The notes under the pieces are model-generated. The model searched no databases. It was not told where the DNA came from and worked only from the letters and a program-made list of their open reading frames with translations. A stretch of 64,000 nucleotides of DNA from positions 1,570-65,569 of the forward strand of contig DDXO01000113.1 of the NCBI GenBank assembly GCA_002347155.1. Reading direction: 5' to 3'. This DNA comes from a candidate division WOR-3 bacterium UBA2258 (GTDB lineage: Bacteria > Hydrothermota > Tepidihabitantia > Tepidihabitantales > Tepidihabitantaceae). Below, in pieces: positions 1-64,000 of the stretch (the first letter of the stretch is position 1; each line of letters opens with the position of its first letter). Both the position numbers and the translations under genes were made by a program.

Positions 1-663
1 AAAGGTTTTTGAGGACCATTGGTTCTCGTCGATGTCGAAACCAACGTGCGAAAACGCGTGAGCCAGTTCGTGCGCAAGCACGACCGCAGTGAGGTCTTCG
101 ATGTCAAAGCCCTCGTTGCGCGCGAGCAGCCCGATGCTCATCCAATATATCTCAATGCGGTGCTCGTCAATGTAGTATAGGCCGAGTGGGTCAACCGGAA
201 GAGCCATGATACGTTTGCCGATATCGTGACCGCGGACAAGCGAGTAGAGCGCATACACGAGCTGCGTGACGCGATCCAGCTCATCCTTGGTGGCTGACGG
301 TGACTTCGGAGCCAGAAGCTGTGGGACCGACTTCCAGTGCTTCGCTATGAGGGTCAGTCCCTGTCCGGTGTAGCGGAGCAAGCCTCGATGCAAGATGAAG
401 TCCCATAGTACCGGGTCGTCGATCCCGGCGATTAGTTTCTTCACTGCGGGTGGCAATCCATCAACGACCTTCACCTTAACCGAAGTCCGGGCGTCGTCGC
501 TACGGGCTAGCCATAACCCAGTCTCTGTGCGCATCGCCTGACGGGTGACTGCGTTCCATAGCTTGACCGTCTTCTTAACCTCATTCTTGACGCGTGGGCC
601 GAGTATGCGCTTGAGTAGATACTCCTCGCGCTGTTCTCTCCGTGTAGCGCCCAGATCACCCAT
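1..663 (-). CDS. hypothetical protein, N-terminal ~221 aa only (gene runs off the window start); HExxH motif (LAHELAHAF) suggests an ImmA/IrrE-like or other Zn-metallopeptidase fold
   Basis: My own translation of the reverse strand from the ATG at 663 (MGDLGATRREQREEYLLKRILGPRV...VLAHELAHAFSHVGFDIDENQWSSKT) reaches position 1 without a stop. It is absent from the supplied ORF track because it has no in-window stop. Confidence 0.35.
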   Translation of the reverse strand, partial: MGDLGATRREQREEYLLKRILGPRVKNEVKKTVKLWNAVTRQAMRTETGLWLARSDDARTSVKVKVVDGLPPAVKKLIAGIDDPVLWDFILHRGLLRYTGQGLTLIAKHWKSVPQLLAPKSPSATKDELDRVTQLVYALYSLVRGHDIGKRIMALPVDPLGLYYIDEHRIEIYWMSIGLLARNEGFDIEDLTAVVLAHELAHAFSHVGFDIDENQWSSKTF

Positions 664-904
664 ATGGACATCCCTCTTTCCTCGTGACTATGCGGTTAGC
701 TCAGCAGACGACAGGGCGGTCGTGGAGCCTGTCCTCACTGGTACAGCGCTCATGGAGGCCCTGCAAGCTGACACGGCGGCGCGGTACATGTCGCTTTTCG
801 AGCGATACTGGGGCGTGCGTTCTCGGAACCGCTTAATTCCGAAGCACTTGCGTGATGAGTAAACCGCATAGTCACATCTTTCCTTCCGGTCCACAGGTAA
901 CGTT

Positions 905-3900
905 TCATTGGAACAGCAGACCGGCCCATTTGTAGACGCCTTTGCTGACGAGGTGGAAGCGCTCGCGGGGGACGTTGAGCTTGCCCCGGACATGCTTGGC
1001 TTTGTTCAGAGCGGCTTTGGCGAGGCCTTTCTTCTCCAGCTTGTCCCACGGCTCCGCAAAAGGGATGGCAGCGGGTACGGTTTCCTCGTCGACGACTGCC
1101 TTCAGCAGTGCCTCAAACCCGGCCCCGCTGGCTGACGTCGGCGCGACGGCCTCAAGAGCAGCCTGTATCCGCTTGTCGCGCCTGAGGAATTCGGCCCACG
1201 ACGAAAGGAACTCAGTGTGGCCCTTGGTCTTGTTCTCAAGGTACCACTCGGCTTTCTCCAGCAGCCACCAGTCAAAGGCGTCGGCCAGTTCCTGTTCGTA
1301 GGCGACCGGGCCGCATTCCCAGCGGTTCTTCACCTTCCACTGCTCGTCCCAGCGGCGCTTGTAGACCGGCTGCTCAATGCGGCGGATGTGCTCGTTGTCG
1401 CGGATGGCAGTCAGGCGCTCGCGCCAGAGGCGCTTGGACGGATCCGACAAAGCGGACGGAACCAGACTTATCGCGGAAGCGAAGTCGCCCTTTGCGGCCT
1501 GCCAGAGACGATACGGGCGGTCATCCTTGGCGAGCGGCTCGGGCGTGGCCGGAACCTGGGCGGCCGGGTGGTCTTCGGGCAGGAGGCCGTAGGCGGCGTA
1601 GACCAGCCAGTCCATTTCCTCCTGGAGGGCAATCATCTCGGAGCGCAGACGCTCTCGTTCGGCCACGACGCGGTCATAGGCCTGCTTCAGTTCCTCGGCC
1701 GTGCTGAACGGCTTGCCGACGACCGGATGCGGCTGCTCGTATCCGGGCAGAGATGAGTTCCACTCATGGTACGCCTCGCCCGGCTTCTCGAACAGCTTCT
1801 TCATCGCCAACGATGGCAGCTTCTGCCCCCGCTCCCAGCACTCCTCGGCCAGATCTGCCAGTCGCTTCGCCAGCGGATTCCACTCGCCCTTCAGCGCCTG
1901 CGCCACTTTCCCCGGCACTGGCAACTGCTCGACCTTGCCGCCCGCGAAGACATAGTAGGTATCCTTCTCAGGCTGCTCGGACTCCCGCTTGCTGAAGCAC
2001 ACCTGCTTGAGCCAGAACAGCGCGGCGGAGGAGTTGAGAAGGGCTGCGTGAAGTTGGAGGCTGCGCTCGTCGCCGCAGGACACGGGGATGACTGGGGTTG
2101 TCTGCGTGTAGACCCGAGCGCGTTGACTCACGGCGACGTGAATATGTGTGGTGATCTCCGGGACTACGAGCGTGGGAACTTGGCCACGGCGGGTGAAGCG
2201 GTAGTACTCGAACCAAGCCAGCCCGAAGTCCACCTGCGAAAGGCCGCCTAGCTGGGGGCGTTCGGACAGCAGTTTCCTCCATGGCGCAAGGAGAGCCGCG
2301 ACAGTCTTGGACAGCGATGGTTTCAGTTTCGTGTCGTATGGGAACAAGCACCAATGGTCTGAGTCCTGAGCGTAGTTACGAACCATGTCGCCCTCAGAAA
2401 ACAGCGAGAGGTTCCGTCCTTCCACGCCTGCGCGTCGCCAGAACGACGCCGGGTTGTCATAGAGCTCCCGAGCGCCAAAGATGACGTCGAAGCCCATGTG
2501 GTCCACTATGAACGAGCCCAGCAGTTCAGGCCCGGTGACCGCCGCCCGGGTCAGTTCTGCACCGGTCGTGAAGTTCATCGGCCAGACTAGAAACCGTCCT
2601 GCCTCCACGGTCGCCACTTGCACCGCACCATCGTCATAGCTCTGTTTATCGTGTTGCTGCTCTAAGATATGCCACAAAGCGGATTCCTCGGGGGGCGTTT
2701 GCAGGTCACCGCCGCCGGGGAGGATGGCGGCGACACGGACCGGCGTCTTCGGGTCAGACTTCTGGTTCGCGCCAAAGACAAGACAGGTGGGCGTCCCGTG
2801 ACCGGGGAACATCAGGCCGGAGCAGTCTATGACCTTCTGCAGATTCACCTTAGTGAAGAACTGTTCCACCAGCGGTTTGCCGAACTCCCGCTTGGCGAAG
2901 GCATTGGAGACGATGAAGCCAAGCTGGCCAGTAGGCCGGAGCAGGCTGAATGAGAGAGGGAAGAACGGGACAAGCAAGTGGTACTTGCCATAGCAGTACG
3001 GCTGCCAGCGTTCGCGGTAGAGCTCCCGTTTGTCGGGGTTGCGGGCGGTCACGAACGGCGGGTTGCCGACGAAGATGTCGAAACCGCCGACTGGGGCGGG
3101 CGAGGAGCGACGATTCTTCGCTTCGCTCAGAATGACAAGCTGCTCCGGGTAGAAGACCTGGGGGAAGTCTATTCGCCAGGCGAAGTTGAAGGGCGCGTCG
3201 AAACTCGCGCCTTCGAGCTTGCGGAGCTGTTGGACGAATGCGTGTCCGAGCGGCTTCTCCTCCAGTTGGTCGCGTTCCTTCTGCGCCGCCTTCACGCCTT
3301 TGAGAGCGTCATCGAGCTGGCGCGTTTCGTGGGCGATGCGCTGGCGACGGTCGGCATCAGACTTGCCTTCGCCGAACAGCCCTGCAGCTATTGAGTCCTT
3401 GCGGCGCAGAAGCTGAAGCTCGACGCCAATCACTGACTCGCTGACTTCCAGTCGCTTCTTCAGGATGTCCAGGCGCAGGTTGCGCTTCGCGTTCCACGAC
3501 TTCGCCTTGTGCAGGCGCTCGCCCAGGCGGTGGATGGCATCGAAGAGCTTCTGGTAGCGGTGTTCCTTTCCAGGCAGAATGACCACAGGCACGCCGCAGA
3601 TGTGGTCGTGCAGGCTGTCGCCGCGCTTGAAGTTCATCTCAAGGTTAGGCAGTTGCGAGATGTCTTTGAGCGCAGTCCTGAACTGCGTGGGACTGGCGCC
3701 AATCGGGTCAATGCCAAGGTCGTAGTCCACGACCAGCGACAGCCACAGTCGCAACATGCAGATTTCGATTGCCTGCTGCTGGATGTCCACGCCGAACAGG
3801 GCATTCTCGATGATGTCGGCCTTGGTCTCGTGCAGCCACCTGCTGCCCTGCTGGCGCAGCGGGTCAACGTAGCCGTTAGCCGCGGTCTGGGCAAGGCGGC

Positions 3901-5422
3901 GGAGGTTGGTGAGTTCGTGCAGCAGGCCAACCATGAACGCGCCCGAGCCAACCGCCGGGTCGCAGCAGCGCAGTGCTTTGACCAGTTCCAGTAGGCGCGT
4001 GCCTTCCTCGGGCGAGAGGCAAGACTTGAGCTTCTCCAGTTCTTCTCGGTCCAAGCCGTCGGATCCGTCCAATCCGACTAATCGCCGCAGGCGGCCGGGC
4101 CAGTCGTCACCGGTGAGCCGTGGCAGCAGCCACTGGTACAGGACTTCACGGCAGATGAAGTGGACTACTATGCGCGGCGTGTAGAACGAGCCGGTCTCCT
4201 TGCGTTTGTCCGGCGCAGTTGCGTCAGGGTCGGCGGATTCGGCGTGCAGCACGATGGACTCGAAGACCTTGCCGAGCATCTCCGGGTCAACCGCGACTTC
4301 CTGGTTTAGCGGCGTGTCTTCGCGCACCGTGAAGTTGAAGGCTTCCAGCAGTTCGTCAAAGACCTTCTCAAAGGTCGCGTTGCGCACCGGCAGCGGCGGG
4401 TTGTCCCTCTTGCGGCGCGGGGACGGCTCGAATTCGTCGTCGTTGAACAGGCCGCCGTTGAGGAACGGCACGTTGTCCCAGCGCACGAACGCCGAGCTAC
4501 CCGCGCTGCTCAGAGACCAGAAGAGCATGTCGAGGAAGTCCGCGTAGTAGCTGCATTCCTTCGGCCGGTTCCGGTGCGGCTCAAAGCCATCGAGCAGGAA
4601 GCCGCGGCGCTGGTCCAGCCAGCCGCGGTTCTGGACAAAGTAGAGGAAGATGAGTCGTTCAAGCAGGAGCTGCGCCTTGGAGTAGGCTTCGGGCGAATCG
4701 AGCTTGCCGAGTTTCTCAAGGTCGGCCTTGATGAGCTCCAGCGCGGCGTCGAACTGCTTGAAGAACTTGCGGGTAAGCGGTTCTTTGTCAAAGGCCGCGG
4801 CCCACTTCTTAACCCACTCGTCCTTGTCGGCTTCGTCTTCTGGCCAGGCCAAGTTGGGCAGGTTCTCGGTGACGGCCGTGCGCGACGGCTGGCCCGGGAC
4901 CCAGCCGAACGTCGCCAGCTTGGCATCGGCGACCTTACCTGTGCCGAAGGTATCCCGGAACATCGCGAAGACGTACTGCTTGTAGTTGTGCGTGCAGATG
5001 AAAAGGATGTTGCCGAGGTCCCACGAGGGCAGGTTGGCTTCCTTGCGCTTTCCGGCCACGAGCCGGCGCAGAATCGCGCGCAGAGGCGTGCCGAATCCGC
5101 GCGTCTCGAAGACCTTGGGCTCGTCGAACTCCAGCAGGAAGATGCCCCACGGCTGGTCGGCGCGCGGGCGCAGTAGGATTTCGTAGGCTTTGGCCTTGTG
5201 CCCGGTCTCGGGCATACCGAGCTCGTTTGCGCTCCACTCGTAGCCGACATCCTGTGGCTTGATGGGCTTGTCGCTGAGCGGCCAGCGCAGGCAGTCGCCC
5301 AGCAGGTCTGCAGCGAACGAGCGGAAGTCGCGGGCGTTGGCGAGGGCGGAAGCGAGGGACTCGGGGGAAGCCACAGGATTATCCGACGGATCGGTCGGAT
5401 CCGTCTGATGAGCGCGTGCCAC
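905..5422 (-). CDS. large gamma-class N6-adenine DNA methyltransferase of the MmeI / PglX / DrmMI (Type IIG-IIL-like) family, 1505 aa
   Basis: Family-typical helix ERLIFLYFVQNRGWL; motif X-like ETGSFYTPRIVV; motif I DPAVGSGAFMVG; motif IV FVGNPPFV. About 700 aa follow motif IV, covering the target-recognition region plus an extra C-terminal extension. A possible N-terminal D..EPK nuclease-like motif (FLLEFDEPK) is uncertain. Confidence 0.8.
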   Translation of the reverse strand: MARAHQTDPTDPSDNPVASPESLASALANARDFRSFAADLLGDCLRWPLSDKPIKPQDVGYEWSANELGMPETGHKAKAYEILLRPRADQPWGIFLLEFDEPKVFETRGFGTPLRAILRRLVAGKRKEANLPSWDLGNILFICTHNYKQYVFAMFRDTFGTGKVADAKLATFGWVPGQPSRTAVTENLPNLAWPEDEADKDEWVKKWAAAFDKEPLTRKFFKQFDAALELIKADLEKLGKLDSPEAYSKAQLLLERLIFLYFVQNRGWLDQRRGFLLDGFEPHRNRPKECSYYADFLDMLFWSLSSAGSSAFVRWDNVPFLNGGLFNDDEFEPSPRRKRDNPPLPVRNATFEKVFDELLEAFNFTVREDTPLNQEVAVDPEMLGKVFESIVLHAESADPDATAPDKRKETGSFYTPRIVVHFICREVLYQWLLPRLTGDDWPGRLRRLVGLDGSDGLDREELEKLKSCLSPEEGTRLLELVKALRCCDPAVGSGAFMVGLLHELTNLRRLAQTAANGYVDPLRQQGSRWLHETKADIIENALFGVDIQQQAIEICMLRLWLSLVVDYDLGIDPIGASPTQFRTALKDISQLPNLEMNFKRGDSLHDHICGVPVVILPGKEHRYQKLFDAIHRLGERLHKAKSWNAKRNLRLDILKKRLEVSESVIGVELQLLRRKDSIAAGLFGEGKSDADRRQRIAHETRQLDDALKGVKAAQKERDQLEEKPLGHAFVQQLRKLEGASFDAPFNFAWRIDFPQVFYPEQLVILSEAKNRRSSPAPVGGFDIFVGNPPFVTARNPDKRELYRERWQPYCYGKYHLLVPFFPLSFSLLRPTGQLGFIVSNAFAKREFGKPLVEQFFTKVNLQKVIDCSGLMFPGHGTPTCLVFGANQKSDPKTPVRVAAILPGGGDLQTPPEESALWHILEQQHDKQSYDDGAVQVATVEAGRFLVWPMNFTTGAELTRAAVTGPELLGSFIVDHMGFDVIFGARELYDNPASFWRRAGVEGRNLSLFSEGDMVRNYAQDSDHWCLFPYDTKLKPSLSKTVAALLAPWRKLLSERPQLGGLSQVDFGLAWFEYYRFTRRGQVPTLVVPEITTHIHVAVSQRARVYTQTTPVIPVSCGDERSLQLHAALLNSSAALFWLKQVCFSKRESEQPEKDTYYVFAGGKVEQLPVPGKVAQALKGEWNPLAKRLADLAEECWERGQKLPSLAMKKLFEKPGEAYHEWNSSLPGYEQPHPVVGKPFSTAEELKQAYDRVVAERERLRSEMIALQEEMDWLVYAAYGLLPEDHPAAQVPATPEPLAKDDRPYRLWQAAKGDFASAISLVPSALSDPSKRLWRERLTAIRDNEHIRRIEQPVYKRRWDEQWKVKNRWECGPVAYEQELADAFDWWLLEKAEWYLENKTKGHTEFLSSWAEFLRRDKRIQAALEAVAPTSASGAGFEALLKAVVDEETVPAAIPFAEPWDKLEKKGLAKAALNKAKHVRGKLNVPRERFHLVSKGVYKWAGLLFQ

Positions 5423-6158
5423 GGCATTGCGGGTAGCCGGTGCAGCCGAGGAATTGCTGGCCGGCGTGCGGACCTTTGCGGGCGGTGCGCAAGGTCATTG
5501 GCTTGCCGCAGAGCGGGCAGGGAGGAAGGCCGGAATCGGACCGATCAGACGGATCGGACTGATGTTTTGCGCGCTCGGCAATGCGGGCTGCGGCCAGTTG
5601 CTCGCTGTAGCCGCCCTCTTTCACAAAGCCGCGCTCAAGGGCGGCGGTCTGCCGGTCGAGCAGGTAGTTGGCCTGGTGAATCAGGCAGATGATGGCGTTG
5701 GCGACAACGGCGGGGTCGGCGGAGGCGAGCCAGCGGGAATAATCGGACGGAGCCGACCGATCGGACGGATCGGTCCGATGCTGAACACCCAGCGACCGGA
5801 CCTTGCGGGCCTCTGGGTCATCTTTGGCCCATTGGCGCAGGCCACGCTGGCGCAGGAAGTCCTCGTAGTCGAGCAGCAGTTCGTCGAGGCTGCCGCGGGC
5901 GACATTGACAAGCCGAAGCTCGGTCTGGCTTGACGTAGCGGAGGCGCGACTGCCCTCGGCGATGTTCTGCCGGCCGCTGCGTGCCGCCTGTACCATCTGG
6001 TCGTGCGTTCGCGACCGCTTGTCCACGAATCGCTCACAGAATCCCACGGTGGTATCGTAAATGATGGTGGCGACCTGGAATGACCGGAGCGCGCGGTAGC
6101 CGCCGCTGGGGCGAAGGCGCCGGGATCGGTCGAATCCGACGGATCGGTCAGGTTTCAC
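5379..6158 (-). CDS. chimeric ORF: four-helix-bundle protein (TIGR02436-like, 23S rRNA intervening-sequence protein family) fused in-frame to a topoisomerase-type C4 zinc ribbon; modules separated by palindromic repeats
   Basis: Four-helix-bundle signature QNIAEGSRAS...VARGSLDELLLDYEDFLRQRGL; Zn ribbon CPLCGKPMTLRTARKGPHAGQQFLGCTGYPQC. Repeat-encoded DPSDRS linkers lie between the modules. It overlaps the start of the methyltransferase gene. Confidence 0.5.
   Translation of the reverse strand: MKPDRSVGFDRSRRLRPSGGYRALRSFQVATIIYDTTVGFCERFVDKRSRTHDQMVQAARSGRQNIAEGSRASATSSQTELRLVNVARGSLDELLLDYEDFLRQRGLRQWAKDDPEARKVRSLGVQHRTDPSDRSAPSDYSRWLASADPAVVANAIICLIHQANYLLDRQTAALERGFVKEGGYSEQLAAARIAERAKHQSDPSDRSDSGLPPCPLCGKPMTLRTARKGPHAGQQFLGCTGYPQCRGTRSSDGSDRSVG
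5381..5410. repeat. GATCGG-rich palindromic short repeat, copy 1 (atccgacggatcggtcggatccgtctgatg)
   Basis: Shares the core CGGATCGGTC / ATCGGACGGATCGG with three other copies within 800 bp. Reads as DPSD/RIGRI peptides in both strands. Confidence 0.6.
5534..5564. repeat. GATCGG-rich palindromic short repeat, copy 2
   Basis: aatcggaccgatcagacggatcggactgatg. Confidence 0.6.
5741..5780. repeat. GATCGG-rich palindromic short repeat, copy 3
   Basis: aatcggacggagccgaccgatcggacggatcggtccgatg. Confidence 0.6.
6121..6155. repeat. GATCGG-rich palindromic short repeat, copy 4
   Basis: gatcggtcgaatccgacggatcggtcaggtttcac. Confidence 0.6.
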
Positions 6159-9100
6159 GCAACCTCCAGCCAGCAGACGAGCTCAGGCTTGATGGTCAGC
6201 GGCAGGCCACGATCACGCATCAGCTTGAGTACCTTGCCCTGCTCGATGGCCTCACGCTCGGGAGCGAGCTTCTTAACGCCGAGTCGCGCCTTGCGTTTCT
6301 CGCTCGGTTGGCACTGGATGGCAGGCCAGATCAGCTCTATGCCGTCGTGAACCTCGCCGGTATCACGTTCGCGGTAATACCAGCGCACCTCTGATGTCGC
6401 TTGTGCGATGTCGTTCCAGATGCGGTACGCACAGAAAACTCCCGGCTTGAGCTTCAACTCCCGCTTCCACTCCCGGCCGGAGAACACACGCTTGGGCAAG
6501 GTCGGAAGATTTGCGTACAGCTCGGGATGTTCGTGTTCGATTGCCTCCAGCGCAAGACGCAGCTTCTCTTCCGTGCTCTCGTGGCCTTCGTAGGCCTCGT
6601 TGAATTCCTTCAGCGTCATGTCAGGGTCGTCAGGCGTGAGCAGAGCACCTTCGATACCGAGGGCTGCGTTGATGCGCAGAACTTTGCCCGTAACCCGTTT
6701 GAAGAGTCCCAGAATGTCATCAAGGTCCTGGGGCGGCAGGAAGTTCCAGAAGAATATCTTGCGGTCAAGGAGCTTGGGCCGCTTGAGCCGTTTCTCGATT
6801 TCGGTGTCGAGCCGGCGGTCCACGCGGCCGATGCGCTGAATCAGGCGCACCGGGTTCCAGTGCATGTCGTAGTTGATGAGCAGCGAGGCGTCCTGAAGGT
6901 TCAGGCCCTCCGAGAGCACATCGGTCGAGACGAGAATGTCGATTGGCTGTTTCAGGTAGTCCTTCACCTGGCCGGGCTCGCAGTTGTAGTAGGGCGCGAA
7001 GCGACGTATGACTTCCTCGCGGTTCAGCTTGCGCGTTGAGTCGATTTCCTCGACGTTGGGCAGGTCGGCGACGTCGGCCAACTGCTGGCGCAAGTATCGT
7101 GCGGTGGCACGGAACTCGGTGAAGATGGCGACCTTGTGGCCACGGATGTCGGGCGCGTCCTCTTCCGGCTCGCCGGTGAGCAGGGCGAGGAGCTTCTGGA
7201 GTTTGTCATCCTTGGTGGGGTCCTCTTTGTCTTCGGCGGTATAGAACCGCTTCGCTATCTTGGCCAGGAACTCCAGCAGCAGGTTCATGTCTTCAACAAG
7301 GTCGGCCAGCAGCCGGTCCATATGGTGCTCGGCCGGGTCTATCCGCCGCGACTCGGGCAGGTCGTTTTCTTCCTCGTCCTCGTCGTAGCCGAGTTCCAGT
7401 CGCTCGCGCTGGTGGACCTTGATGCGCTTCCAGTACCGGTCATTGGCAGTAACCCAGCCGTCGAACTTTTCCGACGAATAGGCTTTGAGGAAGTCGGCCA
7501 TGTTGGCAAGCAAGTCCTCGACCGATGCTTCAAATGCCTTGTAGGAGCTTTCCAGTCGTTTCAGCAGCAGGGTCCGAATCAGGCCGACGACCTGCTTCTG
7601 CTCAAGCAGCTTCTTCTCGGCCTTCTCGCCCTTGCGATAGGCCTCGGTGCAGTAGAGCGCAAGGTTAAGGAAAGGGGTGTCGCGGTTAAAGGCCTGCTTG
7701 ACCTCGTCGTAGATGGAGGCGTAGACCTTCTTGAGCGAGTACTTCACCACGCGTGGCCGCTGGCGCACCGGGAACGCTGGTTCGTTGGCCCGGCCTTCCT
7801 CTGATGCCTTCACGTACTTGCGGCTGCGCTGGATGAGGACCGACTTGAATATCGGCTGTTCGGTGAGGAACTTCTCGACCGCGCGCAGGTCGGACCAGTC
7901 ACCTAACTGGATGGCATTCTCGAACTGCCGGTCGGGACCCGAGAACACACGGCGGTAGTCGTGGATTCCGATTCGGGCGAAATGGTCCTTCTCCGGCGCG
8001 AAGTAGTTGATGAGGTGATACAGGTCGAGCAGGCGGTTGTTCACGGGGGTTGCGGTGAGCTGGAAGATCTGCTTCTTCGGGTTACCCTCACGCAGCAGGC
8101 GCGTGAGCAGTATGCTACGATTGGACGACGGCGTACGGAAGTGGTGGGCCTCGTCGATTATCACGACGTCGGTATCGCGGCTCAGTTCGACGAGCTTGTC
8201 AGGAGGGACCGTGCTGTCGCGGCCGAAGTCAGTGTGGCGGCGGGTTGAGAACATCTGGCCGTACTCGGTGCGATAGATGTACTTCAGTAGCGGGTCGGGA
8301 TTCTTGTTCGACGGCTTCCAGTGCCGCTCCCAGACGCTCGCCTGGGCCGACTTCGGCACGATGAGCAGGACCCGCTTGCGGTCGTGGACGAAGCGCTCCA
8401 GGAGCATCAGGCCGATGTAGGTCTTGCCGAGGCCGACGCCATCGCAGACGAGCGCGCCACCCCATTGTTGCCCCATCTCGATTGCGGTGCGATAGCCGTC
8501 CTGCTGGTACTTGGAGAGCTTGGGCCAGACGCGGCTCTCGCGCTGCTCCCAGTCGGTGACTGGTGCTTCGCGGCCGGAGAGGAATTCGTACAGCGCCTTG
8601 GCGTAGACCTCGAATGGCGAGAACTCGCGGGTGTGGCGCTCTATTATTCGCAGTGCGTCTTCATTGAGCAGTTCGGTGTCGGCCTTCTCCCACATCGCGG
8701 CGAACCACTCAGCAAGGTCGTCTACGTGAGCGCGGTCAGTCGTAAGCAGGTTCAACTCGATGTTTGTCGAAAGCCCTGCGGCCGTGAAGTTGCTACTGCC
8801 AATGATTGCGAAGTCTACCGGGTTGGGCGGCACAGTGGTGAACACGTAGCTCTTGGCGTGGAACTTACCTCGGCTGTAGACGCGAGCCTCTATCTGATGG
8901 GAACCCAGCGCGGCTTTGACAGCCTCAATGCCAGTCAGCGAGTCGTCGCGTGACTTGGTGAGTTCCAGTGAGTCGTCGTTCTGTACGCGGAAGGCCTCCA
9001 CCAGTTCCAGTCGGGTCCGACGGCCGATGGCGTCGCCGAGCAGTATTCGTATCTTCCCAACCTTCTGCCACTCCCCATCGAGCGCGAGTAATGAACCTAG

Positions 9101-9217
9101 CTCAAAGAAACCGGTCGCGACGTCCAGGCTCTTTGTCGTTTGCGCTATCTGTTTGATTGCGTCGCACAGGGTGATTGACCCCTGATTGTCGATGATGTTG
9201 GGAAGCTTGCTGGCCAT
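6155..9217 (-). CDS. PLD-family (HKD) nuclease domain fused to SNF2-family helicase, 1020 aa
   Basis: N-terminal FHAKSYVF...[12 protein letters not shown] (single HKD-type PLD motif, Nuc/BfiI-like). Helicase motifs [12 protein letters not shown] (I), [10 protein letters not shown] (II), LTATP (III), and [36 protein letters not shown] (helicase C-terminal domain, motifs V-VI). Confidence 0.8.
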   Translation of the reverse strand: [1020 protein letters not shown]

Positions 9218-9611
9218 ACCCTAGTCCGATATCCGGCCAAACATGCGGAGAGTTATAGCCGCGAAAAGCCCGAGAGTCAAGGACGCGGCTCCGCCGCAGT
9301 TCATGCTCAAGCATACCTCGTTCATCGTTGGTTCGTCTATCGTTCCTCGCCCCGGTGGCAGCGCAAGCGCAAGCAGCGACGGTTGCCCCGTGCAGGTGCC
9401 ATCCGATGGCTCAACCCGCCCATTTGAGGCGCCCATCAGGGCGTTGCCGATTGTCGCCAGCAGACTGGAGATTGGCCGCGTGTCCCGCTCGGTTGACATC
9501 CAGACCCGCGAGACCTAGAATCCGGGCGTGAAGACTCCTCATGCGTCCGGCCCGCCCGCCGGTCAAAACCAGCCACGGCGAAGGGAACCGCGGTGAGCGG
9601 GGTACGTTAGC

Positions 9612-9995
9612 ATGGCACTGCTGGATAGACTGCTGAGGCAGCAGTCGAAGCACTGGACCGAGGCAGACTACGAGGAAACGCCTATCGCGTGCCCTGACTG
9701 CGAGAAACCGTTCGGCCACCTCGGCCTGCTCGAGAGTTTCGACCTGACGAGGAAGGAATTCCTGGACGCAGTGCGGGTGCAGGCTTCGGCAGTGCGGGAG
9801 CACCCGTCACACCCCAGGATCACCTGCCCGCACTGTGGGTGCGCGCATGACGTGAACTACCTCGGCGTCTGGATGTTCCTGCTGTTGTGTATGTGGGAAG
9901 TGCTGCTCGAGAAGAAGGTGATAGCGGTTGACGGCGGATTCGCGGCGTTTGTACGCCACGAGGAGAAGGTGACACGCAAGGCGAAGAACCGGTGA
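9612..9995 (+). CDS. small hypothetical protein with two CxxC pairs (CPDC...CPHC), putative zinc ribbon
   Basis: ORF sits in an otherwise gene-free stretch between the defence genes and the TA pair. The cysteine pairs are spaced as in a Zn ribbon. No further support. Confidence 0.35.
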   Translation: MALLDRLLRQQSKHWTEADYEETPIACPDCEKPFGHLGLLESFDLTRKEFLDAVRVQASAVREHPSHPRITCPHCGCAHDVNYLGVWMFLLLCMWEVLLEKKVIAVDGGFAAFVRHEEKVTRKAKNR

Positions 9996-10124
9996 GGGAA
10001 CGCATCACCCAATTCCGCCCGCCCGTTTGACACGCCGAGGTCAGGCCACGGCCGACGGCCAACAGCCGGCGGCTCAAGGCCGGAGCCGGGCCGGAGGTCG
10101 CTTCGATTTGACGGCGTTCACATA

Positions 10125-10751
10125 TTGCGTACAATTGTTCGCGCTATGAGAACAAAGCCGGCGGGTCCGGGTGAAATCCTCTTCGGTGTGGCCAGGCGGA
10201 GAGTATTGGCCCTGTTGTTCGGCCATACCGACGAGGCCTTTCACCTGCGCCAGGTGGTCCGCGAAACCGGTCTCAGTCCGGGCGGCGTGCACCGCGAGCT
10301 CGCGCAGTTGGTCGAGGCTGACCTCGTCACTCGAACCCAGCAGGGGCGACAGGTCTACTTCCAGGCCAACCCGGCGAGTCCGATATTCGCCGAGCTGAAG
10401 AGCCTGCTCGTGAAGACCGCCGGAGTCGCCGACGTGCTGCGCGAGACGCTCGCGCCGCTGGCCGCGAGTATCAGCATTGCGTTCGTGTACGGTTCGGTGG
10501 CGCGAGGCGAGGAGCGCCGCGCGAGCGACGTGGACCTGCTGGTCATCGGTGATGCGTCGTTTGCCGCAGTCACGCAAGCCCTGGCACCGGCACAGCGCAG
10601 GCTGAGCCGCGAGGTGAACCCGACAGTGTACACGCCGGATGAGTTCCGGCAGAAGCTGGCAGCAGGGCACCATTTTCTCCGCAGCGTGACAGCGCGTGAG
10701 AAGCTCTTCCTGTTCGGCAATGAGCACGACCTTAGACATTTGGGTAAGTAA
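10125..10751 (+). CDS. winged-HTH plus nucleotidyltransferase (MNT / KNTase-type) protein, putative antitoxin of an MNT-HEPN pair
   Basis: Nucleotidyltransferase motif YGSVARGEERRASDVDLLVIGD; N-terminal HTH-like region. Confidence 0.65.
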   Translation: MRTIVRAMRTKPAGPGEILFGVARRRVLALLFGHTDEAFHLRQVVRETGLSPGGVHRELAQLVEADLVTRTQQGRQVYFQANPASPIFAELKSLLVKTAGVADVLRETLAPLAASISIAFVYGSVARGEERRASDVDLLVIGDASFAAVTQALAPAQRRLSREVNPTVYTPDEFRQKLAAGHHFLRSVTAREKLFLFGNEHDLRHLGK

Positions 10752-11175
10752 CGGCTCGCTGCAGCGGCACACCTCCAGTCCGGAGGAAATCGCCGACCTG
10801 TTGTCCGTGGTCGAACGGGACATCGCAGCGGCGCAGACCCCGGGTCTGTCCGATGACTGGAAGCTGGCGATTGCATACAATGCCGCCCTTCAGGCCGCAA
10901 AGGCAGCGCTGGCCGCAGCCGGCTTCCGCGTGTCACCGAGTGAGAAGGGACACCACTATCGCCTCGTCGAGTCGCTGCGTTACACGGTCGAGGCGCCGGG
11001 CCGTGACGTGGACCTGTTGCAGCGGATGAAGAAGAAGCGGCATGTGAGCGACTATGAGGTCGCCGGCGCGGTATCGGAGCAGGAGGCCAGGGAGATGCAC
11101 GAGCTGGCACTCCGCATCCGCGAGCTGGTGGTCCACTGGCTGCGTGAGCACCGCTCGGACCTGCTGACGCCGTAG
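10720..11175 (+). CDS. HEPN-domain protein, putative toxin partner of the upstream MNT
   Basis: Overlaps the stop of the MNT gene. Candidate R-x5-H motif (RMKKKRH); typical size (~150 aa) and arrangement. The longer alternative start at 10696 is in the ORF track. Confidence 0.5.
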   Translation: MSTTLDIWVSNGSLQRHTSSPEEIADLLSVVERDIAAAQTPGLSDDWKLAIAYNAALQAAKAALAAAGFRVSPSEKGHHYRLVESLRYTVEAPGRDVDLLQRMKKKRHVSDYEVAGAVSEQEAREMHELALRIRELVVHWLREHRSDLLTP

Positions 11176-11496
11176 CCGGCCTCGCCCTCGGTCCCCAGTC
11201 ACCAATCCCTCGTCTTAGGTCAGAGCATCGTTGGCCTCAGCCACCCTGTTTGCATGCTGTTGTTCGGAGCTTGCCCAGGCGAGAAAAACCGGCAGTTTCG
11301 GCTAAGCCCTTAGTAAACGTATGTTTACTTACCCTGCCACAGGACAGGTGAAGGCAAAGGCAGAGGTAGAAGCATAAACAACTATCTAGCAAAGACTTAG
11401 CGAGTTGCGAGCAGGGGCTTTTTGGCGTTGACTTTGCCCGTCTTCTGACTATCCTACGAATGTGATAAATGGTGAGGTCAGTGAAGCCCTAATGAC

Positions 11497-11625
11497 GCAC
11501 TGTCAGACAGGGTCCGCCGGGGTCAAACCCGAATGACGATTCAAGCTCGAATGAGGGACCAATGTCCAATTCGGACTTAGGACTTCAATTGGAATTGGCC
11601 TCAGCGGCCCCTGTCAGACAGTGCG
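11497..11625. repeat. ~129-bp element bounded by a perfect 17-bp inverted repeat (CGCACTGTCAGACAGGG ... CCCTGTCAGACAGTGCG); MITE-like or long hairpin RNA
   Basis: Arms at 11497-11513 and 11609-11625. The interior carries the GAATGACGA / TTCGGACTT dispersed repeat motif. Confidence 0.5.
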
Positions 11626-11781
11626 TGCTTCGAGCTTCGAGTTTGGCTGTCCGTGGGCCCTGTGGTCCAATCTCGGGACCAGGGACACATGTATCTGGAA
11701 GTAAGAAAATCGGCAAGCGGGCCCTGAGGGGTCCGACAAAAAAGCAGTCGCTGCGCTCATGGAGCAGCGAGAAGGAAAAGA

Positions 11782-12561
11782 ATGACTGGCGACAAGGGGA
11801 ACAGCCCCACGCTCACGGCTGCCATCCGGCACGTTCTGGATGGCGACGTGGACGCCTATGGAACAATCTATGAAGCAATAGACAAACCACTACGTTCGCA
11901 TATCCGATTCATGTACGGCGGCCACGACGAGGAACTCTGGGACGAGATCGCCAACCGCACCCACACCTGCATCTTCGAGAATCTGCATAGGTACGACTCT
12001 GCCCGCGCACCCTTCCTGGCATGGGTGAAGCTGATGTCACGCAACGTCGGTCTCCGAGTCCTGACCGAGCGCTACAATCTGCGCAAGGTCCAGGGCCCGG
12101 ACGGCCGATGGCAGCGCCTTCCGATGACGATTGCCATGGACGAGGAAGCACTGTCCCTCGCGGCCAGGCCTGTGGCCGGCCCTGAGGAGGAGTACTTCGC
12201 CAAGTGGCAGGACCACCTTCTCGCGAAGGAACTCGAGACGCTGGCCAATGAGGGCAGGCTCAGCACCACGCTGCCTGCTCTGGAAGGTCTGACGCAGAAA
12301 CAAGCCGCGAAGAAGCTCGGCATACCGGTCATTCGCCTGCGGCGCCTCATTGAGAGGAACCACCGTCGAATGAGAAAGGGGCTGGTGCGCCGGGGCGTGC
12401 GGCCGGTCGAACGCGTGCCTCACTACGGCATGGTCAGGTACGACACAGACGAGACCCGGTATGACGATGACTGGACGTCATCCCAGGCTGAGACCCTGCC
12501 GGTCGAGCCGGATTCACGGACCGACTCGGCAGCGAAGGAGACTGGAGGGCGGCCCGAATAG
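11782..12561 (+). CDS. sigma-70 family (ECF-like) RNA polymerase sigma factor with C-terminal extension
   Basis: Region-2-like FLAWVKLMSRNVGLRVL and region-4 HTH LTQKQAAKKLGIPVIRLRRLIERNHRRMRKGL. Confidence 0.6.
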   Translation: MTGDKGNSPTLTAAIRHVLDGDVDAYGTIYEAIDKPLRSHIRFMYGGHDEELWDEIANRTHTCIFENLHRYDSARAPFLAWVKLMSRNVGLRVLTERYNLRKVQGPDGRWQRLPMTIAMDEEALSLAARPVAGPEEEYFAKWQDHLLAKELETLANEGRLSTTLPALEGLTQKQAAKKLGIPVIRLRRLIERNHRRMRKGLVRRGVRPVERVPHYGMVRYDTDETRYDDDWTSSQAETLPVEPDSRTDSAAKETGGRPE

Positions 12562-12852
12562 TGCAGAATTCAGAAACCAGAATCCAGAGAGCAGAATTGC
12601 AGGCTCCCGGAAGTCAGAGGCAAGCAGCGGCTGACAGGCAATAGACTACGAACAACATGAGAGCGCCGGCGCAAGCCGGCGTTTCCTGCATCTCCCGACG
12701 AGGGACGAGCAAACGATGGACGACATGACGATTCTTGAGCAAATCCGCCGGTTTCGGACATACAGATAAGTGAGGGGAAAGGACAGTGGTCCAGGGATCA
12801 AGTGACCCAGAGATCAAGTGTGCCGATTCCCCAGTCCGAATGAGCTCAAACC

Positions 12853-13257
12853 GTGCGGCAGAGCCGCACAGAAAGGCAGGGTCCCATGATGGATCCAGCA
12901 AAGCGGATAGCGAAGTGGAACGTGAAGTACAACACGGAGCGCATCAAGGCCACGCTCGACGAGATGCGGCCGACGATGCTCGCGAACGTGACCGCGGTCT
13001 ACCCGATGATCACGGCCATGGAGCTGCAGGTGAAACAGGTCTGCGATGGAGCCGGAGTGTCGGTCATCGAGATCCCGTTCTACCTCAACTTCGGCCGTGA
13101 GCTGTGGGCGCTCTCTCGGAAGGAAATCTCCGGTGAGACGCTCGCCATCGAAGCCGCGACGCTGATCGCGAAGTGGAAGGCCCGCGGCCTGACCGAGGCC
13201 GTGCTCCAGGCCATCCGCACCGACGTCTTCAACGTCAGCGCGCCCATCGCCCCGTAA
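12853..13257 (+). CDS. hypothetical protein (about 123-134 aa; more likely start ATG at 12886)
   Basis: Compact ORF followed by a strong intrinsic terminator. No recognisable motif. Confidence 0.45.
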   Translation: MRQSRTERQGPMMDPAKRIAKWNVKYNTERIKATLDEMRPTMLANVTAVYPMITAMELQVKQVCDGAGVSVIEIPFYLNFGRELWALSRKEISGETLAIEAATLIAKWKARGLTEAVLQAIRTDVFNVSAPIAP

Positions 13258-13332
13258 GCGACGGGAACGGAACCGGACCTTACCACCAAGACACCAAGTC
13301 ACCAAGGTCCGGCAACCAAAGTCCGACGAAGA

Positions 13333-13367
13333 GGGGCCGGGGAAAGCTGTCTTCCCCGGCCCTTTCT
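13333..13367 (+). terminator. rho-independent terminator hairpin (ggggccgggga-aagctgtct-tccccggccc) followed by TTTCT
   Basis: 10-bp GC stem with a 9-nt loop and a short T-run, 75 bp after the stop of the 12853..13257 ORF. Confidence 0.6.
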
Positions 13368-13938
13368 ACATGCCCGGCAAGAGGGAACGACCACGGCTTC
13401 GGGATGCCTGCGGGGTGCTTTGCGGAGGGAGGAGTGAGGAGGGAGGACTGAGTAAGGAGGTGCGAGGAGGAAGGAGGAGTCGGATTTCCGAAGTGGGGGT
13501 GCGTTGTGCAGGGCCGAAGACGAATGGCGAATTCCGAGTGTCAATCCTGGGAGTCGGGACGGCTGGTTACATCCGAGTCCGGTCCCGGCGTAGATCGAGC
13601 ATGGTGGGCCCTTGCCGGGCGCACAAGCAGGGCGGGCGGTTTGCCCGCCCGTCTTTGTTTCTGCCGCGCGAAGTCAGAAGGTAGAAACCAGATTGCAGCA
13701 TGTGGAATTCCGGACTCTATCCTGCGCTTCCGCCTTCCAGCATCCGGTTTCTGACCTCTGACTGCGGGCTGCCCGGACACCCATCCGTATCCACCTGCGT
13801 CCATTCGTGGTTGGCTCTCTTTGTGCTTTGGTCGTGAGATTCCCGGCCGGTACTTCTGTCTTCCAGCATCTGACCCCTGACGTCCAGCTTTGTCTGTCTC
13901 CTTGACCCCCCGTCCCCTTTCAGTTACTCTGGCTCATC

Positions 13939-14988
13939 GTGGTCTTCAACCGCATCCTCACCCACGAACGGCCCCACCTTGACGAAATCGTGGCCATCTG
14001 GCTTTTGCGCAGGTTCGGGGAACAACGGTTTCCCGGCATCGGCACGGCCGCGGTCGAATTCACCTCGATCCGCAGGCTGACGGAGGCCGGCCGCAAATCC
14101 GAGGACTACGAGGCTGAGGGAACGCTGCTGCTCGGCATCGGCGGCGGCCGCTTCGACGAACACCCGACGCTCGACGCCGACCGCAAAGCGGGCGACTGCG
14201 CTACCACGCTGGTCGCCCGGGACCTCGGCATCAGCGATGACCCTTCGCTCGCCAAGATCCTCCGGTTCGTCCGGGCCGCGGATGTCGACGGCAACGCGTC
14301 GCCGTTCGACATCTCCTACGTGGTCAAAGTCCTGCACGCCCGGCACCCCGAAGAACCCGACCGGGTAATCGAGTGGGCGCTTGTGGCAATCGAGGCCAAA
14401 TATCAGGAGCAGTTGCGGTTCTTCACCGTCGTCAAGTCGGAGTTCGAAGCCAGGGCCAGAGTCGAGGAGATTGAGGTGGGGAAGAAGCGGCTGCGGGTCG
14501 TGACCATTGACTCGGACGAGGACGGGATTCACAAGTACGCCCGGTCCGAATTCGGGGCGCGAGCAGCCGTCGTTATCCAGCGCCGGTCGGTGGGAAACGT
14601 GGCGGTCTTCGGCAACAAGCAGGCGGGCGTTGACCTGCGCGAGGCGGCCAAGCTCATCCGCCTGGCCGAGCGTGAAGCCAAAGGGCTCGAGCCTGGGGTT
14701 GATGACGAGAGGCTGCTGGCCGAAGGCTACGCGCCCGGCGCGGAGGAGTGGTTCTACCACAGACAGGGGCAGATGCTCCTCAACGGCAGCCTCACCCAGG
14801 CCGACGTGCCCCCGACCCGGCTCAGTCTCGACCGGATTGCCGAACTCGTGAAAATCGGCGTCGACCCGACGCGGGTCAAGCCGCTTTGCCAGTCAACGGG
14901 TCGCTGCCTCGGCGAGGTCTGCGACTGGTACGCCTGGCAGCTCTCGCGCTGCGCCAGGTTCCGCGGTCCTGTCCCCGACCACAACTAG
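13939..14988 (+). CDS. UPF0160 / MYG1-like metal-dependent hydrolase
   Basis: N-terminal THERPHLDEIVAIWLLRR resembles the MYG1 THNGTFHCDEALACALLR motif. A later GIGGGRFDEH resembles the MYG1 second metal-binding region. Length ~350 aa fits. Confidence 0.45.
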   Translation: MVFNRILTHERPHLDEIVAIWLLRRFGEQRFPGIGTAAVEFTSIRRLTEAGRKSEDYEAEGTLLLGIGGGRFDEHPTLDADRKAGDCATTLVARDLGISDDPSLAKILRFVRAADVDGNASPFDISYVVKVLHARHPEEPDRVIEWALVAIEAKYQEQLRFFTVVKSEFEARARVEEIEVGKKRLRVVTIDSDEDGIHKYARSEFGARAAVVIQRRSVGNVAVFGNKQAGVDLREAAKLIRLAEREAKGLEPGVDDERLLAEGYAPGAEEWFYHRQGQMLLNGSLTQADVPPTRLSLDRIAELVKIGVDPTRVKPLCQSTGRCLGEVCDWYAWQLSRCARFRGPVPDHN

Positions 14989-15094
14989 CCCCCTCCGCGG
15001 CCAAGCCACAATCGTCAGTCGGAAGTCACGACAGGTCTGCCGTGCTTCGTGCCGCACTTCGCCGGGTGCTTGTTGAGGCCGACGGCGCTCCGGC

Positions 15095-15676
15095 TCAGGA
15101 GAATCTGCCGGACCGTTTGATCTGGTCTGTTTGCGGACGAGTGCCGCGGAGCAGGGAAGTCGGCAGTTTAATCGCGGCGCCGAGCCGTCCGACGTGTCGC
15201 GGTCTCCCCTTCGCCGCATCCCGCAGGCATTTGAGTAACTCGTTCTCGCATGAAGAGAGGGTTCGTTCGTACCCGTGCTCAAGCAGGTCGACCAGAAGGC
15301 CGCGAGCCGCGTCGAGCAGCGTGAGCGGGTACACGTCCTGCCGATGCCGGAAGTACTTGCGAATCCATTTGTAGGCCAGGCGGCGTTCTGCCGGGTTCCA
15401 GAGCTTGTGCATCTTCGGCCGGCCGCGGGCGATGGCAGCGCTTGAGATCCGGCTGCGGATCGCGTCAAAGGTCCGGCGGTACATGCGGTCGGACTTGGCT
15501 GCCCCGGGTCGCGCCGCGTACCATTCGCGGAGCGCGAGCAGGCAGTCTGCGGCGGCCGGAGCGAGGCCGGCATAGCGACCAGCGAGCAGGCGCTTAGTGT
15601 ACCTGATGACGACCCGGGACTCGCCCGGACACCAGGGCCGGGCCGGAGGTCTGCGTACTGAGCGTCTGGCCTTCAC
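15095..15676 (-). CDS. hypothetical protein
   Basis: 193-aa ORF with no recognisable motif. Its coding status is uncertain. Confidence 0.3.
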   Translation of the reverse strand: MKARRSVRRPPARPWCPGESRVVIRYTKRLLAGRYAGLAPAAADCLLALREWYAARPGAAKSDRMYRRTFDAIRSRISSAAIARGRPKMHKLWNPAERRLAYKWIRKYFRHRQDVYPLTLLDAARGLLVDLLEHGYERTLSSCENELLKCLRDAAKGRPRHVGRLGAAIKLPTSLLRGTRPQTDQIKRSGRFS

Positions 15677-15835
15677 GTCGCAAGGATACTACGTATTTGT
15701 GAGAACCTGGTCAAGCCCGGCGGGCAGGGAAAACGGGCGTTCGCCGCACCCGCGCGTGCTGTTGGGCCGGTGCGGGCCGAGCAGGGCCGCCGCCCGGCGA
15801 AGCGGGTAGAGCGCCGCGGGCGTGTCCCCGGCCTG

Positions 15836-17782
15836 CTACTTCAGGAAGTACACCTCGCGGAGCTGCGGGCGGCTGAGTGCGTCGGCCGCGGCCTTGAGCT
15901 GTGCGAACTCGGCGACCGAGTAGTCTGTCTTCGTCAGCCTTAACGAGTAGTGGAAGCTCACTCCATCCGCCGTCTTCGCCCAGCCGCCCCGGGCCGTGAT
16001 GCCGGCGGCGGACACTGCGACGCTGTCCGGCAGGACATCCACCTTCAGTCCGCGCGGCAGCTTGATCTTACAGGTGTACTCGTAGCCGCGCGCCGGCTTG
16101 GTCTCGACCGGGTTCGTGCGGCGTGCGCTCGCGGTGAGCCAGAACAGCTCCTCGCCGACCACGGCCGGCGTCGGCACGCGCAGCGAGAGCTCGCCCTTCT
16201 GCGCCACTGCGTAGCGCGGCGCCGTGAAGAAGAAACCGGTGGCCGCCGGCTCGGTCAGATCGGCCAGGTCTGAGAACCAGAACGTGTCGATCTGCGCCCC
16301 GGTCTTGATTGACGAAGCGGTCTGGGCCAGTGCCCGCTTCCGGTCGCTCGAAGTCCGGTTGCGCCAGGCTTCGCGCAGGGAGTTGTCGTAGCAGCCGCCC
16401 GTCATGGTGGTCACCGTTCCGGAGAGGTTGCCGTTCAGTTCGAGCACGAGCTGGGCGGTCGTAACCGCCCGGTCAGCCGGGTTCGGACCCGCGCCCGGAC
16501 TCTTGGTCAGTTGCGTGCTTGCCGAGTCAAGAAGCAGCGCGTCAACCCCGGCGTCCTCGTCCGGTATGGTGCCGTAGATGCGATACTCGGCGAACGGGTC
16601 GAAGAGCATCGGTTTGCCGTCAACGGTCGCCAGTGTAGCGAGCCAGTCGAAGGCGTCGGGCGATGGCACGCCGGGCGGTACGTCCAGCGACGTGCTCAGC
16701 GCGACCGGCGTCGCCGATATGCCCCGAGCGTCGAGCAGGCTGACGAGGAGCCGGTTCTTGTCCCGGCTGTCGCCGTACTTCCAGTTCAGGATATCCTGCG
16801 CCCTGTTGGTTTCGTACCCCGCGTCGCCGTAGTCGAGCCAGATGCTCCGCACCTGCTGGGTGACGAACAGGTAGATGGCTCTCGCAGCTTCGGCATCGGA
16901 CTTGCCTGCGGCCAGGCTGTCGGCAGTCCGCTTCAAAACCGGTGAGGCGACGCGGCCTTTGTCGAAGTCCTTGCGCAGCTTCGTCGCGACCTGTTTCCAG
17001 TCTTTGTACGAAGAGTAGCTGAGCACGGGCACGAGTCGCTCGATGTCGGGCATCGCCGCCTCGCGGAATATCTGCGGCGTGTTTGTCGCCGTCCACGTGT
17101 GCGAGTCCTGTTCAACCACCTCTACGAGGTCCAGACTCGAACCCCGGACTTCCTCTCCCGCTCCAGACCAGGCGTGCGAGTATCCCACTCCCCCGGGCAC
17201 GATCAGCGTGAATTCGCGCTTCAGCGCCGGGTTGAATCCGCCGAACGTGACCGTTCCGGAGAAACCGTCCTCTTTCGCGTTCTTCTTCGGTCTGACCCGT
17301 ACGCGGTACTCGATGACTGCGTCCGGTTCCAGGGCCGGGAACGAAACCACCTTGAGCATCGCGTTGGTGTAGGCCATGGCGCCCGCCACCTCCGGTGCGG
17401 AGACGTCGGAAATCGCACGGGCCTCGGGTTTGACGATACTGCCGTCGGGCCGGTGGGTGCAGGCCTGGAGGACCTCCACGGTCTGGCCGTCTTTGTTGAA
17501 CCTCTGCGTGATTTCGCCGAATTCGTCCCGGCCGCGGTCTTCGAAGATTTTCACCACGAGGTAGCGGTCGAGCGTGGTCGAGTTGTTCTTGTTCACGGTG
17601 ACGGTCTTGCGGTCGAGCAGGATGAGTGCGCCGGCCTCGGGATAGGCTTCCTGACCCGGGGCGGCCCTGATGATGCTGTCTATCTCGCCACCCAGGGACA
17701 AAGTCACAAGGACAATGGAAAAGACGACAGCCAAGCTTGCCACTGGAATCCTTGAATCCTTGATCCCCTGAATCCTAGTCAT
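15836..17782 (-). CDS. secreted DUF3857-like / transglutaminase-like superfamily protein, paralogue B, predicted catalytically inactive (Cys to Ser)
   Basis: Hydrophobic N-terminus (signal peptide). Transglutaminase core region YGDSRDKNRLLVSLLDARGISATPV, where the paralogue has YGVCRDKAALLVGMLRHVGIDAYI. Confidence 0.65.
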   Translation of the reverse strand: MTRIQGIKDSRIPVASLAVVFSIVLVTLSLGGEIDSIIRAAPGQEAYPEAGALILLDRKTVTVNKNNSTTLDRYLVVKIFEDRGRDEFGEITQRFNKDGQTVEVLQACTHRPDGSIVKPEARAISDVSAPEVAGAMAYTNAMLKVVSFPALEPDAVIEYRVRVRPKKNAKEDGFSGTVTFGGFNPALKREFTLIVPGGVGYSHAWSGAGEEVRGSSLDLVEVVEQDSHTWTATNTPQIFREAAMPDIERLVPVLSYSSYKDWKQVATKLRKDFDKGRVASPVLKRTADSLAAGKSDAEAARAIYLFVTQQVRSIWLDYGDAGYETNRAQDILNWKYGDSRDKNRLLVSLLDARGISATPVALSTSLDVPPGVPSPDAFDWLATLATVDGKPMLFDPFAEYRIYGTIPDEDAGVDALLLDSASTQLTKSPGAGPNPADRAVTTAQLVLELNGNLSGTVTTMTGGCYDNSLREAWRNRTSSDRKRALAQTASSIKTGAQIDTFWFSDLADLTEPAATGFFFTAPRYAVAQKGELSLRVPTPAVVGEELFWLTASARRTNPVETKPARGYEYTCKIKLPRGLKVDVLPDSVAVSAAGITARGGWAKTADGVSFHYSLRLTKTDYSVAEFAQLKAAADALSRPQLREVYFLK

Positions 17783-19733
17783 TCTCTCCTCCCGTCTTCA
17801 GCATGACGTGCTGACGCTCGAGTTCCTCGGTCGCGGCCAGAAGGCTCCGCAGGTCTTCATACTCGGTTACCGGCACGAGCGGGGCTTTGAGCCGGAACGA
17901 TGCCTCGTTGGTCAGGAGCCGACCCTTGACGACGGTGGCTGACGTTGCTTCGAACTTGTCGTGTACTTGCGCGAGCGAGTCGGGCACCAGCACCGTCTTG
18001 AAACCTCGGGGCAGTGCCATCCGGTGGACCATATGCCAGGCGAGGGTCGAACGGAGGTCGACATCGTACCTGCGCACCGGCATCGTCGACGCCCAGGAGA
18101 TGGAGCTGGACGTGAACATGCCGCTGCCGGCCTTGGGCAGCGAGAAGCGGATGGTGGATTGGCGACTGGCGCCGGGCGATCCGGGTTTGAGAACGGTGGC
18201 GAAGTCGGGCACCGAGAAACGGAGTTTGATTACAAGCGGCTGGTCCAGGTCGCGCGCGTCAGTCATCGTGACGGTGTCCAGTCTCGCGCCCGGCCCGAAC
18301 GCGCGCAGGTAGGTCTCGAAGCGCTGCTTCTGCCTGAGCGGCGGCAGGTACTGGACCAGCGAGCGCAGGCTGAGTTCCTGCTGCCCGGTGGGCGTCAGCA
18401 CGACTGCGCCAGTGAGCGAACCGTCGGCCCGGAGCGTGTCGTCTATCTGCACCTCGAGCCGGTTCGAATCGGCCGGGATGAGCGGCGTGTAGCGCAGGTC
18501 GTCACCGTCCCGGGTGGCAATCAGCACCCCGCGGTTCATCTCCGAAGCCGCGAGATACTGGCGCGAGTTCTCAACCGTGGGGTCAAGGTAGTAGATACTC
18601 GAATCCGGCCGCTTCACCGCGACGGTCGCGTGGTTGAACTGGTCGACGGGCAGCTCGGCGTCGGTCTGTGACCCGGGGTTCGTCAAGGTGATGTAGGCGT
18701 CAATGCCGACGTGGCGCAGCATCCCGACGAGCAGCGCGGCCTTGTCGCGGCACACGCCGTAGCGTTTCTGGAAAGTGAGGCTGATTTGCTCCGGCTGGTA
18801 CCCTGCCTTCCTGCCCGAGTACGAGGTTTCGACGTAGCGGATGCGCTGGTTGACGAAGTTGTAGAGCGCGCGGACCTTGGCGTCGTCGGTCGGGGCGCCC
18901 GCGACGAGCGAGTCGAGCGCGCGCGCGAGGGCCGAGTCGATACCGTACTGGGTGGAACAGAGCTCGTAGTACCAGCGCGACCAGGTCTGCCAGTCAGGCT
19001 GGGTGCAGACGAGTAGCCGCGTCATTGATTCGCGGTACGGCATCATCGGCTCGTAGACCAGCTTGGGCAGGTCGTGCGCCGACCAGGTCGTGCGCCGGCG
19101 CCTGCCTCTGACTGCGAAGCTCGTGTCCACGCTGCCGCCCTTCACCAGCCAGCGGAACTTCATCGTTGCCGGCGCATCGATCGCGTAGGCCACACACAAC
19201 GCCGGGTCACCGCCTCCAAAGTAATGCTCGGCGTCGTACTGGCTCTCCATCACCGGGTTGTACATGATGTCCTCGGTAACCCATTCGACCGACGAACCAA
19301 GCGCAAGGCCGGGGAACTGGATGGACTTCACCCGCACGTTGGGCAGGACGAACTTCGACCCTTCCCAGAGCGGGGTGGGTACATCCACGATGTCCTTCTT
19401 TCCTACGTTCGCGATCCTCCCGTCCGGCGATATCACCCGGGCCATTCTGACCTCGGCCTTCGAATAGGTCAGGCAGTACTCGTCCCAGGTTGTTGCGTAC
19501 TGCTGCTTGCCCTGCTCGGTCAGGATTTTCACCAGTTTGTGCCGGCGGGTCACGTTCCGGCCGTCGGCCCGGAGCGTGACAAGCGTGGAATCGAACACGG
19601 TGACCGCGTTCGCGTCCGGGTACTTGTCAAGGGTGATGGTCTTCAAGAGCGCGACCGGCGGCGCAGCCGCGGCCGCGGCGCCGGTGAGGAGAGCAAGCGC
19701 CAGTGCCAATCCGGTGGTTCTATTCATAGTCAT
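17775..19733 (-). CDS. secreted DUF3857-like / transglutaminase-like superfamily protein, paralogue A (catalytic Cys present)
   Basis: Signal peptide MTMNRTTGLALALALLTGAAAAAAP. Transglutaminase core YGVCRDKAALLVGMLRHVGIDAYITL. Stop overlaps the start of paralogue B (operon). Confidence 0.7.
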   Translation of the reverse strand: MTMNRTTGLALALALLTGAAAAAAPPVALLKTITLDKYPDANAVTVFDSTLVTLRADGRNVTRRHKLVKILTEQGKQQYATTWDEYCLTYSKAEVRMARVISPDGRIANVGKKDIVDVPTPLWEGSKFVLPNVRVKSIQFPGLALGSSVEWVTEDIMYNPVMESQYDAEHYFGGGDPALCVAYAIDAPATMKFRWLVKGGSVDTSFAVRGRRRRTTWSAHDLPKLVYEPMMPYRESMTRLLVCTQPDWQTWSRWYYELCSTQYGIDSALARALDSLVAGAPTDDAKVRALYNFVNQRIRYVETSYSGRKAGYQPEQISLTFQKRYGVCRDKAALLVGMLRHVGIDAYITLTNPGSQTDAELPVDQFNHATVAVKRPDSSIYYLDPTVENSRQYLAASEMNRGVLIATRDGDDLRYTPLIPADSNRLEVQIDDTLRADGSLTGAVVLTPTGQQELSLRSLVQYLPPLRQKQRFETYLRAFGPGARLDTVTMTDARDLDQPLVIKLRFSVPDFATVLKPGSPGASRQSTIRFSLPKAGSGMFTSSSISWASTMPVRRYDVDLRSTLAWHMVHRMALPRGFKTVLVPDSLAQVHDKFEATSATVVKGRLLTNEASFRLKAPLVPVTEYEDLRSLLAATEELERQHVMLKTGGEND

Positions 19734-20068
19734 CTCCGTTCTTGCCAGCGCTGACTATAGACCGGACTGCGGCGAAGTCAAAAGAATACCGCCTCAGCGG
19801 TCGAGATATCGGGGCCATCCTGATCCGGACGTCCTCGGGTTCGGCCGGCCTGCTCAATCCATGCCGCCGAACCGGCTTTCCCGACCTTGTGAACCCTGGG
19901 GCCGGCTTGGGCCCGGTGTTGGGGTTCGGTACACTTACCTATCCGTGCGCCGCCAGTCAACGGTGGTCTGGTAGTGTCGCAGTCACCCGTTACCGCTAAA
20001 TCATTACCGGACAGCAGGATACTCTGGCACGACCCTGACCGGATGTCGCACTAATGTCGCACCCTTGA

Positions 20069-20096
20069 TTGACAGTCGACAGGACTATGCTATGAT
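20069..20096 (+). promoter_or_regulatory. candidate sigma-70 promoter (TTGACA - 16 nt - TATGAT) ending 7 nt before the kinase-fusion start codon (leaderless-like)
   Basis: Consensus -35 at 20069-20074 and near-consensus -10 at 20091-20096. Speculative. Confidence 0.3.
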
Positions 20097-20102
20097 GAAG
20101 AG

Positions 20103-23100
20103 ATGGCGCAGCCTGCGAGGTTCCAGGTATCACAACTGGTCGCCGACCGTTTCCAAGTGCTTGACCGGCTCGGCGGCGGCGAATTCACGGAAACCTACAA
20201 GGTCACCGACACCGTCGCCAATCGGGTTCTTGCGCTGAAGACCCTGCGGACTGGCGCTCCCAAGTCGGCCGAGGCCCGACTCAATCGCGAATTCTACAGC
20301 CTGTCGCGCTTCTCACACCCGGGCATCGTCACGGCGCTTGACTACGGGTCAACGCCTGATGGACAGCCGTACTTCACCATGGAGTTCATCGAAGGGGTGC
20401 CGATCAATGTCTTCTTTGGGAAGGGCTTTCGTCCCGAACTGAAGACGGTCACGGTTCAACTGCTCGAAGCGCTGGCCCGCGTTCACGCGCAGGGCCTGAT
20501 TCACTGCGACCTCAAGCCGCAGAACATACTGGTGGCCGACAAAGACGGTTCCCTGCGGGCGAGGCTGATTGACTTCGGTTTTGCCGGTCAGCCGGCTCTC
20601 TCCGACGCGGACGCGGCGCGCGGGACATTGGGCTATGTCGCCCCGGAGGTACTCAAGGGCGTGGACACCGATGCCCGTGCCGACCTCTACTCGCTGGGCT
20701 TGGTGCTTTACGAGGTGATCGCCGGCCAGGGTCCGGGTAAGGACAGGGACCTTCGGAAGTGGCTCAGGATGCAGTATTTGTCTGAATTCAAGCCCCCCCG
20801 GGAGTTCGACGAGAATATCCCCGAGGACTTCGCGTCATTAGTGATGTCTCTGATACAGCGAGAGCCGGAGCGGCGGCCGCGCTCGGCCGCGGCAGTGATC
20901 GAGCAACTGACTCACCCCAAAGGTGAGCCGGCCGTCGAAATCGGGCCGCCCGAGTATTCCGTGGCACCGGGTTTTGTCGGTCGCGGTGATGAACTGGCCG
21001 GCCTCAAGGAGATGCTCGACAACGCGAGCAAAGGCAGGGCGGGCTCGGCCTGCGTCACGGGCGAGCGGGGAGTCGGCAAGAGCCGGCTGCTATCCGAGTT
21101 CAAGTTCATGGCGCAGCTCGAGGGCGCGACGATTCTCTCGTTCGAGCGCGCCTCGCTTGGAGCGAGACAGCCGTCGTTGGTCGAGATGATCCGCGGATAC
21201 CTCAGCACCTCCTCTGTCGCCGACATGCCGGCCGGCGACGAGAGCCGGGATGCAGCGCCGGGCGACAAGTATCGTCTGTTCGAGGCCGTGCTCCACGGCC
21301 TGAAGGAAATGAGCGCGTCGCCCCGGGTGCGGCACAGCCTCGTGTTGCTGGTTGACGACCTCGAGCTCTACGACTCGGACAGCCTCCAATTCCTTCGCTA
21401 CCTTGTTTTCGGTCTGAGCAACGAACGCCTTATGGTGCTCGTGGCCGGCGTAAGTGAAGCGCGGTTCTTGGACCTGGTTGCCGAGTTCGGCCGGACTGGC
21501 TGCTTCCAGCACTTCCAGTTGCCCCCGCTGGACCAGGCAGAGGTTACAGACCTGCTGGCATCGCTCGTCGACGAGATGCCGGGCACGGATGAGCTGGCCG
21601 AGTGGCTAACGCGCACTACCGGAGGGAATTCGCTCTTCGTGGTTGAGGCAATCCGGGCACTGATCGAAGGCGGAATCCTGTCCCGGCGGGGTAATCGCTG
21701 GACGCTGGTCCCGGGCGCACTGAATACCTACAAGACTCCGGAATCGGTGGCGGACGTACTGCGCCGGCGATTGGAAACCCTGGCCGCAATAGAGCTTGAG
21801 GTGCTCGAGGTCTCTGCAACCATAGCCGGGCCGTTTACGCTCGCGTTCCTGCGCGCGGTGGAGGAACAGCAGGATGAAGCGGCTCTGTCCGGCGCTGTCG
21901 GGAAGCTGAGGTCGCTGGGCCTGCTGCGCAGTCTCGTAATCGACGGCGAGGCGACCTTCGTGTTGTCGAGCAAGATGCTCGAAGCAGCGATCAACGAAGG
22001 GATGAGAGCTTCGGTCCGGCGCGAGAACCACCGCCGCGTCGCGCTGGTCATTGAAGCGCTCCATCCGGAGAAGACCGACCAACTGCTGTTCGACCTCGCG
22101 CACCATTACGCGCAGGCAGGCATTGAAGACCGCGCCTTCAACTACTCGTTGCAGGCCGGAACCCGAGCCCGCGAACGCCGGCTGAGCGAACAGGCACTCG
22201 GTTACTTCGAAACCGCGCTCGCGTTGGCGGCGCAGGCAGCAACGGCCCGAGAGAAGGTGGAACTGCACGAACGCGTCGGCGAATTGCGGGAGGCCACCGG
22301 GCGGTATCCCGAGGCGATTGACGCCTATACGCAGGGGATGGCAATAATCGCTGCCGACGCGGAACTCGCTCAGGACCAAGAGCTTTCATCCCGGTTCCGG
22401 CGCAGGGTGGGACTGGTGCAACAGAAGCAGGGTCACCACTATGAGGCCTTGGACAACTTCAACCAGGCGCTCCTGCTGCAGCCGGATAGAGGTGCGCCCG
22501 CATATATCGACACACTGAACGATATGGGTTGGTCGTACTACGCGCTCCGCGGTTACGGCCGGGCCGATCAACTGGTCTCCGCTGCCTTGCGACTGTCTGA
22601 GAATCTCAAGAACCGAACGCCGGCAGTCTACAGCCGATTGTCGGCCCGCTCGTTCTACCAGTTGAGCGTCCTCGCGTGGTCGCGGAGCGATCTGGTGCTG
22701 GCTCAGCAACTGGTTGAGCGCAGTCTCGAAATCTATGCGGGGATCGATGCGGAGCGCACCGCCGGCGAGGTCAGCCAGTTCCTTGCGACACTCTGGTGGA
22801 GTCGCGGCAACATTGCCAAAGCGAGGGACCAGTACCAACGGTGTCTGCCGGCGCAGCGGCGTTCGGGCGAGGTATACTCGCTGCTCCGTTCCCTGCAGGG
22901 TCTGGGAATCATATACCAGGCTGAATGCGAATGGGACAAGGCGTACAACTGCTTTGCCGAGGCGCTGAACCTGGCGGAGCGAATCGGCGACAACACGGCC
23001 ATCGCTGACCTCAACTCGAATCTCGGTACGATGAGCGAAGAACGTGGCGACTGGGACCAGGCTCTGGCGGCCTACCGCCGGGCGATTGAGCTGCGGCAGC

Positions 23101-25328
23101 AGGCACAGGCTGACCCCTACGGCCGAAACGTCGTCATGGCGAATCTGACCCAACTGCTCACCCGGCAGGGAGAAACGGCAGAGGCCGAGCGCTTGCTGGA
23201 GGAGATTCAGGCATTCGCGGGCCGGAACCCGACCTCGGATCTGGAATTCATGCTCGGCGTATGCCGTGTCCAGATCCTGCTTCGCACCGGGCGCCTCGAA
23301 GCCGCCCGGAACGCGGTTGCCCGGACGCTCCGGCTGGTCAGGCGCGAACGCGACCCGCGCAAACTCGCCCGGCTGCTCACCTTGGCCAGTGAACTGCGGC
23401 TGACGCAAGGGGAATTCGGCCGGGCTGCCGAGGACGCGCGCCGGGCACTGGTCTACCTCAGGGAGCAGGCGTCTTCCAGTGAGTATGCGGTCGCGCTGCG
23501 GTTTTCGGGGCTGGCCAAGTGCATGCTCGACCGCACCGACCGCGGGTTTCAGGAGATCCGCCGGAGTATCGAGCTGCTGAGGGAAACCGGCGTCCGGCAC
23601 GAATTGGCTCTCTCGCTCATGGCCTCGGCCCAGGCGCTCACCGGGTACGGCCGCCAGGAGATGACCCTCGACCTCAAGCTACCGCTTTCCTTCCGACCGG
23701 TTGCCGAACAGGACGTGGACGAGGCGCTGGCCAACCTCAAGGAGGCCCATGCGATCCTCCGCTCGATCGGGGCTCGCCCTGACGCGCAGCGGGCCGATGA
23801 GTTGATGGAGACGGTCAACCACGTATCCGCGACGTTGCGGCTGAAGGCGCGCGGCCGGGAGGAATACCTGGAGGTCTTCTACGAGATCAGCAAGCTCATC
23901 GGGCTGGGTCTGGAGAAGGAAGACTTTCTTGAGCACATCCTAGATTTGGTGATCGACGTCATCAAGGCCGAACGCGGGCTCCTTTTCCTCATGCAGCGCG
24001 GCAAGCTCGTGCCGGCGGCGGGACGGAACATCGACCATACTACGCTGGCAGATGCCACCGCGGTTTCCCGCTCGGTCTTGCGCAAAGTCAAAAGGGGCGA
24101 GACGGTCTTCAGCGCTGATGCACTGACGGATCCCCGTTTCAACAGCGCAAACAGCGTCATGCTCAATAAGATCCGTTCGCTGCTTTGCGTACCGCTCACG
24201 GTCGAGAAGCGCGTGGTGGGCACGATCTACGTCGACAGCCGGGTCACCGCGCATCTCTTTCTTGATGAGGACATGAATCTCCTCGTGTCCGTGGCAAACC
24301 TGTTGGCCGCCACTATCGACAAGTCGGCGGCGTTCAGGAAGCTGCAGGAGGAGATGTCCGTGCTGCGCGAGGATATGCTGGTGGACGCGGCCACCGGGTA
24401 CTTCATGGGCCGCTCCAAGGCGATGAAGGATGTGTACCGGGTGATTGACCGGATCGCCCCGTCCAACTGCACTGTGCTGCTGACCGGCGAAACCGGTACC
24501 GGCAAAGGTGTTCTGGCCCGGCTGATTCACGCGAAGAGCGAACGCCGCAGCCACGAATTCATGTCCATCAACTGCGGCGCTCTGCCCGAGAACCTGTTCG
24601 AGTCCGAACTGTTCGGCCACGCCCGGGGCGCCTTCACCGGCGCGGTCCGGGACAAAGACGGGCTGTTTGAGGCCGCTGTGGGAGGGACGGTCTTCCTGGA
24701 CGAGGTCAGCAACACGACGCTCGGCGTACAGGCTAAGTTGCTCCAGGTCCTCGACGAGAAGGTCGTGCGCCGGGTCGGCGAAACCCAACCGCGGAAGGTG
24801 GACGTACGGCTCGTCTGCGCGACAAACCGGGACCTTCGCCAGGACGTAAAAGCCGGGCGGTTCCGCGAGGACCTCTTCTACCGCGTGAACGGCGTGACTG
24901 TTAACGTCCCGGCATTGCGTGAGCGCTCCGGCGACATCGGGCTGCTCGCCGACTACTTCGTGAAGCGGTACGCTGGACAGATGAAAAAACCGGTAGACCG
25001 GTGCGAGGAAAGGGCGCTTGAGGTGCTTGCTAGCTACGCCTGGCCGGGCAATGTCCGCGAACTGCAGAATGTCATTGAACGCGCTGTCATCATGACCCAG
25101 AGTAACCGGATTGCCATTGATGACCTGGGAGCTCAGTTTGCCGGAATCGAAAGAATGACAGAAGTGCCTCGCGGCAAGCGCGAGCGATTCGAGCGCAGAG
25201 AAGTGGTCAACGCGCTGCGCGTCACCGGCGGGAACGTAAGCAAGGCAGCAGAGTTGCTGTCAGTTCACCGTCGGCAGTTCCAGCGACTGATGCAGCGCTT
25301 CGGAATAGACCGAACGAATCCCACCTAG
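20103..25328 (+). CDS. 1741-aa multidomain regulator: Ser/Thr protein kinase + STAND/AAA ATPase + TPR repeats + GAF + sigma-54 interaction (AAA+) domain + Fis-type HTH
   Basis: Kinase HCDLKPQNILV, DFGFA, GTLGYVAPE. Second P-loop GERGVGKSRLL. TPR-like repeats. GAF region. Sigma-54 activator motifs GETGTGKGVLARLIH, ESELFGHARGAFTGA, GTVFLDEV, CATNRDL. C-terminal HTH GNVSKAAELLSVHRRQFQRLM. Confidence 0.85.
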   Translation: MAQPARFQVSQLVADRFQVLDRLGGGEFTETYKVTDTVANRVLALKTLRTGAPKSAEARLNREFYSLSRFSHPGIVTALDYGSTPDGQPYFTMEFIEGVPINVFFGKGFRPELKTVTVQLLEALARVHAQGLIHCDLKPQNILVADKDGSLRARLIDFGFAGQPALSDADAARGTLGYVAPEVLKGVDTDARADLYSLGLVLYEVIAGQGPGKDRDLRKWLRMQYLSEFKPPREFDENIPEDFASLVMSLIQREPERRPRSAAAVIEQLTHPKGEPAVEIGPPEYSVAPGFVGRGDELAGLKEMLDNASKGRAGSACVTGERGVGKSRLLSEFKFMAQLEGATILSFERASLGARQPSLVEMIRGYLSTSSVADMPAGDESRDAAPGDKYRLFEAVLHGLKEMSASPRVRHSLVLLVDDLELYDSDSLQFLRYLVFGLSNERLMVLVAGVSEARFLDLVAEFGRTGCFQHFQLPPLDQAEVTDLLASLVDEMPGTDELAEWLTRTTGGNSLFVVEAIRALIEGGILSRRGNRWTLVPGALNTYKTPESVADVLRRRLETLAAIELEVLEVSATIAGPFTLAFLRAVEEQQDEAALSGAVGKLRSLGLLRSLVIDGEATFVLSSKMLEAAINEGMRASVRRENHRRVALVIEALHPEKTDQLLFDLAHHYAQAGIEDRAFNYSLQAGTRARERRLSEQALGYFETALALAAQAATAREKVELHERVGELREATGRYPEAIDAYTQGMAIIAADAELAQDQELSSRFRRRVGLVQQKQGHHYEALDNFNQALLLQPDRGAPAYIDTLNDMGWSYYALRGYGRADQLVSAALRLSENLKNRTPAVYSRLSARSFYQLSVLAWSRSDLVLAQQLVERSLEIYAGIDAERTAGEVSQFLATLWWSRGNIAKARDQYQRCLPAQRRSGEVYSLLRSLQGLGIIYQAECEWDKAYNCFAEALNLAERIGDNTAIADLNSNLGTMSEERGDWDQALAAYRRAIELRQQAQADPYGRNVVMANLTQLLTRQGETAEAERLLEEIQAFAGRNPTSDLEFMLGVCRVQILLRTGRLEAARNAVARTLRLVRRERDPRKLARLLTLASELRLTQGEFGRAAEDARRALVYLREQASSSEYAVALRFSGLAKCMLDRTDRGFQEIRRSIELLRETGVRHELALSLMASAQALTGYGRQEMTLDLKLPLSFRPVAEQDVDEALANLKEAHAILRSIGARPDAQRADELMETVNHVSATLRLKARGREEYLEVFYEISKLIGLGLEKEDFLEHILDLVIDVIKAERGLLFLMQRGKLVPAAGRNIDHTTLADATAVSRSVLRKVKRGETVFSADALTDPRFNSANSVMLNKIRSLLCVPLTVEKRVVGTIYVDSRVTAHLFLDEDMNLLVSVANLLAATIDKSAAFRKLQEEMSVLREDMLVDAATGYFMGRSKAMKDVYRVIDRIAPSNCTVLLTGETGTGKGVLARLIHAKSERRSHEFMSINCGALPENLFESELFGHARGAFTGAVRDKDGLFEAAVGGTVFLDEVSNTTLGVQAKLLQVLDEKVVRRVGETQPRKVDVRLVCATNRDLRQDVKAGRFREDLFYRVNGVTVNVPALRERSGDIGLLADYFVKRYAGQMKKPVDRCEERALEVLASYAWPGNVRELQNVIERAVIMTQSNRIAIDDLGAQFAGIERMTEVPRGKRERFERREVVNALRVTGGNVSKAAELLSVHRRQFQRLMQRFGIDRTNPT

Positions 25329-25793
25329 AGCGGCGTCCGGTCTTCGACGCGCTAGTCTAAGTCTTTTTTTAGCAATGAGTTAGAGCGTAGCCGGAGCGCA
25401 GTGCGACCACAGGCGCGGCCTGCCTAGGTAGCCGGAATTGTCTTCTATATATCGCAGGTACGATTCTTAGCTGCGTTCTGTGCTGCAGGTATGGGAATTG
25501 CTTAAACTTAATTGAGGAATTCGCGGCAATTTCGAGACTGGCGTGACCGAGATGAAAATCCAGGCTACGCCCGTGCTTCGGCGCGAGATCTTACGCCCCA
25601 GTGAAGATGGGTGCGTGTGCCGCGGACATGGTGCAGGTAGGTTCGTAACTGAATGGAGGCTTGAGTGGAAGCCATCGCTCCGTTTCCGATTCCGCCCATG
25701 CCGGGTCCCTGGACCCCGCCGCCCTTCTAGATCGCAGGGCGTAGCCTAATCTACTCCGGCCAGCACCCAAAGCTGTCATTGGGGTGCGGCGAT

Positions 25794-26981
25794 TCAGCCC
25801 GCCAAGGTGGGCTTATTGGTGTTGCGTACGCCGAGCGCGCCAGTCTTATGGCCACGGCGGCTGCGGGACGGAGGCTGGACGTCGGTTCGCGCACCGTCAC
25901 TGGACAGTGAACGCTCGCAGGCATCGAGTACCTCCAAAACACGCAGCTCCTCTTCTCCATCGGTAACCGGGGGCTGGCGCGTCTCCAAGCTCTCAAGAAA
26001 CGCGATACACTCGGCCTTCATCGGTTCGGTTGAGTCGATACGGATCGGTTTGCCGGCGGATTCGGCTGAACTCACAGACGAATCCTTCCAGTCGCCACGT
26101 GGGTAGGTCACCAATCGGTCGGGCGCGGCTTCGTCGAACACCGCCATCTCGTCGGACCCGACCACCACCAGCCGCTGCTCCTGGAAAGGACGCAGTCGAC
26201 TCACGAAAATCTGGGCGCGGACCCCTCCGGCAAACACGAACTGGCTGATGGTAACATCTGATACTCCGCGGCTTAGGTAATCTCCTCCCTGGCATGACGC
26301 AGCCAGCGGCTGCTCGCCGAGCAGGCCCAGAATCACCGAAACCTCGTGCGGGGCGAAGCTCCACAGGATGTTCTCCTCGGCTCGTTGCCGGGCAACGCTC
26401 AGGCGGTTTGAGCAAATGTACTCGACCCTGCCTAGGTCCCCCGCGTCAATCATATCCTTCAGCCTGCAGATAGCGGGGTGGTAGCGCAGGACATTGCCCA
26501 CCATCAGAACTCGACCCGAGCCCGCGGCGGTCCTCACCAGTTCCTGTCCGTCGCGGAGCGTCAGTGCCAGGGGTTTCTCGACGAAAACATCTTTGCCTGC
26601 TCGCAGCGCGGCTCGGACCAGCTCGAAGTGTGACACTGCGGGCGTGGCGATCACGACGGCGCTGACGTCCGGATCCGCCAAGCAGTCTTCTGTGCGACCG
26701 TAGTGCTTGACTGCACCGTTTGGCATGGCGGTCAGCCGTGCAGGGTCGGTGTCGCAGACCGCGCGGAGGGTGCCCAGATCGCCGAAGGTCTGGACGAGAC
26801 CTTTGCCCCACCAGCCAGCACCGATGACCGCAATCCGGCGCTCCACTGCGGCGAGCGGCAGAGACCCAAGATGGAGGCTGTCGACGGACGGGGAAGTCCT
26901 CAGGACAGAGGCGGCGTGCCTGGAATTGACCGGAGACGGTACCCGGCTGCTGGGCTCCAATTCAGTTGCGAGTCGTACCAT
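25794..26981 (-). CDS. Gfo/Idh/MocA family NAD(P)-dependent oxidoreductase
   Basis: Rossmann motif IAVIGAGWWGKG near the N-terminus of the trimmed ORF. The start was moved to the ATG at 26981 (MVRLATE...); the longer track ORF has an implausible N-terminal extension. Confidence 0.75.
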   Translation of the reverse strand: MVRLATELEPSSRVPSPVNSRHAASVLRTSPSVDSLHLGSLPLAAVERRIAVIGAGWWGKGLVQTFGDLGTLRAVCDTDPARLTAMPNGAVKHYGRTEDCLADPDVSAVVIATPAVSHFELVRAALRAGKDVFVEKPLALTLRDGQELVRTAAGSGRVLMVGNVLRYHPAICRLKDMIDAGDLGRVEYICSNRLSVARQRAEENILWSFAPHEVSVILGLLGEQPLAASCQGGDYLSRGVSDVTISQFVFAGGVRAQIFVSRLRPFQEQRLVVVGSDEMAVFDEAAPDRLVTYPRGDWKDSSVSSAESAGKPIRIDSTEPMKAECIAFLESLETRQPPVTDGEEELRVLEVLDACERSLSSDGARTDVQPPSRSRRGHKTGALGVRNTNKPTLAG

Positions 26982-28254
26982 GTGGCTAATCCAGACTAGA
27001 AAGCGTCGGCGCAGCAACAATCCGAGACGGGGTTTGGGCCAAAGCCTGGACGGAGGTGTGATGGGCCATCCCTGGCTGGCAGTTACTATCAAACGGGGAC
27101 CGACAGACTGACTGCTGCGCCGACCATAATGAGCGACCCCCAACTGGAGGCGTACTGCAAAGACGTTCGGTATCATGGAGGCTGGACACCTGAACACCGC
27201 AGTCTACGTGCTTAGCGAGGCGAGACCCAGGGGCCGATTTCATTGTCCTTCCCAAAGCACAACGTGTGCCGAACAGCGTCGAGGAAGCCATTTTCGACGC
27301 AGGTCACGTATTTCCAACGACTAACGGAGAATCGCGTCGGCAGCGTCTGGTGCGACAACGAGGCGTGATGGCGATGGTAGAACGTATAACTAACGTATAT
27401 ATGGAACTTAAATGCCGTGACACTAGCATGTGCTCAAGTCTCACCTGCGCACCTGCCAACAGCGCGTTACAGACGTTTCCTCGATTTCCGCCATGGAAGT
27501 GGCCTAATGATCGCCGCTTGCGCATGGCTCCGCACATAGAAACGGCGTCCGGCTGCTGGAAGCGCGCGGGTTTTGGGCACCAGGGGCTTCCTGCGTGTGG
27601 ATTCAACGCCAGCACTGCTGAGGCGGGGTGTCGTCGCACCATAGGCCTTGTACGTCTCCTAGTCATATCATGCGTAGATACGTTGTTTATATGGTGCGAC
27701 ATTTGATTCGAGTCGCAATGGCTGGTTTGGACAGCGTCTATGCTTACTGCGCTGGTGACTTGGCTGGAGCGCTGCTGTGCCTAGAGTGGCAGCACAAGCC
27801 TACTTCCGGTTGCCTCCCGGCGCTGCCGGCACAGTAGCAGCTTGAAGCAGGTGCGCGGCGTTGGCCGGTCTCTCGCTCAGCCGGCGGGGCGGGGGCGTGA
27901 GGCGCAAGTACGGTCGAATGCCCTGCCGACGGCCGTTGTGTTCGGCGGCAGTTGAAGTTGGACGAAGTCCGGCTGTGGCGGTAGGGCTGCGTCGCCCTCG
28001 CGGGTTGTGAGCCGAATGCTGGCTGTACGTGAGTCCGGGGCCGGCGTTCAGGTTGTCCAGGAAACAGGTCCTCGGACCAGCGGTGCAGTCGCCGCCGGAC
28101 CCCGGATTCGTACGGTGACACTTCCTTGGTTGTATGCATTCACTTGACCTCGGGCCTCTTTCCGGATATAACATCCGCATGCAAGGCCGATTGGCGCACA
28201 AGCGACTCGGGAACAAGCCGTCGCCGCCCGGGCGTGCGGCGACTTCGAGGTACA

Positions 28255-31059
28255 ATGGAATACATTGACGCGTTGACGAACTCACTGCCGTCTGTTAGGG
28301 CTCCGTTCGAACTGGGACGGGCCGCGATGAAATCCTGCAGTTGGGACAAGGCGATCGGTTTCTTCGAAGTTGCGTCGAAAGACGCGGCTGGAACCGAGCT
28401 CGTCGCGCTCGCGAGTCTCACCGGGCTTTGTCACCGGATGTCGGGCAGGTGGCGGGAGGCTCGGGCAAGTCAAGAGGAGTCGTCCCGGCTGGCAGACCAG
28501 TTCGGGGACAGAGAAGGAAAGGCGATAGCGCTGACCAACCTCGGACCGGCCTGCCATGCCCTCGGTGAACTGGACAAGGCTCTCAAGTACCACGAACAGG
28601 CCCTGGCAATGGCGGACGAGGCCTCGAATCCGCGCCTGCAGGCCGAAAACCGCCGCGGCATCGGGCTCGTATACCTTGCCAGGGGCGATACCGAAAAAGC
28701 CCTCAAGCAGCACGAGCAGGCCCTTACCACATACCGCGCCGCCAGGCACTGGCCGGGCGAGGTAGAGGCGCTTTGCGACGTCGGGCTCGCATTTCAAGCC
28801 AGGGGCGAGACTGACAGGGCCATCAAGCAATACGAGCACGCAGTGACGGTCGGCCGCGAGATCGAGTATCTGCCGGGCGTCTCGACTGCTCTCGGTTGCG
28901 CCGGGAAAGCGTACCGGGATGCGGCCAAGCCGGACAAGGCGCTGAAGTACCTGGAAGAAGCGCTGGCGACGGCGCGCGAACTCGGGGACCTCCCGGCTCA
29001 GGCAGACAATCTCGGCAACATCGGGCTGGCTCACCTTGCCCGACTCGACGCCAGCAAGGCCAAGATACCCCTCGAGCAGGCGCTCACGCTGCAACGCCGG
29101 ATGGGAAACAAACCGGGCCTGGCGGCAGCACTGAACGGCGTCGGGCAGCTATATGCGGCGACGCGCCGCCCTGACAAGGCCCTGCAGTCATTCGAGGAAG
29201 CGCTGGCGACGGCGCGCGCTCTCGCTAACCCGCAGTTGCAGGCAGCGAGCCTGAGTAACATCGGGCTTCTCCATCAGGCCGGCGGCAGGCCGGACAGGGC
29301 GCTGAAGTGCTTCGCGCAGGCCCTGCTCCTGTACGCAGCCATCGGTTCCCGTGCAGGTGTCGAACAGGCCACCAAGAGCGTGAAGCCGCTGGCGATGCAG
29401 ATGGGCGCAGAGCGATTCGCGGCCGGATGCGTCGAGGCCGGGATGCCGAAGCCCGATGCCGATAAGCTGGCGAAGCAACTGCTGTCGATAGCCCCGTCGG
29501 CGCCAAAGGTCGACCGCGAGGCGCTGGCGCGGCGCACCAGTGAGGAAGCCGAGGCTCGAGTCCGGCTTGAGGAGGAACGCAAACGCGCCGCGCACCGCGT
29601 CCAGGAGGAAGTTGAAGAAAAGACACGCGCCGAGGTGGAACGAACGAAGCGCGCTGAAGAAGAGCGCCGGGTCGCCGCGCAACGTGCGAAAGAAGAGGCT
29701 GAGGCCGAGCGCAGGCGCAAGGAAGAGGAGCAGCGACTCGCCGCGCAGCGCGCCCAGGAAGAAGCCGAGGCAAAGACCCACACCGAGGCGGAGCGTGCAA
29801 AGAAAGCCGAGGAAGACCGCCGGGTTGCGGCTCAGCGCGCCAAGGAAGAAGCCGAGGCCAGGCGCCGCGCCGAGGCGGAACGGAAGCGTCGGCAGGAAGA
29901 GCAGCGGATTGCCGCGCAGCGGGCGAAGCAGGAAGCCGAGGCCAGGGCGAAGGTCGAAGCCGAGCGCAGGCGGAAGGAAGAGGAGAGGATGGCCGCCGAG
30001 CGACGCGCCCGGGAGGAAGCCGAAGCCAAGGCCCGGGCCGAAGAGGCGCGCCGCCAGGCTGAGCAGCGCGCGAAGGCAGAGGCCGAATCGAGGGCCAGGG
30101 CTGAGGTGGAAATCAAGCGGCTCGAGGAACAGGAGCGCAAGCTTGCACAGGCACGAGCCAAAGAGGATGCCAAGGCCACGGCCCGGCTGGACGCGGAACG
30201 CAGGAAACTTGAGGCAGAGGACCGCAGACTCAAGGAAGACGAACGCAGAATCGCGGAACGGCGGGCGCAGATCGAGGCTGAGATGAAGGCCTATGCCGCC
30301 GCTGAACCCGACCGCCGGGAAGAAGAACGGAAGCTCTCCGAACGACGGGCGCAGCTCGAGGCCGAGGTTAAGGCCCGTGCTGAGGCCGAGCGTAAGCGTG
30401 AAGAAGAGGAACAGAGCGTCCAAGAAGAGGCCGAGGCCAAAGTCAGAGTCGAGGCCGAGCACAAGCGGATCGAGGAAGAAGCACGCGCACTGGCCGAGAA
30501 ACGCGCCCGGCTGACGGCCGAAGCGAAGGCCAGCGCCGAAATGGAACGCCGGCTCGCTGAGCAACGCGCCCGGGAGGAAGCCGAAGCCAGTGCCCGCGCC
30601 GAAGAAGAACAGCGGAAGCTCGAAGAAGAGGAACGCCGCCTAGCCGAGATCCGTGCCAGGGAAGAAGCTGAGGTCAAGGCACGAGCTGAAGAGGAGCGAC
30701 GGAAGCTCGAGGAAGCCGAACGCCGGCTGGCCGAGATCCGCGCCCGGGAGGAAGCCGAAGCGAAGGCCCGCGCCGAGGCGGAGCGGAAGCTGGCCGAACT
30801 GCGCGCCGAAGAAGTGGCCGAAGCCCAGGCCCGCGCTGAAGAGAAGCGCAAACTCCTTGAGTACCGCGCTCAGCTCGAGGCCCAGGCCAGGGCCCGCGCC
30901 GAGGCGGAACGCAAACGGGCCCAGGAGCAGGCCGAGGCCAAGGCCCGCCTGGAGGCGGAGGCCAGGCGAGTCGAAGAAGAAGAGCGGAAACTGGCCGAGC
31001 GGCGCGCCAGGCTCGAAGCCGAAGCCAAGGCCCGCGCCGAAAAGGGACGCAAGAAGTAA
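28255..31059 (+). CDS. TPR-repeat protein with ~520-aa C-terminal ER/K-rich (EAEAKARAEAERKRR...) low-complexity helical repeat domain
   Basis: N-terminal ~380 aa contain many 34-aa TPR-like units (ALKYHEQALAMA..., ALKQHEQALTTY..., AIKQYEHAVTVG...). From ~29520 onward the sequence is a near-periodic E/A/R/K repeat. Start trimmed to the ATG at 28255 (MEYIDALT). Confidence 0.7.
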   Translation: MEYIDALTNSLPSVRAPFELGRAAMKSCSWDKAIGFFEVASKDAAGTELVALASLTGLCHRMSGRWREARASQEESSRLADQFGDREGKAIALTNLGPACHALGELDKALKYHEQALAMADEASNPRLQAENRRGIGLVYLARGDTEKALKQHEQALTTYRAARHWPGEVEALCDVGLAFQARGETDRAIKQYEHAVTVGREIEYLPGVSTALGCAGKAYRDAAKPDKALKYLEEALATARELGDLPAQADNLGNIGLAHLARLDASKAKIPLEQALTLQRRMGNKPGLAAALNGVGQLYAATRRPDKALQSFEEALATARALANPQLQAASLSNIGLLHQAGGRPDRALKCFAQALLLYAAIGSRAGVEQATKSVKPLAMQMGAERFAAGCVEAGMPKPDADKLAKQLLSIAPSAPKVDREALARRTSEEAEARVRLEEERKRAAHRVQEEVEEKTRAEVERTKRAEEERRVAAQRAKEEAEAERRRKEEEQRLAAQRAQEEAEAKTHTEAERAKKAEEDRRVAAQRAKEEAEARRRAEAERKRRQEEQRIAAQRAKQEAEARAKVEAERRRKEEERMAAERRAREEAEAKARAEEARRQAEQRAKAEAESRARAEVEIKRLEEQERKLAQARAKEDAKATARLDAERRKLEAEDRRLKEDERRIAERRAQIEAEMKAYAAAEPDRREEERKLSERRAQLEAEVKARAEAERKREEEEQSVQEEAEAKVRVEAEHKRIEEEARALAEKRARLTAEAKASAEMERRLAEQRAREEAEASARAEEEQRKLEEEERRLAEIRAREEAEVKARAEEERRKLEEAERRLAEIRAREEAEAKARAEAERKLAELRAEEVAEAQARAEEKRKLLEYRAQLEAQARARAEAERKRAQEQAEAKARLEAEARRVEEEERKLAERRARLEAEAKARAEKGRKK

Positions 31060-31098
31060 TCCTGATGCCGGCGTCCGAACCGACGCCGTGCGACGCAT

Positions 31099-31121
31099 CG
31101 GGCGGGCATCACGCCCGCCCG
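31099..31121. terminator. GC hairpin (cgggcgggc-atcac-gcccgcccg) between convergent genes; possible bidirectional terminator
   Basis: Perfect 9-bp stem 40 bp after the TPR/ERK gene stop and ~90 bp beyond the 3' end of the minus-strand lipoprotein ORF. No clear U-tract. Confidence 0.4.
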
Positions 31122-31211
31122 ACCGCTACAGAGGCACGTCCGGCTATTGGGGTTCCGGCGTTCGGAATTCAATCGTTATTCGAGTTTCGGACTTCGGGTT
31201 TCGTCCTGCGC

Positions 31212-31613
31212 CTAGCCTCTGCTCGCCAGGTAGTCGCAGAAACTGCTGAGCCCGGACCCGACGCGCGGGCTGGCGCTGCGGACCGCGGGAATGGCCACAC
31301 GCATGAGCGCGACAGCCTGCGGCGATGTCAGCTTCTCGCTGGCCTTCATGTTGTGCTCGTTCAGGGCAACGGCAAAGGCGGCTGCGGCCCCGCCATAGTC
31401 CTTTCTGTCGACTGCCAGCCGGACTGCATCGGTCATGTGGTCGGCTGACTTCACGCCCGCTTTGGTCAGCGTGGATTGAAGCACGGCATAGGCCGCCTCC
31501 TCGCCGGCGACCCGGGCAGCCTGGCGAAACCAGCGGCTGTTGCAGCCCAGAACCGTGCAGCAGAGAACGGCGACCAGAACCGGCAGCGCGAAACGACGAA
31601 CGATGCTAATCAT
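31212..31613 (-). CDS. small putative lipoprotein, hypothetical
   Basis: N-terminal hydrophobic segment ending LGC (lipobox-like); 133 aa. Confidence 0.45.
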   Translation of the reverse strand: MISIVRRFALPVLVAVLCCTVLGCNSRWFRQAARVAGEEAAYAVLQSTLTKAGVKSADHMTDAVRLAVDRKDYGGAAAAFAVALNEHNMKASEKLTSPQAVALMRVAIPAVRSASPRVGSGLSSFCDYLASRG

Positions 31614-32703
31614 ATCCAGGTATCCTCCTGCAATGGCGTATCGTTCTACCCGCTGTTGACTGCTTTGTCAAGAAACCCGACTTCTCCCGATTCCGGTATT
31701 GAGAGGCACACCTGAGCTCTCACGGTTGGGCCGGCTCGACTGCAGTTTTAACCCGCCGGGCGTTCTCATTCCGTCCGTTCCTGCGGTGGCGCTGCTACTC
31801 GAGGGCGTACGCCCCCGAGTCGCCCTGCGCTTTCGCAGAGCCCATCCGAGGGCTCAGCAATACCGCTTGGGGAACCCTCGACACACGGAGGCTACCCGCA
31901 GCCTGCCGAATGGCCGCGCGGTGATTCCAGGACCGGCACCGGTTCCAGGGACTGCCGACAACCTCAGGCCCGGTTTGCCAACATAGCCAGCCCCCCGCAT
32001 CTCGGCTTCCCGCCGTGTCCACCATGGCGGTGGAGGCTGAGAAGACGCCGTAGTCCGGTTTCACCCGTCTCCTCGCAGGTGAGCTCATTAAACGGGTAGC
32101 GTCCCCATTTACGGTCCATTTACGGTCCAGGCATGATGCTCCTTCCACGCCCCCGCCGGTCACAGGCAGCCTGCAAACGCTAGCACCGGCAAGCACACAG
32201 GCGCGTGGTCCTATCACATCGTGATCATGGCTCGCAATGGCCAATGGAACAAGCGCTGCTGCGACCTAAAGCTAACGCTCATACATGCGGTGTTACTACT
32301 ACATCTACTACTTCCGCTAGAACCTGGGGTAGGACTTGACTTATGTCCCCAGTGCCCTGCCCGGGGGCTAGCCCCCGGCCACCCGGAGGTAGCACCGGTG
32401 GTCTGCGGTCAGAGTAAACGTCATCTAGTAGCAGGTCTACTACTTCAACTGATTCCTGTCATACCATGTCCGCAAGTATGATAGATTGTATCCTACAGCT
32501 ACAGGTTGCATATATGATAAGTAGTAGCTCTCCTCCCTCCCGACCATCCCAGTCCAGAGAGCGGTATAAGGTGCAGTCGGCCGTAAACCAGCACCGACAG
32601 AGCTTCTCTTCTGTGCCGTGAAGTCAACAGGTTAGACTCAAGTAAGACAGAACAAAGCGGCCCGAGGAGACGCGAGCTGCCGACTGTGAAAACGACTGCC
32701 CGG

Positions 32704-35274
32704 CTACTCGGTCAGAACGATCTTGCGAGCAACTCGCGGCCTGCTGCCGACTTGGGCTTGAGCTTGCGCGTGGGCTTCTCTCACAAAGTACACCCCCGGC
32801 GCCAGATGGCTGATGTCGTTCAGCCCGACACTCAGTACTGCCACCCTGCGCCCGGTCGCGTCCCATAACTCGCTCGCCACCCAGATCCGCATCGGTGTTC
32901 CGCGGCGGATTGCCGTCGGACCAATGCCTAGCGCCCGCTTCTCGGATGCCAGCTCCTCCAGCCCGACGAGCATGCTGTCACGTATCACGGGAATCACATC
33001 TCCGTATCTGTAGTAGTCGTACTGCGCTACGTAGATGCGGTTCGTGACACGGTTCAGCACGAGTGAGTTCTTCTCGGCGGCCATCGATGGTGGCAGCCGC
33101 ACCGTCGCAACCGCACTGTCGCCCCGCACGTCAATCACCAGAAGCGCTGAATCGGCCATGGAAGCGCAATAGACGAAGTTTCCGGTGTGGTCCAAGCACA
33201 TATCAGATATCATCTGCCCCACCCAGAAGGAGTCCACAAGAACGTTGGTCCTGGTGTCGATTATGAACATGTGTGAGCTGCCGGGCCAATGGCTAGGGTA
33301 GGCTACACCGCAATAGACCTTGTGCGAGTGCGGTGTATTGACGAAACTCACTCGGACGGCGTAGGGAATCCGCCCATGAAGGGTGCAAACCTCGGCGGGC
33401 TTATCCATATTCACGCTGCGTATGCTGGTTGTTGCCCCACCTGTGTATATCCTGCGGTCCGCTGGGCAGGCGACGGCGTCGTTGATGGTCCCTAGGGTAT
33501 CGGGGGCGGAGGCGACAATGCTGTCGCCCGCGCAGTCTATGGCCACCACGGACCACGTGCCAAGACACCACAGCGTGTTGTCCTCGGGCACGAGTAGCAG
33601 TTCGTAGATTCGCCCACCGTAAGCAGGAATGCTCACCACTTTGGTCAAGCTGTCGCGGTCGCAGTCGATGACATCTATGAAGTAGCCGCTGCGGGCCGGG
33701 TCGTAGGCGCAGGCGTACAGCTTGTTCAGACCCCTATGAAGTTGAGTGACGCGCACTTCGTTGTTCGTTATCACCTTGTGGACAACGGTATTCGTGGAGC
33801 AATCGTAGACGGTCACCGAGTTGCCGTGGCCGCTCCACGCCGCCGTGCTCCAATACAGTCGATTGTTGTTCGAGTTGTAGCAGAGCGCCGCGGGATTCTC
33901 GCCTGCATACGCATAGGAAGTGACGACATTCCGAGCGCAGTCGACTACCCCAACACTGCCGCACGCCGATGGCCCGTACATGAAGTAGAGTAAGTTGCGC
34001 ACGGTGTCCAGGACGATGCTCCCGGCCTTCATCGTCAGCGGAACAACGCCAGCGACGCTGTCACCCGTGCCATCGATGGCCGAGAGCAGACAGCCACCGT
34101 ACCGCTGGTCTCCACTGACTCGTCGCACCGGAAAGCAGTACAACCGGTTGAGACCCGGGCTCCAGCCTCCACCGGGTGGGACACCATCGACATAGACGCT
34201 AGTCAGCTGCTCGCCGGTCGTGCCGTCGTACATGAAGACCTCGTCGTAGTAGGTCCTGAAAAAGATGTAGAGCAGGTCCCGCGCGGTATTGCAGGCTAGG
34301 AAGGTGATGGGAAGTATGGTGATGGTCGTCTTAAGGACTGTATCCGCCGTACAGTCTATGCCGGTCAAGATGCCCCAGTCGCGGTCGGAACCCGTGCAGT
34401 AGATGCGGTTTCGCTGAGGGTCGCACGCCAGCAGCGGCTTCAGGCTGTCAAAGGGAAGCCGGGCAACAACACTGTCGCCATCAGTCCGGATGGCGAATAG
34501 GGTGTCGATAGTAGCAGCATAGACCTTCTGGGCGGTTGGATTCCAGCAGAGCGCAACAGCCGAACGAACCTCGGGCAGGACGACGACGACGCTGTCCGTG
34601 GCGCAGTCGATCACCGCAAGCCACCCGTTCCGACCGACGTACAACTTGTTTGAAGCTGAGTCGTAGCCGAAAGCTGACGCCGCCACGGGAATCGTGCCCA
34701 TCATTGTATCCGAAGCACAGTCGATGACGGAGATATGGTCGCCGCCGCAGTACAAGCGATCGTTCTGAGCGTTGTACTGCATGACCGGGACAATCCGGGC
34801 ACTGTGAATGGCTGACGTGATTTGGTACGTGGCACAGTCCACCACCACAACTGAGTCAACGTCTAACCTGGCAACGTAGAGCTTGCCGTGTGGCGGCACG
34901 TAGCAGAGAGCCTTCACTGGACCAGTAGAAACGCGGGCAAGTCTCTTGCAGGTGATGGCCTCAGCAACGATGACCCCACCGCTGTCGGCTTCTCCACCGA
35001 CGTAGAGCCGTGGATGCGCCGGATTCTCATCCCAAGCCAGGTGATACGGACCATTCAGCGGCCCGAGTGTGTCCGGTAGCTTGATCGTCGTTTCGAGATA
35101 CTGGGCCGAGAGGGGCGACGCAAGCAGCGCCCCCAGCGCCAGCACGAAAACCAGCACCTTTGGCCCCGTGAGGTGGCCGCAGATCAATCGTTCACGATTC
35201 CTCGGCGCATTCTGCGCCATCCGATACTCCGAGCCGGTGTGAACCCTGTTCATTCGAACCTCCACAGCGCCCAA
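32704..35274 (-). CDS. secreted YVTN-type beta-propeller repeat protein with T9SS-type (TIGR04183-like) C-terminal sorting domain
   Basis: Signal peptide; many repeats ending in LY/IY-x-G (NKLYVG, NRLYCG, NRIYCTG, NKLYACA, RRIYTGG). C-terminus GRRVAVLSVGLNDISHLAPGVYFVREAHAQ...RKIVLTE resembles the Por secretion CTD. Confidence 0.7.
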   Translation of the reverse strand: MGAVEVRMNRVHTGSEYRMAQNAPRNRERLICGHLTGPKVLVFVLALGALLASPLSAQYLETTIKLPDTLGPLNGPYHLAWDENPAHPRLYVGGEADSGGVIVAEAITCKRLARVSTGPVKALCYVPPHGKLYVARLDVDSVVVVDCATYQITSAIHSARIVPVMQYNAQNDRLYCGGDHISVIDCASDTMMGTIPVAASAFGYDSASNKLYVGRNGWLAVIDCATDSVVVVLPEVRSAVALCWNPTAQKVYAATIDTLFAIRTDGDSVVARLPFDSLKPLLACDPQRNRIYCTGSDRDWGILTGIDCTADTVLKTTITILPITFLACNTARDLLYIFFRTYYDEVFMYDGTTGEQLTSVYVDGVPPGGGWSPGLNRLYCFPVRRVSGDQRYGGCLLSAIDGTGDSVAGVVPLTMKAGSIVLDTVRNLLYFMYGPSACGSVGVVDCARNVVTSYAYAGENPAALCYNSNNNRLYWSTAAWSGHGNSVTVYDCSTNTVVHKVITNNEVRVTQLHRGLNKLYACAYDPARSGYFIDVIDCDRDSLTKVVSIPAYGGRIYELLLVPEDNTLWCLGTWSVVAIDCAGDSIVASAPDTLGTINDAVACPADRRIYTGGATTSIRSVNMDKPAEVCTLHGRIPYAVRVSFVNTPHSHKVYCGVAYPSHWPGSSHMFIIDTRTNVLVDSFWVGQMISDMCLDHTGNFVYCASMADSALLVIDVRGDSAVATVRLPPSMAAEKNSLVLNRVTNRIYVAQYDYYRYGDVIPVIRDSMLVGLEELASEKRALGIGPTAIRRGTPMRIWVASELWDATGRRVAVLSVGLNDISHLAPGVYFVREAHAQAQAQVGSRPRVARKIVLTE

Positions 35275-35580
35275 GGCGCCATGCTTCCCGGTCAGTCCAC
35301 AGACATCAGACCCGGCCTGTCATCAGCATCCTCACCGTAAGCCAAACCCGGGACCTCGCCCATTGGGCATGTCCCGTAAGGAACCAGAGACAGGTTGTCT
35401 GAAGATACCCTGCACCTGCACCTTGTCAAGCGCCGGCGCACCAAGGTTTCTGCATTCGTCCAGAGAGGCTTGCGCGTCATGTTATCAGGGGCACTTCCCC
35501 ATTTCCCTGCAAACAGGCGCGGCCTGCCCCGCTGACCTCGCGCTCCCGCGACAGGCAAGCCCGACCCTGCGGCACGCGGC

Positions 35581-36963
35581 TCACCGGCTGCCCGGTACTA
35601 CCTGCGGCCCCCGGATTCTCTCGAGTTTTGCCTTCAGTTGTTTGGCCACCGGCTCGTTTGGCGAACGCTTGAGCCACTCGTCGACGAAGGCATCGGCGAC
35701 GTCTTTCCTCTCGCCGCGCACCATCCAGTCGACCGCCTTGTGCCAGGCATCAGCCGCTTCGTCTTTGCTGGCAAGCGAGTCGTTGCGCTGGGCCAGCAGC
35801 ACGTAGAGGTTTGCGTAGTTCACGGCCAGGGGCGCGATCAAACGTGTCAGCGGCGACATGTTCTGCGGCCAGGGCGGCACCCGCTTCGGCCAGCGGAGCC
35901 GGTAGTTGCTCGTCAGATTCTCGATAAGACGGTCGTAGTCTACCGGCGCCGCCGGTTTCTCCTCAATCACGCGGGAGACAAGGCCTTCCCGTACCATCCG
36001 GTCCAGATACAGCTCGCTGATGATATTCCTGAGGGTGACCGCGAAGTAGACCGGCCGCCCGGCTTTGGTCGCGCTGGCGATGACGTTGGTGACCACCTGC
36101 TCCGACACCAGTTCCACGTGGTTCTCGCCCTTTCTCGGCACGAGGGAGTCTATCTCCTCGTCTGTGAAGGAAACCGGCAGGCCGAGCGAGTCCTTCATCA
36201 TCTTGACGACCGCAGGGATATTGAGGAGCGGCACGTTGGCGACGATCACATCCGGCCGGAACCGTTCGCGGCCGTTCTGCAAAGCCCAGAGCGGGTTGGT
36301 GGCGTTGTCGCCCTGGGTGAAGAGGATGGCGTTCGGCGCGAGGCCGACCAGCAGATTGTAGCCGAAGTCGAGCACCGGCTGCGGGTAGTAACGCTTCCGC
36401 CAGAGCTCGGAAGCCTGGTGCCTCGCGTCGGACAGCCGCCCCCGTGCCATGTAGCCGGACCAGAGTTGAAGGTTGGCGTGCGCGTTGAACGGATGGTCCG
36501 AGGCTGCAGCCTTGAGGTTGCAGCGCTCCGACTCGGCGTAGCGGGCCGAATCACTCACATCCGGGAGCGCTGCCAGCGTTCCCGTACGCAATGGCTGGTT
36601 GAGGTCCGCGTAGTTGAGGAGCACGCCAACCGCCTCCGAGTCGAGCTCCAGCGCCCTGCGTGCGTTGACCAGCGCTGAGTCCAGGCGGGAGATATAGCGG
36701 TACGTCATGCCCAGCCCATGGTAGGCCTCGGCGCTTTGCGGAAAGCGGTCGGCCAGGTCGCGGTAGATTGCCTGCGCCGAGTCGTATGCCGCTGCATAGA
36801 ACAACTGGTGCGCCATGGCCAGTTTCTCCTCGGCGCCGGGCTCGGTAGTCGGCTTCGTGATGCCCCAGCGCGTCCAGGCCGGGCTGGCCGCGCGGCGCCT
36901 GCCGCAGCCGACGCTGCCCGCGACTAGGACCACGCTGACTAGTGCTATGATTGTCGTTCTCAT
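35581..36963 (-). CDS. TPR-containing putative lipoprotein
   Basis: Start trimmed to MRTTIIALVSVVLVAGSVGCG (signal and lipobox-like); TPR units (AEAYHGLGMTYRYISRLDSALVNARRALELD). Confidence 0.6.
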   Translation of the reverse strand: MRTTIIALVSVVLVAGSVGCGRRRAASPAWTRWGITKPTTEPGAEEKLAMAHQLFYAAAYDSAQAIYRDLADRFPQSAEAYHGLGMTYRYISRLDSALVNARRALELDSEAVGVLLNYADLNQPLRTGTLAALPDVSDSARYAESERCNLKAAASDHPFNAHANLQLWSGYMARGRLSDARHQASELWRKRYYPQPVLDFGYNLLVGLAPNAILFTQGDNATNPLWALQNGRERFRPDVIVANVPLLNIPAVVKMMKDSLGLPVSFTDEEIDSLVPRKGENHVELVSEQVVTNVIASATKAGRPVYFAVTLRNIISELYLDRMVREGLVSRVIEEKPAAPVDYDRLIENLTSNYRLRWPKRVPPWPQNMSPLTRLIAPLAVNYANLYVLLAQRNDSLASKDEAADAWHKAVDWMVRGERKDVADAFVDEWLKRSPNEPVAKQLKAKLERIRGPQVVPGSR

Positions 36964-37071
36964 ATTACCTCCGTTAGTTCTGCTGGGGCGTGTCGCTGGC
37001 GTAGTCGATGCCCATCGGTGTGATAGCATTGAGACGCACTGCAGCGGCAAAAGTGTTCGGTCCCGGGCCGG

Positions 37072-37677
37072 CTAGTCGGACGTATCTGGCGCCAGCGCGT
37101 TGAGCGAGTCGATGTAGGCCTGGGTCAGGCCGGTCGAGTCGGTGACCATCTGCACGGCGCGCTGGACCATGTACATGTCGGAGCCGGCGGAGATATCCTT
37201 GTCTTTCACGATGCTGACAATCTGCTGCAGTTCGGCGTTATCGGTTATCGGTCCGAGGTCAAAGGTGTCGCCGGCGTCGGGTATGTCGCGGTACTTGTTG
37301 CAGCAGAAGGTGCCCAGGAGCGTCTTCGTCGTCAGAACCGTTGCGGTGACCGGCTGGTCTTTCAGGAAGAGCAGGTGCTGGGTCTGGCTGTTCCGGCGCA
37401 CAAGCAGCAGCCCGGCGGGCAGTAGGTCGCTCTCGGTGCCTGAGGTGCGCGAGACCGCCCTGAACGCGACGGTCATCGGACCCATGCGGCTCAGGTCCGG
37501 GTCACCGGTTATCGCGATGACGTTGATGTTCGGGTTGAGGGTGAATCGGGTGCCCGTCGGCTCGAATTCGGTCGGCGTAAGAACATCACATGCCAGAAAC
37601 AACAGGAGCAGCGCCAGCGTGCCGCGCAGCAAGAAGCGGGTATGGTACTCGTGGAACATATATGAGTTATAAGTCAT
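37072..37677 (-). CDS. lipoprotein, paralogue 1 of a CC-motif (TFCCN) family
   Basis: Lipobox LLFLAC. Shares LKD...TFCCN...D.PD..D architecture with 39531..40142. Confidence 0.5.
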   Translation of the reverse strand: MTYNSYMFHEYHTRFLLRGTLALLLLFLACDVLTPTEFEPTGTRFTLNPNINVIAITGDPDLSRMGPMTVAFRAVSRTSGTESDLLPAGLLLVRRNSQTQHLLFLKDQPVTATVLTTKTLLGTFCCNKYRDIPDAGDTFDLGPITDNAELQQIVSIVKDKDISAGSDMYMVQRAVQMVTDSTGLTQAYIDSLNALAPDTSD

Positions 37678-37689
37678 ACGGCCGGATTG

Positions 37690-39531
37690 TCAAGAGGAAG
37701 CACGGGCCGGACGCAGCAGCGGCCTGAGGGCCCGGAGACGGCGGAGAAGGTCTTGCCGGCCGAGCTTCTGGAGCGCGCGCTGGGCGTAGACGTAGTTGCC
37801 GGGCTCGTGGAGCTGCAGCAGGGCGCGCTGCAGTCTGACTTCTTTCGGGTCGCGCGGCACGTAAAGCGGCTTGCCGGTGAACGGGTCTTTGCCGGTATGC
37901 CAGGCAGCGGCCGCAGCGGTCATTGGCAGCGGCGTGAACTGCTGGACCTGGCGGATAAAGAGCCGCTCGGTGCGCACGAGAAACTCGGCGAGTTCGAGCG
38001 CATCGTCGACGGTCGAGCCGGGATGGCCGGAAATGAAGTAGGGAATCAGGTACTGCTTCCGGCCGAGCCGGCGGTTCGCATCGGCGAAGCGGCGGCGGAA
38101 GGCCAGGTACGAGGCGTGGGAGGGCTTATGCATGGCGGCAAGCACGCGGGAGGAGACGTGCTCCGGTGCAACACGAAGCTGGCCCGAGACGTAGTGGCGG
38201 CAGAGCTGGTCGAGGTAATCGAGGCCGCGCCTGTCGTCGAGCAGGTCGAACCGGAACCCGGTGCCGACCGAGACCCTTTTCACGCCGGGGAGTCTGCGGA
38301 CGGCCTCGAGCGCGGCCAGTTCCTCGCCGGCTGCGAGGCGCAGGTTCGGGCAGCGCTGCGGCCAGGTGCACTCGCGGTCAGGGCAGACGCGGCCGGCTGC
38401 CATCTTGGCGCAGGTCGCGGCGTACATGTTCGCGGTCGGGCCGCCGACGTCGGTGATGTGTCCTTTGAAGCCCTCAAGCCGGGTGATCCGTGCCGCCTCG
38501 GCAAGGATTGACTTCCTGCTCCGCCACTGAATGATGCGGCCCTGGTGAGCGGCGAGGGAGCAGAATGTGCAGGAGCCGAGACAGCCGCGGTGCGACGTTA
38601 TTGAGAACCGGACAGTCTCGAGCGCTGGTATCTTCTCCTTGTAGTCGGGATGCGGCAGGCGCGTGTACGGGAGGTCGTAGACATGATCGAGTTCGTCCTG
38701 CGGCATCGGCTCAGGCAAAGGGTAGTGGACGACCCAGCGGTCCGCGTGCACCTGCGCCACGACTCGGCCGTGAGGATTGTCGGCTTCGTGGTGCCAGAGG
38801 CGGAAAGCTTCATTGAACGCCTCTTTGTCAGTGCTGACCCGCTCGTACGACGGCAGCGCGACCGCATCGAGCGGCGGCTCCCGGCGATTGACGCAACTGC
38901 CGCGGATGCCGTCCAGAAGGGACGGGGCGAGGGGAGAGGGGCAAGGGGCGGGGGGCACGGAACCGAGGCGGCGGGCGACTTCGACCACTGCTCTTTCTGC
39001 CATGCCGTAGAGCAGGATGTCGGCGCGCGTGTCGAGCAGGAGCGAGCGCCGGACCGCGTCTTCCCAGTAGTCGTAGTGCGCGAGCCGGCGCAGGCTGGCC
39101 TCGACGCCGCCGATGACGAGCGGCACGTCCTTGTAGGCTTCGCGCAGGCGATTGCAGTAGACGGTAGTCGCACGGTCGGGGCGCAGGCCCGGTCTGCCGC
39201 CGGGTGAGAAGTCGTCCGCGCGCCGGCGCTGTCGGGTCGGGCTGTGGTTGGCGACGAGCGAATCAACATTGCCGGCCGCGACTCCAAAAAAGAGTCGCGG
39301 CCGGCCGAGAGAAACGAAGTCTTCGAGCCCGGACCAGCGGGGCTGGGCGATGACGCCGACGCGGAAGCCCGCGTCGAGCAGGACCCGCGCTATTACCGCG
39401 CTACCGAACGAAGGGTGGTCGACGTAAGCGTCACCGGTAACGATGATGACGTCACACGATTCCCACCCGAGCGCCGCCATCCCCGGTCGGGACAGCGGCG
39501 GCAATACCGCCGCTGGAGCGGCGGGGTGCAT
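37690..39531 (-). CDS. ygiQ: YgiQ (UPF0313) family radical SAM protein
   Basis: N-terminal [17 protein letters not shown] (YgiQ hallmark); radical [12 protein letters not shown]; length ~613 aa. Confidence 0.85.
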
Positions 39532-40142
39532 CAGGGCAGAGCCTGAAGCTTGGTCTTGGTCGAGTCTGTCAGTCCTTCACCGTCAGTGATCTCGGACAGG
39601 GCCTCCTGCGCCAGTTCGACTGCGTCATCGGTGTTGAGCGCCTTGGGGGCGACGATGTCGAGCAGCTCCTGGGTTTCCCTGTCCCACTCCCGTCCGGCGA
39701 TAGTGTAGTAGGAATCGTCATCGGGCACGTCAAGGCTCTCTTCGTTGCAGCAGAAGGTCGGTACAATCGCGTTCGAGGTCCCGCCGCCGGCAGCAATGAA
39801 GGAGAAGTCCTTGAGTATCATCATGTACTGGTAGTCGGGGATGTTCGGACTGAACACGAGCCCGGCCGGGAACTTGACCTGGACATCGCCGCTGTTGCTG
39901 TTGCTGACAACCAGCCACAGGGGCAGGTCCGACTCCGGGATGACGTCATCGTAGCCGTACATCGAGTCGATGCTGACACCGTTCGGCAACGAGTAGGACT
40001 GAATGTTCTCCGACATGGGCTGGAAAGCTCCGCGCTCCCATGCCCGCTCCGGGGCTTTGCCCTGGTCGCAAGCGCTCCCCGTCAGTAACACGAAGGCTGC
40101 GGTCAGAACGAGCAGACTGAACAGACGAGATGCGTGTTTCAT
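39531..40142 (-). CDS. lipoprotein, paralogue 2 of the CC-motif (TFCCN) family
   Basis: Signal [16 protein letters not shown]; [18 protein letters not shown]; similar to 37072..37677. Confidence 0.5.
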
Positions 40143-40291
40143 GCATACATGATGGACAGGAAAAAACGGATGTCAACCCGCGACAACCGGCTCCTGTCTC
40201 AGGTCAGGGCTGGAAAGCGGCCGGGGAAGTCACCCGGTTGTCATACGGTCAGGCAACCTGGTTACGAGCTGGCCGGAACTGAAGCCCGTCG

Positions 40292-41785
40292 CTAGAGAAG
40301 GACGAGCCTGCGTGTGAAGCACGTTCCCGGCCCTCTGAGCTGGAGGAAGAACGTGCCCGCCGGAACCCGATCGCCGGACTGCAACTTCCGGTCCCAGTTC
40401 CAGAACTGGGGTCCGGGCTCGAGCCACGCCTGAAACACGTTCGCTACGAGGCGGCCGGCGGCGTCGTAGACTGCGAGCGAGTAGCTGCCCGGCCGGCTGA
40501 TGGTCGCGCTGAACTGCACTGTCCCGACCGCGGGGTTGGGCCACGCGGCAGGAAGCCGTAATCGCGCTTCGGTGGCCGGGTCCTCGGGAGAGGAGAGCCA
40601 CGGCGCGCTAAACCAGACGCCCAGGGGTCCGGCGTCGGACTGCTGGCTGTAGAACAGACCCGGCAGCCGCATCGGCGCGTGCGGCACATAGACGAGCTTT
40701 GGCGGGAGCCTGGATAGTGGACGCCGGCTGACCTTGACCGGTTCCAGCCAGCCGTCGAGGTTAAGGGAGTTAGCGCACGTCCACCATGCCGCGACTGAGT
40801 CTCCGTTGCGCCGGCTGCTGGAGCTGTAGCAGAGACTGACATAGTCGTTTGGAGCGGACCGGTCAACGGCAAGGCAGGGCTGCTGCTCGTCACGGAACGA
40901 GTTACCGAACGGCAGACCCGGGGTCCAGGTCGAACCGCCGTCCGCGCTCGCCGAGTACTCGAGGTCGAGCACCGCCGTATCGCGGCGCCCGGCGGTGTAG
41001 AAAATCCAGACTGCGGCCTGGAATTCCGGGCTGGAGTCGGCCTGTACTACGGTCGGTTCGAGGCACTGACCCGCGAAGGTGTCGCTCACGACCCGGTATG
41101 TAGACCAGTAGCCGGGCATCGCGTAGTGGCGGTTATAGGAATAGTGAATCTCGCCGCCATTGAGCGCGTAGCGCCAGGCGCAGTGAACCGTAGAGCCGTT
41201 CGTGTAGGAAACGCATGGGTCCCACGCGTTCCACCAGTCGGTTCCCGCCTCCCAGGACGCGCCGTAGTCGAGTGACCGGGTGAAGGTGCCGGTGCGGCCG
41301 GTACGGTGCTCGTTTGCATAAAGGCAGTAAAGGTAGTAGTGGTCGTCGCGGTCGAGCGCTGCCGAAAAGTCGTCAACCGTGTCCGGACCCACCGCGACCG
41401 GCGCCAGTGAGAACAGGCCCGAGTCAGGGCCGATCCGTGCCAGCCACAAGTCACCGGCACCCCCGGCCACGAGCAGGAAAATGTAGAGAAACGAGGAGTC
41501 GCCCTGGCCGAAGAGCAGTTGCAGCTTCCGAACTGCCGAGTCGGCGCGGACCGCGCCGCGGGTCTGCCAACTGGAGCCGAAATCACTCGAGCGATAGAGC
41601 CCGACTGTGTGGTCGGCGTTCGCAACTGCCGCCCAGATAACCCCGGCGGTGTCGGCCACCGCATCAAAGGCACTGACCTTGCCGGTGTCGACCAGGACTT
41701 CCGATTCCCAGAACCCGGCGAGCGCGACCGACCCGGCCGCCAGCAGAGACAGGATGGTACCTGCGCTTCGCACCGACATATTCAA
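40292..41785 (-). CDS. secreted BNR/Asp-box repeat (sialidase-like beta-propeller) protein with T9SS-type C-terminal sorting domain
   Basis: Asp-box motifs SSDFGSSW, SLDYGASW, SADGGSTW. C-terminus LAVYDAAGRLVANV...GTFFLQLRGPGTCFTRRLVLL. Confidence 0.65.
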   Translation of the reverse strand: MNMSVRSAGTILSLLAAGSVALAGFWESEVLVDTGKVSAFDAVADTAGVIWAAVANADHTVGLYRSSDFGSSWQTRGAVRADSAVRKLQLLFGQGDSSFLYIFLLVAGGAGDLWLARIGPDSGLFSLAPVAVGPDTVDDFSAALDRDDHYYLYCLYANEHRTGRTGTFTRSLDYGASWEAGTDWWNAWDPCVSYTNGSTVHCAWRYALNGGEIHYSYNRHYAMPGYWSTYRVVSDTFAGQCLEPTVVQADSSPEFQAAVWIFYTAGRRDTAVLDLEYSASADGGSTWTPGLPFGNSFRDEQQPCLAVDRSAPNDYVSLCYSSSSRRNGDSVAAWWTCANSLNLDGWLEPVKVSRRPLSRLPPKLVYVPHAPMRLPGLFYSQQSDAGPLGVWFSAPWLSSPEDPATEARLRLPAAWPNPAVGTVQFSATISRPGSYSLAVYDAAGRLVANVFQAWLEPGPQFWNWDRKLQSGDRVPAGTFFLQLRGPGTCFTRRLVLL

Positions 41786-41936
41786 GCTTCGACGCTGACG
41801 AAGTCAAGGGCAGAAGTGAAGAGGGAGACCGTGGGACAACAGCCCTGGCTGAGACGTCGAGGACTGACGTCGGAGTTGGAAGGGCCGGCGGAGTTGGATT
41901 GACAGCCGGAACCGACCGGTTACATTTAAGGCAAGC

Positions 41937-44225
41937 ATGACGCGATGCAGCAGCGTTGTTATAGCCGGCGGGCGGTGGCCCACGCCTGGACGGCTTGCGG
42001 TCACAGGCAGCCTGCTGCTCGCAATCGCCCACGCCGGAATCCTCGCGCCGCAATGGTCGCGTCCGCTCGATGCCGGTCTGGTGTCGGCCGCGGTCGGCGC
42101 GAGCACGTACAATACCGAGCGCCTGTTCCTGCTGCTAGCCGACGGGCGCGTCGTCGCGGTCTCGGCAGGCGATAGTCTCCGCGAAGTCGGCCGAGCGCCA
42201 ACCGGCGCAACTGCACTGGTAGCGCTGTCGACGCCCCCGCTCGGCGCGTCGGACATCGCGCTGTTCCTGACGGTCAAAACCCCCGGCGCCTGCGACCTTG
42301 TGGCGTGGAACCGCAACGGACAGGAACTCTGGAGGTCGCCCATTGCCGGGATGACTGCGGTCGACAGCCTCTTTCTGGTCGCCGAGGCCGAGAACCGGGC
42401 CGAGTTCTGCGCCTGGCAACGAGGCGAGCCCTGGCTGGTCATTGTCGGCAAGCGGCTCTGGCAGTACTCGGCGAGCGCCATCCGTCTCAAGCCTGGGTTC
42501 ACTCCGCGCGACGCGCTGGTCTGTGACTTGAACCGCGATGGCTCGCCCGAGCTCGTGTTCTTCGACGGCGCGCGACTAGCGGTCTTCCACGTCCGGCAGG
42601 AGCGTGAGCTCCGCTGCCAGTGGCCGACCTCAGGGCTCGCCGCAGAGCTCATCCCAAAGCCGCTTATCGCCTGCACGGTGTTCGACTCCATCCCGATGCT
42701 GCTGGTCGTTACCGGCGAGACCCTGCGCTATGTCAACGCCATGACTGGGGACGAAGAACACCGGCTCGTTGCCGGCTCCGCCTCTGGCCTGCCCGGCAGG
42801 GTCGATGTGGTCGCCGCCCGCGGTGCGGCCGCCTATGCGGCCGGCGCCGACTCCTCGGCGCGCTGCTACGTGGCGCGGCTCGCGGCGAGCGGCCCGGCGC
42901 GGGAGCACACGCTTCTGCGACTGGCGCCCGGCGCGCGGGTCAGGTCTCTTGCCATGCTTGGCGACTGGCCGATGGTTCAGGTCCGCGGCGCAGGCGAAAC
43001 GGATGACCTGGTCCTCTGCGCTCCGGGGCTGACCGGCACGGCTGACAGATCGCCGGGATACGGCCGCGTCCGGCTCCTGCGTATCATCCAGCTACGAATC
43101 GACGAAGACACCTTTCCCGACCTGGTTGTGCTGCGCACGGCCGGTGACGCGCGCTGGCGGATTGACGTCTTCGCAAATCGGGTCGGGCAGCTCGCCGACG
43201 AACTGCAGCGGGCACGTCAGGTCCTGCTGCGCGCGGCCCTTGGCCAGAGCGATAACGCGGTGCGGCGCGCCGTCCGCCGCGTGCGCGAACTCGAGCGCGA
43301 AACGGGCGTGGGCGACTTCGGCCAGGAGCGAAGCGTCCTTGACCGGTTCCAGACGTCGGCCCGACGGCGCCGGACTGTTGCCTACGCCGGCGCGCTGGTC
43401 GCCGCCCTGTTGGCCGCTGGCCTCGGCTGGCTGGTGCTTAGGCGCCGCCGCAGATCGCCGGTTCAGCAGATTGAGAAGCTGCCTGTCGCGGACCGGGTGG
43501 CGCTGGCCGCGGACCTGATAGCGCTCGACCACAACTTCATGTCCAAGGGCAACCGGCCGGCAGGGTTTGAGCGGCTTATCGAAATCCGCAACCGCTATGG
43601 TCTCGATCGCGACCGCGACCTCGGCCAGGCCGGGCAAGTGAGCAGCGAGCGGTTGCCGAGCGTCTACGCCGGAGCCATCACCCGGCTCATCGACTCCACT
43701 ACCACTGTGCGACTGCTCGATCTCATCCAGAACGCGGCCCGGAGTTCGCCGCGCGGCCACGAATTCGAGTTCCTTGAACTCAGCCCGGCAGAACTCAGGC
43801 GGCTTGAGCGCCGACCCGGCATCAGGCTGATCGCAGTTGCCAACCACGAATCCCCGGACTATCTGCGCCACTTCCGCGTCTTCGCTAACCCCGAGGTGCG
43901 GGGAACGCTTGAGCACATCGTACTCGACCACATCCGCCACGCCGCCAACTGGGCCCACATCATCACCAGCTACACGGTCAACACCCAGTGGAACCGCCGT
44001 CTGCTCATTTCGTTCCGGTCGGACAGCCCGCATGTTATCCCGTTCGCAGACCCGCGAGCTCACATCACGAGCCGGCTGCGGGAACTCCAGGCGATGCTTC
44101 GCCCCGCAGTTGACGTCCCGCGCGACGCGGGCGCGCTGGTCGGCCCGCTCGAGCGACTCTGGCTTTCGATAGCCGACTACATCGCAGTGCTCGAGGAAGC
44201 CCGGGCGCGGACTTCAGTCCCTTGA
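41937..44225 (+). CDS. membrane protein: N-terminal extracytoplasmic repeat domain, single TM (LVAALLAAGLGWLVL), ~270-aa cytoplasmic domain of unknown function
   Basis: Hydrophobic signal/TM near the N-terminus, TM near residue 490 followed by RRRRR. Possible sensor partner of the downstream sigma-54 activator. Confidence 0.55.
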   Translation: MTRCSSVVIAGGRWPTPGRLAVTGSLLLAIAHAGILAPQWSRPLDAGLVSAAVGASTYNTERLFLLLADGRVVAVSAGDSLREVGRAPTGATALVALSTPPLGASDIALFLTVKTPGACDLVAWNRNGQELWRSPIAGMTAVDSLFLVAEAENRAEFCAWQRGEPWLVIVGKRLWQYSASAIRLKPGFTPRDALVCDLNRDGSPELVFFDGARLAVFHVRQERELRCQWPTSGLAAELIPKPLIACTVFDSIPMLLVVTGETLRYVNAMTGDEEHRLVAGSASGLPGRVDVVAARGAAAYAAGADSSARCYVARLAASGPAREHTLLRLAPGARVRSLAMLGDWPMVQVRGAGETDDLVLCAPGLTGTADRSPGYGRVRLLRIIQLRIDEDTFPDLVVLRTAGDARWRIDVFANRVGQLADELQRARQVLLRAALGQSDNAVRRAVRRVRELERETGVGDFGQERSVLDRFQTSARRRRTVAYAGALVAALLAAGLGWLVLRRRRRSPVQQIEKLPVADRVALAADLIALDHNFMSKGNRPAGFERLIEIRNRYGLDRDRDLGQAGQVSSERLPSVYAGAITRLIDSTTTVRLLDLIQNAARSSPRGHEFEFLELSPAELRRLERRPGIRLIAVANHESPDYLRHFRVFANPEVRGTLEHIVLDHIRHAANWAHIITSYTVNTQWNRRLLISFRSDSPHVIPFADPRAHITSRLRELQAMLRPAVDVPRDAGALVGPLERLWLSIADYIAVLEEARARTSVP

Positions 44226-44281
44226 CTTACGGCTGGCGCTCCATACACTTAGCCAGTTGAGCGCTACCCGGATTCCACACG

Positions 44282-45928
44282 ATGGCTAAGCCGGTCATCC
44301 TGGTGGTCGACGACCTTGCGACCAGCTTCGAGAGCCTGGTCAGCAGCATCAGCCGGTACGACGGCGGCCGGCTGGCACGCGAGTTCGACTACATTCACCT
44401 CGACTGCTTCTCCGTGCTTCGGCAATGGTACAACCGGAACCGGTCCCGTTTCGTGTCGCTGATAGTCCAGGACGTGGACTTCAGCCACATCCAGGACGAA
44501 AAGAAACTGGTTGACTATCCGGACATCCTCAAACCGCTGCAGCGTACACTCGACATCAAAGCCCTGCAGGGTTTCCTCATCTACGGTTACCTCCGCCAGG
44601 GCAACATCGACCGCATTGCTCCGGTCATCTTCGTCTCCTGCCGCATCGGAATGGAATCAACCAGCGAGTTCTCTGAGTTCATCATCCGGCCTGGGTATGG
44701 ACTCTGCTCCTTCGTGCCGGAGAGCGCGGTCGGGGACCAGTACTACCCGAAGATTGCCGAGTCCATCGACGCCCTTGCCATCCGGCCCCTGACCGACGAA
44801 CAGCGCAGCCACTGGACCAACGAGCACCATCTGGTGATCGGCCGGGCGCGCAAAATGGCTTTCCTGGCCTACGAGATCGAACGGATTGGCCCGTCCGACG
44901 CCACCGTCCTCTTGCTGGGCGGGCCGGGTGTGGGCAAGGAACTCGTCGCCAATGCGCTGCACCGCTGCAGCTACCGCCATGTCGAAAACGACCCCGGTCG
45001 GGAATACCCGCTGACTGTCAACATGGCCGCGCTGAGCCCCAACCTGGTAGAAGACGAACTCTTCGGGCACCAGCGCGGAGCATTCACCGGCGCAACCGGA
45101 GAACGGGCGGGAATCCTCGAGTCGGCGCGGGGCTCGACCGTCTTTCTCGACGAGATCGGAGACATTGGGCAGGATACGCAGGTCAAACTCCTTCGGGCGA
45201 TGGAATACCACCGGATCAAGCGTGTCGGCAGCTCGCGCGAAATGAGCATTGACATGCGCATCATCGCCGCCACCAACCGGACCGTACCCGAGCTCCAGAC
45301 ACGGTTCCGACCCGATTTCTACGGTCGGCTGGTCCAGCACTGCATCCCGGTGCCGTCGATCCGCGAACGCTGGGAAAACGAGCCGGGCGACACTGTCGAG
45401 GCCGATATTGAAGACCTCGCCCAGTTCACAATCCGGACTATGAATGCCAGCCCCAGGCACAAACGCCACCTCGGAATCGAGCGCACTGCGGTCAAATTGA
45501 TCCGGCAGGTCGTGCAGCAGCACGTTGACGGCGGCGAAGACCTGCTCGAAGGAAACATCCGGACGCTCCGGAACATCATCGAGCGCGCGTACGAACGTGC
45601 TCAGTACGACGGCAGCGCTGAAATCGGCCTCGGGCATGTGATGCCCGCGCTCGGCATGGTCAGGCTCCTCAACGCCCAGACGCCACGCCCTGCCGTTGCC
45701 GGACCCAGCCAGCAAGACCAGACTGCCGTACCCGCTGCCATCCCGACGCCGACCACCGATCCGTTTGCGCTGCGTAACCTTGTCGGAACCCTCAATCTGC
45801 AGGACATAGAGCGTCGAGCCATCAAAGAAGCCCTTGAAAAGACGGGCAACAACCAGACTCACGCTGCCGAACTTCTCGGCATTCACCGCGATACCCTCCG
45901 CCGCAAAATGGCGGAGCACGAACTATGA
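44282..45928 (+). CDS. sigma-54-dependent transcriptional regulator (NtrC family) with divergent N-terminal receiver-like domain
   Basis: ILVVDD receiver start. AAA+ motifs LLLGGPGVGKELVANALH, EDELFGHQRGAFTGA, GSTVFLDEIGD, RIIAATN. Fis-type HTH TGNNQTHAAELLGIHRDTLRRKM. Confidence 0.85.
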   Translation: MAKPVILVVDDLATSFESLVSSISRYDGGRLAREFDYIHLDCFSVLRQWYNRNRSRFVSLIVQDVDFSHIQDEKKLVDYPDILKPLQRTLDIKALQGFLIYGYLRQGNIDRIAPVIFVSCRIGMESTSEFSEFIIRPGYGLCSFVPESAVGDQYYPKIAESIDALAIRPLTDEQRSHWTNEHHLVIGRARKMAFLAYEIERIGPSDATVLLLGGPGVGKELVANALHRCSYRHVENDPGREYPLTVNMAALSPNLVEDELFGHQRGAFTGATGERAGILESARGSTVFLDEIGDIGQDTQVKLLRAMEYHRIKRVGSSREMSIDMRIIAATNRTVPELQTRFRPDFYGRLVQHCIPVPSIRERWENEPGDTVEADIEDLAQFTIRTMNASPRHKRHLGIERTAVKLIRQVVQQHVDGGEDLLEGNIRTLRNIIERAYERAQYDGSAEIGLGHVMPALGMVRLLNAQTPRPAVAGPSQQDQTAVPAAIPTPTTDPFALRNLVGTLNLQDIERRAIKEALEKTGNNQTHAAELLGIHRDTLRRKMAEHEL

Positions 45929-46071
45929 TCCTACGTCCGTTGCATTTTGCTGCAGCAGACTGAAGCAGACTGCTGATTCTACGACCAGCATGCGGTCCTT
46001 CGGCGTCGGCTCGCGAAGAGGCAAGTTCTTACTTTACAGTATGTTAAATCGACGGGTCAACGCAAAGCAGG

Positions 46072-46087
46072 TTGGCATGGCATTTGC
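46072..46087 (+). promoter_or_regulatory. sigma-54 (-24/-12) promoter TGGCAT-N5-TTGCA
   Basis: ttGGcatggcattTGCa with GG and GC separated by 10 nt. It lies 300 bp upstream of the GT4 gene and directly downstream of a sigma-54 activator gene. Confidence 0.55.
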
Positions 46088-46386
46088 ACTTGTCCAAGCA
46101 CATGCTGGGATAGCGGTGGGCCCTGAGAGTCAGACCGAGCCAAGCTGAGGTTCTCTCCAGGGAAGGAAGCGCTCATAAGTCCCCTCCTCACCAGTCAACA
46201 CTCTCGACGGGGACCGACAAAGAACGCGGCGCACCAGAGCCTACGGTACGCCGCGTATCTTTTTGGGGTTTCTCCCGTCGCCCGGGTATTTTCGCGGCCT
46301 GTCAAGTCCGGGCATCGCCTCAAAGCAACCGCCTGTCAGCCCGAATCCTTGACCCGCCCCACATCTGCCAATAATATGAGCGTCCC

Positions 46387-47496
46387 ATGCGAATGCTGAT
46401 TGTGAACTGGCGTTGCGCCAGGAACCCCTTGGCCGGCGGCGCGGAGATCTACTTGCAGGAGGTGTTCTCCCGCTTGGTCAGCCGCGGCCACGGGGTGACT
46501 CTGCTCAGCGCACGTTTCCCCGGGTCGCAGCCGGAGGACGTCATTGAAGGCATCCGGATCATCCGCGCGGGCGGCAAGCTGACATTCAACTTCACGGCGG
46601 CACGCGTGGTCGGGCCTCTCGCCGAATCACTGAACGCGGACATCGTCATCGACGACCTGAACAAGATCCCCTTCTACTCTCCTTGGCACACTGGACGACC
46701 CGTCCTAGCCCTCCTGATGCACCTGTTCCGGGGCAGCATCTTCCGCGAGGTATTGCCGCCGATGGCGACCTACGTGTGGCTGGCCGAGACGATGATCCCG
46801 CTCGCATACAGACAGTGCCGGTTTGCCGTGCTCTCGGAGAGCTCCAAGAGCGATACGGTGAGAGTGGGTATCGCGCCGGACCGGATAGCTGTGATTCCAC
46901 CCGGTACCGACTTCAACCGGTTCAGCCCCGACACCACGATACCCCGCGAACGCCTCGTTCTGCATGTCGGCCGGCTCAAGCGGTACAAGGCAACTGACCA
47001 CCTGCTGCAAGCCGCCCGGCTGCTGAAGGAACGGGGCGTGGAGTTCACGACCGTGATAGTCGGCGACGGCGACGACAAACCGAGGTTGGAAGCGCTGGCC
47101 GTCAAACTCGGGCTGGGTGGGAGTATCCGGTTCACCGGGTTCGTACCGGAAGCGGAGAAGGTGAGCTGGTACCGCCGGGCTGCGGTGCTTGCCGAGAACT
47201 CGATCAAGGAAGGCTGGGGGCTGATAGTGATGGAGGCAAACGCCTGCGGAACGCCGGTGGTTGTCGCCGACTCGCCCGGCCTGCGCGATTCGTCGCGAGA
47301 TGGCATGAACGGACTCATGTACCCGTACGGTGACGTAGCCGCGCTGGCCGAGAAGCTGGAGAAGCTTTTGTCAGACGCCGCACTCCGCAACCGCCTGGGC
47401 GAGCAGGCGATTGCCTGGTCGCAGCAATACACCTGGGACGGCGCGGCAGCGGCGATGGAGCGCGTAATCGAGCAAACGATCAACGAAGGACGATGA
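46387..47496 (+). CDS. GT4-family glycosyltransferase
   Basis: C-terminal EGWGLIVMEANACGTPVVVADSPGLRD (GT4 E-x7-E region); ~369 aa. Confidence 0.8.
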   Translation: MRMLIVNWRCARNPLAGGAEIYLQEVFSRLVSRGHGVTLLSARFPGSQPEDVIEGIRIIRAGGKLTFNFTAARVVGPLAESLNADIVIDDLNKIPFYSPWHTGRPVLALLMHLFRGSIFREVLPPMATYVWLAETMIPLAYRQCRFAVLSESSKSDTVRVGIAPDRIAVIPPGTDFNRFSPDTTIPRERLVLHVGRLKRYKATDHLLQAARLLKERGVEFTTVIVGDGDDKPRLEALAVKLGLGGSIRFTGFVPEAEKVSWYRRAAVLAENSIKEGWGLIVMEANACGTPVVVADSPGLRDSSRDGMNGLMYPYGDVAALAEKLEKLLSDAALRNRLGEQAIAWSQQYTWDGAAAAMERVIEQTINEGR

Positions 47497-48509
47497 AGGA
47501 AGAACTGACGCCCGCGCTTGAAGTACAGTCGGTGGTCAAGAACTTCCGCCGCGGCCGCGGCCTTAAGCGGAAAATCACCCGGGCGGTGGACGGGGCGACG
47601 CTGACGCTGCCCCGCGGCGAGCTGTTCGGCCTGCTGGGCCCGAACGGCGCCGGTAAGACCACGCTCGTACGCTGCATCGCGACGCTCTTGATTCCCGACG
47701 CCGGCACCATCAAAGTGCTCGGCCACGACGCCTTCAAAGACTCGCTCTACTGCCGCCAGCGAATCGGGCTTCTGACCTCGGGTGAACGGACGCTGTACTG
47801 GAAGCTCTCGGCGCGCGACAACCTCAACTTCTTCGCCGCGCTGTATGGACTGACCGGTAAGGCCCGAGACAGACGGATTGACTACCTGATCGAGCTCCTC
47901 GGTCTCAAAGAGGTCGAGCGGGACCGGCTCGAGCGCTACTCGTCGGGGATGAAGCAGAAGGTGAGTCTGGCCCGGGCCATCCTGCATGACCCCGAGCTCA
48001 TCCTGCTCGACGAACCATCGCTCGGGCTCGACCCGCAGTTCGCCCGCTTCATCCGGCAATTCATCAAGGACGAGCTGAACCGGAAGCAGGGGAAGACGAT
48101 CCTGCTGACCACTCACTACATGGACGAGGCCGACGAGCTCTGCCGGCGTATTGCCTTCATCAACAAGGGCAGGATAGTCAACGTCAAGACCCCCGAGCAG
48201 TACAAACGCGACATCCCGCATACCGAGGTACTGGAAATCCGCCTCCAAGGGCAGCCCGACGCCGCACCGCTTCAGGCCCTGCCCGGGGTCGAGCGTGTCG
48301 CGTCCGATTTCAAAGACGGCGTGACCACGCTCAAGGTAGTGGCCCCGCGGGCCGAGGCGGTCCTGTCGGAGGCCATCGAGCACCTGCGCAAGGGGGGCCG
48401 GATTCTCGGGATTGACATCAAACAGCCGACGCTCGAGGACGTGTTCCTGTACGTCACCGGTACATCGCTCGGCGCCGATACCGCCGAGCACAAACCGGTA
48501 GCCGAATGA
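47493..48509 (+). CDS. ABC transporter ATP-binding protein
   Basis: Walker A GPNGAGKTT; signature YSSGMKQKVSLARA; Walker B ILLDEPSLGLD. Confidence 0.85.
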   Translation: MKEELTPALEVQSVVKNFRRGRGLKRKITRAVDGATLTLPRGELFGLLGPNGAGKTTLVRCIATLLIPDAGTIKVLGHDAFKDSLYCRQRIGLLTSGERTLYWKLSARDNLNFFAALYGLTGKARDRRIDYLIELLGLKEVERDRLERYSSGMKQKVSLARAILHDPELILLDEPSLGLDPQFARFIRQFIKDELNRKQGKTILLTTHYMDEADELCRRIAFINKGRIVNVKTPEQYKRDIPHTEVLEIRLQGQPDAAPLQALPGVERVASDFKDGVTTLKVVAPRAEAVLSEAIEHLRKGGRILGIDIKQPTLEDVFLYVTGTSLGADTAEHKPVAE

Positions 48510-49336
48510 GCCTCACCGCGACCGCCGCCGCCATCCGGGCCGAGATGGTCAAGACGATACGCATCTACTTCTCGTATCCCGTAATCGTAGTATTCTGGGC
48601 GATTTTCCCGGTGCTTTGGGTCCTGCCGTTCCTGTTCCAGGGCAAGGCGCTGGTGGGTTCCTACGACAGCGCCGCATTCGAGCGACTGACCGGCTCGGGC
48701 AACTACATGGCCTTCATTCTCATCGGCGCGATGGTGTCGAACTTCGTCTTCTCCGGACTCTGGGGAGTCGGCAACAGCCTGCGCGAGGAAACCTACTGGG
48801 GCACGATGGAGTACATTATCGCCTCGCCCACGCATCCGCTGGTCGTCCTCATCGGCAAAACCCTGGCCGAGGCCGCAGTGACAACGTGCATCGTGGCGCT
48901 GCAGGCGACCATCATCAGCCTGCTGCCGTTCGGCATTTCGTTCACCGTCGCCAAGGTGCTGCCCGTCCTGTTGCTCGTTGCCCTGCTGATGGTCGGGTTC
49001 TACGGCTTCGCCATCGCCTTTGCCGGCTTCACCCTGCTCATCAAAGAAGCCCACGGCTGGGTCCATACGCTGGAATGGGTCTTCTTTCTCTTCTCGCCCA
49101 TCCGTTACCCGGTCCAGGTGAACATCATCACCGAGTTCGTCAGCAAGCTGATACCGCTGACCTGGGCGCTTGTCGCCATCCGCGCCATCATCCTGCTCAA
49201 CCAGCGCGACGTCGGGCTCTGGAACATCGTCGGCATCCTGCTGGCGATGGATGCCGCGCTGCTTGTCGGCGGCTACTTCACGTTCGTGGCGCTTGAGCGC
49301 AAAACCCGGCGCGACGGCACCGTGGGGATGCATTAG
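48506..49336 (+). CDS. ABC-2 type transporter permease
   Basis: Six hydrophobic segments; operon with the upstream ATPase (4-nt overlap). Confidence 0.7.
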   Translation: MSLTATAAAIRAEMVKTIRIYFSYPVIVVFWAIFPVLWVLPFLFQGKALVGSYDSAAFERLTGSGNYMAFILIGAMVSNFVFSGLWGVGNSLREETYWGTMEYIIASPTHPLVVLIGKTLAEAAVTTCIVALQATIISLLPFGISFTVAKVLPVLLLVALLMVGFYGFAIAFAGFTLLIKEAHGWVHTLEWVFFLFSPIRYPVQVNIITEFVSKLIPLTWALVAIRAIILLNQRDVGLWNIVGILLAMDAALLVGGYFTFVALERKTRRDGTVGMH

Positions 49337-49361
49337 GAAAGTGACGAGCGACAGATTTCGA

Positions 49362-50249
49362 ATGACGAATGACGGAACCGGACAATCGACAGCCGACCCT
49401 TGTCATTCGTCACTCCCTCGGCGGTTGCGACACTACGCCAGCGCGGTCTGGGCCGAGAATATCAAAGAGTGGAAACTCGAACTTACCTACCCGCTCGACT
49501 TTCTCCGCAGCCTGATTGACCCGGTCGTCTACCTGCTGCCTTACGTCTTCTACGGCATCGCGCTCGTGGGCGGACGGTTTTCCCCGAACCTTGAGAAGCT
49601 CGTCGGGACCACCGACATCGTCAGTTTCATCACCATCGGCTACGTCTTCATCGGGTTCATGAACATGGCACTCTGGGCAATGGGATTCAGCCTGCGCAAG
49701 GAACAGATGTACGGCACGCTCGAAGCGGTCTTCGCCGCGCCGGTACCGCGGTGGATTTTCACGATGGGGATGTCCATGCACTCGATACTCCACCAGTTCC
49801 TTATGATTCTGGTGCAACTGCTTTTCATACTCGCGGTCTTCAGCCTCAAAGTCAACCCGCTCGGGTTGCTGCCGGCGCTGGCGATGATCGGCCTGATGCT
49901 GATCGCACTCTACGGTATCGGCATGATAATGGCTTCGACCACGCTGCTCTTCAAACAGGGCTGGCTCATCTCCGAGGCGCTCGGCAGCCTGCTGATGGTG
50001 GTGACGCCGATTGCCTACCCGCTCGCGGTCCTGCCGTTGTTCATGCAGAAGGTCGCGCTCGCGGTGCCGACCACCTACGGCATCCTCGCCTCGCGCCACT
50101 TCCTGATGGGCGAGCAGATGGGATTCTCGGTCCTGACCGCTTTCGTGCGCGTGGCGGTCCTGTGCATTGTCTGGGTTGTGTTCGGGCTCGTCGTCTTCGC
50201 CCTGATTGACCGCTACACCCGCCGCAGCGGAACGCTGAGTCACTACTGA
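49362..50249 (+). CDS. ABC-2 type transporter permease (second)
   Basis: Start trimmed to the ATG at 49362 (MTNDGTG...), because the longer track ORF overlaps the previous gene out of frame. Multiple TM segments. Confidence 0.6.
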   Translation: MTNDGTGQSTADPCHSSLPRRLRHYASAVWAENIKEWKLELTYPLDFLRSLIDPVVYLLPYVFYGIALVGGRFSPNLEKLVGTTDIVSFITIGYVFIGFMNMALWAMGFSLRKEQMYGTLEAVFAAPVPRWIFTMGMSMHSILHQFLMILVQLLFILAVFSLKVNPLGLLPALAMIGLMLIALYGIGMIMASTTLLFKQGWLISEALGSLLMVVTPIAYPLAVLPLFMQKVALAVPTTYGILASRHFLMGEQMGFSVLTAFVRVAVLCIVWVVFGLVVFALIDRYTRRSGTLSHY

Positions 50250-50347
50250 TGAGAAAGGGATCAAGGGACCAAGGGATCAAGGGGTCGAGTTCGGGCACTC
50301 TCTCCCTCTCTCCCTTTTTCCCTCTCTCCCTTCCTCTCGGCGTCTCC

Positions 50348-51289
50348 ATGGGCGACCCGGCCGGCATCGGGCCGGAGATAATTCTGAAGTCGCTGTCACG
50401 CATGCCACGGCTGCGCTGCCGCGTGTTCGGGTCGTTGGCCGTGTTCGAGCGCGAGCGGTCGCGGCTTGGCACCAAGGTTGACCTCTCGTCCGTTGAGGAT
50501 GTTGCCGGGCGGCTCGGCGTTTTCAGGATGGGCCGTGCCCAGCGGAACTGCGGCGCGGCCGCTCTTGCCTGCCTCGAGGCCGGCGTGCGGAAACTCAGAG
50601 CGGGCCACATTTCCGCGCTCGTCACCGGGCCGGTTTCCAAAGAGGCCCTGCGCATGGCCGGCTTCACGTGGCCGGGTCAGACCGAATTCCTTGCGGAACG
50701 GCTGGGCGCGAAACGTCACGCCATGCTGGCATGGACCCCGCGCTTCAAAGCCGTCTTCGTCACCATCCATGAACCGCTTGCCCGTGTATCCCGGCACATA
50801 ACCGCTGCCGCGGTGGCCGAGAAGGCCGGAATGCTTGACCGGTTCCTGCGCGACTCCGGCGTGGCCCGACCGCGAATCTGCGTGATGGCATTCAACCCGC
50901 ACGCGTTCGAGTTCAGCCTCGGCGAAGAGAAGCGGATTGCCGAAGGCATCGCCCGCGCCCGCCGCGCCGGCATCAACGCCGTCGGTCCCACCCCCGCCGA
51001 CGCCGCCGTGGCTGGATTGTCCCGGGTCCGCGATTCGTCATTCGGACTTCGGACTTCGGACTTGCCGTTCGACGGCTTCGTCGCCCTCTACCACGACCAG
51101 GCCATGATTCCGGCCAAACTGCTCGGCCGCGGTTCGGGGGTCAATGTCACGCTCGGACTCGGCCGCGTCCGCACCTCGCCTCTGCACGGCGTGGCCTTCG
51201 ACATCGCCGGCAAAGGCATCGCCTCGCCCGGTTCGATGCTCTCCGCTATCCGGCTGGCGCAAGGCCTCGGCCGGTCCGGTTCTCGCTAG
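50348..51289 (+). CDS. pdxA: 4-hydroxythreonine-4-phosphate dehydrogenase PdxA-family protein
   Basis: MGDPAGIGPEII N-terminal signature; ALYHDQAM; NVTLGLGRVRTSPLHG. Start trimmed to 50348. Confidence 0.8.
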   Translation: MGDPAGIGPEIILKSLSRMPRLRCRVFGSLAVFERERSRLGTKVDLSSVEDVAGRLGVFRMGRAQRNCGAAALACLEAGVRKLRAGHISALVTGPVSKEALRMAGFTWPGQTEFLAERLGAKRHAMLAWTPRFKAVFVTIHEPLARVSRHITAAAVAEKAGMLDRFLRDSGVARPRICVMAFNPHAFEFSLGEEKRIAEGIARARRAGINAVGPTPADAAVAGLSRVRDSSFGLRTSDLPFDGFVALYHDQAMIPAKLLGRGSGVNVTLGLGRVRTSPLHGVAFDIAGKGIASPGSMLSAIRLAQGLGRSGSR

Positions 51290-51523
51290 TTCACTTCAGG
51301 AAAAAAGAAGACAGGAGAGGCGGGGACGGCCGGGGTGGAAATCAGACGGCCATTTGATTTGACTATCTCATAGAATGGGTACATCCTAGGAGCTAGCGGA
51401 GGTTGAGATGCTCTTTGCCGCCTGACAAACCGTCCCCCGCCTCACCAGTCAGACATATAATTATACCCCCGGTACCGGGGCTGTAAAGCGGAGCCTGTTA
51501 TTCCTGACTTGGCCGAAGCCTTG

Positions 51524-52834
51524 TCAGAAACCGGCGTCGGCGCGGTCCTGGCCAGAGAACCGGTCCTGATAGCGGCGCCAGGCCTCCTGGCGGTGCCGCT
51601 CCATCTCTTCCACGACGTTCTGAGCTTCTTCATTCCGACCAAGGAACAGGAGCGAGTCGGCCAGCGTCACGTACGCTGACTGGTCGTAGTGGTTGAGCCG
51701 GGTGGCCCGGCGGCAGGCTTCAATCGCCCGGTAATAGTCCCCGTGTTCAAAGTAGAGCACCCCCAGCAGGCTGAGTGTATCCGCGCGTTCCGAATCCAGC
51801 TTGTTCGCCGCCTCGGCGGCCTCGATTGCCTGGTCGAGCTGACCGGACTCGTGGTGCAGGTTGGACAGCCTTATCAGCAGTTCCGGGTCATCCGGGTTGC
51901 GGCCGGTGAGCGTCTCCAGCGCGGCCCGGGCCTCGCGCCGCATGTGGAAATACTCGTAGAACCCGCTGGTCAGCTCCGGCTGGTTGCCGAAACGCTGTTT
52001 GATGGCCTCGTACCGGTCCAAGGCTTCGTCAAGCTTCCCCAACCGGCTGAGACAGTCCATCTGGTAGAAGTAAGGGGCGGGTTCGTCCGGCTCCTCGGCC
52101 ATCGCCCGGCCGAATTCGGTCGCGGCTTCCTCGACCATGCCGTCAAGGTAGTAGTCGCGGCCCAGCTTCTCGTGAGGGTTCTCGATGTCCGGGTCGATTG
52201 CCTTTGCCCGCACATATTCCTCGAGCGCGCTCTGGTACTCGCCGCTCATGGCGTAGGCGACGCCCAGCGAGACGCGGGCGCGGACGTTGTCGGAGTCGAG
52301 CTCCAGCGCCCGGCGGAAAGCAGCCACACCCTTCTCTTCGTCGCCCGAGTATTCATGCAGGATCCCAAGCCCGATATGTATGTCGAGGTCCTCGGGCAGG
52401 TGCCTCAGCGCCTGGTTGAACAGGTCCTCGGCGCGGGAGAAGTTCGAGAGGTACAGGTACCGGACCGCCTCGCAGGCAATCGTATACGGGTGCCGGGCGT
52501 CAACCTCGAGGGCGTGGGCGCACAGATCATCGAGCGTGTCCTCCTCGGACAACAGGTCAGCGCAGAGCGCGGCCAGATAGTGGATGTGCAGATTGCTGGG
52601 CGCGACGTGCAGGGCCTCGAGCAGAAGATCGAGCGCCTCGTCTTCATCCTCGCGGTAGAAGGCAGCCCGGGCCTGGCGGAACAGATGGCCGGCCGAATGG
52701 ACGCGGCCGGGCTCGGCCACTGCGCGCCTGTTAGCCTGACGGTCGCGGTGTCGGCGGGGACTGGGGACCGACTCCACGCTCAATTGTAGACATTTTCCGG
52801 CGGGATGCAATAACCGGTTGCTGGTCGCGTGCAA
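51524..52834 (-). CDS. TPR-repeat protein
   Basis: Multiple 34-aa TPR units (EEAQNVVEEMERH..., YYRAIEACRRATRLN..., LDEALDRYEAIKQRFG...). Confidence 0.65.
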   Translation of the reverse strand: MHATSNRLLHPAGKCLQLSVESVPSPRRHRDRQANRRAVAEPGRVHSAGHLFRQARAAFYREDEDEALDLLLEALHVAPSNLHIHYLAALCADLLSEEDTLDDLCAHALEVDARHPYTIACEAVRYLYLSNFSRAEDLFNQALRHLPEDLDIHIGLGILHEYSGDEEKGVAAFRRALELDSDNVRARVSLGVAYAMSGEYQSALEEYVRAKAIDPDIENPHEKLGRDYYLDGMVEEAATEFGRAMAEEPDEPAPYFYQMDCLSRLGKLDEALDRYEAIKQRFGNQPELTSGFYEYFHMRREARAALETLTGRNPDDPELLIRLSNLHHESGQLDQAIEAAEAANKLDSERADTLSLLGVLYFEHGDYYRAIEACRRATRLNHYDQSAYVTLADSLLFLGRNEEAQNVVEEMERHRQEAWRRYQDRFSGQDRADAGF

Positions 52835-52904
52835 ACGCGGAATCGCACGCCACGGAGGCGAGAATCGGACTACCGGGATGATGTGTCAGTCGTGCGCTGC
52901 GCGG

Positions 52905-53267
52905 CTACTCGCGGGGGCCGAGCCAGGCGTCGACGGGCTTGAGTGCGCCGAGGGCGTAGAGCAGGACGATGAGCAGGGTGTAGCCGGTGGCCGTTAGCAG
53001 GCTCAGGACGAGCTGGCGCCCGCGCATCTTCGGGGACTGGCCTGCCACCACGCCGGCTGTGCCCCGGGCCATCATCAGAATCCCCGCAGCGTTTGTCAGC
53101 CAGTAGCCCGCGATCATCGCCGGAGCGAAAAGCCGGCGCGAAACCAGGCTGACGAGGCTGGCAAAGACCCAGGCGAGCGGCAGATTTATGAACGTGTCGT
53201 TCCACCACGACAACGGGGAGAGCAGATAGCCGATGAAGGCCACAATCCCGGAGCCAATCCTGCGCAT
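52905..53267 (-). CDS. small membrane protein, hypothetical
   Basis: Three to four hydrophobic helices; 120 aa. Confidence 0.4.
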   Translation of the reverse strand: MRRIGSGIVAFIGYLLSPLSWWNDTFINLPLAWVFASLVSLVSRRLFAPAMIAGYWLTNAAGILMMARGTAGVVAGQSPKMRGRQLVLSLLTATGYTLLIVLLYALGALKPVDAWLGPRE

Positions 53268-54394
53268 AGCTCTCTAACATTACGGATTGAACCTTTATCG
53301 GTCAAGTCCTCACCGGTCGCTGCGATGCGAGTGGTAGGCGTCCGTGATCGATGCCGCATCAGACGTTCCACTGGTCCTCGCATCATGGTAGCCACTGTGT
53401 TCTTAACCGTTTCCCTCGCCGGGTACTGAACCGGGCCTCAAGCGGAATGTCCGACTGGACCTCAACCTTGACCCAAACCTTGATCCTCATTCCTGTCCGT
53501 CACTGGCCTTCGAACCTGTCCTCCAGCTCAACCTCGACCTTAGCATGACGCTGAACCCGGCATCGGTCCTCTCTTCCAAGCTCGCGCCGATCCTCAGGTT
53601 GAAACTCACGTAGTACCTGCAACCGGCTCTCAGAAGACTACCCTCCCGGCAATCCCTGGGCAGACCACCCCCGGGTCCTGATTGTGGTCTGGTGTGGTGC
53701 AGACATAATACGTAGATGGCGCTTCCTGCCGTCGCGGCCTTTGCCAACTCGTATCGGCCCTCTCCGCACGTCGATGGAGCCTGCGACGAGATCCGCGCGG
53801 GAGCCTAAGTCGCTTGACCGCAGCGTGATACGCAATCGGGGTACCGCGTACCGCTTTCCCGTATGATACATGCGCCATAGGGTACAGTGAGCAATTCAAT
53901 TGTCCGTCCGCATGGCGTCCACGCTCCGGCTCTTGCCTTCTGACCTTTTCTCCACTCGAGACTCTTCCCTCCGGCCAAGGGCCGCGCATGACCGGCTCGC
54001 AGCCGCCAGTTGCAGACGGCTCGACAGATAACTTGACTGATGCTTGACTGCTCGCCATGAGCTCACGGCGGGGAGCGGGCGCGCTGTCGGACAGGTGCCG
54101 CTGCGGCGAAGTCAGGGGCCCGGTACTGACCTTGACAAAGGCGCCGTGCTGAATAGCATAACTCCGTGCAGTGGTGCTGTCGGCGCGATTCGCCGCGCTC
54201 CGGTGCCCGGCCCGGAGGAGGACACCGAGCGTGATCCAATTCGAGCGGCGCCGCTTCTTTCCCGAGCGGCGGTACCGCCTGCCACTGCGCTGGGTTTTGT
54301 GGGGAGCAGTCGCGCTGCTGTTCCTTGTATTCATAGTAATCATGAAGCTGTTCAGATGAGGCCGAACTGCATTGACCCGAAAAGGAGTCGCTAG

Positions 54395-55582
54395 ATGACA
54401 AAACTTCACTGGAGCTATAAGGACGTGTTCCGCGCCCTGCGTCTCGGCTTCTCGGCCAAGAAGGTCTGGATGATGTCCCTCGGCCTGCTGGTCGGATTCG
54501 CGGGGTATACGATCCTCACCTACATCGCCTACGCGGTCGCCGGTACGGACTTTCTGGCAGTGTGGCAGACGTTCCGGCTGCTGCCGCTTCCGGCGCCGTT
54601 CGACTACCTATTCCCCTGGTATTCGTGGATAATCTCCGCCGCCGCGATGCTCTGGTTCCTCTGCTCGTTGCTCATTACCGGCACGGCCGTGTCCAAGGTC
54701 GCCTACGAGCAGTTACGCGGCGACGAGTTCTACGAGTCGCGAGAGGCGTTTCGTTTCGCGTTCCGGAACAGCCCGGCGGTGCTTTCGAGCCCGCTTCTGA
54801 TTCTGGCTTTCGTCGCCCTGATCGTCGCCTTCGGTCTCATCTTCAGCCTGCTCGGGGCGATACCGGCGGCAGGCGAGATCTTCGTCGGCCTGCTCGCAGT
54901 CTTGGCCTTCCTTGCGTCGCTGTTCATTGTCTATCTGCTCATCGTCTTCTGCTTCGCGCTGCTGCTCGGTCCGAGCGTCATCGGTGCCACTCACTCGGAC
55001 ACCTTCGACACCCTGTTCGAGGTGTTCTCCTGCGTAAACGAGCAACCGGCGCGCCTCATCTGGTACACCGCCACGACCTTGCTGCTCGCCAAGATGGGTT
55101 CGTTCCTGCTCGGGCTTGCGACCAGCGCCGCCGGCCGCATCGGCTACACGGTTACCGGGGTTTTCATGGGCGAGAAGCTGACCGACGTGATAGGTAATGC
55201 GGCCTACTACTTCAAGCTGGCCGTTCCGTACTGGTGTCCCCAGCTCTTCCATCGGGCCTTCCTCGCAGAGACGAACCTCTACGGCTTCCCCCAGATATAT
55301 CTTCCGAGCGAGTACGTAAACCTCGGGTGGAGCCACGACATCGCCTCTCTGCTGCTGGGCGCCCTGTTCTACCTCATCGCCATCATGGTCGTGGGATACG
55401 GCCTCTCGGTCTGGTTCACGGGCATGACGCTCAACTTCGCGGTCCTGGCCTACAAGAAGGACGAGAAGAACGTGCTGGAACTGCCCGAGGACGAGGAAGA
55501 GTTGATCGAGCCGGTGCCCAATCCCGAGCTTGATGACCTTAAGCCGAAGCCGGCATCAGAAGAGCCAGCAAACAAGGACTAG
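54395..55582 (+). CDS. polytopic membrane protein, hypothetical
   Basis: At least eight hydrophobic segments; acidic C-terminal tail. Confidence 0.5.
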   Translation: MTKLHWSYKDVFRALRLGFSAKKVWMMSLGLLVGFAGYTILTYIAYAVAGTDFLAVWQTFRLLPLPAPFDYLFPWYSWIISAAAMLWFLCSLLITGTAVSKVAYEQLRGDEFYESREAFRFAFRNSPAVLSSPLLILAFVALIVAFGLIFSLLGAIPAAGEIFVGLLAVLAFLASLFIVYLLIVFCFALLLGPSVIGATHSDTFDTLFEVFSCVNEQPARLIWYTATTLLLAKMGSFLLGLATSAAGRIGYTVTGVFMGEKLTDVIGNAAYYFKLAVPYWCPQLFHRAFLAETNLYGFPQIYLPSEYVNLGWSHDIASLLLGALFYLIAIMVVGYGLSVWFTGMTLNFAVLAYKKDEKNVLELPEDEEELIEPVPNPELDDLKPKPASEEPANKD

Positions 55583-55645
55583 CCTCGACCGGTAGAATAG
55601 TTAAATTAACGTCTTTCAATAACTTAGGTCCAAACGGAGCCGCGC

Positions 55646-57925
55646 TTGGCTGGCGGCTATAAGGTCGTAATTCAAGGCCAGGTCCAGGGCCTTGGTTTCA
55701 GACCTCATGTGTACCGGCTCTCGAAGACCTTGGGCGTACGGGGCTTTGTCACAAACTCGAACCTGGGTGTAGTCGTCGAGGCCCAAGGGAAGAACGCCAG
55801 GCGGTTCGTGCAGAAACTGACACTCAACCCACCGCCCTTGGCCGTGATAACCTCATTCCGAGTCAGCCGAACACGAAGTCGGCCCTATCCGGACTTCTCC
55901 ATCAAACCGAGCCGCGCCGACAAAGGTGCTGGCGTCGATGTGCTGCCCGACCTTGCCATCTGCCCGGACTGCCGCCGCGAGATACGCGACCCGGCCGACC
56001 GCCGGTACGGGTACGCCTTCACCAACTGCACGCAGTGCGGTCCCCGCTATTCGATTATCGAGCACCTCCCCTACGACCGGCCGAACACAACGATGGCGGG
56101 CTTCAGAATGTGCCCCGCGTGTCGGGGTGAATACGCCGACCCGGGCGACCGGCGCTATCATGCCCAGCCGATTGCTTGCCCGATCTGCGGCCCCGGGCTC
56201 GCGACCTCGCCGGCCAGCACGAAGCTGTCGCCAGTTGAAGCGGCGGCGCAGGCCCTGCTGGGCGGGAAGATAGTCGCGCTCAAAAGCTTGGGTGGCTTTC
56301 AACTCGCCTGTGACGCCACGAACGACCGTGCCGTGGAGCTGCTCCGGAGGCGAAAGCGCCGGCCAGCGAAGCCGTTCGCGCTGATGTGCGAGGGTATAAC
56401 GGTGACCCGGGGATTCTGCCGCGTCGCCCCGGCGGCAAGCGAAGTCATGCTCTCGGCCGCGGCGCCGATCGTCCTGCTGCCGAAGTCGCCCGACCCCGTT
56501 TTGCACGTGGCCGAAGCGGTCGCTCCGCGCAACCCCCGCCTCGGCGTGATGCTGCCCTACACACCACTGCATGTAGTCCTTTTTGAACGGCTGCGGCGCG
56601 CGAGCGGCAGGCCGGCAGTGCTGGTAATGACGAGCGCCAACCGCAAAGAAGACCCGATAGTCGCGGAGGAGAAGAGACTCGCCGAGGAACTCCCGGGCGT
56701 GCCTGACCTGGTACTCTCTCACAACCGCCCGATTGCCAATCGCTGCGATGATTCAGTGGTGATGGCCGAAGCAGGAGGGAAGTCTCCCCTGACATTCGTC
56801 CGGCGTGCTCGCGGCTATGCGCCGCAGCCCATCCCTCTGGGCCGGATGTTTCACGTGAAACGCCCGGTTCTCGCGGTCGGGGGCGAGTTCAAGAACACCT
56901 TTGCCTTGGCCTGCGGTGACCGGGCTTTCCTGAGCCCGCACATCGGCACGGTCGAAACCGCAGCCGGCGAGGCATTCTGGCGCGAGACCGTTGCGCGCTA
57001 TGTAGAGTGGACCGGCATCAGACCCGGCATGGTGGCCGCAGACCTTCACCCCGACTATGCGTCAACGCGGCTGGCAGAACGCTTGTCCAGCAACCTCGGG
57101 CTGCCGCTCCTGCGAGTGCAGCACCACTACGCGCACATCCTATCGGTCATGGCTGAACACGACCTTCATGGCCCGGTGCTGGGACTGGCGTTTGACGGAA
57201 CCGGGCACGGAACGGATGGCGCTATCTGGGGAGGCGAGTTCCTGTTGGTACAAGACAGAGCTAACTGGCAGCGGATAGGACATTTAGGCTATCTTCGTCT
57301 TGCCGAAGCCGGTGCCGGACTCGCGAACCCTGTTCGGGTAGCTCGGGCCTATCTAAGCCAGGCAGAAGCCTTTGCCGGCTCGAGCTCGCGCAGGCGTTCG
57401 GTGGTCTGGCATAAGCTTCCACAGACTTCTTCTGTCGGACGACTGTTCGATGCTGCGGCGGCGATAACCGGGGCCTGCGGAGCTGCGTCCTTCGACGGGG
57501 AAGCCCCCATCGCATTGGAGGCTTTGGCCGACCCCGCGGAGGAAAGGAGCTGGCCGTACAACGACCTGCTCGACCTGGAGGTCTACCCCGCGTTGTTGCG
57601 ACCGGAGCCGATTGTCCTCTTTGTTGCGCGTGAAACAGCGGCGGGCGCAGACGCGGCGGAGGTTGCGGCCCGGTTCCACAATACGCTGTCCGGTGCCGCT
57701 GTGCGGCTTGCCGACCTTCTGTGTGCGCGACACGGCGTCACGACCGTGTGTCTCTCGGGCGGTTCGTTCCAGAACTCGCTGCTCCGCCGACGGGTTGCTG
57801 CCGGACTCCGTTCCCGTGGGCGACGCGTGCACTGGAACCAGACCGTACCACTCAACGACGGCGGTATCTCCTACGGCCAGATCGCAGCCGCCGCCTGGGC
57901 ACAGCCGCCGTATCCGAATCGCTGA
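55646..57925 (+). CDS. hypF: [NiFe]-hydrogenase maturation carbamoyltransferase HypF
   Basis: Acylphosphatase-like N-terminus (VQGLGFRPHVYRL). Two Zn-finger motifs (CPDCRREIRDP...CTQCGPRYS; CPACRGEYADP...CPICGP). YrdC-like and Kae1-like C-terminal regions. ~760 aa. Confidence 0.85.
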   Translation: MAGGYKVVIQGQVQGLGFRPHVYRLSKTLGVRGFVTNSNLGVVVEAQGKNARRFVQKLTLNPPPLAVITSFRVSRTRSRPYPDFSIKPSRADKGAGVDVLPDLAICPDCRREIRDPADRRYGYAFTNCTQCGPRYSIIEHLPYDRPNTTMAGFRMCPACRGEYADPGDRRYHAQPIACPICGPGLATSPASTKLSPVEAAAQALLGGKIVALKSLGGFQLACDATNDRAVELLRRRKRRPAKPFALMCEGITVTRGFCRVAPAASEVMLSAAAPIVLLPKSPDPVLHVAEAVAPRNPRLGVMLPYTPLHVVLFERLRRASGRPAVLVMTSANRKEDPIVAEEKRLAEELPGVPDLVLSHNRPIANRCDDSVVMAEAGGKSPLTFVRRARGYAPQPIPLGRMFHVKRPVLAVGGEFKNTFALACGDRAFLSPHIGTVETAAGEAFWRETVARYVEWTGIRPGMVAADLHPDYASTRLAERLSSNLGLPLLRVQHHYAHILSVMAEHDLHGPVLGLAFDGTGHGTDGAIWGGEFLLVQDRANWQRIGHLGYLRLAEAGAGLANPVRVARAYLSQAEAFAGSSSRRRSVVWHKLPQTSSVGRLFDAAAAITGACGAASFDGEAPIALEALADPAEERSWPYNDLLDLEVYPALLRPEPIVLFVARETAAGADAAEVAARFHNTLSGAAVRLADLLCARHGVTTVCLSGGSFQNSLLRRRVAAGLRSRGRRVHWNQTVPLNDGGISYGQIAAAAWAQPPYPNR

Positions 57926-58105
57926 GGCTGCAGCCCCCGTCTTTTTTGCGCCGTGATGCGAGACTGAGCTTGACTCTCAGAGCCGCGGGTCTAGAATCGT
58001 CGCCGGCAGACTAGCGACCCTACAATTCGTTCCTTGTTGAATGCTGACGCGCCGTCGGCGTGTCGCCTTTTTGCCGCAGACGGGGGCATGCGCGAGAATG
58101 TGGGC

Positions 58106-58114
58106 GGTTTTGTG
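58106..58114 (-). promoter_or_regulatory. consensus DnaA box (TTATCCACA on the minus strand) 77 bp upstream of the dnaA start
   Basis: Perfect 9-mer tgtggataa on the plus strand. Confidence 0.5.
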
Positions 58115-58190
58115 GATAACCGGCTGGGCAGGTTTCTCGCTCGTTGTCGTAAAGGCTATTCAAACGTGGTTTTTCCGAAAGGGGCTGCAG

Positions 58191-59576
58191 ATGGGTGTGG
58201 CTGACAGCGACGTACGACCGCGCGTTGGGCACCAAGCCCTGCCCGACGCCGCAAGACTCTGGGCCGACATCCTCGACTATGTGAAGCCACGCGTAAGTCG
58301 TGAAGGCTTCGAAACTTGGCTTACACCAACGCGGGGCCGCGCCCTGTCGAACGGTGTCCTCGAGGTTGAGGTCCCTAACTCTTTCTTTGCCGATTGGCTG
58401 AGCCAGCACTACTCAGCCGAGGTCAGGGCTGCGCTTACGAGTGTTTCCCAGCAGGACGTCTCCGTTTCCTTCCGTCCGCGCGACGCGGCCGACACCGGCG
58501 TCCTGATCCGTCGTGCCCCGGTACGGCGGCCGGTCGTCAGACAGAACGGCTACCGGCTCCAGTCGCACCTTTCCTTCGAGAATTTCGTCGTGGGCGAGTC
58601 GAACCGTCTCGCTGTGGCTGCGGCTCGCAGCGTTGCCGAGCGGCCGGGCGCGAACTACAACCCGCTCTTCATATACGGCGGTGTCGGCTTGGGTAAAACC
58701 CACCTTGCCCAGGCGATCGGCAATCTCGCGCTGGCGAAGAAACCGGCTTTGAAGGTCTACTACACGGCTGCCGACGACCTGTTCCTTGAGCTCATCCAAG
58801 CCATTGAGAAGAACACCCGCCTCGAGTTCAAGGACAAGTACCGGTCTCTGGACCTGCTGCTGCTTGACGACGTCCACTACCTGGTCGGGAAGGAACGGCT
58901 ACAAGAGGAGGTCTTCTACATCTTCAACTCACTCCACGATGCTGGCAGCCAGATCGTCTTCACCAGCGACCGGCCACCGCAGGACATACCCGCGCTCGAA
59001 GGTAGGCTTGCCTCAAGGCTCGGCTCAGGCCTAGTCGTAGACATTCAGGCACCGGAGCTCGAGACGCGCATCGCCATTCTCAAACAGAAGGCCGCCATGG
59101 ACCATGCGGACCTGCCTGACGACGCCGCGTACTTCATTGCCGCCCGCGTCCGCACCAGTGTCCGTGCGCTCGAGGGTAGCTGGATACGTCTGCTTGCCCT
59201 CGCCTCGCTCGACGACCGACCCATCACCGTCGCCCTGGCCGAAGAGGCGCTCAGGGACCTCGTCAGGGAGGAAGAGCCGGTTGACCACAACCGCATCATA
59301 AAAGCCTGTGCCGACTACTTCGGGGTCACGCTTAAGGACATCACCAACGGTGGCCGGACCAAGCAATTAGCACTCGCCCGGCAGGTGGCGATGTACCTGC
59401 TGCGAGCCACACTGAGCCTCTCACTAAAGGAGATCGGCGGCCTCTTCGGAAACAAGGATCACACGACGGTGATGCATGCTGTTAAGCGAGTCGGTAACCT
59501 CAGGACCAGCGACCCTGTTTTCGCCTCGAGGCTTGAGAAGCTATCGAAGGGCATAAGCCGTGGGGAAACCGGTTGA
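58191..59576 (+). CDS. dnaA: chromosomal replication initiator protein DnaA
   Basis: N-terminal LWADILDYVKPRVSREGFETWLTP; Walker A GGVGLGKTHLAQAIGN; LLLDDVHYL; FTSDRPP; C-terminal DnaA-box-binding KQLALARQVAMYLLR...GNKDHTTVMHAVKRV. Start trimmed to the ATG at 58191. Confidence 0.9.
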   Translation: MGVADSDVRPRVGHQALPDAARLWADILDYVKPRVSREGFETWLTPTRGRALSNGVLEVEVPNSFFADWLSQHYSAEVRAALTSVSQQDVSVSFRPRDAADTGVLIRRAPVRRPVVRQNGYRLQSHLSFENFVVGESNRLAVAAARSVAERPGANYNPLFIYGGVGLGKTHLAQAIGNLALAKKPALKVYYTAADDLFLELIQAIEKNTRLEFKDKYRSLDLLLLDDVHYLVGKERLQEEVFYIFNSLHDAGSQIVFTSDRPPQDIPALEGRLASRLGSGLVVDIQAPELETRIAILKQKAAMDHADLPDDAAYFIAARVRTSVRALEGSWIRLLALASLDDRPITVALAEEALRDLVREEEPVDHNRIIKACADYFGVTLKDITNGGRTKQLALARQVAMYLLRATLSLSLKEIGGLFGNKDHTTVMHAVKRVGNLRTSDPVFASRLEKLSKGISRGETG

Positions 59577-60234
59577 CACAGATGTTAGTCCCGCTAGTTG
59601 ATTGCTGCGTCCACGAGATATCCCTTGGTCTGCACAAGTATGACTTGCAGTATCTGTTTGTCAGCGTATGACTTACGCTTAATCAACCGGTACTAACATC
59701 CCAACAACAACAACAAGAGCTTTTTTCAATAGTGATGCTGCAAACAATTCTGTAGAAACCCGCTTATACATCAGGTAACTGCTTACAATACTACACTATG
59801 CGTAAAGCGGGTTCCTACTGATGTTGCCGTGCATCTGAGGCACTACGTGTGACTCAATTCGCCGCTTAGAACGCTGCCATCAAGCCTTGGTAGTGTCATC
59901 GGTCATTCACTGTAAAGTTCTATATCCTGAGGCCGCGAGACTGATAGGCCTTCGCTTGGACCTGCAATTCTGGGTGACCGGGTTGGGGGCCTTGCATGGG
60001 GACGAAGACGAATAGCGACGGGCGAAGCACGAGGCTGCGTACATGCCTTTGAGCGTGGCCCGCGTCGCTGAGCATCGTGATTCTGGCGCACTTACCACTT
60101 CTCCCGGAAGGAACGTTGTTACTTGTCAGCCAAGCGGGTCTGCTCCCAACTCGGATTGACACGCTGGACTAGCTGACTATGATTACCTCTTGGCCGCTTA
60201 TTGGCCGGACATCACAGGAAAACGTAATTAGAGC
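59577..60234. other. AT-richer 650-bp intergenic region downstream of dnaA; candidate oriC / DNA unwinding region
   Basis: Lower GC than the surrounding coding sequence and no convincing ORF. No perfect DnaA boxes seen, only degenerate TTATACATC-like sites. Confidence 0.3.
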
Positions 60235-61227
60235 ATGGTCAGGCTGAGCGAAGACTCAAAGTACGGGTTCGCCATCGGGCGAGTGCGGGCGCTTGAACCG
60301 ACGCTCATGGACCGGCCGCGCTATGAACGGTTTGTTCGAGCGCGGGGCGGCGAGGAATTCGCCGCGGCATTGGCCGAGACAGCTTATGGGAAGTTCCTGG
60401 AAGGAGGCGCCGCAGGGGTAGCGCGGGCGCTCGAAGGCGCGGCCAAGGAAAACAGCACCTTCTTTTCCGCCTGTGCACTGGACGAGTGGTTGGTACGGTT
60501 GTTCTCGATGCCTGCCGCATTCCGTGTCATGAAGGCAGCCGTGAAGGGTGCGTTGTCGCAGGGAGGGAGCGATATAACGCTCCCGGAGGAACTTGTTGCT
60601 CTGCCGGAGAGGCCAATCATCGCCAAGGTTGTTGGCGACGTTCTGCAGGCTTTTTCCCGGGACCGAAACCCGGCAGCCGTTGACGCGGCCGTGGACCGGC
60701 TCCAGCAGCAGGTGGAGCGGCAGGTGGCGAGCGCGAGCGAGTTCGTGGCCGGGTACTTCGCGCTGCATGCCGACACCGAAAACCTGCGTACGCTGGTGCG
60801 AGTGAAGGCAAGAGAGAATGACGACAAGGTCCTGGCAGGGGAGATGGAAACCGCTTTCCTGGAAGGCGGGGCACTGACGCTCGCCAGTCTGCTGTCGGCG
60901 CTGCCGCAGCCTTGGGAAGCGATACTGGGCCTGCTCGCCAAGGCACCACCCAACGGCGTGGGCAGCGAGGAATTTCGCGAGTACTTGGAGCAGGGAAGAG
61001 CGGCGCTGACGGACCGGCGTTCGTTCTTACGGATGGAACGGCTCGGGCGCGAGCTAGAGCTCGGCTATCTGCGCCTGACCCGCTATGCGACGTTCGGACA
61101 CGAACCGCTGGTCGCCTTCTTTCTCCTACGCGAGAACGAACTGCGTAACCTGCGGCTCCTCTACGCGGCGAAGCTCGCCGGCCTCGGGGTCGAGCAAACG
61201 CAGGACCTGGTGGCCTATGTCGAGTAG
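60235..61227 (+). CDS. V/A-type ATP synthase subunit C (d)
   Basis: N-terminal YGFAIGRVRALEPTLM matches the subunit C start; 330 aa; directly precedes subunits F, A and B. Confidence 0.65.
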   Translation: MVRLSEDSKYGFAIGRVRALEPTLMDRPRYERFVRARGGEEFAAALAETAYGKFLEGGAAGVARALEGAAKENSTFFSACALDEWLVRLFSMPAAFRVMKAAVKGALSQGGSDITLPEELVALPERPIIAKVVGDVLQAFSRDRNPAAVDAAVDRLQQQVERQVASASEFVAGYFALHADTENLRTLVRVKARENDDKVLAGEMETAFLEGGALTLASLLSALPQPWEAILGLLAKAPPNGVGSEEFREYLEQGRAALTDRRSFLRMERLGRELELGYLRLTRYATFGHEPLVAFFLLRENELRNLRLLYAAKLAGLGVEQTQDLVAYVE

Positions 61228-61612
61228 CGAAACGCAGCACTCGCCCGGCGACCTGACGGCCAAGGTCGGCGTCGTGGGGCGACCGGAAGTCATCGCGCCG
61301 TTCCGCGCATCAGGTTTCGCCGTCTTTGCGGTCGAGCCGGGACCTGAAGCCGGGCGGCAGGTCGAGGCCCTGCTCGCAGCCGGCCTGTCGGTGCTGTTCT
61401 ACACAGAGGACTTAGCGATGCATCTGGCCGACTTGATCGGCCGCCACAGCCGGGGAGCAACTCCGTGTCTGGTGATGCTGCCGATGGGCGCGGAGCAGCG
61501 CGGGCTGGAGCGACTGAGGGAGATTGTCAGGCGTGCCGTCGGAGCGGACGTGTTCGGCCGCGCGCAGGCTCCGCGGGGAGAGAAGACCTCGGTTCCGTAC
61601 GAAGGAGATTAG
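61217..61612 (+). CDS. V/A-type ATP synthase subunit F
   Basis: Start trimmed to the ATG at 61217 (MSSSETQ...). Pattern VGVVG..E.I.PF...G...F..E....LFYTE..A..L.....P.LVMLP. Stop abuts the start of subunit A. Confidence 0.6.
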
Positions 61613-61614
61613 CG

Positions 61615-63390
61615 ATGAGTGAAAGCCAGGGTACGATTATAAAGGTTTCGGGTCCGCTGGTGGTAGCCGAAGGTCTCGCCGGGGCGAGGATGTACGACGT
61701 CGTGAAGGTCAGCGAGAAACGGCTGGTCGGCGAGATCATCGAACTCGAAGGCGACCGCGCGTCAATCCAGGTCTACGAAGAAACCGGAGGCGTGGGCCCG
61801 GGCGAGCCGGTATTCCCGACCTTTGAGCCGCTCTCGGTCGAGTTGGGACCAGGGCTGATCGAGTCGATCTACGACGGAATTCAGCGACCGCTGGATGTCA
61901 TCCAGAAGCAGACAGGGGACTTCATCAGCCGAGGCGTGGAGGCGCCGCCGCTCGACCGGAGCCGGAAGTGGGGCTTCACCCCGCTGCGCAAGCCCGGCGA
62001 CCAGGTCGAACCCGGCGACATTGTCGGGGAAGTCCAGGAGACCGTTCTCGTGCGCCACCGGATAATGCTGCCACCCGGGATGGCGGGTGAGATAGTCCGG
62101 ATCGGACCGGGCGAGTTCACGGTCGACGACCCGGTCGCGTTTATCAAGACCTCGAACGGCGAGCAGCCGCTGAAGATGACTCAGCGCTGGCCGGTGCGTC
62201 GCCCGCGGCCCTACCGCCGGAAGCTGCAGCCGGACCAGCCGCTCGTGACCGGTCAGCGAGTGGTTGACACCTTTTTCCCGATCGCGAAGGGCGGAACGGC
62301 AGCCGTACCCGGGCCGTTTGGCTCGGGCAAGACCATTATCCAGCACCAGTTCGCCAAGTGGTCGGACGCGCAGATAATCATCTTCGTCGGCTGCGGCGAG
62401 CGCGGCAACGAGATGACCGACGTGCTCAAGGAGTTCCCGAACCTTGTCGATCCGAAGTCAGGGGAGCCACTCATGAAGCGGACCGTTCTCATCGCCAACA
62501 CCTCGAACATGCCGGTGGCCGCGCGCGAAGCCTCAATCTACACCGGCATTACCCTGGCCGAGTACTACCGCGACATGGGGTACTCGGTGGCCTTGCAGGC
62601 CGACTCGACCTCGCGCTGGGCCGAGGCGATGCGGGAAATCTCGGGCCGCCTGGAGGAGATGCCGGGCGAAGAAGGCTACCCCGCTTACCTCGCCACCCGC
62701 GTTGCCGAGTTCTATGAGCGTGCCGGCCGGATTGTCTGCCTGGGCCGGACCCCGGAGGGCAAGGAACAGGAAGGAGCGGTGTCGGTCGTGGGGTCGGTAT
62801 CGCCGCCCGGCGGCGACCTCAACGACCCGGTCGTGCAGGCGACCCTGCGCGTGGTCAAGGTTTTCTGGTCGCTGGAGGACCGGCTGGCATTTCAGCGGCA
62901 CTTCCCGGCTATCTCCTGGTTGAATTCGTACTCGCTCTATTCCGATGTGCTGCGCGAGTCGTTTGACCGCCAGGCGACGCCGGAATTCATGAAGGACGCG
63001 GCGGCGGCCATGCAGCTGCTCGAGAAAGAGGCCGAACTGGAGGAAATCGTCCGCCTTGTTGGAAAGGACACGCTGTCGGCGCAGGACCGACTGGTGCTGG
63101 AAGCCGCCCGCTCGATCCGCGAGGACTTCCTGCACCAGAACGCGTTCCACGAAGTCGATACCTACGCGTCGCTGAACAAGCAGGCGGCGATGCTCAGCGC
63201 GATTCTCCGTTTCCACGCGCTGGGTCGCGCCGCACTGGCACGCGGCGTCGAGATCGAAGCGATCGAGCGGGCCGCTGCCCGCGACCGCATCGCCCGGATG
63301 AAGTACCTGACCGAGGCAGAGGCGCCGGCTGCCATCGCCCAGACCTGCTCCGACCTCGAAAAAGAGCTGGACGTCCTGGAGGCGAAATGA
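61615..63390 (+). CDS. atpA: V/A-type ATP synthase catalytic subunit A
   Basis: Start trimmed to 61615 ([20 protein letters not shown]). Walker A GPFGSGKT; conserved non-homologous region; 591 aa. Confidence 0.9.
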
Positions 63391-64000
63391 TCCGCGAATA
63401 CCAGACGGTTACATCGATCGCCGGGCCGCTTATGCTGGTTGCCGACGTGGAGGGTGTCAAGTACCAGGAACTGGTGCAGATTACGCTTCCGTCCGGCGAG
63501 GTCAGACGCGGCCAGGTGCTGGAGGTCGAAGGCGACCACGCGCTGGTCCAGGTGTTCGAGGGAACGACCGGTATCGACGTGCCGTCGGCCAAGGTACGTT
63601 TCATGGCCCGCGGCATAACCATCGACCTGTCGCCGGAAATCCTCGGCCGGGTGTTCGGCGGTCTGGGGCGGCCGCGCGACGGCGGGCCGGCGATAATCCC
63701 GGACCGGCGCGTGGACGTCAACGGCGCGCCGATCAATCCCTACGCGCGCGAGTACCCGAACGAGTTCATCCAGACCGGAGTCTCTTCCATCGACGGGCTT
63801 AATACCCTGGTCCGCGGCCAGAAGCTGCCGATTTTCTCCGGTTCCGGCCTGCCGCACAACCGCCTGGCTGCACAGATTGTTCGGCAGGCGCGGGTGTTGG
63901 GTACGAGCGAGCCGTTCGCTGTGGCTTTCGGCGCGATGGGCATTACGTTCGAGGAGGCGGAGTTCTTCATCCGCGGTCTCACTCAGTCGGGCGCGCTCGA
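63387..64000 (+). CDS. atpB: V/A-type ATP synthase subunit B (N-terminal part; continues beyond the window)
   Basis: [23 protein letters not shown]...[15 protein letters not shown]...; ATG overlaps the subunit A stop (ATGA). Confidence 0.85.

Follow-up and report, generated by a model that had tools for sequence, protein, structure and literature searches.

Gene and TPR domain

The gene lies on the + strand of the window, the 64,000-nucleotide stretch of candidate division WOR-3 DNA analysed here, within an open reading frame that spans 28126 to 31059 and ends with the TAA codon at 31057-31059. The ATG at 28255 is taken from the sequence as the true start, giving a predicted product of 934 residues, because the same start was used in the gene calls of two other assemblies and because the orthologues start with M(T)EYLDGL. 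The exact 934-residue product was also called on those two assemblies, and a GAGG is found 4 nt 5' of the ATG. No signal peptide or membrane segment is evident in the sequence of the 934-residue protein. The coordinates of the features are collected in Table 1.

Table 1. Coordinates of the TPR and charged-helix gene, its parts and the downstream hairpin.
Feature	Position	Strand	Evidence or remark
Whole gene, TPR and charged-helix protein, 934 aa, TAA stop included	28255..31059	+	ORF
N-terminal 45 aa, helical, low model confidence	28255..28389	+	AF2 pLDDT 40-51; orthologues keep MEYLDGL..LP.VR.PF.LGRAAM
TPR superhelix, aa 46-383, 17 helices, ~8 repeats of 40 aa	28390..29403	+	Pfam TPR_12, AF2, Foldseek
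Conserved cap motif GAERFAAGCVEAGMPKPDADKLAKQLL, aa 384-410	29404..29484	+	near-invariant across 12 orthologues
Short Pro/Ala/Ser-rich linker SIAPSAPKVDRE, aa 411-422	29485..29520	+	orthologues vary here
Tail part 1, aa 423-616, purest charged-helix stretch	29521..30102	+	
Tail part 2, aa 617-712, central, less regular; conserved hydrophobic stripe with one position per heptad, aromatics, sole Pro (P685)	30103..30390	+	
Tail part 3, aa 713-934, regular 21/29-aa units	30391..31056	+	a/d occupancy 0.36
Terminator-like hairpin, weak evidence	31150..31170	+	~90 nt past stop; 9-pair stem then T-rich tail (consensus scan)

The N-terminal part of the protein is a genuine TPR array, given that both a Pfam score above threshold and paired-helix repeats were found: TPR_12 matched at 132 bits (cutoff 30.1; E-value 9e-39) and TPR_1 at 83 bits (cutoff 27.8), and AF2 modelled the 17 helices at 40-residue spacing with a pLDDT of 85-95. 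The top Foldseek matches of this part were the TPR domains of LGN/Pins (E-value 3e-14, target-normalised TM-score 0.56-0.68). LGN/Pins (GPSM2) likewise has eight 40-residue TPRs in a superhelix, at 20-23% identity, but the likeness holds only at the level of the fold and of the generic TPR_12 consensus, and the GoLoco motifs by which LGN/Pins proteins are recognised in their C-terminal part were absent in a Pfam scan of the protein, which places it outside that family. TPR-CHAT proteins resemble it in the TPR third alone, at 28-35%, and lack a charged tail; the CHAT domain (PF12770) gave no Pfam match at E-values up to 0.1, so the protein does not belong to this group either.

Stand-alone bacterial TPR_12 proteins of ~445 residues have both the TPR array and the C-terminal cap motif, with 38-45% identity, but carry no charged tail. 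In the tail-less relatives L011 and P0150-P0152 the cap motif forms the extreme C-terminus, and these proteins, together with L044 and L045, stop just past it. Since tail-less relatives of ~445 residues end at this point, the charged tail is an addition specific to this lineage. Between the two parts, residues 411-420 were modelled by AF2 without secondary structure (pLDDT <50).

Control of the gene by the adjoining giant kinase/sigma-54 activator was considered and rejected, as no match to a -24/-12 promoter was found upstream of the gene, and the 1-kb upstream gap gave no Rfam match that would indicate an RNA element. Terminator-like sites, such as the one listed in Table 1, are no more numerous in the region than in shuffled sequences.

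Repeat structure and conservation of the tail

The tail comprises residues 423-934 (512 aa, nt 29521-31056), in good agreement with the ER/K-rich periodic C-terminal half of ~520 residues that an earlier note on this DNA had described on a TPR protein. Five residues make up 85% of it (E 27.3%, A 24.0%, R 20.5%, K 8.4% and Q 4.9%), Leu accounts for a further 4.9%, and Gly and Pro occur once each, that is 2 of the 512 residues together. The charged fraction is 57% (D, at 1.2%, included) and the net charge is +2. Residue autocorrelation within the tail peaks, well beyond chance, at lags of 8, 21, 29, 50 and 79 aa (z 6 to 9.5 against shuffles). Anchoring on the EAEA motif delimits some 20 units, each 21, 28 or 29 aa long and diverged from the others, with a consensus close to EAEAKARAEAERRK.EEEERR[LIVM]A[AE].RA[KRQ][EL]. 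The example unit quoted in the earlier note corresponds to residues ~796-832. No other ER/K-rich gene was found in the window.

Between the units of the tail, DNA identity is no more than 60-83%. TRF gave, as its best array, 2.8 copies of 87 nt with 75% matches, and no direct repeat is exact over more than 26 nt; the best-preserved 87-nt repeats, at 30544-30785, fall within tail part 3. The repetitive and biased DNA also yields long shadow ORFs on the opposite strand and in other frames. The DNA recurs without a difference in two other assemblies, so that three assemblies are identical in all.

Twelve orthologues from candidate division WOR-3, found via DNA-level locus searches, share the TPR-plus-tail architecture, and all of them keep the reading frame of the tail open. 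Orthologous tails are 65-83% identical when aligned in register and 22-41% when misregistered, and dN/dS is lower in the tail (0.09-0.24) than in the TPR part (0.16-0.49). The gene is therefore real, conserved and under purifying selection. In the ten full-length orthologues besides the window protein the tail measures 439-559 aa (512 in the window), and 18 of the 27 indel runs between orthologous tails are 7, 8, 14, 21, 22, 29 or 58 aa long, which are whole charge cycles. The last ~80 residues (nt 30820-31056) are highly conserved and kept in all orthologues, the C-terminal 79 aa aligning without gaps to the end of P0122 at 73% identity.

These data do not support the view that the repeat DNA is a hotspot for length variation, given the short exact repeats, the units that stay in register between species and the limited range of the 11 complete tails, that of the window protein among them (439-559 aa). 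Copy number, which the earlier note had proposed to compare across assemblies, did not differ in the two other assemblies, and the assembly collapse that it had considered is contradicted both by this identity and by the divergence of the repeats.

Helix statistics and competing readings of the tail

The arrangement of charges in the tail departs strongly from chance. Opposite charges spaced i/i+4 form 174 pairs where 84±7 are expected (z 12.3), same-charge pairs at this spacing fall to 17 against 84 expected (z -9.1), and opposite-charge pairs at i/i+3 are also enriched (z 4.3). The charge Fourier spectrum peaks at 7.2 aa with a power of 21.3, against a shuffle maximum of 6.6, and an alternation of this period places almost every Glu 3-4 residues from a Lys or Arg. 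Neither positive nor negative residues of the tail have a helical-face period near 3.6, and Ala alternates with a period of 2; a basic or hydrophobic face on the tail helix was rejected on these grounds.

Large hydrophobic residues (LIVMFYW) account for 10% of the tail, and 29 of its 512 columns are conserved as hydrophobic. Mean a/d occupancy in the best register is 0.29, compared with 0.57 in a tropomyosin control, and i/i+4 opposite-charge pairs number 0.34 per residue, between the values for tropomyosin (0.12) and for a de novo single helix (0.68). These features are most pronounced in tail part 1, with 6% large hydrophobic residues, an a/d occupancy of 0.14 and 0.35 such pairs per residue. 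AF2 returned a single unbroken helix over residues 421-930, ~77 nm long and without fold-back, at a pLDDT of only 50-70 in a single-sequence run; the solitary helix in this model only hints that the tail is monomeric and highly helical in solution.

The marks by which single alpha-helix (SAH) domains are recognised were found in the tail, namely a high E/K/R content with few hydrophobics, required over at least 40 residues and present over 512, the enrichment of opposite charges at i/i+4 and i/i+3 with depletion of like charges, and a charge periodicity of ~6-9 residues (here 7.2 aa), a criterion that comes from the FT_CHARGE method. The hydrophobics at both a and d that define a canonical coiled coil were not found. 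The ER/K-type single-helix character ascribed to the tail in the earlier note is thus upheld by the i/i+4 pairing, the charge period, the scarcity of hydrophobics and the AF2 helix. Judged by its sequence statistics, the tail is more like a charged single alpha-helix than like a coiled coil, although its sparse hydrophobics give a weak heptad-like signal, at a period of 3.54 and exceeding the shuffle null, which speaks against the single-helix reading.

In a rival reading the tail, or at least its central and C-terminal two thirds, would be a homodimeric or higher-order coiled coil and the protein a fibrous scaffold or cytoskeleton-like element with at least two TPR heads, an arrangement that we regard as possible but unlikely. 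The N-terminal third would in that case be a spacer made of a single helix, like the one that lies ahead of the dimerisation region in myosin VI and X. The conserved hydrophobic columns reach a power of 0.80 at the 3.54 period, against a null maximum of 0.57, and those of tail part 2 lie at positions 620, 623, 630, 645, 652, 666, 673, 677, 680, 694, 701, 705 and 708. Over about ten heptads (residues 638-712) the stripe of 'a' positions reads DLLLIIYRLLR, and the 7- and 14-aa indels within this segment preserve the heptad phase. The a/d occupancy rises to 0.45 in residues 617-712 and 0.36 in residues 713-934, and these intermediate values make partial self-association of the central and C-terminal parts possible. 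Against a coiled coil, 8 of the 11 'd' positions are charged and the other 3 are Ala, the overall a/d occupancy is about half that of tropomyosin with few large hydrophobics, the alternating Ala forms no face, and the charge pairs are overwhelmingly intra-helical (i/i+4). An antiparallel hairpin turning at the mid-tail Pro/Gly (P685, almost exactly the midpoint) was also considered and rejected: the hinge residue is not kept in L033 and L037, and from one orthologue to the next the N- and C-terminal halves change in length independently (189/249, 215/258 and 244/314), contrary to what such a fold would require.

A largely disordered polyampholyte, acting in bulk through solubility, steric exclusion or condensates instead of as a rod, would be in keeping with the low complexity of the tail, its high charge, its AF2 confidence and its failure to match any database family. 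We judge it highly unlikely nevertheless, because regions selected for bulk properties normally keep composition and not register, whereas the tail is conserved position by position and more strongly than the folded TPR domain, its i/i+4 charge order is far above that of shuffles, helix breakers are nearly absent and its indels are whole charge cycles.

Still more doubtful is the idea that the tail binds a nucleic acid, or another polyanion or polycation, along its length and so measures or bridges a set distance. The precedent is the KER single alpha-helix of CAF-1, for which DNA binding and a length-selecting function are documented (PMC10335832), and the fairly conserved length of the tail would agree with such a function; its net charge, however, is merely +2 over 512 residues, and it has no basic stripe since neither charge sign is periodic near 3.6 residues. 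An artefactual repeat created by assembly, or a spurious reading frame, as the shadow ORFs might suggest, is virtually impossible: both are effectively refuted by the three identical assemblies, the 26-nt longest exact repeat, a frame continuous with the high-scoring TPR domain and 12 orthologues with the frame open and dN/dS well below 1.

Known charged helices and the possible role of the tail

Database searches gave little for the tail itself. The full-length protein retrieved only TPR matches over one third of the query and no self match; HMMER against 1.84 billion representatives returned 29 weak matches, the best at 60.7 bits, and a profile of 11 orthologous tails gave matches of at most 60 bits that are compositional only. 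The tail had no match among PDB sequences at E-values up to 1, and in Pfam and NCBIfam it hit only TolA, below cutoff: TIGR02794, the full-length TolA model, reached 15.6 bits (cutoff 59.45) in an alignment confined to the charged region, and Pfam gave no TolA match. Identity with TolA, a protein marked also by an N-terminal membrane anchor and a C-terminal TolA domain III, was rejected.

The closest counterparts in character are the ER/K SAH/CSAH domains of, among others, myosin VI/X, caldesmon and INCENP, a class described in PMC5812594, which are likewise E/R/K-rich, with dense i/i+4 opposite-charge pairs, a charge period within 6-9 residues, very few hydrophobics and a long predicted solitary helix. 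Unlike these eukaryotic domains, the tail is bacterial, has no sequence homology to them, is C-terminal instead of lying between two domains and is built of EAEAKARA-type units instead of E4K4, its 24% Ala making it less extreme than the latter. E/A/K/R helices that resemble it in composition and in a 7-8 aa charge period also occur in TolA domain II and in AsmA-like, PorP/SprF, kinase, GspE and ParA-like proteins, where such regions are 100-460 aa long; in contrast to the WOR-3 protein, many of these are membrane-anchored or periplasmic, with the helix between domains. Among such bacterial regions, a 29-aa unit recurs independently in P0125, P0126, P0131, P0132 and P0168. Helices of E/A/K/R with periodic charges are thus spread widely among bacterial proteins and are no speciality of eukaryotes. 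The tail belongs to this known kind of rod, of which it is a bacterial case of unusual length, and does not represent a new kind of element. To our knowledge, its 512 residues and ~77 nm are over twice the length of the longest characterised natural single alpha-helices.

The tail had been called unusual for a bacterial TPR protein, which holds in that its closest TPR relatives are tail-less and no full-length homologue was found in protein databases, and fails in that the analogous helices are common in unrelated bacterial proteins, two of them with TPRs. The coiled-coil-rich cytoskeletal proteins crescentin, FilP and Scy of bacteria are also long, repetitive, helical and cytoplasmic, but they possess a normal hydrophobic core seam that the WOR-3 tail lacks. 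The tail has a 50-aa super-period (21+29) reminiscent of Scy, whose repeats are unusually long.

On balance we consider it probable that the gene encodes a cytoplasmic TPR protein whose 512-residue tail is a monomeric charged single alpha-helix serving as a long-reach tether or as an arm that sets a distance; what we infer here is that the tail is monomeric and rigid, and what it does in the cell. The protein is found in one clade of candidate division WOR-3. Its LGN/Pins-like eight-repeat superhelix probably binds an extended peptide, and the cap motif and a 12-residue Pro-rich hinge would join this superhelix to an Ala-diluted ER/K helix, in which negative and positive residues alternate about once per helical turn, 29 aa being equal to 8 turns and 4 charge cycles. 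Salt bridges within the helix, along with the high propensity of Ala, Glu, Arg and Lys to form helices, would then stabilise a monomeric, semi-rigid rod of an estimated ~77 nm (66-84 nm over the orthologues), which most likely extends the reach of the TPR module or sets its distance, with the conserved central stripe (residues 617-712) and the last ~80 residues as candidate contact sites at its far end.

The interpretation in the earlier note, a long rigid spacer or scaffold, is supported in part, but the term spacer does not fit, because the helix runs to the C-terminus and nothing lies beyond it, so that no second domain is linked. No conserved operon partner was found within 5-10 kb over the 12 loci, which leaves the proposed tether role without contextual support.

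A more far-reaching version of the single-helix reading, which we hold to be distinctly unlikely, takes one of two forms. Either a ~75-nm monomeric helix, the longest natural one known, with its length under selection (66-84 nm, in whole charge cycles only), acts as a molecular ruler or tether in the bacterial cytoplasm, or the TPR groove binds the C-terminal ~80 residues of another copy, giving head-to-tail filaments and hence a new bacterial cytoskeletal polymer.

If the prediction of a single helix is true, the tail would be a natural and evolutionarily stable helix, over double the length of those ER/K helices that now serve as calibrated spacers in proteins, from a bacterial phylum without a cultured model, and it may point to long-range tethering or scaffolding in WOR-3 cells. 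The orthologous tails form a natural length series, from 439 to 559 aa in steps of whole charge cycles, that could help in studies of how such helices maintain register and stiffness and could supply long rigid linkers.

Architecture of the protein and origin of the tail

The charged tail lies within a single ORF and forms the C-terminal part of a 934-aa TPR protein, whose start codon is matched by the orthologues (loci of candidate division WOR-3 with the same TPR-plus-tail architecture), given that the sequence M(T)EYLDGL begins at the same point in them. The tail is composed mainly of E (27%), A (24%), R (20.5%), K (8.4%), Q (5%) and L (5%), with a single Gly and a single Pro, its residue autocorrelation has maxima at lags 8, 21, 29, 50 and 79 (z up to 9.5), and it resolves into some 20 units, each 21, 28 or 29 aa long, with a common motif order. 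The ORF, the composition, the periodicity and the unit split therefore confirm the position and the description of the ER/K-rich periodic domain reported in the earlier note.

Features in and around the TPR-tail gene (window positions)
Feature	Position	Strand	Remarks
DUF3857/transglutaminase-like gene pair	15836-19733	-	upstream of TPR-tail gene
1741-aa protein	20103-25328	+	two genes upstream of TPR-tail gene
Gap of about 1 kb	27198-28254		directly upstream of TPR-tail gene
ORF containing the tail	28126-31059	+	single ORF
934-aa TPR protein	start ATG 28255	+	start used by gene callers, two other assemblies
458-aa shadow ORF	29188-30564	-	overlaps tail
Charged tail	29521-31056	+	aa 423-934, last 512 residues
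248-aa shadow ORF	29540-30286	+	overlaps tail, other frame
YVTN/YncE-like beta-propeller repeat protein	32704-35274	-	large
Gene with weak FlgD-Ig-like match	40292-41785	-	match at C-terminus

According to Pfam, the first 40% of the protein holds a strong TPR array (TPR_12, E 9e-39, 132 bits; cutoff 30.1), and the remainder is without a match. The fold nearest to this part is the TPR superhelix of LGN/Pins, a binder of extended peptides (Foldseek E 3e-14). Since neither a signal peptide nor a membrane segment was seen by eye, the protein is presumably cytoplasmic. Its nearest relatives in protein databases are stand-alone TPR proteins of 444-448 aa (38-40% identity, 96% coverage), which stop a few residues past the shared cap motif ...RE(E/R)FV..CV.AGM....AEGL..., and WOR-3 genomes also hold tail-less paralogues (loci L011, L044 and L045), indicating that one lineage appended the tail to an already existing TPR protein.

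Conservation and length of the tail

DNA-level searches placed the host organism in candidate division WOR-3 and retrieved eleven further loci with the TPR-plus-tail architecture (56-80% identity in the TPR part). Aligned in register, orthologous tails are 65-83% identical, whereas units inside one protein are only about 33% alike; mean identity is 74% in the tail and 66% in the TPR part, and tails deliberately misregistered by 8-50 columns are 22-41% identical. Between orthologues, dN/dS values are 0.09-0.24 for the tail and 0.16-0.49 for the TPR part. These comparisons show an old array with units that are individually conserved and a frame that is translated.

The feature is real. Two contigs, of 183 kb (ENA) and 34 kb (JGI), encode an identical 934-aa product, and their DNA is identical to that of the window across 17 kb. 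Among themselves, the units share only 60-83% of their DNA sequence, and the best array in tandem is one of 87 nt x 2.8 copies with 75% matches. The assembly collapse considered in the earlier note is thus not supported, given the agreement of the three assemblies and a longest exact repeat of 26 nt. Nor is the hotspot for length variation suggested there supported: the eleven complete tails, including that of the window, measure 439, 474, 503, 503, 504, 511, 512 (window), 514, 514, 517 and 559 aa, and the tail alignment contains 27 distinct gap runs, 18 of which are of 7, 8, 14, 21, 22, 29 or 58 aa. Length change is real, but slow and stepwise in fixed sizes.

Long ORFs in other frames or on the opposite strand at the tail are shadows of its biased composition. 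The 458-aa and 248-aa ORFs, rich in L/G/F or R/P/S/K, recur at orthologous loci as nothing more than shadows of the TPR-tail gene, and their annotation as genes is unwarranted.

Probable helical structure and possible contacts

Opposite charges are strongly paired at i/i+4 in the tail (174 pairs; shuffles give 84±7, z 12.3), like charges are avoided at this spacing (17 against 84; z -9), and the net charge is +2. The charge sequence has one dominant period of 7.2 aa (power 21, null maximum 6.6), which corresponds to two helical turns, so that a 29-aa unit comprises eight turns or four charge cycles; indels, too, preferentially span whole cycles. The share of large hydrophobic residues in the tail is 10%, and Ala alternates with a period of 2 (EAEAKARAEAE) without forming a face. 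Mean best-register a/d occupancy is 0.29, against 0.57 for a tropomyosin control. The tail has 0.34 opposite-charge i/i+4 pairs per residue, a value between those of tropomyosin (0.12) and the de novo single helix (AEEEKRK)14 (0.68). In a single-sequence AlphaFold2 run, residues 421-930 were modeled as one unbroken helix without fold-back (pLDDT 50-70; TPR domain 85-95). On balance, the tail is probably a single helix of the ER/K type and of very great length, which at 0.15 nm per residue would be a rod of about 77 nm (66-84 nm across orthologues) and would serve as a reach or tether arm for the TPR peptide-binding module.

The main rival is partial coiled-coil pairing in the distal two thirds of the tail, because the hydrophobic columns of the tail have a weak 3.54-residue period. 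Residues 423-616 are the purest charged helix (6% hydrophobic residues, a/d occupancy 0.14). The less regular segment 617-712, which contains the only Pro, has a conserved L/I/F/Y/M once per heptad through about ten heptads, and its 7- and 14-aa indels leave this stripe in phase; of the eleven 'd' positions, eight are charged and three are Ala. Contacts with partners or other copies would most plausibly involve this segment and the last ~80 aa, the most conserved part of the tail. The central Pro is unlikely to be the hinge of a hairpin, since the two halves vary in length independently and the residue at the hinge is unconserved.

No tail homologue was found outside the orthologue set, only 29 weak matches among 1.84 billion representatives, and a tail profile search gave at most 60 bits. 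These weak matches show E/A/K/R regions of 100-460 aa, their charge period being 7-8 aa, to be common in unrelated bacterial proteins, including AsmA-like proteins, kinases, PorP/SprF, GspE, ParA-like proteins, a caspase and two TPR proteins. Charged helices of this kind are already known, the WOR-3 member being long, terminal and unusually well conserved. Five of the weakly matching, unrelated proteins of other bacteria (P0125, P0126, P0131, P0132 and P0168) independently use a 29-aa unit of eight helical turns with a charge period of ~7.25 aa. This recurrence points to convergent selection for units of a length that preserves the charge register of the helix.

A 142-aa protein with a ParD/ribbon-helix-helix-like N-terminus (P0122, locus L003; ENA ERZ23499653, a 631-nt contig) ends with an ungapped copy of the tail's last ~80 aa, 73% identical to the window and, by eye, apparently even nearer to the related locus L033. 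Either this short contig is chimeric or the C-terminal module was genuinely transferred.

Genomic neighbourhood

No conserved neighbouring gene was found across the orthologous loci. The sole hint of shared synteny is the DUF3857/transglutaminase-like pair, given that a similar-looking ORF pair lies directly upstream of the orthologue in locus L039 (525-4526; N-terminal sequences compared by eye), which is devoid of the kinase-activator and oxidoreductase genes. The 1741-aa protein combines a Ser/Thr kinase, an AAA_16 ATPase, TPR_12/MalT-type TPRs, GAF, a sigma-54 activator AAA+ domain and a Fis-type HTH, an unusually complete signalling chain in one polypeptide. Despite this adjacent activator gene, no sigma-54 site was detected upstream of the TPR-tail gene, and the gap there contains no convincing gene, Rfam match or sigma-70-like promoter; one assembly calls a 113-aa minus-strand ORF in it.

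Downstream, the JGI and ENA contigs stop about 120 nt apart (window ~35228 and ~35344), at the 5' end of the 856-aa beta-propeller gene, through which the window DNA continues; no repeats of at least 20 nt were found at these ends. Further along, the FlgD-Ig-like match represents a type of ending that secreted proteins of FCB-group candidate phyla typically carry.

Follow-up and report, generated by a model that had tools for sequence, protein, structure and literature searches.

What does the sigma-54 promoter of this locus control? In the window, by which we mean the whole 64-kb stretch of WOR-3 DNA that was analysed, this promoter lies between the gene for an NtrC-family activator (bEBP) and a gene cluster encoding a GT4 glycosyltransferase, an ABC ATPase and two ABC-2 permeases, an identification that Pfam confirmed. 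The original prediction joined these elements into a surface-glycan module, with the sigma-54 promoter driving the GT4/ABC-2 operon. That proposal had passed over three features located between the promoter and the GT4 gene, namely a gene for a structured RNA, a hairpin followed by a T-run, and a sigma-70-type promoter (Table 1). Our analysis suggests that the activator and the sigma-54 promoter drive a stand-alone RNA of about 165 nt, which probably acts in trans by base pairing, and that the locus is a signal-to-riboregulator module and not a switch for a glycan operon.

Table 1. Features of the locus in window coordinates.
Feature	Position	Strand	Basis or remark
Candidate sigma-70-like promoter of the membrane-protein/bEBP gene pair, TTGACA-16-TACATT	41899-41926	+	Consensus scan, 10/12 matches; weak
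762-aa membrane protein ORF	41937-44225	+	ORF list; possible signal-input partner of the bEBP
NtrC-family bEBP	44282-45928	+	Pfam, GAFTGA, AF2, Foldseek; starts 56 nt after the membrane-protein ORF
Putative upstream activator site, GCATTTTGCTGCAG then CAGCAG-N11-CTGCTG dyad	45942-45975		131 bp upstream of the -24 element
Sigma-54 promoter, TGGCAT-N5-TTGCA, TGGCATGGCATTTGCA	46073-46088	+	-24 GG at 46074-46075, -12 GC at 46086-46087
Conserved structured non-coding RNA gene, ~165-170 nt	about 46099-46268	+	Ends inferred
Hairpin GUCCCC...GGGGAC with C/U-rich loop CCUCCUCACCAGUCAACACUCU	46179-46214 (loop 46183-46204)	+	Candidate seed/binding region
3' hairpin, 11-12 bp, GC-rich, 9-nt loop with GCCYAC, then ATCTTTTT	46224-46264	+	Probable intrinsic terminator
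Sigma-70-type promoter of the GT4 operon, TTGACC-17-TAATAT	46349-46377	+	Consensus scan and conservation
GT4 glycosyltransferase	46387-47496	+	Pfam
ABC ATPase	47493-48509	+	Pfam
ABC-2 permease 1	48506-49336	+	Pfam
ABC-2 permease 2	about 49336-50249	+	Pfam

Promoters recognised by sigma-54 carry GG at -24 and GC at -12 at a fixed spacing, in the consensus TGGCAC-N5-TTGCW. The textbook -24/-12 element on which the original prediction was built is an exact consensus match and is unique in the window even with one mismatch tolerated. Taken alone, this match is only suggestive; shuffling gives an expectation of 0.10 exact matches per window, with at least one in 9 of 100 shuffles. The promoter is convincing because TGG, a 9-nt spacer and TGC recur, at an unchanged offset, in every one of the 18 related loci long enough to cover the site, distant ones included, and from this conservation we take it to be a genuine sigma-54 element. 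It begins 144 bp after the end of the bEBP gene, and the ATG of the GT4 gene (46387) lies 314 bp downstream, compared with the 300 bp first estimated. Sequence conservation sets in at about 46099, consistent with a transcript start some 11-12 nt past the -12 GC. No RpoN-box peptide was found in the window or the fetched loci, which says little for a search of about 0.5 Mb.

A search for an activator site 80-150 bp upstream of the -24 element, as had been suggested with the original prediction, found a putative one in the form of a conserved block within intergenic DNA that is otherwise unalignable. The motif GYAWWWTGCNGCNG occurs at -110, -121/-122 or -131/-133 in 16 of the 18 loci, positions spaced by roughly a helical turn (~10-11 bp). 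The window encodes two bEBPs with a GAFTGA motif, which, like the many clusters of the full-length bEBP described below, indirectly suggests an rpoN gene in the genome. Because the adjacent one and the promoter are never separated across orthologues down to 45% identity, and because the conserved upstream site lies 110-133 bp away in helical phase, this bEBP is very probably the promoter's activator. We propose that it binds the site just past its own stop codon and, by DNA looping, would remodel the sigma-54 RNA polymerase waiting at the promoter.

The activator consists of a divergent receiver-fold domain (residues 1 to ~170, with an insertion at 65-92), a sigma-54 AAA+ domain (Sigma54_activat, PF00158, E 4e-46) whose GAFTGA motif is intact at residues 266-271 as read in the translation, and a C-terminal Fis-type HTH (HTH_8, PF02954, E 4e-16); the AAA+ domain with GAFTGA plus the Fis-type HTH identify the predicted product as an NtrC-family bEBP. 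Its AF2 model (pLDDT 85) has a (beta-alpha)5 N-terminal domain, and the best Foldseek matches are NtrX, NtrC1, FleQ, NtrC4 and LuxO, with 450-550 columns aligned. The receiver fold was recognised by structure prediction only, sequence searches having failed: the N-terminal domain gave no Pfam Response_reg match at E<=10, no PDB profile match and a negative hhalign comparison with CheY, and a protein search with this domain alone returned only fragments. Clusters of the full-length bEBP were many, and their source names, where given, were WOR-3.

A full receiver phospho-acceptor site comprises an acidic pair after beta1, Asp after beta3, Thr or Ser after beta4 and Lys after beta5. Residue assignments read from the secondary structure of the predicted model, without structural superposition, place D10, D11, D64 and S119 at the first three of these positions in the window protein, and V145-P146 at the beta5 position in place of K-P, with no Lys seen there. 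Conservation of the acidic-pocket residues among 50 orthologues is only 74-86%. FleQ-type bEBPs combine a sigma-54 AAA+ domain and an HTH with a receiver fold whose phospho-acceptor site is incomplete, an arrangement that the window protein may share, and FleQ is among the top structural matches. However, FleQ responds to c-di-GMP and FleN and governs flagellar and EPS genes, and nothing at the window locus points to that ligand or those targets. In our proposal, the input of the bEBP would be this atypical receiver-fold domain.

The region downstream of the promoter is conserved from the predicted start site to the 3' hairpin, with unalignable flanks. We placed the 5' end of the RNA from promoter geometry and the onset of conservation, and the 3' end from the hairpin and T-run. 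There are 16 distinct full-length copies, and a covariance-model search placed exactly one in each locus, always after the bEBP gene; distant copies were aligned by the covariance model, MAFFT having misaligned the 5' domain. In 11 close loci, identity to the window copy is 88.7% for the RNA and 66.3% for third-codon positions in the bEBP gene beside it. The structure contains 46 pairs, with 96.4% of cells paired as against 40-51% when the partners were slid. Both sides have changed in 12 pairs, compared with 4.0±1.6 in shuffles (0 of 500 as high) and 1-6 in slid controls, in a sample of loci from one phylum that are mostly close relatives and offer few independent events.

The RNA has no conserved ORF; its sole ORF, ATG-CTG-GGA-TAG, has three codons and is itself unconserved, which ruled out a small protein encoded by the conserved block. 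Searches of Rfam 15 gave no match at the gathering score for the whole window, at E<=10 for 45929-46386 or at E<=0.5 for three distant loci (L036, L037 and L038), returning only noise and an unrelated group II intron. An SRP-like RNA, suggested by GGAAGGAAGC, was ruled out when no SRP model scored. Judged from these comparisons, this highly conserved RNA of uncultured WOR-3 most likely forms a family not described before, its architecture being of a known kind.

Exact promoter matches in 9 of 100 shuffled windows would leave room for a reading in which the conserved block is a DNA-level element, such as a protein-binding region or a mobile-element remnant, with a coincidental -24/-12 sequence and no functional RNA. 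We regard this as extremely improbable, since none of the 18 loci, not even the distant ones with different surroundings, departs from the promoter's fixed offset, and since the compensatory changes preserve helices that a DNA-binding site would not need. The block also occurs on one strand, in single copy, and always adjoining a sigma-54 activator gene.

Where does the transcript end? The 3' hairpin has 13 pairs, 9 of them G-C, and 5 of 11 pairs covary. The quality of the T-run that follows differs by locus, and the U-tract is poor in L001, L036 and L037. Given the poor U-tracts of several loci and a following gene that points the same way in every locus, partial read-through past the hairpin is possible. 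The same two observations are compatible with the sigma-54 promoter feeding the downstream genes, in which case the RNA would be a long 5' leader or attenuator, riboswitch-like, and the hairpin a conditional terminator. A conserved structured RNA and terminator hairpin ahead of a gene is indeed the classic riboswitch layout, and L037 has no recognisable sigma-70 promoter ahead of its next gene.

We nevertheless consider a leader quite unlikely, because the family of the downstream gene switches wholly while the RNA stays with the bEBP. GT4/ABC-2 genes follow the RNA in the close loci only, as a syntenic neighbour. In L036, L037 and L038, whose bEBPs are 63%, 54% and 45% identical to the window protein, the promoter and the RNA (104.7, 38.6 and 61.5 bits, respectively, with the covariance model) still come after the bEBP gene, and the next gene encodes a PKD/propeller protein, a hypothetical protein and PmbA/TldD, all unrelated to GT4 or ABC-2. 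Moreover, a sigma-70-type promoter stands between the hairpin and the GT4 gene, with both hexamers invariant or nearly so in 12 loci; it is predicted to end 9 nt ahead of the start codon, which would give an mRNA with little or no leader, and L036 and L038 likewise carry sigma-70-like promoters between the RNA and the gene that follows. The spacer from the hairpin to the GT4 promoter is unconserved and unalignable, with an indel of ~130 nt, and the RNAalifold consensus showed no sign of an alternative anti-terminator pairing. A cis-acting leader or riboswitch would show a constant class of downstream gene and the lack of a promoter in between, a combination that was not seen. The GT4/ABC-2 genes are most likely a separate transcription unit outside the sigma-54 module, and three points speak against the surface-glycan proposal: the RNA with its covarying hairpin and T-run, the GT4 genes' own predicted promoter, and the unrelated downstream genes of the distant loci.

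On the reading that we prefer, transcription would begin near 46099 and end at the GC-rich hairpin and U-tract, giving a stand-alone structured RNA of ~165 nt. This RNA is most likely a trans base-pairing sRNA that would act through its C/U-rich loop CCUCCUCACCAGUCAACACUCU, a single-stranded segment that is nearly invariant and whose pairing partners could be purine-rich mRNA regions of Shine-Dalgarno type. Within the membrane-protein clade, 12 of 13 copies carry exactly this loop (L007 has one change and L023 two), and the CCUCACCAGUC...CACUCU portion of the loop is preserved in L038, despite a bEBP only 45% identical. The enclosing GUCCCC...GGGGAC stem is present in all 16 copies, with the C/U-rich loop replaced in L037. 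An RNAduplex search of the loop against start regions in the 64-kb window gave top scores on spurious ORFs, within the random background. Local gene start regions carry little Shine-Dalgarno signal, which weakens the anti-Shine-Dalgarno idea.

The pattern of conservation also bears on whether the same sigma-54/bEBP-driven RNA might bind or sequester a protein, as CrcZ does with Hfq/Crc or as 6S and CsrB-type RNAs do, or might serve some other purpose, structural or catalytic. Much of the RNA is nearly invariant, paired regions included, and not just a short seed; the 3' hairpin loop GCCCAC is conserved without obvious reason for a plain terminator; and the RNA as a whole is far more conserved than neutral sites. 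CrcZ, the best-studied RNA of the same layout, is a protein sponge (PMC5113210). However, the window RNA has no sponge-type repeated short motifs. Its GGA-like triplets at 46161-46168 are lost in L023, L036 and L038, and this lack of conservation ruled out a CsrA sponge. The 5' domain cannot be aligned in L037 and L038, there is a single copy per locus, and the Rfam searches found no likeness to 6S, CsrB/RsmY or CrcZ. Weighing these points, we judge a protein-binding or structural role somewhat unlikely, and base pairing in trans remains our preferred mode of action.

What signal might feed into this module? As the original prediction had it, a 762-aa single-pass membrane protein is encoded immediately ahead of the sigma-54 activator, with a gap of 56 nt rather than 57 bp. 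It has a hydrophobic segment at its N-terminus and one TM at about residues 480-500. No Pfam family matched at E<=0.001, faint FG-GAP/PQQ matches were the sole ones at E<=10, and a profile built from 20 sequences hit no PDB chain at E<=10. The ectodomain (residues ~60-412) is predicted by AF2, with confidence, to be a beta-propeller, and the Foldseek matches, generic WD40/YncE propellers, describe this part only. The cytoplasmic domain (~510-762) is conserved, and the AF2 model of the C-terminus (pLDDT <50) is too poor to judge its fold. Homologues form 49 clusters, and the sole organism named among them is WOR-3.

The idea that this protein is a signalling partner without kinase motifs stood up in part. 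HisKA/DHp and HATPase_c domains were sought and gave no Pfam match even at E<=10, in agreement with the PDB profile, so the protein does not classify by sequence as a sensor histidine kinase, although a highly diverged kinase is conceivable given the poor model of the cytoplasmic domain. A homologue 35% identical to it sits directly upstream of the bEBP gene in L036, whereas none adjoins the bEBP gene in L037 or L038, and by gene order the link between membrane protein and bEBP appears confined to part of the clade. In that part, control of the receiver-fold domain probably falls to the beta-propeller membrane protein encoded alongside it, without a canonical histidine kinase. A bolder version is that a kinase-less propeller protein with an unclassified cytoplasmic domain, an atypical-receiver activator and a near-invariant RNA form a pathway without a canonical phosphorelay, its sole direct output being an ancient, phylum-wide RNA. 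The almost complete conservation of this RNA, 3' hairpin loop included, would then point to more than antisense pairing: the RNA might bind a core cellular machine or itself be a structured effector. We think this version unlikely.

RpoN- and bEBP-dependent sRNA genes beside the gene for their activator are known from luxO-qrr1 of Vibrio and glrK/glrR-glmY of Enterobacteria. Three further pairs are experimental precedents. In ntrC-nrsZ of Pseudomonas aeruginosa, the sRNA lies in the intergenic region beside the activator gene (PMC4253122). In cbrB-crcZ of Pseudomonas, the sRNA gene is directly downstream of an NtrC-family activator gene, with an activator site and a -24/-12 element in the short gap after the stop codon, a linkage that holds taxon-wide (PMC5113210). 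The RNA gene, upstream site and promoter of the window are placed likewise after the activator gene. However, CrcZ is a protein sponge of ~400 nt with repeated A-rich Hfq/Crc-binding motifs, whereas the window RNA is ~165 nt long, has no such repeats and no Rfam match to CrcZ, and comes from another phylum. In Myxococcus and related myxobacteria, nla19-pxr has an sRNA downstream of a sigma-54-dependent response-regulator gene, with its own predicted sigma-54 promoter; Pxr folds into multiple stem-loops, of which the 5' stems are highly conserved and the remainder variable (PMC5568312). The window RNA shares this gene placement, the promoter of its own and the multi-stem-loop fold, and differs from Pxr in that Pxr is ~108 nt long, unrelated in sequence (no Rfam match) and present as tandem paralogues in some genera, whereas the window RNA has one copy per locus.

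In layout, therefore, the window RNA resembles CrcZ, NrsZ, Pxr, Qrr1 and GlmY, being a non-coding gene that flanks the activator gene, with its own -24/-12 element and probable terminator and no conserved ORF. Because neither it nor its distant copies match any Rfam family, we class it as an analogue of these RNAs and not as a family member. The activators differ as well: CbrB works through a canonical receiver with a histidine kinase as its partner (CbrA/CbrB), and NtrC, LuxO and GlrR are phosphorylated by canonical histidine kinases, whereas the receiver of the window bEBP is atypical, with an acidic pocket that varies and apparently no Lys at the conserved position, and its membrane-protein neighbour carries no recognisable kinase domain.

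We found no described riboregulators in WOR-3 and no literature on WOR-3 together with sigma-54, and the data examined included no cultured representatives. For this phylum, annotation by proximity would wrongly place the GT4/ABC-2 genes in the sigma-54 regulon. The locus would instead define an uncatalogued RNA family together with its promoter, a putative enhancer site and a dedicated activator. The RNA would be a clean single-output reporter for an environmental signal that would enter by way of the propeller-type ectodomain and the atypical receiver, which would make the pathway tractable in heterologous reconstitution. As a phylogenetically remote case of an activator gene followed by its own sRNA, the design seen with CrcZ, NrsZ and Pxr, it supports the generality and repeated origin of this arrangement.

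The arrangement in the original prediction, a 762-aa membrane protein followed 57 bp later by an NtrC-family enhancer-binding activator (bEBP), a -24/-12 element and the GT4/ABC-2 genes, is all present, the gap between the first two ORFs being 56 nt. The -24/-12 element is the only match to TGGCAY-N5-TTGCW in the 64-kb window, also with one mismatch tolerated. In a shuffled window, 0.10 exact matches would be expected, and by itself, apart from conservation, the element is only suggestive. The element lies at a constant offset in all related loci that extend ~1.85 kb beyond the membrane-protein gene, and is kept in three distant WOR-3 orthologous loci, L036, L037 and L038 (TGGAACAGGAGTTGCA, TGGCATGCCCAGTGCA and TGGCACAAGTTTTGCT, respectively). 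Its constant offset and distant conservation bear out the idea of a genuine sigma-54 promoter, which the bEBP is predicted to activate.

Features of the window and of related loci (coordinates are window positions unless a locus is named)
Feature	Position	Strand	Basis or remark
Second sigma-54 activator, 1,741-aa ORF	20103-25328	+	
Divergent block upstream of the membrane-protein gene	37690-41785	-	
Membrane protein, 762 aa	41937-44225	+	ORF; without Pfam family
bEBP, 548 aa	44282-45928	+	Sigma-54 interaction domain E 4e-46, Fis-type HTH, GAFTGA loop intact
Putative upstream activator site (UAS)	45942		GCATTTTGCTGCAG then CAGCAG-N11-CTGCTG dyad
A/T-rich stretch AAGTTCTTACTTTACAGTATGTTAAAT	46022-46050		Between putative UAS and -24 element
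Sigma-54 promoter (-24/-12), TGGCATGGCATTTGCA	46073-46088		Exact fit to TGGCAY-N5-TTGCW
Predicted structured non-coding RNA	~46099-46268	+	
3' hairpin, 13 pairs (9 G-C), then ATCTTTTTGGGG	46224-46256		Sequence reading and signal scan
Sigma-70-type promoter TTGACC-17-TAATAT	46349-46377		Signal scan; 3' end 9 nt short of GT4 ATG (46387)
GT4 glycosyltransferase, ABC ATPase, two ABC-2 permeases	46387-50249	+	Pfam
8-nt insertion in RNA 5' domain (GTTAGACG / GTAAGACA)	L028 10220-10227; L035 6873-6880		Between window 46128 and 46129
GNAT acetyltransferase and AadA_C-domain genes	L025 12044-13377; L026 5891-7224		Inserted between GT4 and ABC ATPase
Group II intron	L037 1-1632	-	Rfam D1-D4 at 138 and 71 bits; reverse transcriptase/maturase ORF

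A search 80-150 bp upstream of the promoter, as had been suggested, turned up a conserved candidate UAS. In 16 of 18 loci, the motif GYAWWWTGCNGCNG occurs at -131/-133, -121/-122 or -110 relative to the -24 element. These positions are about one helical turn apart, in keeping with a bound activator that has to face the promoter. Counting the motif in the same sequences from which it was derived makes the enrichment circular; this does not apply to its position, which is fixed and phased amid otherwise unalignable DNA. L036 and L038 carry other repeats at the corresponding position. The A/T-rich stretch downstream of the putative UAS has a few A/T columns that are conserved among loci; it may help looping, as an intrinsic bend or as an IHF-like site.

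Related loci were taken from genome and metagenome collections and through exact-protein look-up. Alignment of 12 loci from the bEBP gene through to GT4 gave five separate conserved blocks with unalignable DNA between them: a TGC/GCA-rich element directly after the bEBP stop codon (block 1), the -24/-12 element (block 2), ~165 nt that begin at the predicted start site and end with the hairpin (block 3), a variable spacer (block 4), and the sigma-70-type promoter with the GT4 start, invariant or nearly so (block 5). Block 4 includes a ~130-nt insertion in five loci (L013, L025, L026, L028 and L035; aligned between window positions 46276 and 46325), absent from the other seven; its copies are partly alike, with TTGATG-containing and CCGCGC stretches in common.

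Several lines of comparative evidence indicate that block 3 is an RNA gene, of a new family and a known architectural kind. The close clade contains 14 distinct copies, and mean identity to the window copy is 88.7% across 11 close loci, as against 66.3% at third-codon positions of the adjoining bEBP gene. No conserved ORF was found in it. RNAalifold predicted a 5' multi-stem domain, a GUCCCC/GGGGAC hairpin with a 22-nt C/U-rich loop, and a terminal GC hairpin. Of the 13 aligned close-clade copies, 12 share an identical loop, with the conserved segment CCUCACCAGUC; L007 shows one change and L023 two. When 16 copies were aligned with a covariance model, standard pairs filled 96.4% of cells, compared with 40-51% when the 3' partners were slid by 1-3 columns. 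Changes on both sides were seen at 12 pairs, compared with 4.0±1.6 in column shuffles (12 was reached in 0 of 500) and 1-6 in the slid controls, and 5 of the 11 terminal-hairpin pairs covary; independence is overstated by these figures, since related sequences were used and their alignment had been fitted to the model. No Rfam 15 family matched the RNA, whether at gathering score or with permissive E-values. The covariance model found a single copy in each locus, the window included. The 8-nt insertion in the 5' domain of two copies resembles a duplication, in tandem, of the neighbouring GTCAGACC.

The transcript would begin at ~46099 and end at ~46265. If the 3' hairpin and the sigma-70-type promoter are both functional, the sigma-54 transcript is ~165 nt long and GT4 is transcribed separately. 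Termination at the hairpin is predicted to be efficient; a good T-run follows it in the window, L007, L014, L028 and L038, a poor one in L001, L036 and L037. The region 46349-46395 as a whole is nearly invariant in the 12 loci, with ATG or GTG as the GT4 start codon, and a promoter that ends 9 nt before the start implies a leaderless or near-leaderless GT4-operon mRNA. The 3' hairpin loop (46236-46244) keeps GCCCA(C/A) even in L036, L037 and L038 and its stem covaries; a hairpin with no role beyond termination would not usually have so conserved a loop.

A full-length bEBP search found whole-protein orthologues down to 44% identity, the source names given being WOR-3 or unclassified bacterium. 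In L036, L037 and L038 (bEBP 63%, 54% and 45% identical), a 380-530-nt gap 3' of the bEBP gene holds the -24/-12 element and then an RNA homologue (104.7, 38.6 and 61.5 bits; E-values 1e-26 to 2e-8). The next gene encodes a PKD/beta-propeller protein in L036, a hypothetical protein in L037, which sits on a 3.26-Mb contig, and PmbA/TldD in L038. Between the RNA and this gene lies a sigma-70-like promoter in L036 and L038; none was found in L037 by the scan's criteria. Promoter and RNA thus travel with the activator and not with the glycan or exporter genes. The proposal that the promoter's target is the GT4/ABC-2 operon, as a surface-glycan module, is not supported, in view of these unrelated downstream genes and of GT4's own conserved promoter. 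The gene content of this 'glycan operon' is itself variable, given the GNAT and AadA_C insertions in two loci. Complete or near-complete genomes with the module include CP070680.1 (L037, a complete WOR-3 genome), GCA_040961665.1 (L024, JBFOMY010000062.1) and GCA_013177935.1 (L038). The group II intron of L037 lies ~6.4 kb upstream of the bEBP gene.

The membrane protein had been put forward as the signalling partner of the activator. In the close clade, and also in L036 (35% identity, E 2e-97), its gene adjoins that of the bEBP, whereas no homologue lies beside the bEBP gene in L037 or L038, where unrelated ORFs of 221 and 108 aa occupy the upstream position. For part of the lineage it is a plausible partner that supplies the input and, judged from these neighbourhoods, it is no obligatory part of the module (bEBP, UAS, promoter and RNA). 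The divergent block further upstream (a Radical_SAM_N/DUF3362 radical-SAM protein, a ~200-aa hypothetical and a ~490-aa protein with a faint FlgD-Ig match) is syntenic in all close loci; the conserved neighbourhood therefore far exceeds the module, and adjacency within the close clade carries little functional weight. The membrane-protein family comprises 49 clusters, 53-100% identical, with candidate division WOR-3 as the sole organism name and no Pfam domain in any cluster. The structure model is confident for the beta-propeller ectodomain alone. The cytoplasmic third (residues 510-762) is conserved, with invariant residues including a DHNFxSKGN motif, and could not be assigned a fold from the model. 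No similarity to solved structures, kinases included, was detectable.

The first ~185 bEBP residues matched no Pfam family and no PDB sequence, and at most one strand aligned with CheY. An AF2 model (50 sequences, mean pLDDT 85) clearly has the (beta-alpha)5 topology of a receiver, interrupted by an insertion at 65-92, and the best Foldseek matches are the receiver plus AAA+ activators NtrX, NtrC1, NtrC4, LuxO and FleQ, over 450-550 columns. The window protein has the presumed acidic pocket (D10, D11 and D64, assigned by eye), which is only 74-86% conserved in the family, and the conserved-Lys position is Val-Pro, again as assigned by eye rather than by superposition. Model and residues together suggest an atypical receiver, possibly a non-phosphorylated one. 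The second activator in the window is a very large single-polypeptide signalling protein with Ser/Thr protein kinase, STAND-type AAA_16 NTPase, TPR, GAF, sigma-54 AAA+ (with GAFTGA) and Fis HTH domains; the window scan found no -24/-12 consensus near it.

The RNA would act in trans, base-pairing via its C/U-rich loop, in which CCUCC resembles an anti-Shine-Dalgarno sequence. We favour base pairing through this loop, but the step is weak, because no target was found within the 64-kb window, local genes have little Shine-Dalgarno signal and the L037 loop differs. That the RNA binds a protein instead is a serious alternative, since much of it is invariant, the 3' hairpin loop included.

With either role, the layout has precedents. 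It resembles that of luxO-qrr1 and glrR-glmY. The WOR-3 module also shares a layout established by experiment for three systems: cbrB-crcZ, in which every Pseudomonas genome has the sRNA gene directly 3' of the activator gene and the gap contains a CbrB site and RpoN promoter (PMC5113210); ntrC-nrsZ (PMC4253122); and nla19-pxr, whose RNA forms several stem-loops and has a sigma-54 promoter (PMC5568312). Its RNA is not homologous to crcZ, nrsZ, pxr, qrr1 or glmY; rather, a remote and uncultured phylum here provides an analogue, linked to an atypical receiver and to no recognisable kinase. We think it unlikely that the RNA or the kinase-less input pathway works in an unexpected way and hence embodies a new principle; otherwise there is none, the architectural kind being known already. 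The finding corrects the annotation of GT4/ABC-2 regulation and provides a clean riboregulatory module that can be tested, from a phylum of which little is known.

Follow-up and report, generated by a model that had tools for sequence, protein, structure and literature searches.

The stretch of DNA analysed here (the window, 64,000 nucleotides of a contig from the candidate division WOR-3 bacterium UBA2258) carries a pdxA-family gene with a heptamer array in frame within its coding sequence, along with further short-period arrays and hairpins between or inside other genes. The features discussed below are the following:

50249..51289, plus strand: pdxA-family gene, host of the insertions (346 aa; TIGR00557, PDB matches, AF2 model)
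51023..51064, plus strand: in-frame 42-nt (14-codon) insertion RVRDSSFGLRTSDL, residues 259-272, absent from insert-free clade members and PDB homologues
51029..51063, minus strand: copy of a dispersed module in pdxA, lying as reverse complement on the coding strand, with 7 mismatches and including TTCGGAC x3.3
50252..50335, plus strand: periodic hairpin right after the pdxA start codon, translated as residues 2-29
49340..49414, plus strand: hairpin at the junction of two ABC-2 permease genes (module match with 7 mismatches; fold)
31174..31208, minus strand: module copy, forward on this strand, with 9 mismatches and an exact TTCGGACTTCGG
11495..11626, no strand assigned: long hairpin (dG -73.6, z -8.5), no full module match
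38924..38956, minus strand: in-frame TCGCCCC x4.7 array inside a ygiQ-like radical-SAM gene, 37690-39531 (TRF, translation)
17746..17776, minus strand: AAGGATTC x3.9 array right after the ATG of a DUF3857 gene, 15836-17782 (TRF, Pfam, translation)

The host gene is a member of the PdxA family (4-hydroxythreonine-4-phosphate dehydrogenase-like, PF04166 / TIGR00557). TIGR00557 matches its product with an E value of 4.5e-79 (266 bits, under the cutoff of 290.35), all other PdxA equivalog models likewise score under their cutoffs, and PF04166 is precomputed for P0001. Matches in the PDB are to PdxA/PdxA2 structures (E 1e-48 to 1e-33), the top ones being PdxA2 / D-threonate-4-phosphate dehydrogenase, and the AF2 model superposes on PdxA structures with TM scores of 0.73-0.86. 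Neither of the His/Asp motifs, NPH and YHDQ, varies, and PGQTE stands throughout the clade in place of the canonical PGHTE. Because of the sub-cutoff scores, the PGQTE motif and the best PDB matches to PdxA2, the protein is kept here at the level of the PdxA family. An identical protein is also encoded on an independent ENA contig. Gene calls for this same pdxA differ (313 aa or 346 aa), and the frame statistics at junction elements given below indicate that gene callers misplace starts in WOR-3-like genomes.

Related loci (the clade) were gathered by a metagenome scan with clade-specific PdxA fragment alignment, and all contigs from relatives are metagenomic. From P-x-P-A-D to YHDQAM, insert-free members of the clade have 26 residues and the window has 40, an excess of 14 aa, i.e. 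42 nt or six heptamers. Alignment to solved PdxA/PdxA2 structures opens a 12-residue gap at precisely the insertion site, and the spacing in 66 PdxA genes from unrelated phyla is 16 in 59 cases, compared with 28 in the window. The insertion is 12-14 aa long by PDB and clade alignment, in good agreement with the 13 or so residues that the first-pass annotation had estimated against E. coli PdxA, and comparison with orthologues bears out that it is an insertion, given its absence from insert-free relatives and from those 59 genes. It contains a perfect TTCGGAC array (51041-51063, period 7, 3.3 copies, 100% matches in TRF) and does not fold into a hairpin by itself (z -0.06 for the RNA fold). A loop position, which that annotation had raised as a possibility, is what the AlphaFold model of the window's PdxA gives: the insertion is a low-confidence loop that follows helix 250-258 and precedes strand 276-279, and residues 1-25 and 263-269 are the only ones with a pLDDT under 50. 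The encoded peptide SSFGLRTSDL would be a by-product, held in a disordered loop between helix and strand toward the YHDQ metal site.

This insertion is one of several. Repeat arrays are found in frame at four pdxA sites, where their presence or absence is polymorphic among relatives, and all 50 pdxA loci are in frame (frameshifted alleles 0/50). At the loop site the insertion is kept in some form by most crown-clade members and is lost or absent in the interspersed members L103, L105, L109, L112 and L126. The loop peptide is hypervariable, and its encoding has a periodicity of 7-8 nt rather than 3 nt. Mixed arrays of GTCATTC/GGACTTC/GTCCTTC occur in L083, L099 and L131, and a 27-28-nt double palindrome is nested in the loop arrays of L092 and L096. 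The 27-nt form of this palindrome is cleanly present or absent within the loop array when L085 and L096 are compared; no duplicated target site is visible at its borders or at those of the loop insertion itself.

The array in pdxA belongs to a dispersed family. A 35-nt module was derived from relatives and then matched to the window and to the locus sets; it is made of five heptamers (AATGACG AAGGACG AAGTCCG AATGACG AATGACG), and in forward orientation it starts (G)AGGAAATG. GAATGACGA and TTCGGACTTCGG are both parts of it. The census of this repeat gives 34 matches in 481 kb of related clade contigs vs 1 in 1.23 Mb of unrelated control genomes, an enrichment of the kind that the first-pass annotation's family would entail. 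The window has matches at 49340(+), 31174(-) and 51029(-), each with 7-9 mismatches, and 30 Markov simulations of it have none. Among the shorter motifs, GAATGACGA with at most 1 mismatch is found 29 times in the window vs 13.0 expected (0/100 shuffles reach 29), and TTCGGACTTCGG with at most 2 mismatches 12 times vs 8.0 expected, which is not significant; since the 12-mer proposed earlier is not enriched at that threshold, the 35-nt module replaced it as the statistic. All four motif sequences from which a single family had been proposed do lie where they were reported. Three of the four loci (49340, 31174 and 51029) are indeed copies of the module; the fourth, 11527-11590, has only 9-17-nt sub-motifs in common with it and 16-18 mismatches against the whole module. 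That locus, at 11.5 kb, forms the inside of a separate 135-nt hairpin of very high stability and is only loosely related to the module. The hairpin's interior (11527-11594) holds GAATGACGA and TTCGGACTTAGGACTTC sub-motifs, and two inverted copies of a 28-nt double palindrome (CTGTCAGACAG + GGCC..GGCC) make up its outer stem; the double-palindrome census was 12 vs 1.

The module copies follow an orientation rule. Outside the loop 22/24 copies are forward, and all 10 loop copies have the orientation in which none of the three frames contains a stop. One unit of the L002 loop, CACTAGAC, has changed to CACTTGAC exactly where an in-frame TAG would have arisen (TAG -> TTG). Frame preservation of the loop copies is a survivor effect. 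Read as its reverse complement, the pdxA loop of L099 matches the permease-junction arm of L090 exactly (35/35, with the unit variants in the same order), and between genomes certain module copies are only 0-2 bases apart where the flanking genes have diverged by 10-20%.

The window holds further elements. The hairpin at 50252..50335 consists of AAGGGAYC x3.6 (50255-50283), a loop and CTCTCTCC x4.2 (50298-50331) by TRF, and folds with dG -42.8 (z -2.45). The permease-junction hairpin, which had been recognised in the first reading, extends slightly past the end then given, to about 49414; it pairs a forward module copy (49340-49374) with a complementary arm, GTCATTCGTCAC, at 49403-49414 (dG -27.9, z -3.56, 0/200 shuffles reach it). 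The copy at 31174..31208 lies 3 nt 3' of the stop of a putative minus-strand ORF (31212-31613), and the z of -1.13 for its local hairpin falls short of significance. The ygiQ-like gene (Pfam Radical_SAM_N) has its array at a site that carries a TCGCCCC unit in L095 and the octamer CGACCCCT in L099, making three genomes including the window. The upstream gene ends in overlap with the ATG of the DUF3857 gene, and the array that follows this ATG is translated as MTRIQGIKDSRIP. No Rfam family matches in the window.

Across the lineage there is a whole class of 7-8-nt arrays with many unit types, of which the module family is one. A strict, self-written tandem detection recovered only two arrays in the window, the arrays being too imperfect for it, and TRF was used instead. 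With 78 control loci as the reference, period-7 arrays are found at 23.5 vs 7.1 per 100 kb in the clade and controls (3.3-fold) and period-8 arrays at 25.8 vs 3.5 (7.3-fold); periods 6/9/12 are not enriched (22.8 vs 22.7 per 100 kb). Arrays outside pdxA with a TRF score of at least 40 number 8.9 vs 1.5 per 100 kb. More than 60 composite elements (left array, loop, right array) were found, and the commonest units are AATCCTCG, AATGACG, AACCCTTG, AAGTCAG and AGGGATCG. A common 'TCG core' of the units was considered and rejected, TCG/CGA being present in 37% of units vs 30% of random 7-8-mers.

At gene junctions the class has one element per junction, with copies 75-100 nt long. These elements follow stop codons immediately and lie only a few nt from both stop and start, the start codon being at or overlapping the upstream stop (TGATG, TTGA, TAGAATG). 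The pdxA frame is open across the 5' element in 36/38 loci (the other frames in 15 and 2), and the frame of the downstream permease is open across its junction element in 31/32 (the others in 13 and 12). Judging from these frames, the junction hairpins are probably read through as N-terminal extensions of the downstream gene. The hairpins are periodic, with 5-6-bp helices separated by 2-3-nt internal loops. True arm pairs form duplexes of dG -21.1 vs -13.9 for mismatched pairs (0/5000 permutations reach -21.1), and 92.6% of cells pair in 11 orthologous pdxA 5' junction elements, the covariation score of which is 0.179 vs 0.127 in shuffles (0/500 reach it). Covariation in this one orthologous class is modest, with both sides changed in 4/22 pairs and an RNAalifold term of -0.15. 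The elements persist at the same junctions across the whole clade, and insert-free outgroups do without them; this persistence fits a function as well as an inability to delete the elements cleanly. At one orthologous site the unit sequence varies freely among relatives. The purine-rich arms carry AGGA/GGGA motifs.

Turnover of these arrays is fast and cassette-like, and the pdxA loop is a hotspot of cassette replacement. Three non-homologous sites share an element of about 85 nt (GGGTTC), namely the permease junction (L091), the pdxA 5' junction (L127, L088, L090) and the pdxA loop (L094, and truncated in L127). Its loop copies start with CTGATGA, which is the stop/start overlap of the junction copies. 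The gene bodies of L144 and L145 are 99.6% identical (3/674 nt differ, 0.4%), and their 54-nt loops differ at 28/52 aligned positions (54%); L146, which is more diverged, has the loop of L145, and both loop types are found on two different N-terminal backgrounds. The 5' element of L146 differs from that of L144/145 by 15-17%, vs 2.7-3.6% at third codon positions, and the differences look like shuffled unit variants. Unrelated loops are likewise found in loci with about 90% identical flanks, and identical arrays were recovered from independent samples (L083/L084, L002/L093). One further candidate for a local loop swap, L101/L104, was rejected: the contigs are 100% identical over 3.2 kb and then about 80% to the end, a recombination breakpoint or a chimeric contig. 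On a neighbour-joining tree of PdxA the insert types are not clade-coherent; with its crown poorly resolved and clear signs of recombination, independent insertions are not countable on this tree. For a donor of loop arrays at the same locus there is a trend only (0.70 vs 0.45 shared 10-mers per kb, 420/5000 permutations, p ~0.08).

On balance it seems probable, if well short of certain, that the TTCGGAC array in pdxA is a reversed copy of the dispersed module, moved by array-to-array copying and slippage and filtered for frame. In the class to which it belongs, 3-6 units of 7-8 nt stand in tandem, and such an array usually faces a complementary partner with which it forms a periodic hairpin; the elements are found directly behind stop codons where operon genes meet and in a small number of protein loops that tolerate them. 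Ancestral genes probably overlapped stop to start, and junction copies therefore lie just inside the downstream gene and are translated as disordered N-terminal extensions. Copies may be made and overwritten via template switching or ectopic gene conversion between arrays, inverted copying included (quasi-palindrome correction between arms), while slippage would shuffle units and homologous recombination would carry loop alleles from strain to strain. Selection would filter solely for frame and absence of stops, only stop-free, in-frame versions surviving in pdxA, and the arrays would have no dedicated function; the module copies with 0-2 differences could nevertheless mean sequence-specific selection, and hence function, rather than neutral copying. 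The earlier proposal of a recombinogenic or mobile repeat family able to enter coding sequence without breaking the frame is thus supported, mobility through an enzyme being putative.

Such mobility would be central if the hairpins were non-autonomous MITE- or REPIN-like elements moved by a transposase encoded elsewhere, for instance a REP-associated tyrosine transposase (RAYT), with the pdxA copy as the decayed single arm of a hairpin insertion. This is an unlikely explanation but one to be reckoned with, as it would account for the presence/absence polymorphism at four pdxA sites, for one composite element at three non-homologous sites, for module copies with 0-2 mismatches in different genomes and for the clean presence or absence of the 27-nt double palindrome between L085 and L096, and the hairpin architecture resembles that of REPINs (PMC3116915). 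Neither terminal inverted repeats nor target-site duplications are recognisable at the loop or 27-nt insertions, however, and unit sequences vary continuously rather than as discrete copies. A Pfam scan of 20 of the approximately 45 ORFs in the window found no transposase domain and no RAYT, and REPs are extragenic, whereas the WOR-3-like elements are translated.

Rather less probable is that the arrays and hairpins are selected regulatory elements, functional RNA or DNA signals of which the pdxA loop copy would be a stray: intercistronic linkers (coupling, SD + ATG), mRNA stabilisers, or a platform for a CsrA-, cold-shock- or S1-type regulator. Their position next to stop and start codons, their retention at the same junctions clade-wide, the continued complementarity of the arms, the AGGA/GGGA motifs in the purine-rich arms together with the (G)AGGAAATG start of the forward module, and the near-perfect conservation of some module copies would all be expected of such signals, and a role in regulating translation has been proposed for heptamers near start codons of Beggiatoaceae and Nostoc (PMC4679880; bioRxiv 10.1101/2022.06.06.494920). 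The freedom of unit sequence among relatives at one orthologous site argues against this, as do the insert-free outgroups that manage without the elements, the copies within enzyme loops, where a regulatory role is unlikely, and the lack of Rfam matches. We regard as similarly doubtful a dedicated hairpin-directed copy-and-overwrite process, possibly enzyme- or regulator-assisted, that installs interchangeable cassettes at fixed 'landing pads'. If it existed, the junction cassettes would be portable linkers (stop, SD-like purine tract, ATG, hairpin) setting translational coupling, and the cassette-like hypervariable loops in PdxA and YgiQ would be a side effect.

A purely local microsatellite, in which TTCGGAC x3 arose by slippage from native GAC TTC GAC-like sequence and the resemblance to other loci is coincidental, is very improbable. 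The native downstream codons TTC GAC GGC are unit-like (the insert-free allele of L112 is GGAGACTTCGACGGC), and among the long simple-sequence repeats of bacteria heptamers are the most frequent (Mrazek 2007, via PMC4679880), but the idea is largely refuted by the recurrence of the five-variant order, in reverse complement, at permease junctions (35/35 between L099 and L090), and the same site holds unrelated units, full hairpins or nested palindromes in other relatives. More improbable still is a lineage-specific functional loop of PdxA, selected at the amino-acid level for regulation or interaction: most of the crown clade retains some form of the insertion, yet the peptide is hypervariable with a 7-8-nt rather than a 3-nt periodicity, is missing in the five interspersed members named above, is predicted to be disordered and differs beyond recognition on near-identical alleles. 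That the heptamer tract is a contingency locus switching pdxA on and off through frameshifting changes in copy number (phase variation) is hardly credible, for although a one-unit change in a perfect 7-nt tract of 3.3 copies in an ORF would shift the frame, all 50 loci are in frame, most arrays are imperfect unit mixtures, 10 clusters at 90% identity (62 sequences listed) have no 7-aa length steps, close strains in 3 aligned clusters show no change in array length or tract copy number (length differences there come from start-codon calls and C-termini), and arrays are identical in the independent samples L083/L084 and L002/L093.

The closest parallels to the WOR-3-like arrays are Rickettsia palindromic elements, heptamer simple-sequence repeats and MIRUs. 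The Rickettsia elements (RPEs) are small lineage repeats lying in frame in unrelated housekeeping genes, where they are translated at sites tolerated by the fold (Ogata et al. 2000, via PMC10969869); they are about 100-150 bp long, and both their sequence, at the level of the family, and the peptide they encode are conserved (PMC10969869). Like them, the repeats described here are in frame in unrelated genes: at four sites in pdxA, in the ygiQ-like gene, and at the N-termini of permease, pdxA and DUF3857 products. Unlike them, they are built of 7-8-nt tandem units of variable sequence, one site is overwritten by different cassettes, and the copy in the window's pdxA is a 35-42-nt single arm without a fold (junction copies being 75-100 nt); the lineage is also unrelated.

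Known heptamer repeats include the cyanobacterial STRR and Nostoc heptamers and TAACTGA of Beggiatoaceae. They occur in tandem in 2-6 copies, mostly intergenic and a few nt from start codons; several frames of the forward orientation contain stops, and the reverse orientation is therefore the only one in ORFs, mostly at protein ends (PMC4679880; bioRxiv 10.1101/2022.06.06.494920). The arrays of the WOR-3 clade resemble these LSSR/STRR repeats in their tandem 5-11-nt units, in being longer than chance and in their enrichment in clade loci over controls. They differ from STRR1-3 and TAACTGA in unit sequence and in host (candidate division WOR-3, not cyanobacteria, Beggiatoaceae or some Bacteroidetes), and from known heptamer repeats generally in that 8-nt units are as common as 7-nt ones, arrays mostly come in pairs that form complementary arms, copies of a fixed five-unit module are scattered in both orientations, and junction elements read as N-terminal extensions, with internal insertions in an enzyme core. 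Details of the cyanobacterial STRR repeats are said to have been given by Mazel and co-workers in 1990.

MIRUs, reportedly described by Supply and co-workers in 1997, are said to be intercistronic repeats of operons whose short ORFs overlap flanking start and stop codons so that translational coupling is preserved; their units are reportedly 46-101 bp, repeated in tandem as whole units, with no 7-8-nt periodicity and no hairpin arms. The WOR-3-like elements likewise lie between operon genes with frame and start/stop overlaps preserved, but they have 7-8-nt units, one element per junction, and are fused to the downstream gene rather than forming a separate mini-ORF.

REPs and REPINs are short, hairpin-forming, highly repeated and lineage-specific, two arms making up the replicative unit, and often lie just 3' of stop codons; REPs themselves are extragenic 20-40-nt palindromes of conserved sequence with an associated RAYT gene (PMC3116915). 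The elements described here share with REPINs the short, hairpin-forming, lineage-specific repeats just downstream of stop codons, and differ from the REP/REPIN-RAYT system in being periodic, variable and in open frames (36/38, 31/32 loci) or inside ORFs. Unlike MITEs, they lack terminal inverted repeats with a target-site duplication, the arms being internal tandem arrays. The SDR of Nostoc punctiforme, attributed to Elhai and co-workers (2008), is reportedly 21-27 nt long, nearly palindromic, nested in heptamer tandem repeats and occasionally located in coding sequence. It resembles the nested double palindrome of the L092 and L096 pdxA loop arrays, not the heptamer module, and the double-palindrome sequence is unrelated.

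The system joins three phenomena that are usually separate, namely heptamer simple-sequence repeats, hairpin repeats and Rickettsia-type in-frame 'selfish' insertions, and in an uncultured phylum it repeatedly rewrites small protein parts, both N-terminal extensions and a hypervariable loop of a core enzyme. The tolerated insertion sites mark permissive positions in the PdxA fold, and the L144/L145 pair is a natural experiment on cassette exchange. Similar arrays, some of them as inverted pairs, are present in cyanobacterial, Nitrospinota and Planctomycetota control loci, which suggests that the class of periodic hairpins is wider than recognised.

The short motifs from which the first-pass annotation had proposed a dispersed repeat family all occur in the window, and taken alone they are weak evidence of such a family. 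The family is real, and is better defined by a 35-nt module of five heptamers that is fixed in relatives (AATGACG AAGGACG AAGTCCG AATGACG AATGACG). With up to nine mismatches allowed, clade loci (481 kb) have 34 matches to this module and unrelated loci (1.23 Mb) one, and three dispersed copies lie in the window vs none in thirty Markov simulations. These copies account for three of the four loci originally grouped together, the fourth (11527-11590) having sub-motifs only. In relatives, single arrays mix TTCGTCA (GAATGAC in reverse complement) with TTCGTCC and TTCGGAC.

Arrays, modules and hairpins in the window
49340 (+): module copy
31174 (-): module copy
51029 (-): module copy
51023-51064: pdxA insertion RVRDSSFGLRTSDL, 14 codons (42 nt, six heptamers) relative to insert-free clade members
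51041-51063: perfect heptamer array in pdxA, TTCGGAC x3.3 (Tandem Repeats Finder, TRF)
50246-50350: predicted hairpin, dG -42.8, z -2.45
49337-49420: predicted hairpin, z -3.56
38924-38956 (-): in-frame TCGCCCC x4.7 array in a ygiQ-like radical-SAM gene, between ...VARRL and 11 further residues
15836-17782: DUF3857 gene with a AAGGATTC array at its start
11495-11626: very stable 135-nt hairpin, dG -73.6 kcal/mol, z -8.5, holding the fourth locus
11500-11510, 11611-11621 and 54084-54094: double palindromes

The insertion in pdxA is real, and the loop is indeed longer than in orthologues: the distance from P-x-P-A-D to YHDQAM is 40 residues in the window vs 26 in the insert-free members of our clade set (50 related loci drawn from public metagenomes and genomes), and alignments with solved structures show a 12-residue gap placed exactly at the TTCGGAC array. 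The corresponding spacing is 16 in 59 of 66 PdxA genes of unrelated phyla vs 28 in the window, and the claimed insertion therefore stands against the possibility that unrelated PdxA proteins carry a loop of the same length. In an AlphaFold2 model (mean pLDDT 85.6; TM 0.73-0.86 on superposition with PdxA structures), helix 250-258 precedes the insert and strand 276-279, which runs into the YHDQ motif, follows it, and pLDDT falls below 50 only at residues 1-25 and 263-269 (SSFGLRT).

The host ORF (50249-51289, + strand, 346 aa) belongs to the PdxA family (TIGR00557, E 4.5e-79, yet below the equivalog cutoff; PDB PdxA/PdxA2 matches, E 1e-48 to 1e-33). An identical protein is encoded on an independent ENA contig, the operon reading glycosyltransferase, ABC-2 ATPase, two ABC-2 permeases, pdxA, and its nearest named homologues are labelled 'candidate division WOR-3 bacterium'. 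All clade PdxA proteins have PGQTE (window 50672-50686, WPGQT) vs PGHTE in solved PdxA/PdxA2 structures. Scores fall short of every NCBIfam PdxA equivalog cutoff, and the top PDB matches are PdxA2/D-threonate-4-phosphate dehydrogenase; a GT4 glycosyltransferase and an ABC-2 exporter are encoded upstream. The substrate of this enzyme may differ from that of canonical PdxA.

The first reading's proposal that the repeat enters coding sequence without breaking the frame was also borne out, the loop being in frame at 50/50 loci. Read forward, the module meets TGA in two frames of three, whereas its reverse complement is free of stops in every frame. Orientation follows a rule: 10/10 copies in the pdxA loop are reversed, and 22 of the 24 others are forward relative to the operon. 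At one clade locus (L002) the octamer CACTAGAC is changed to CACTTGAC exactly at a would-be in-frame TAG. Selection would, judging from these sequences, explain the frame-preserving insertions.

The pdxA loop is a hotspot of fast, cassette-like turnover. In relatives it holds heptamers (GTCCTTY/GGACTTC; CCCCTCG, CGCCATT or CAATCGC), octamers (CGATCCCT, CACTAGAC or CACTCGAC), a whole GGGTTC hairpin, arrays enclosing a 27-nt double palindrome, or nothing. Loop types show no clade coherence, and loci with flanks about 90% identical have unrelated loops. Two closely related loci, L144 and L145, differ at 3/674 positions of the gene body, while their 54-nt loops, equal in length, differ at 28/52 aligned positions (54%), one being of heptamer and the other of octamer type. 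The L145 loop is shared with the more diverged L146, and each of two N-terminal backgrounds occurs with both loop types, indicating recombination between alleles. The 5' element changes at roughly five times the rate of third codon positions, with differences resembling shuffled unit variants. An apparent loop swap between L101 and L104 was rejected, the contig being recombinant or chimeric. These loci, from different samples, are 100% identical over 3.2 kb (L101 1-4085 vs L104 1850-5929), then only 57-87% in 100-nt windows. Identity breaks off within pdxA, close to WPGQTEFL, reflecting either homologous recombination between lineages or chimeric assembly.

Copies also appear at more than one site. 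A GGGTTC element of about 85 nt is found at the permease-permease junction (L091), the pdxA 5' junction (L127, L088, L090) and the pdxA loop (L094; truncated in L127), its loop copies being headed by CTGATGA, which in junction copies is the stop/start overlap. The L099 pdxA loop and one arm of the L090 permease junction are reverse complements at all 35 of 35 positions. The GGGTTC element at three sites, together with inverted module copies, argues for copy-paste between arrays rather than slippage at each site independently; no more than a trend (p ~0.08) emerged when we tested whether donors come preferentially from the same locus.

Elements lie in coding sequence more often than is apparent. 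Junction elements lie only a few nucleotides from the upstream gene's stop codon, which a start codon overlaps or abuts (TGATG, TTGA, TAGAATG). In the stretch from the second permease's stop to the pdxA motif GDPAGIG, 36/38 distinct loci keep the pdxA frame open (15 and 2 for the other frames), and at the two-permease junction the downstream frame is open at 31/32 (13 and 12). Since this frame is kept open and the window has no alternative start between the 5' element and the first beta-strand of PdxA, junction elements are translated as N-terminal extensions, in the window as PdxA residues 2-29. Start calls for pdxA differ between gene callers (313 vs 346 aa, 307 vs 335 and 314 vs 343 in protein clusters P0001, P0058 and P0070), a systematic inconsistency that arises because the repeat-encoded extension is counted or not. 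Among 167 arrays (TRF score at least 34), 100 are intergenic, 33 lie in open frame within 60 codons of an ORF start and 30 are ORF-internal, 24 of these in pdxA, on which locus sampling was centred. Three more insertion sites in relatives' pdxA are filled by arrays or small hairpins. The ygiQ-like array site is a second hotspot akin to the pdxA loop, with TCGCCCC in L095 (596-627) and the octamer CGACCCCT in L099 (1862-1892).

The module family is a single instance of a lineage-wide class of arrays. Compared with 78 control loci, clade loci have a 3.3-fold higher density of period-7 tandem arrays and a 7.3-fold higher density of period-8 arrays, while periods 6, 9 and 12 are equally dense in both (TRF); outside pdxA, density is 8.9 vs 1.5 per 100 kb (TRF score at least 40). 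Most arrays are paired, a purine-rich array being followed by a 6-25-nt loop and a complementary pyrimidine-rich array, and fold as periodic hairpins in which 5-6-bp helices alternate with small internal loops. True pairs of arms reach -21.1 kcal/mol vs -13.9 for mismatched pairs (0/5000 permutations as extreme), and 92.6% of cells are paired in 11 orthologous junction elements vs 34-65% in slid controls, strictly compensatory changes being scarce among those 11 (4/22 pairs). A search of Rfam matched no family. Control loci from Nitrospinota, Planctomycetota and cyanobacteria also have such elements, though more sparsely, as hairpins of inverted 7-8-nt arrays beside genes (L014 2200-2261 and 3363-3430, L069 5671-5720, L060 10918-10971, L067 14292-14350); the architecture therefore reaches beyond the WOR-3-like clade.

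Copies are probably made and overwritten when arrays exchange sequence by template switching or ectopic gene conversion, with quasi-palindrome correction keeping the arms complementary, slippage shuffling the units and selection purging stops and frameshifts. No transposase was found in the 20 window ORFs screened. A possible regulatory role for the junction hairpins is suggested by their persistence, by SD-like purine tracts and by such proposals for heptamer repeats of other phyla (PMC4679880; bioRxiv 10.1101/2022.06.06.494920).

The feature is genuine, its points of interest being the fixed five-heptamer module, the translated hairpin linkers and the cassette-like hypervariable enzyme loop. 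Rickettsia palindromic elements (RPEs) are in-frame selfish DNA within housekeeping genes (PMC10969869), and the heptanucleotide long simple-sequence repeats (STRR/TAACTGA) are heptamers in tandem, close to start codons, whose stops depend on orientation (PMC4679880). The clade elements resemble RPEs in effect, but fail their size and palindromy, and resemble the STRR/TAACTGA repeats in make-up. MIRUs, which keep frame and the start/stop overlap, are similar at junctions but differ in unit length. REPs are extragenic, MITEs have terminal inverted repeats and target-site duplications, and contingency loci have copy-number polymorphism, all of which the clade elements lack.

Clade loci (473 kb) contain 12 copies of a double palindrome of about 28 nt (gCaCTGTCnGACAGgggccGCnGCggcc) vs one in controls (1.23 Mb), always within or beside 7-8-nt arrays (also L083 1504, L090 6353, L091 5530 and 12714). 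This palindrome is similar to very small nested repeats reported from Nostoc. In L092 (10537-10563) and L096 (2084-2110) it forms a clean 27-nt in-frame insert in the pdxA loop array, which L085 lacks. An inverted pair of it makes the outer stem of the 135-nt hairpin, whose interior is heptamer-like; this hairpin had no Rfam match and lies within the 576 nt that separate divergent ORFs, for which Pfam gave no hits. A large gene (28126-31059, +) has TPR-like 120-nt repeats (28535-29325) and about a dozen Glu/Lys/Arg/Ala-rich tandem repeats of 84-87 nt (28-29 aa; 29543-31049), and probably encodes a coiled-coil or charged repeat protein. The 658-nt spacer after dnaA (58041-59576), at 59577-60234, has the lowest G+C of the window (0.51) and may be a replication origin. 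Minus-strand genes (4043-6149) contain, at five places, period-9 repeats (GGATCGGTC/GGATCCGTC type), probably low-complexity linkers rich in Asp, Pro and Thr that have no relation to the 7-8-nt arrays.
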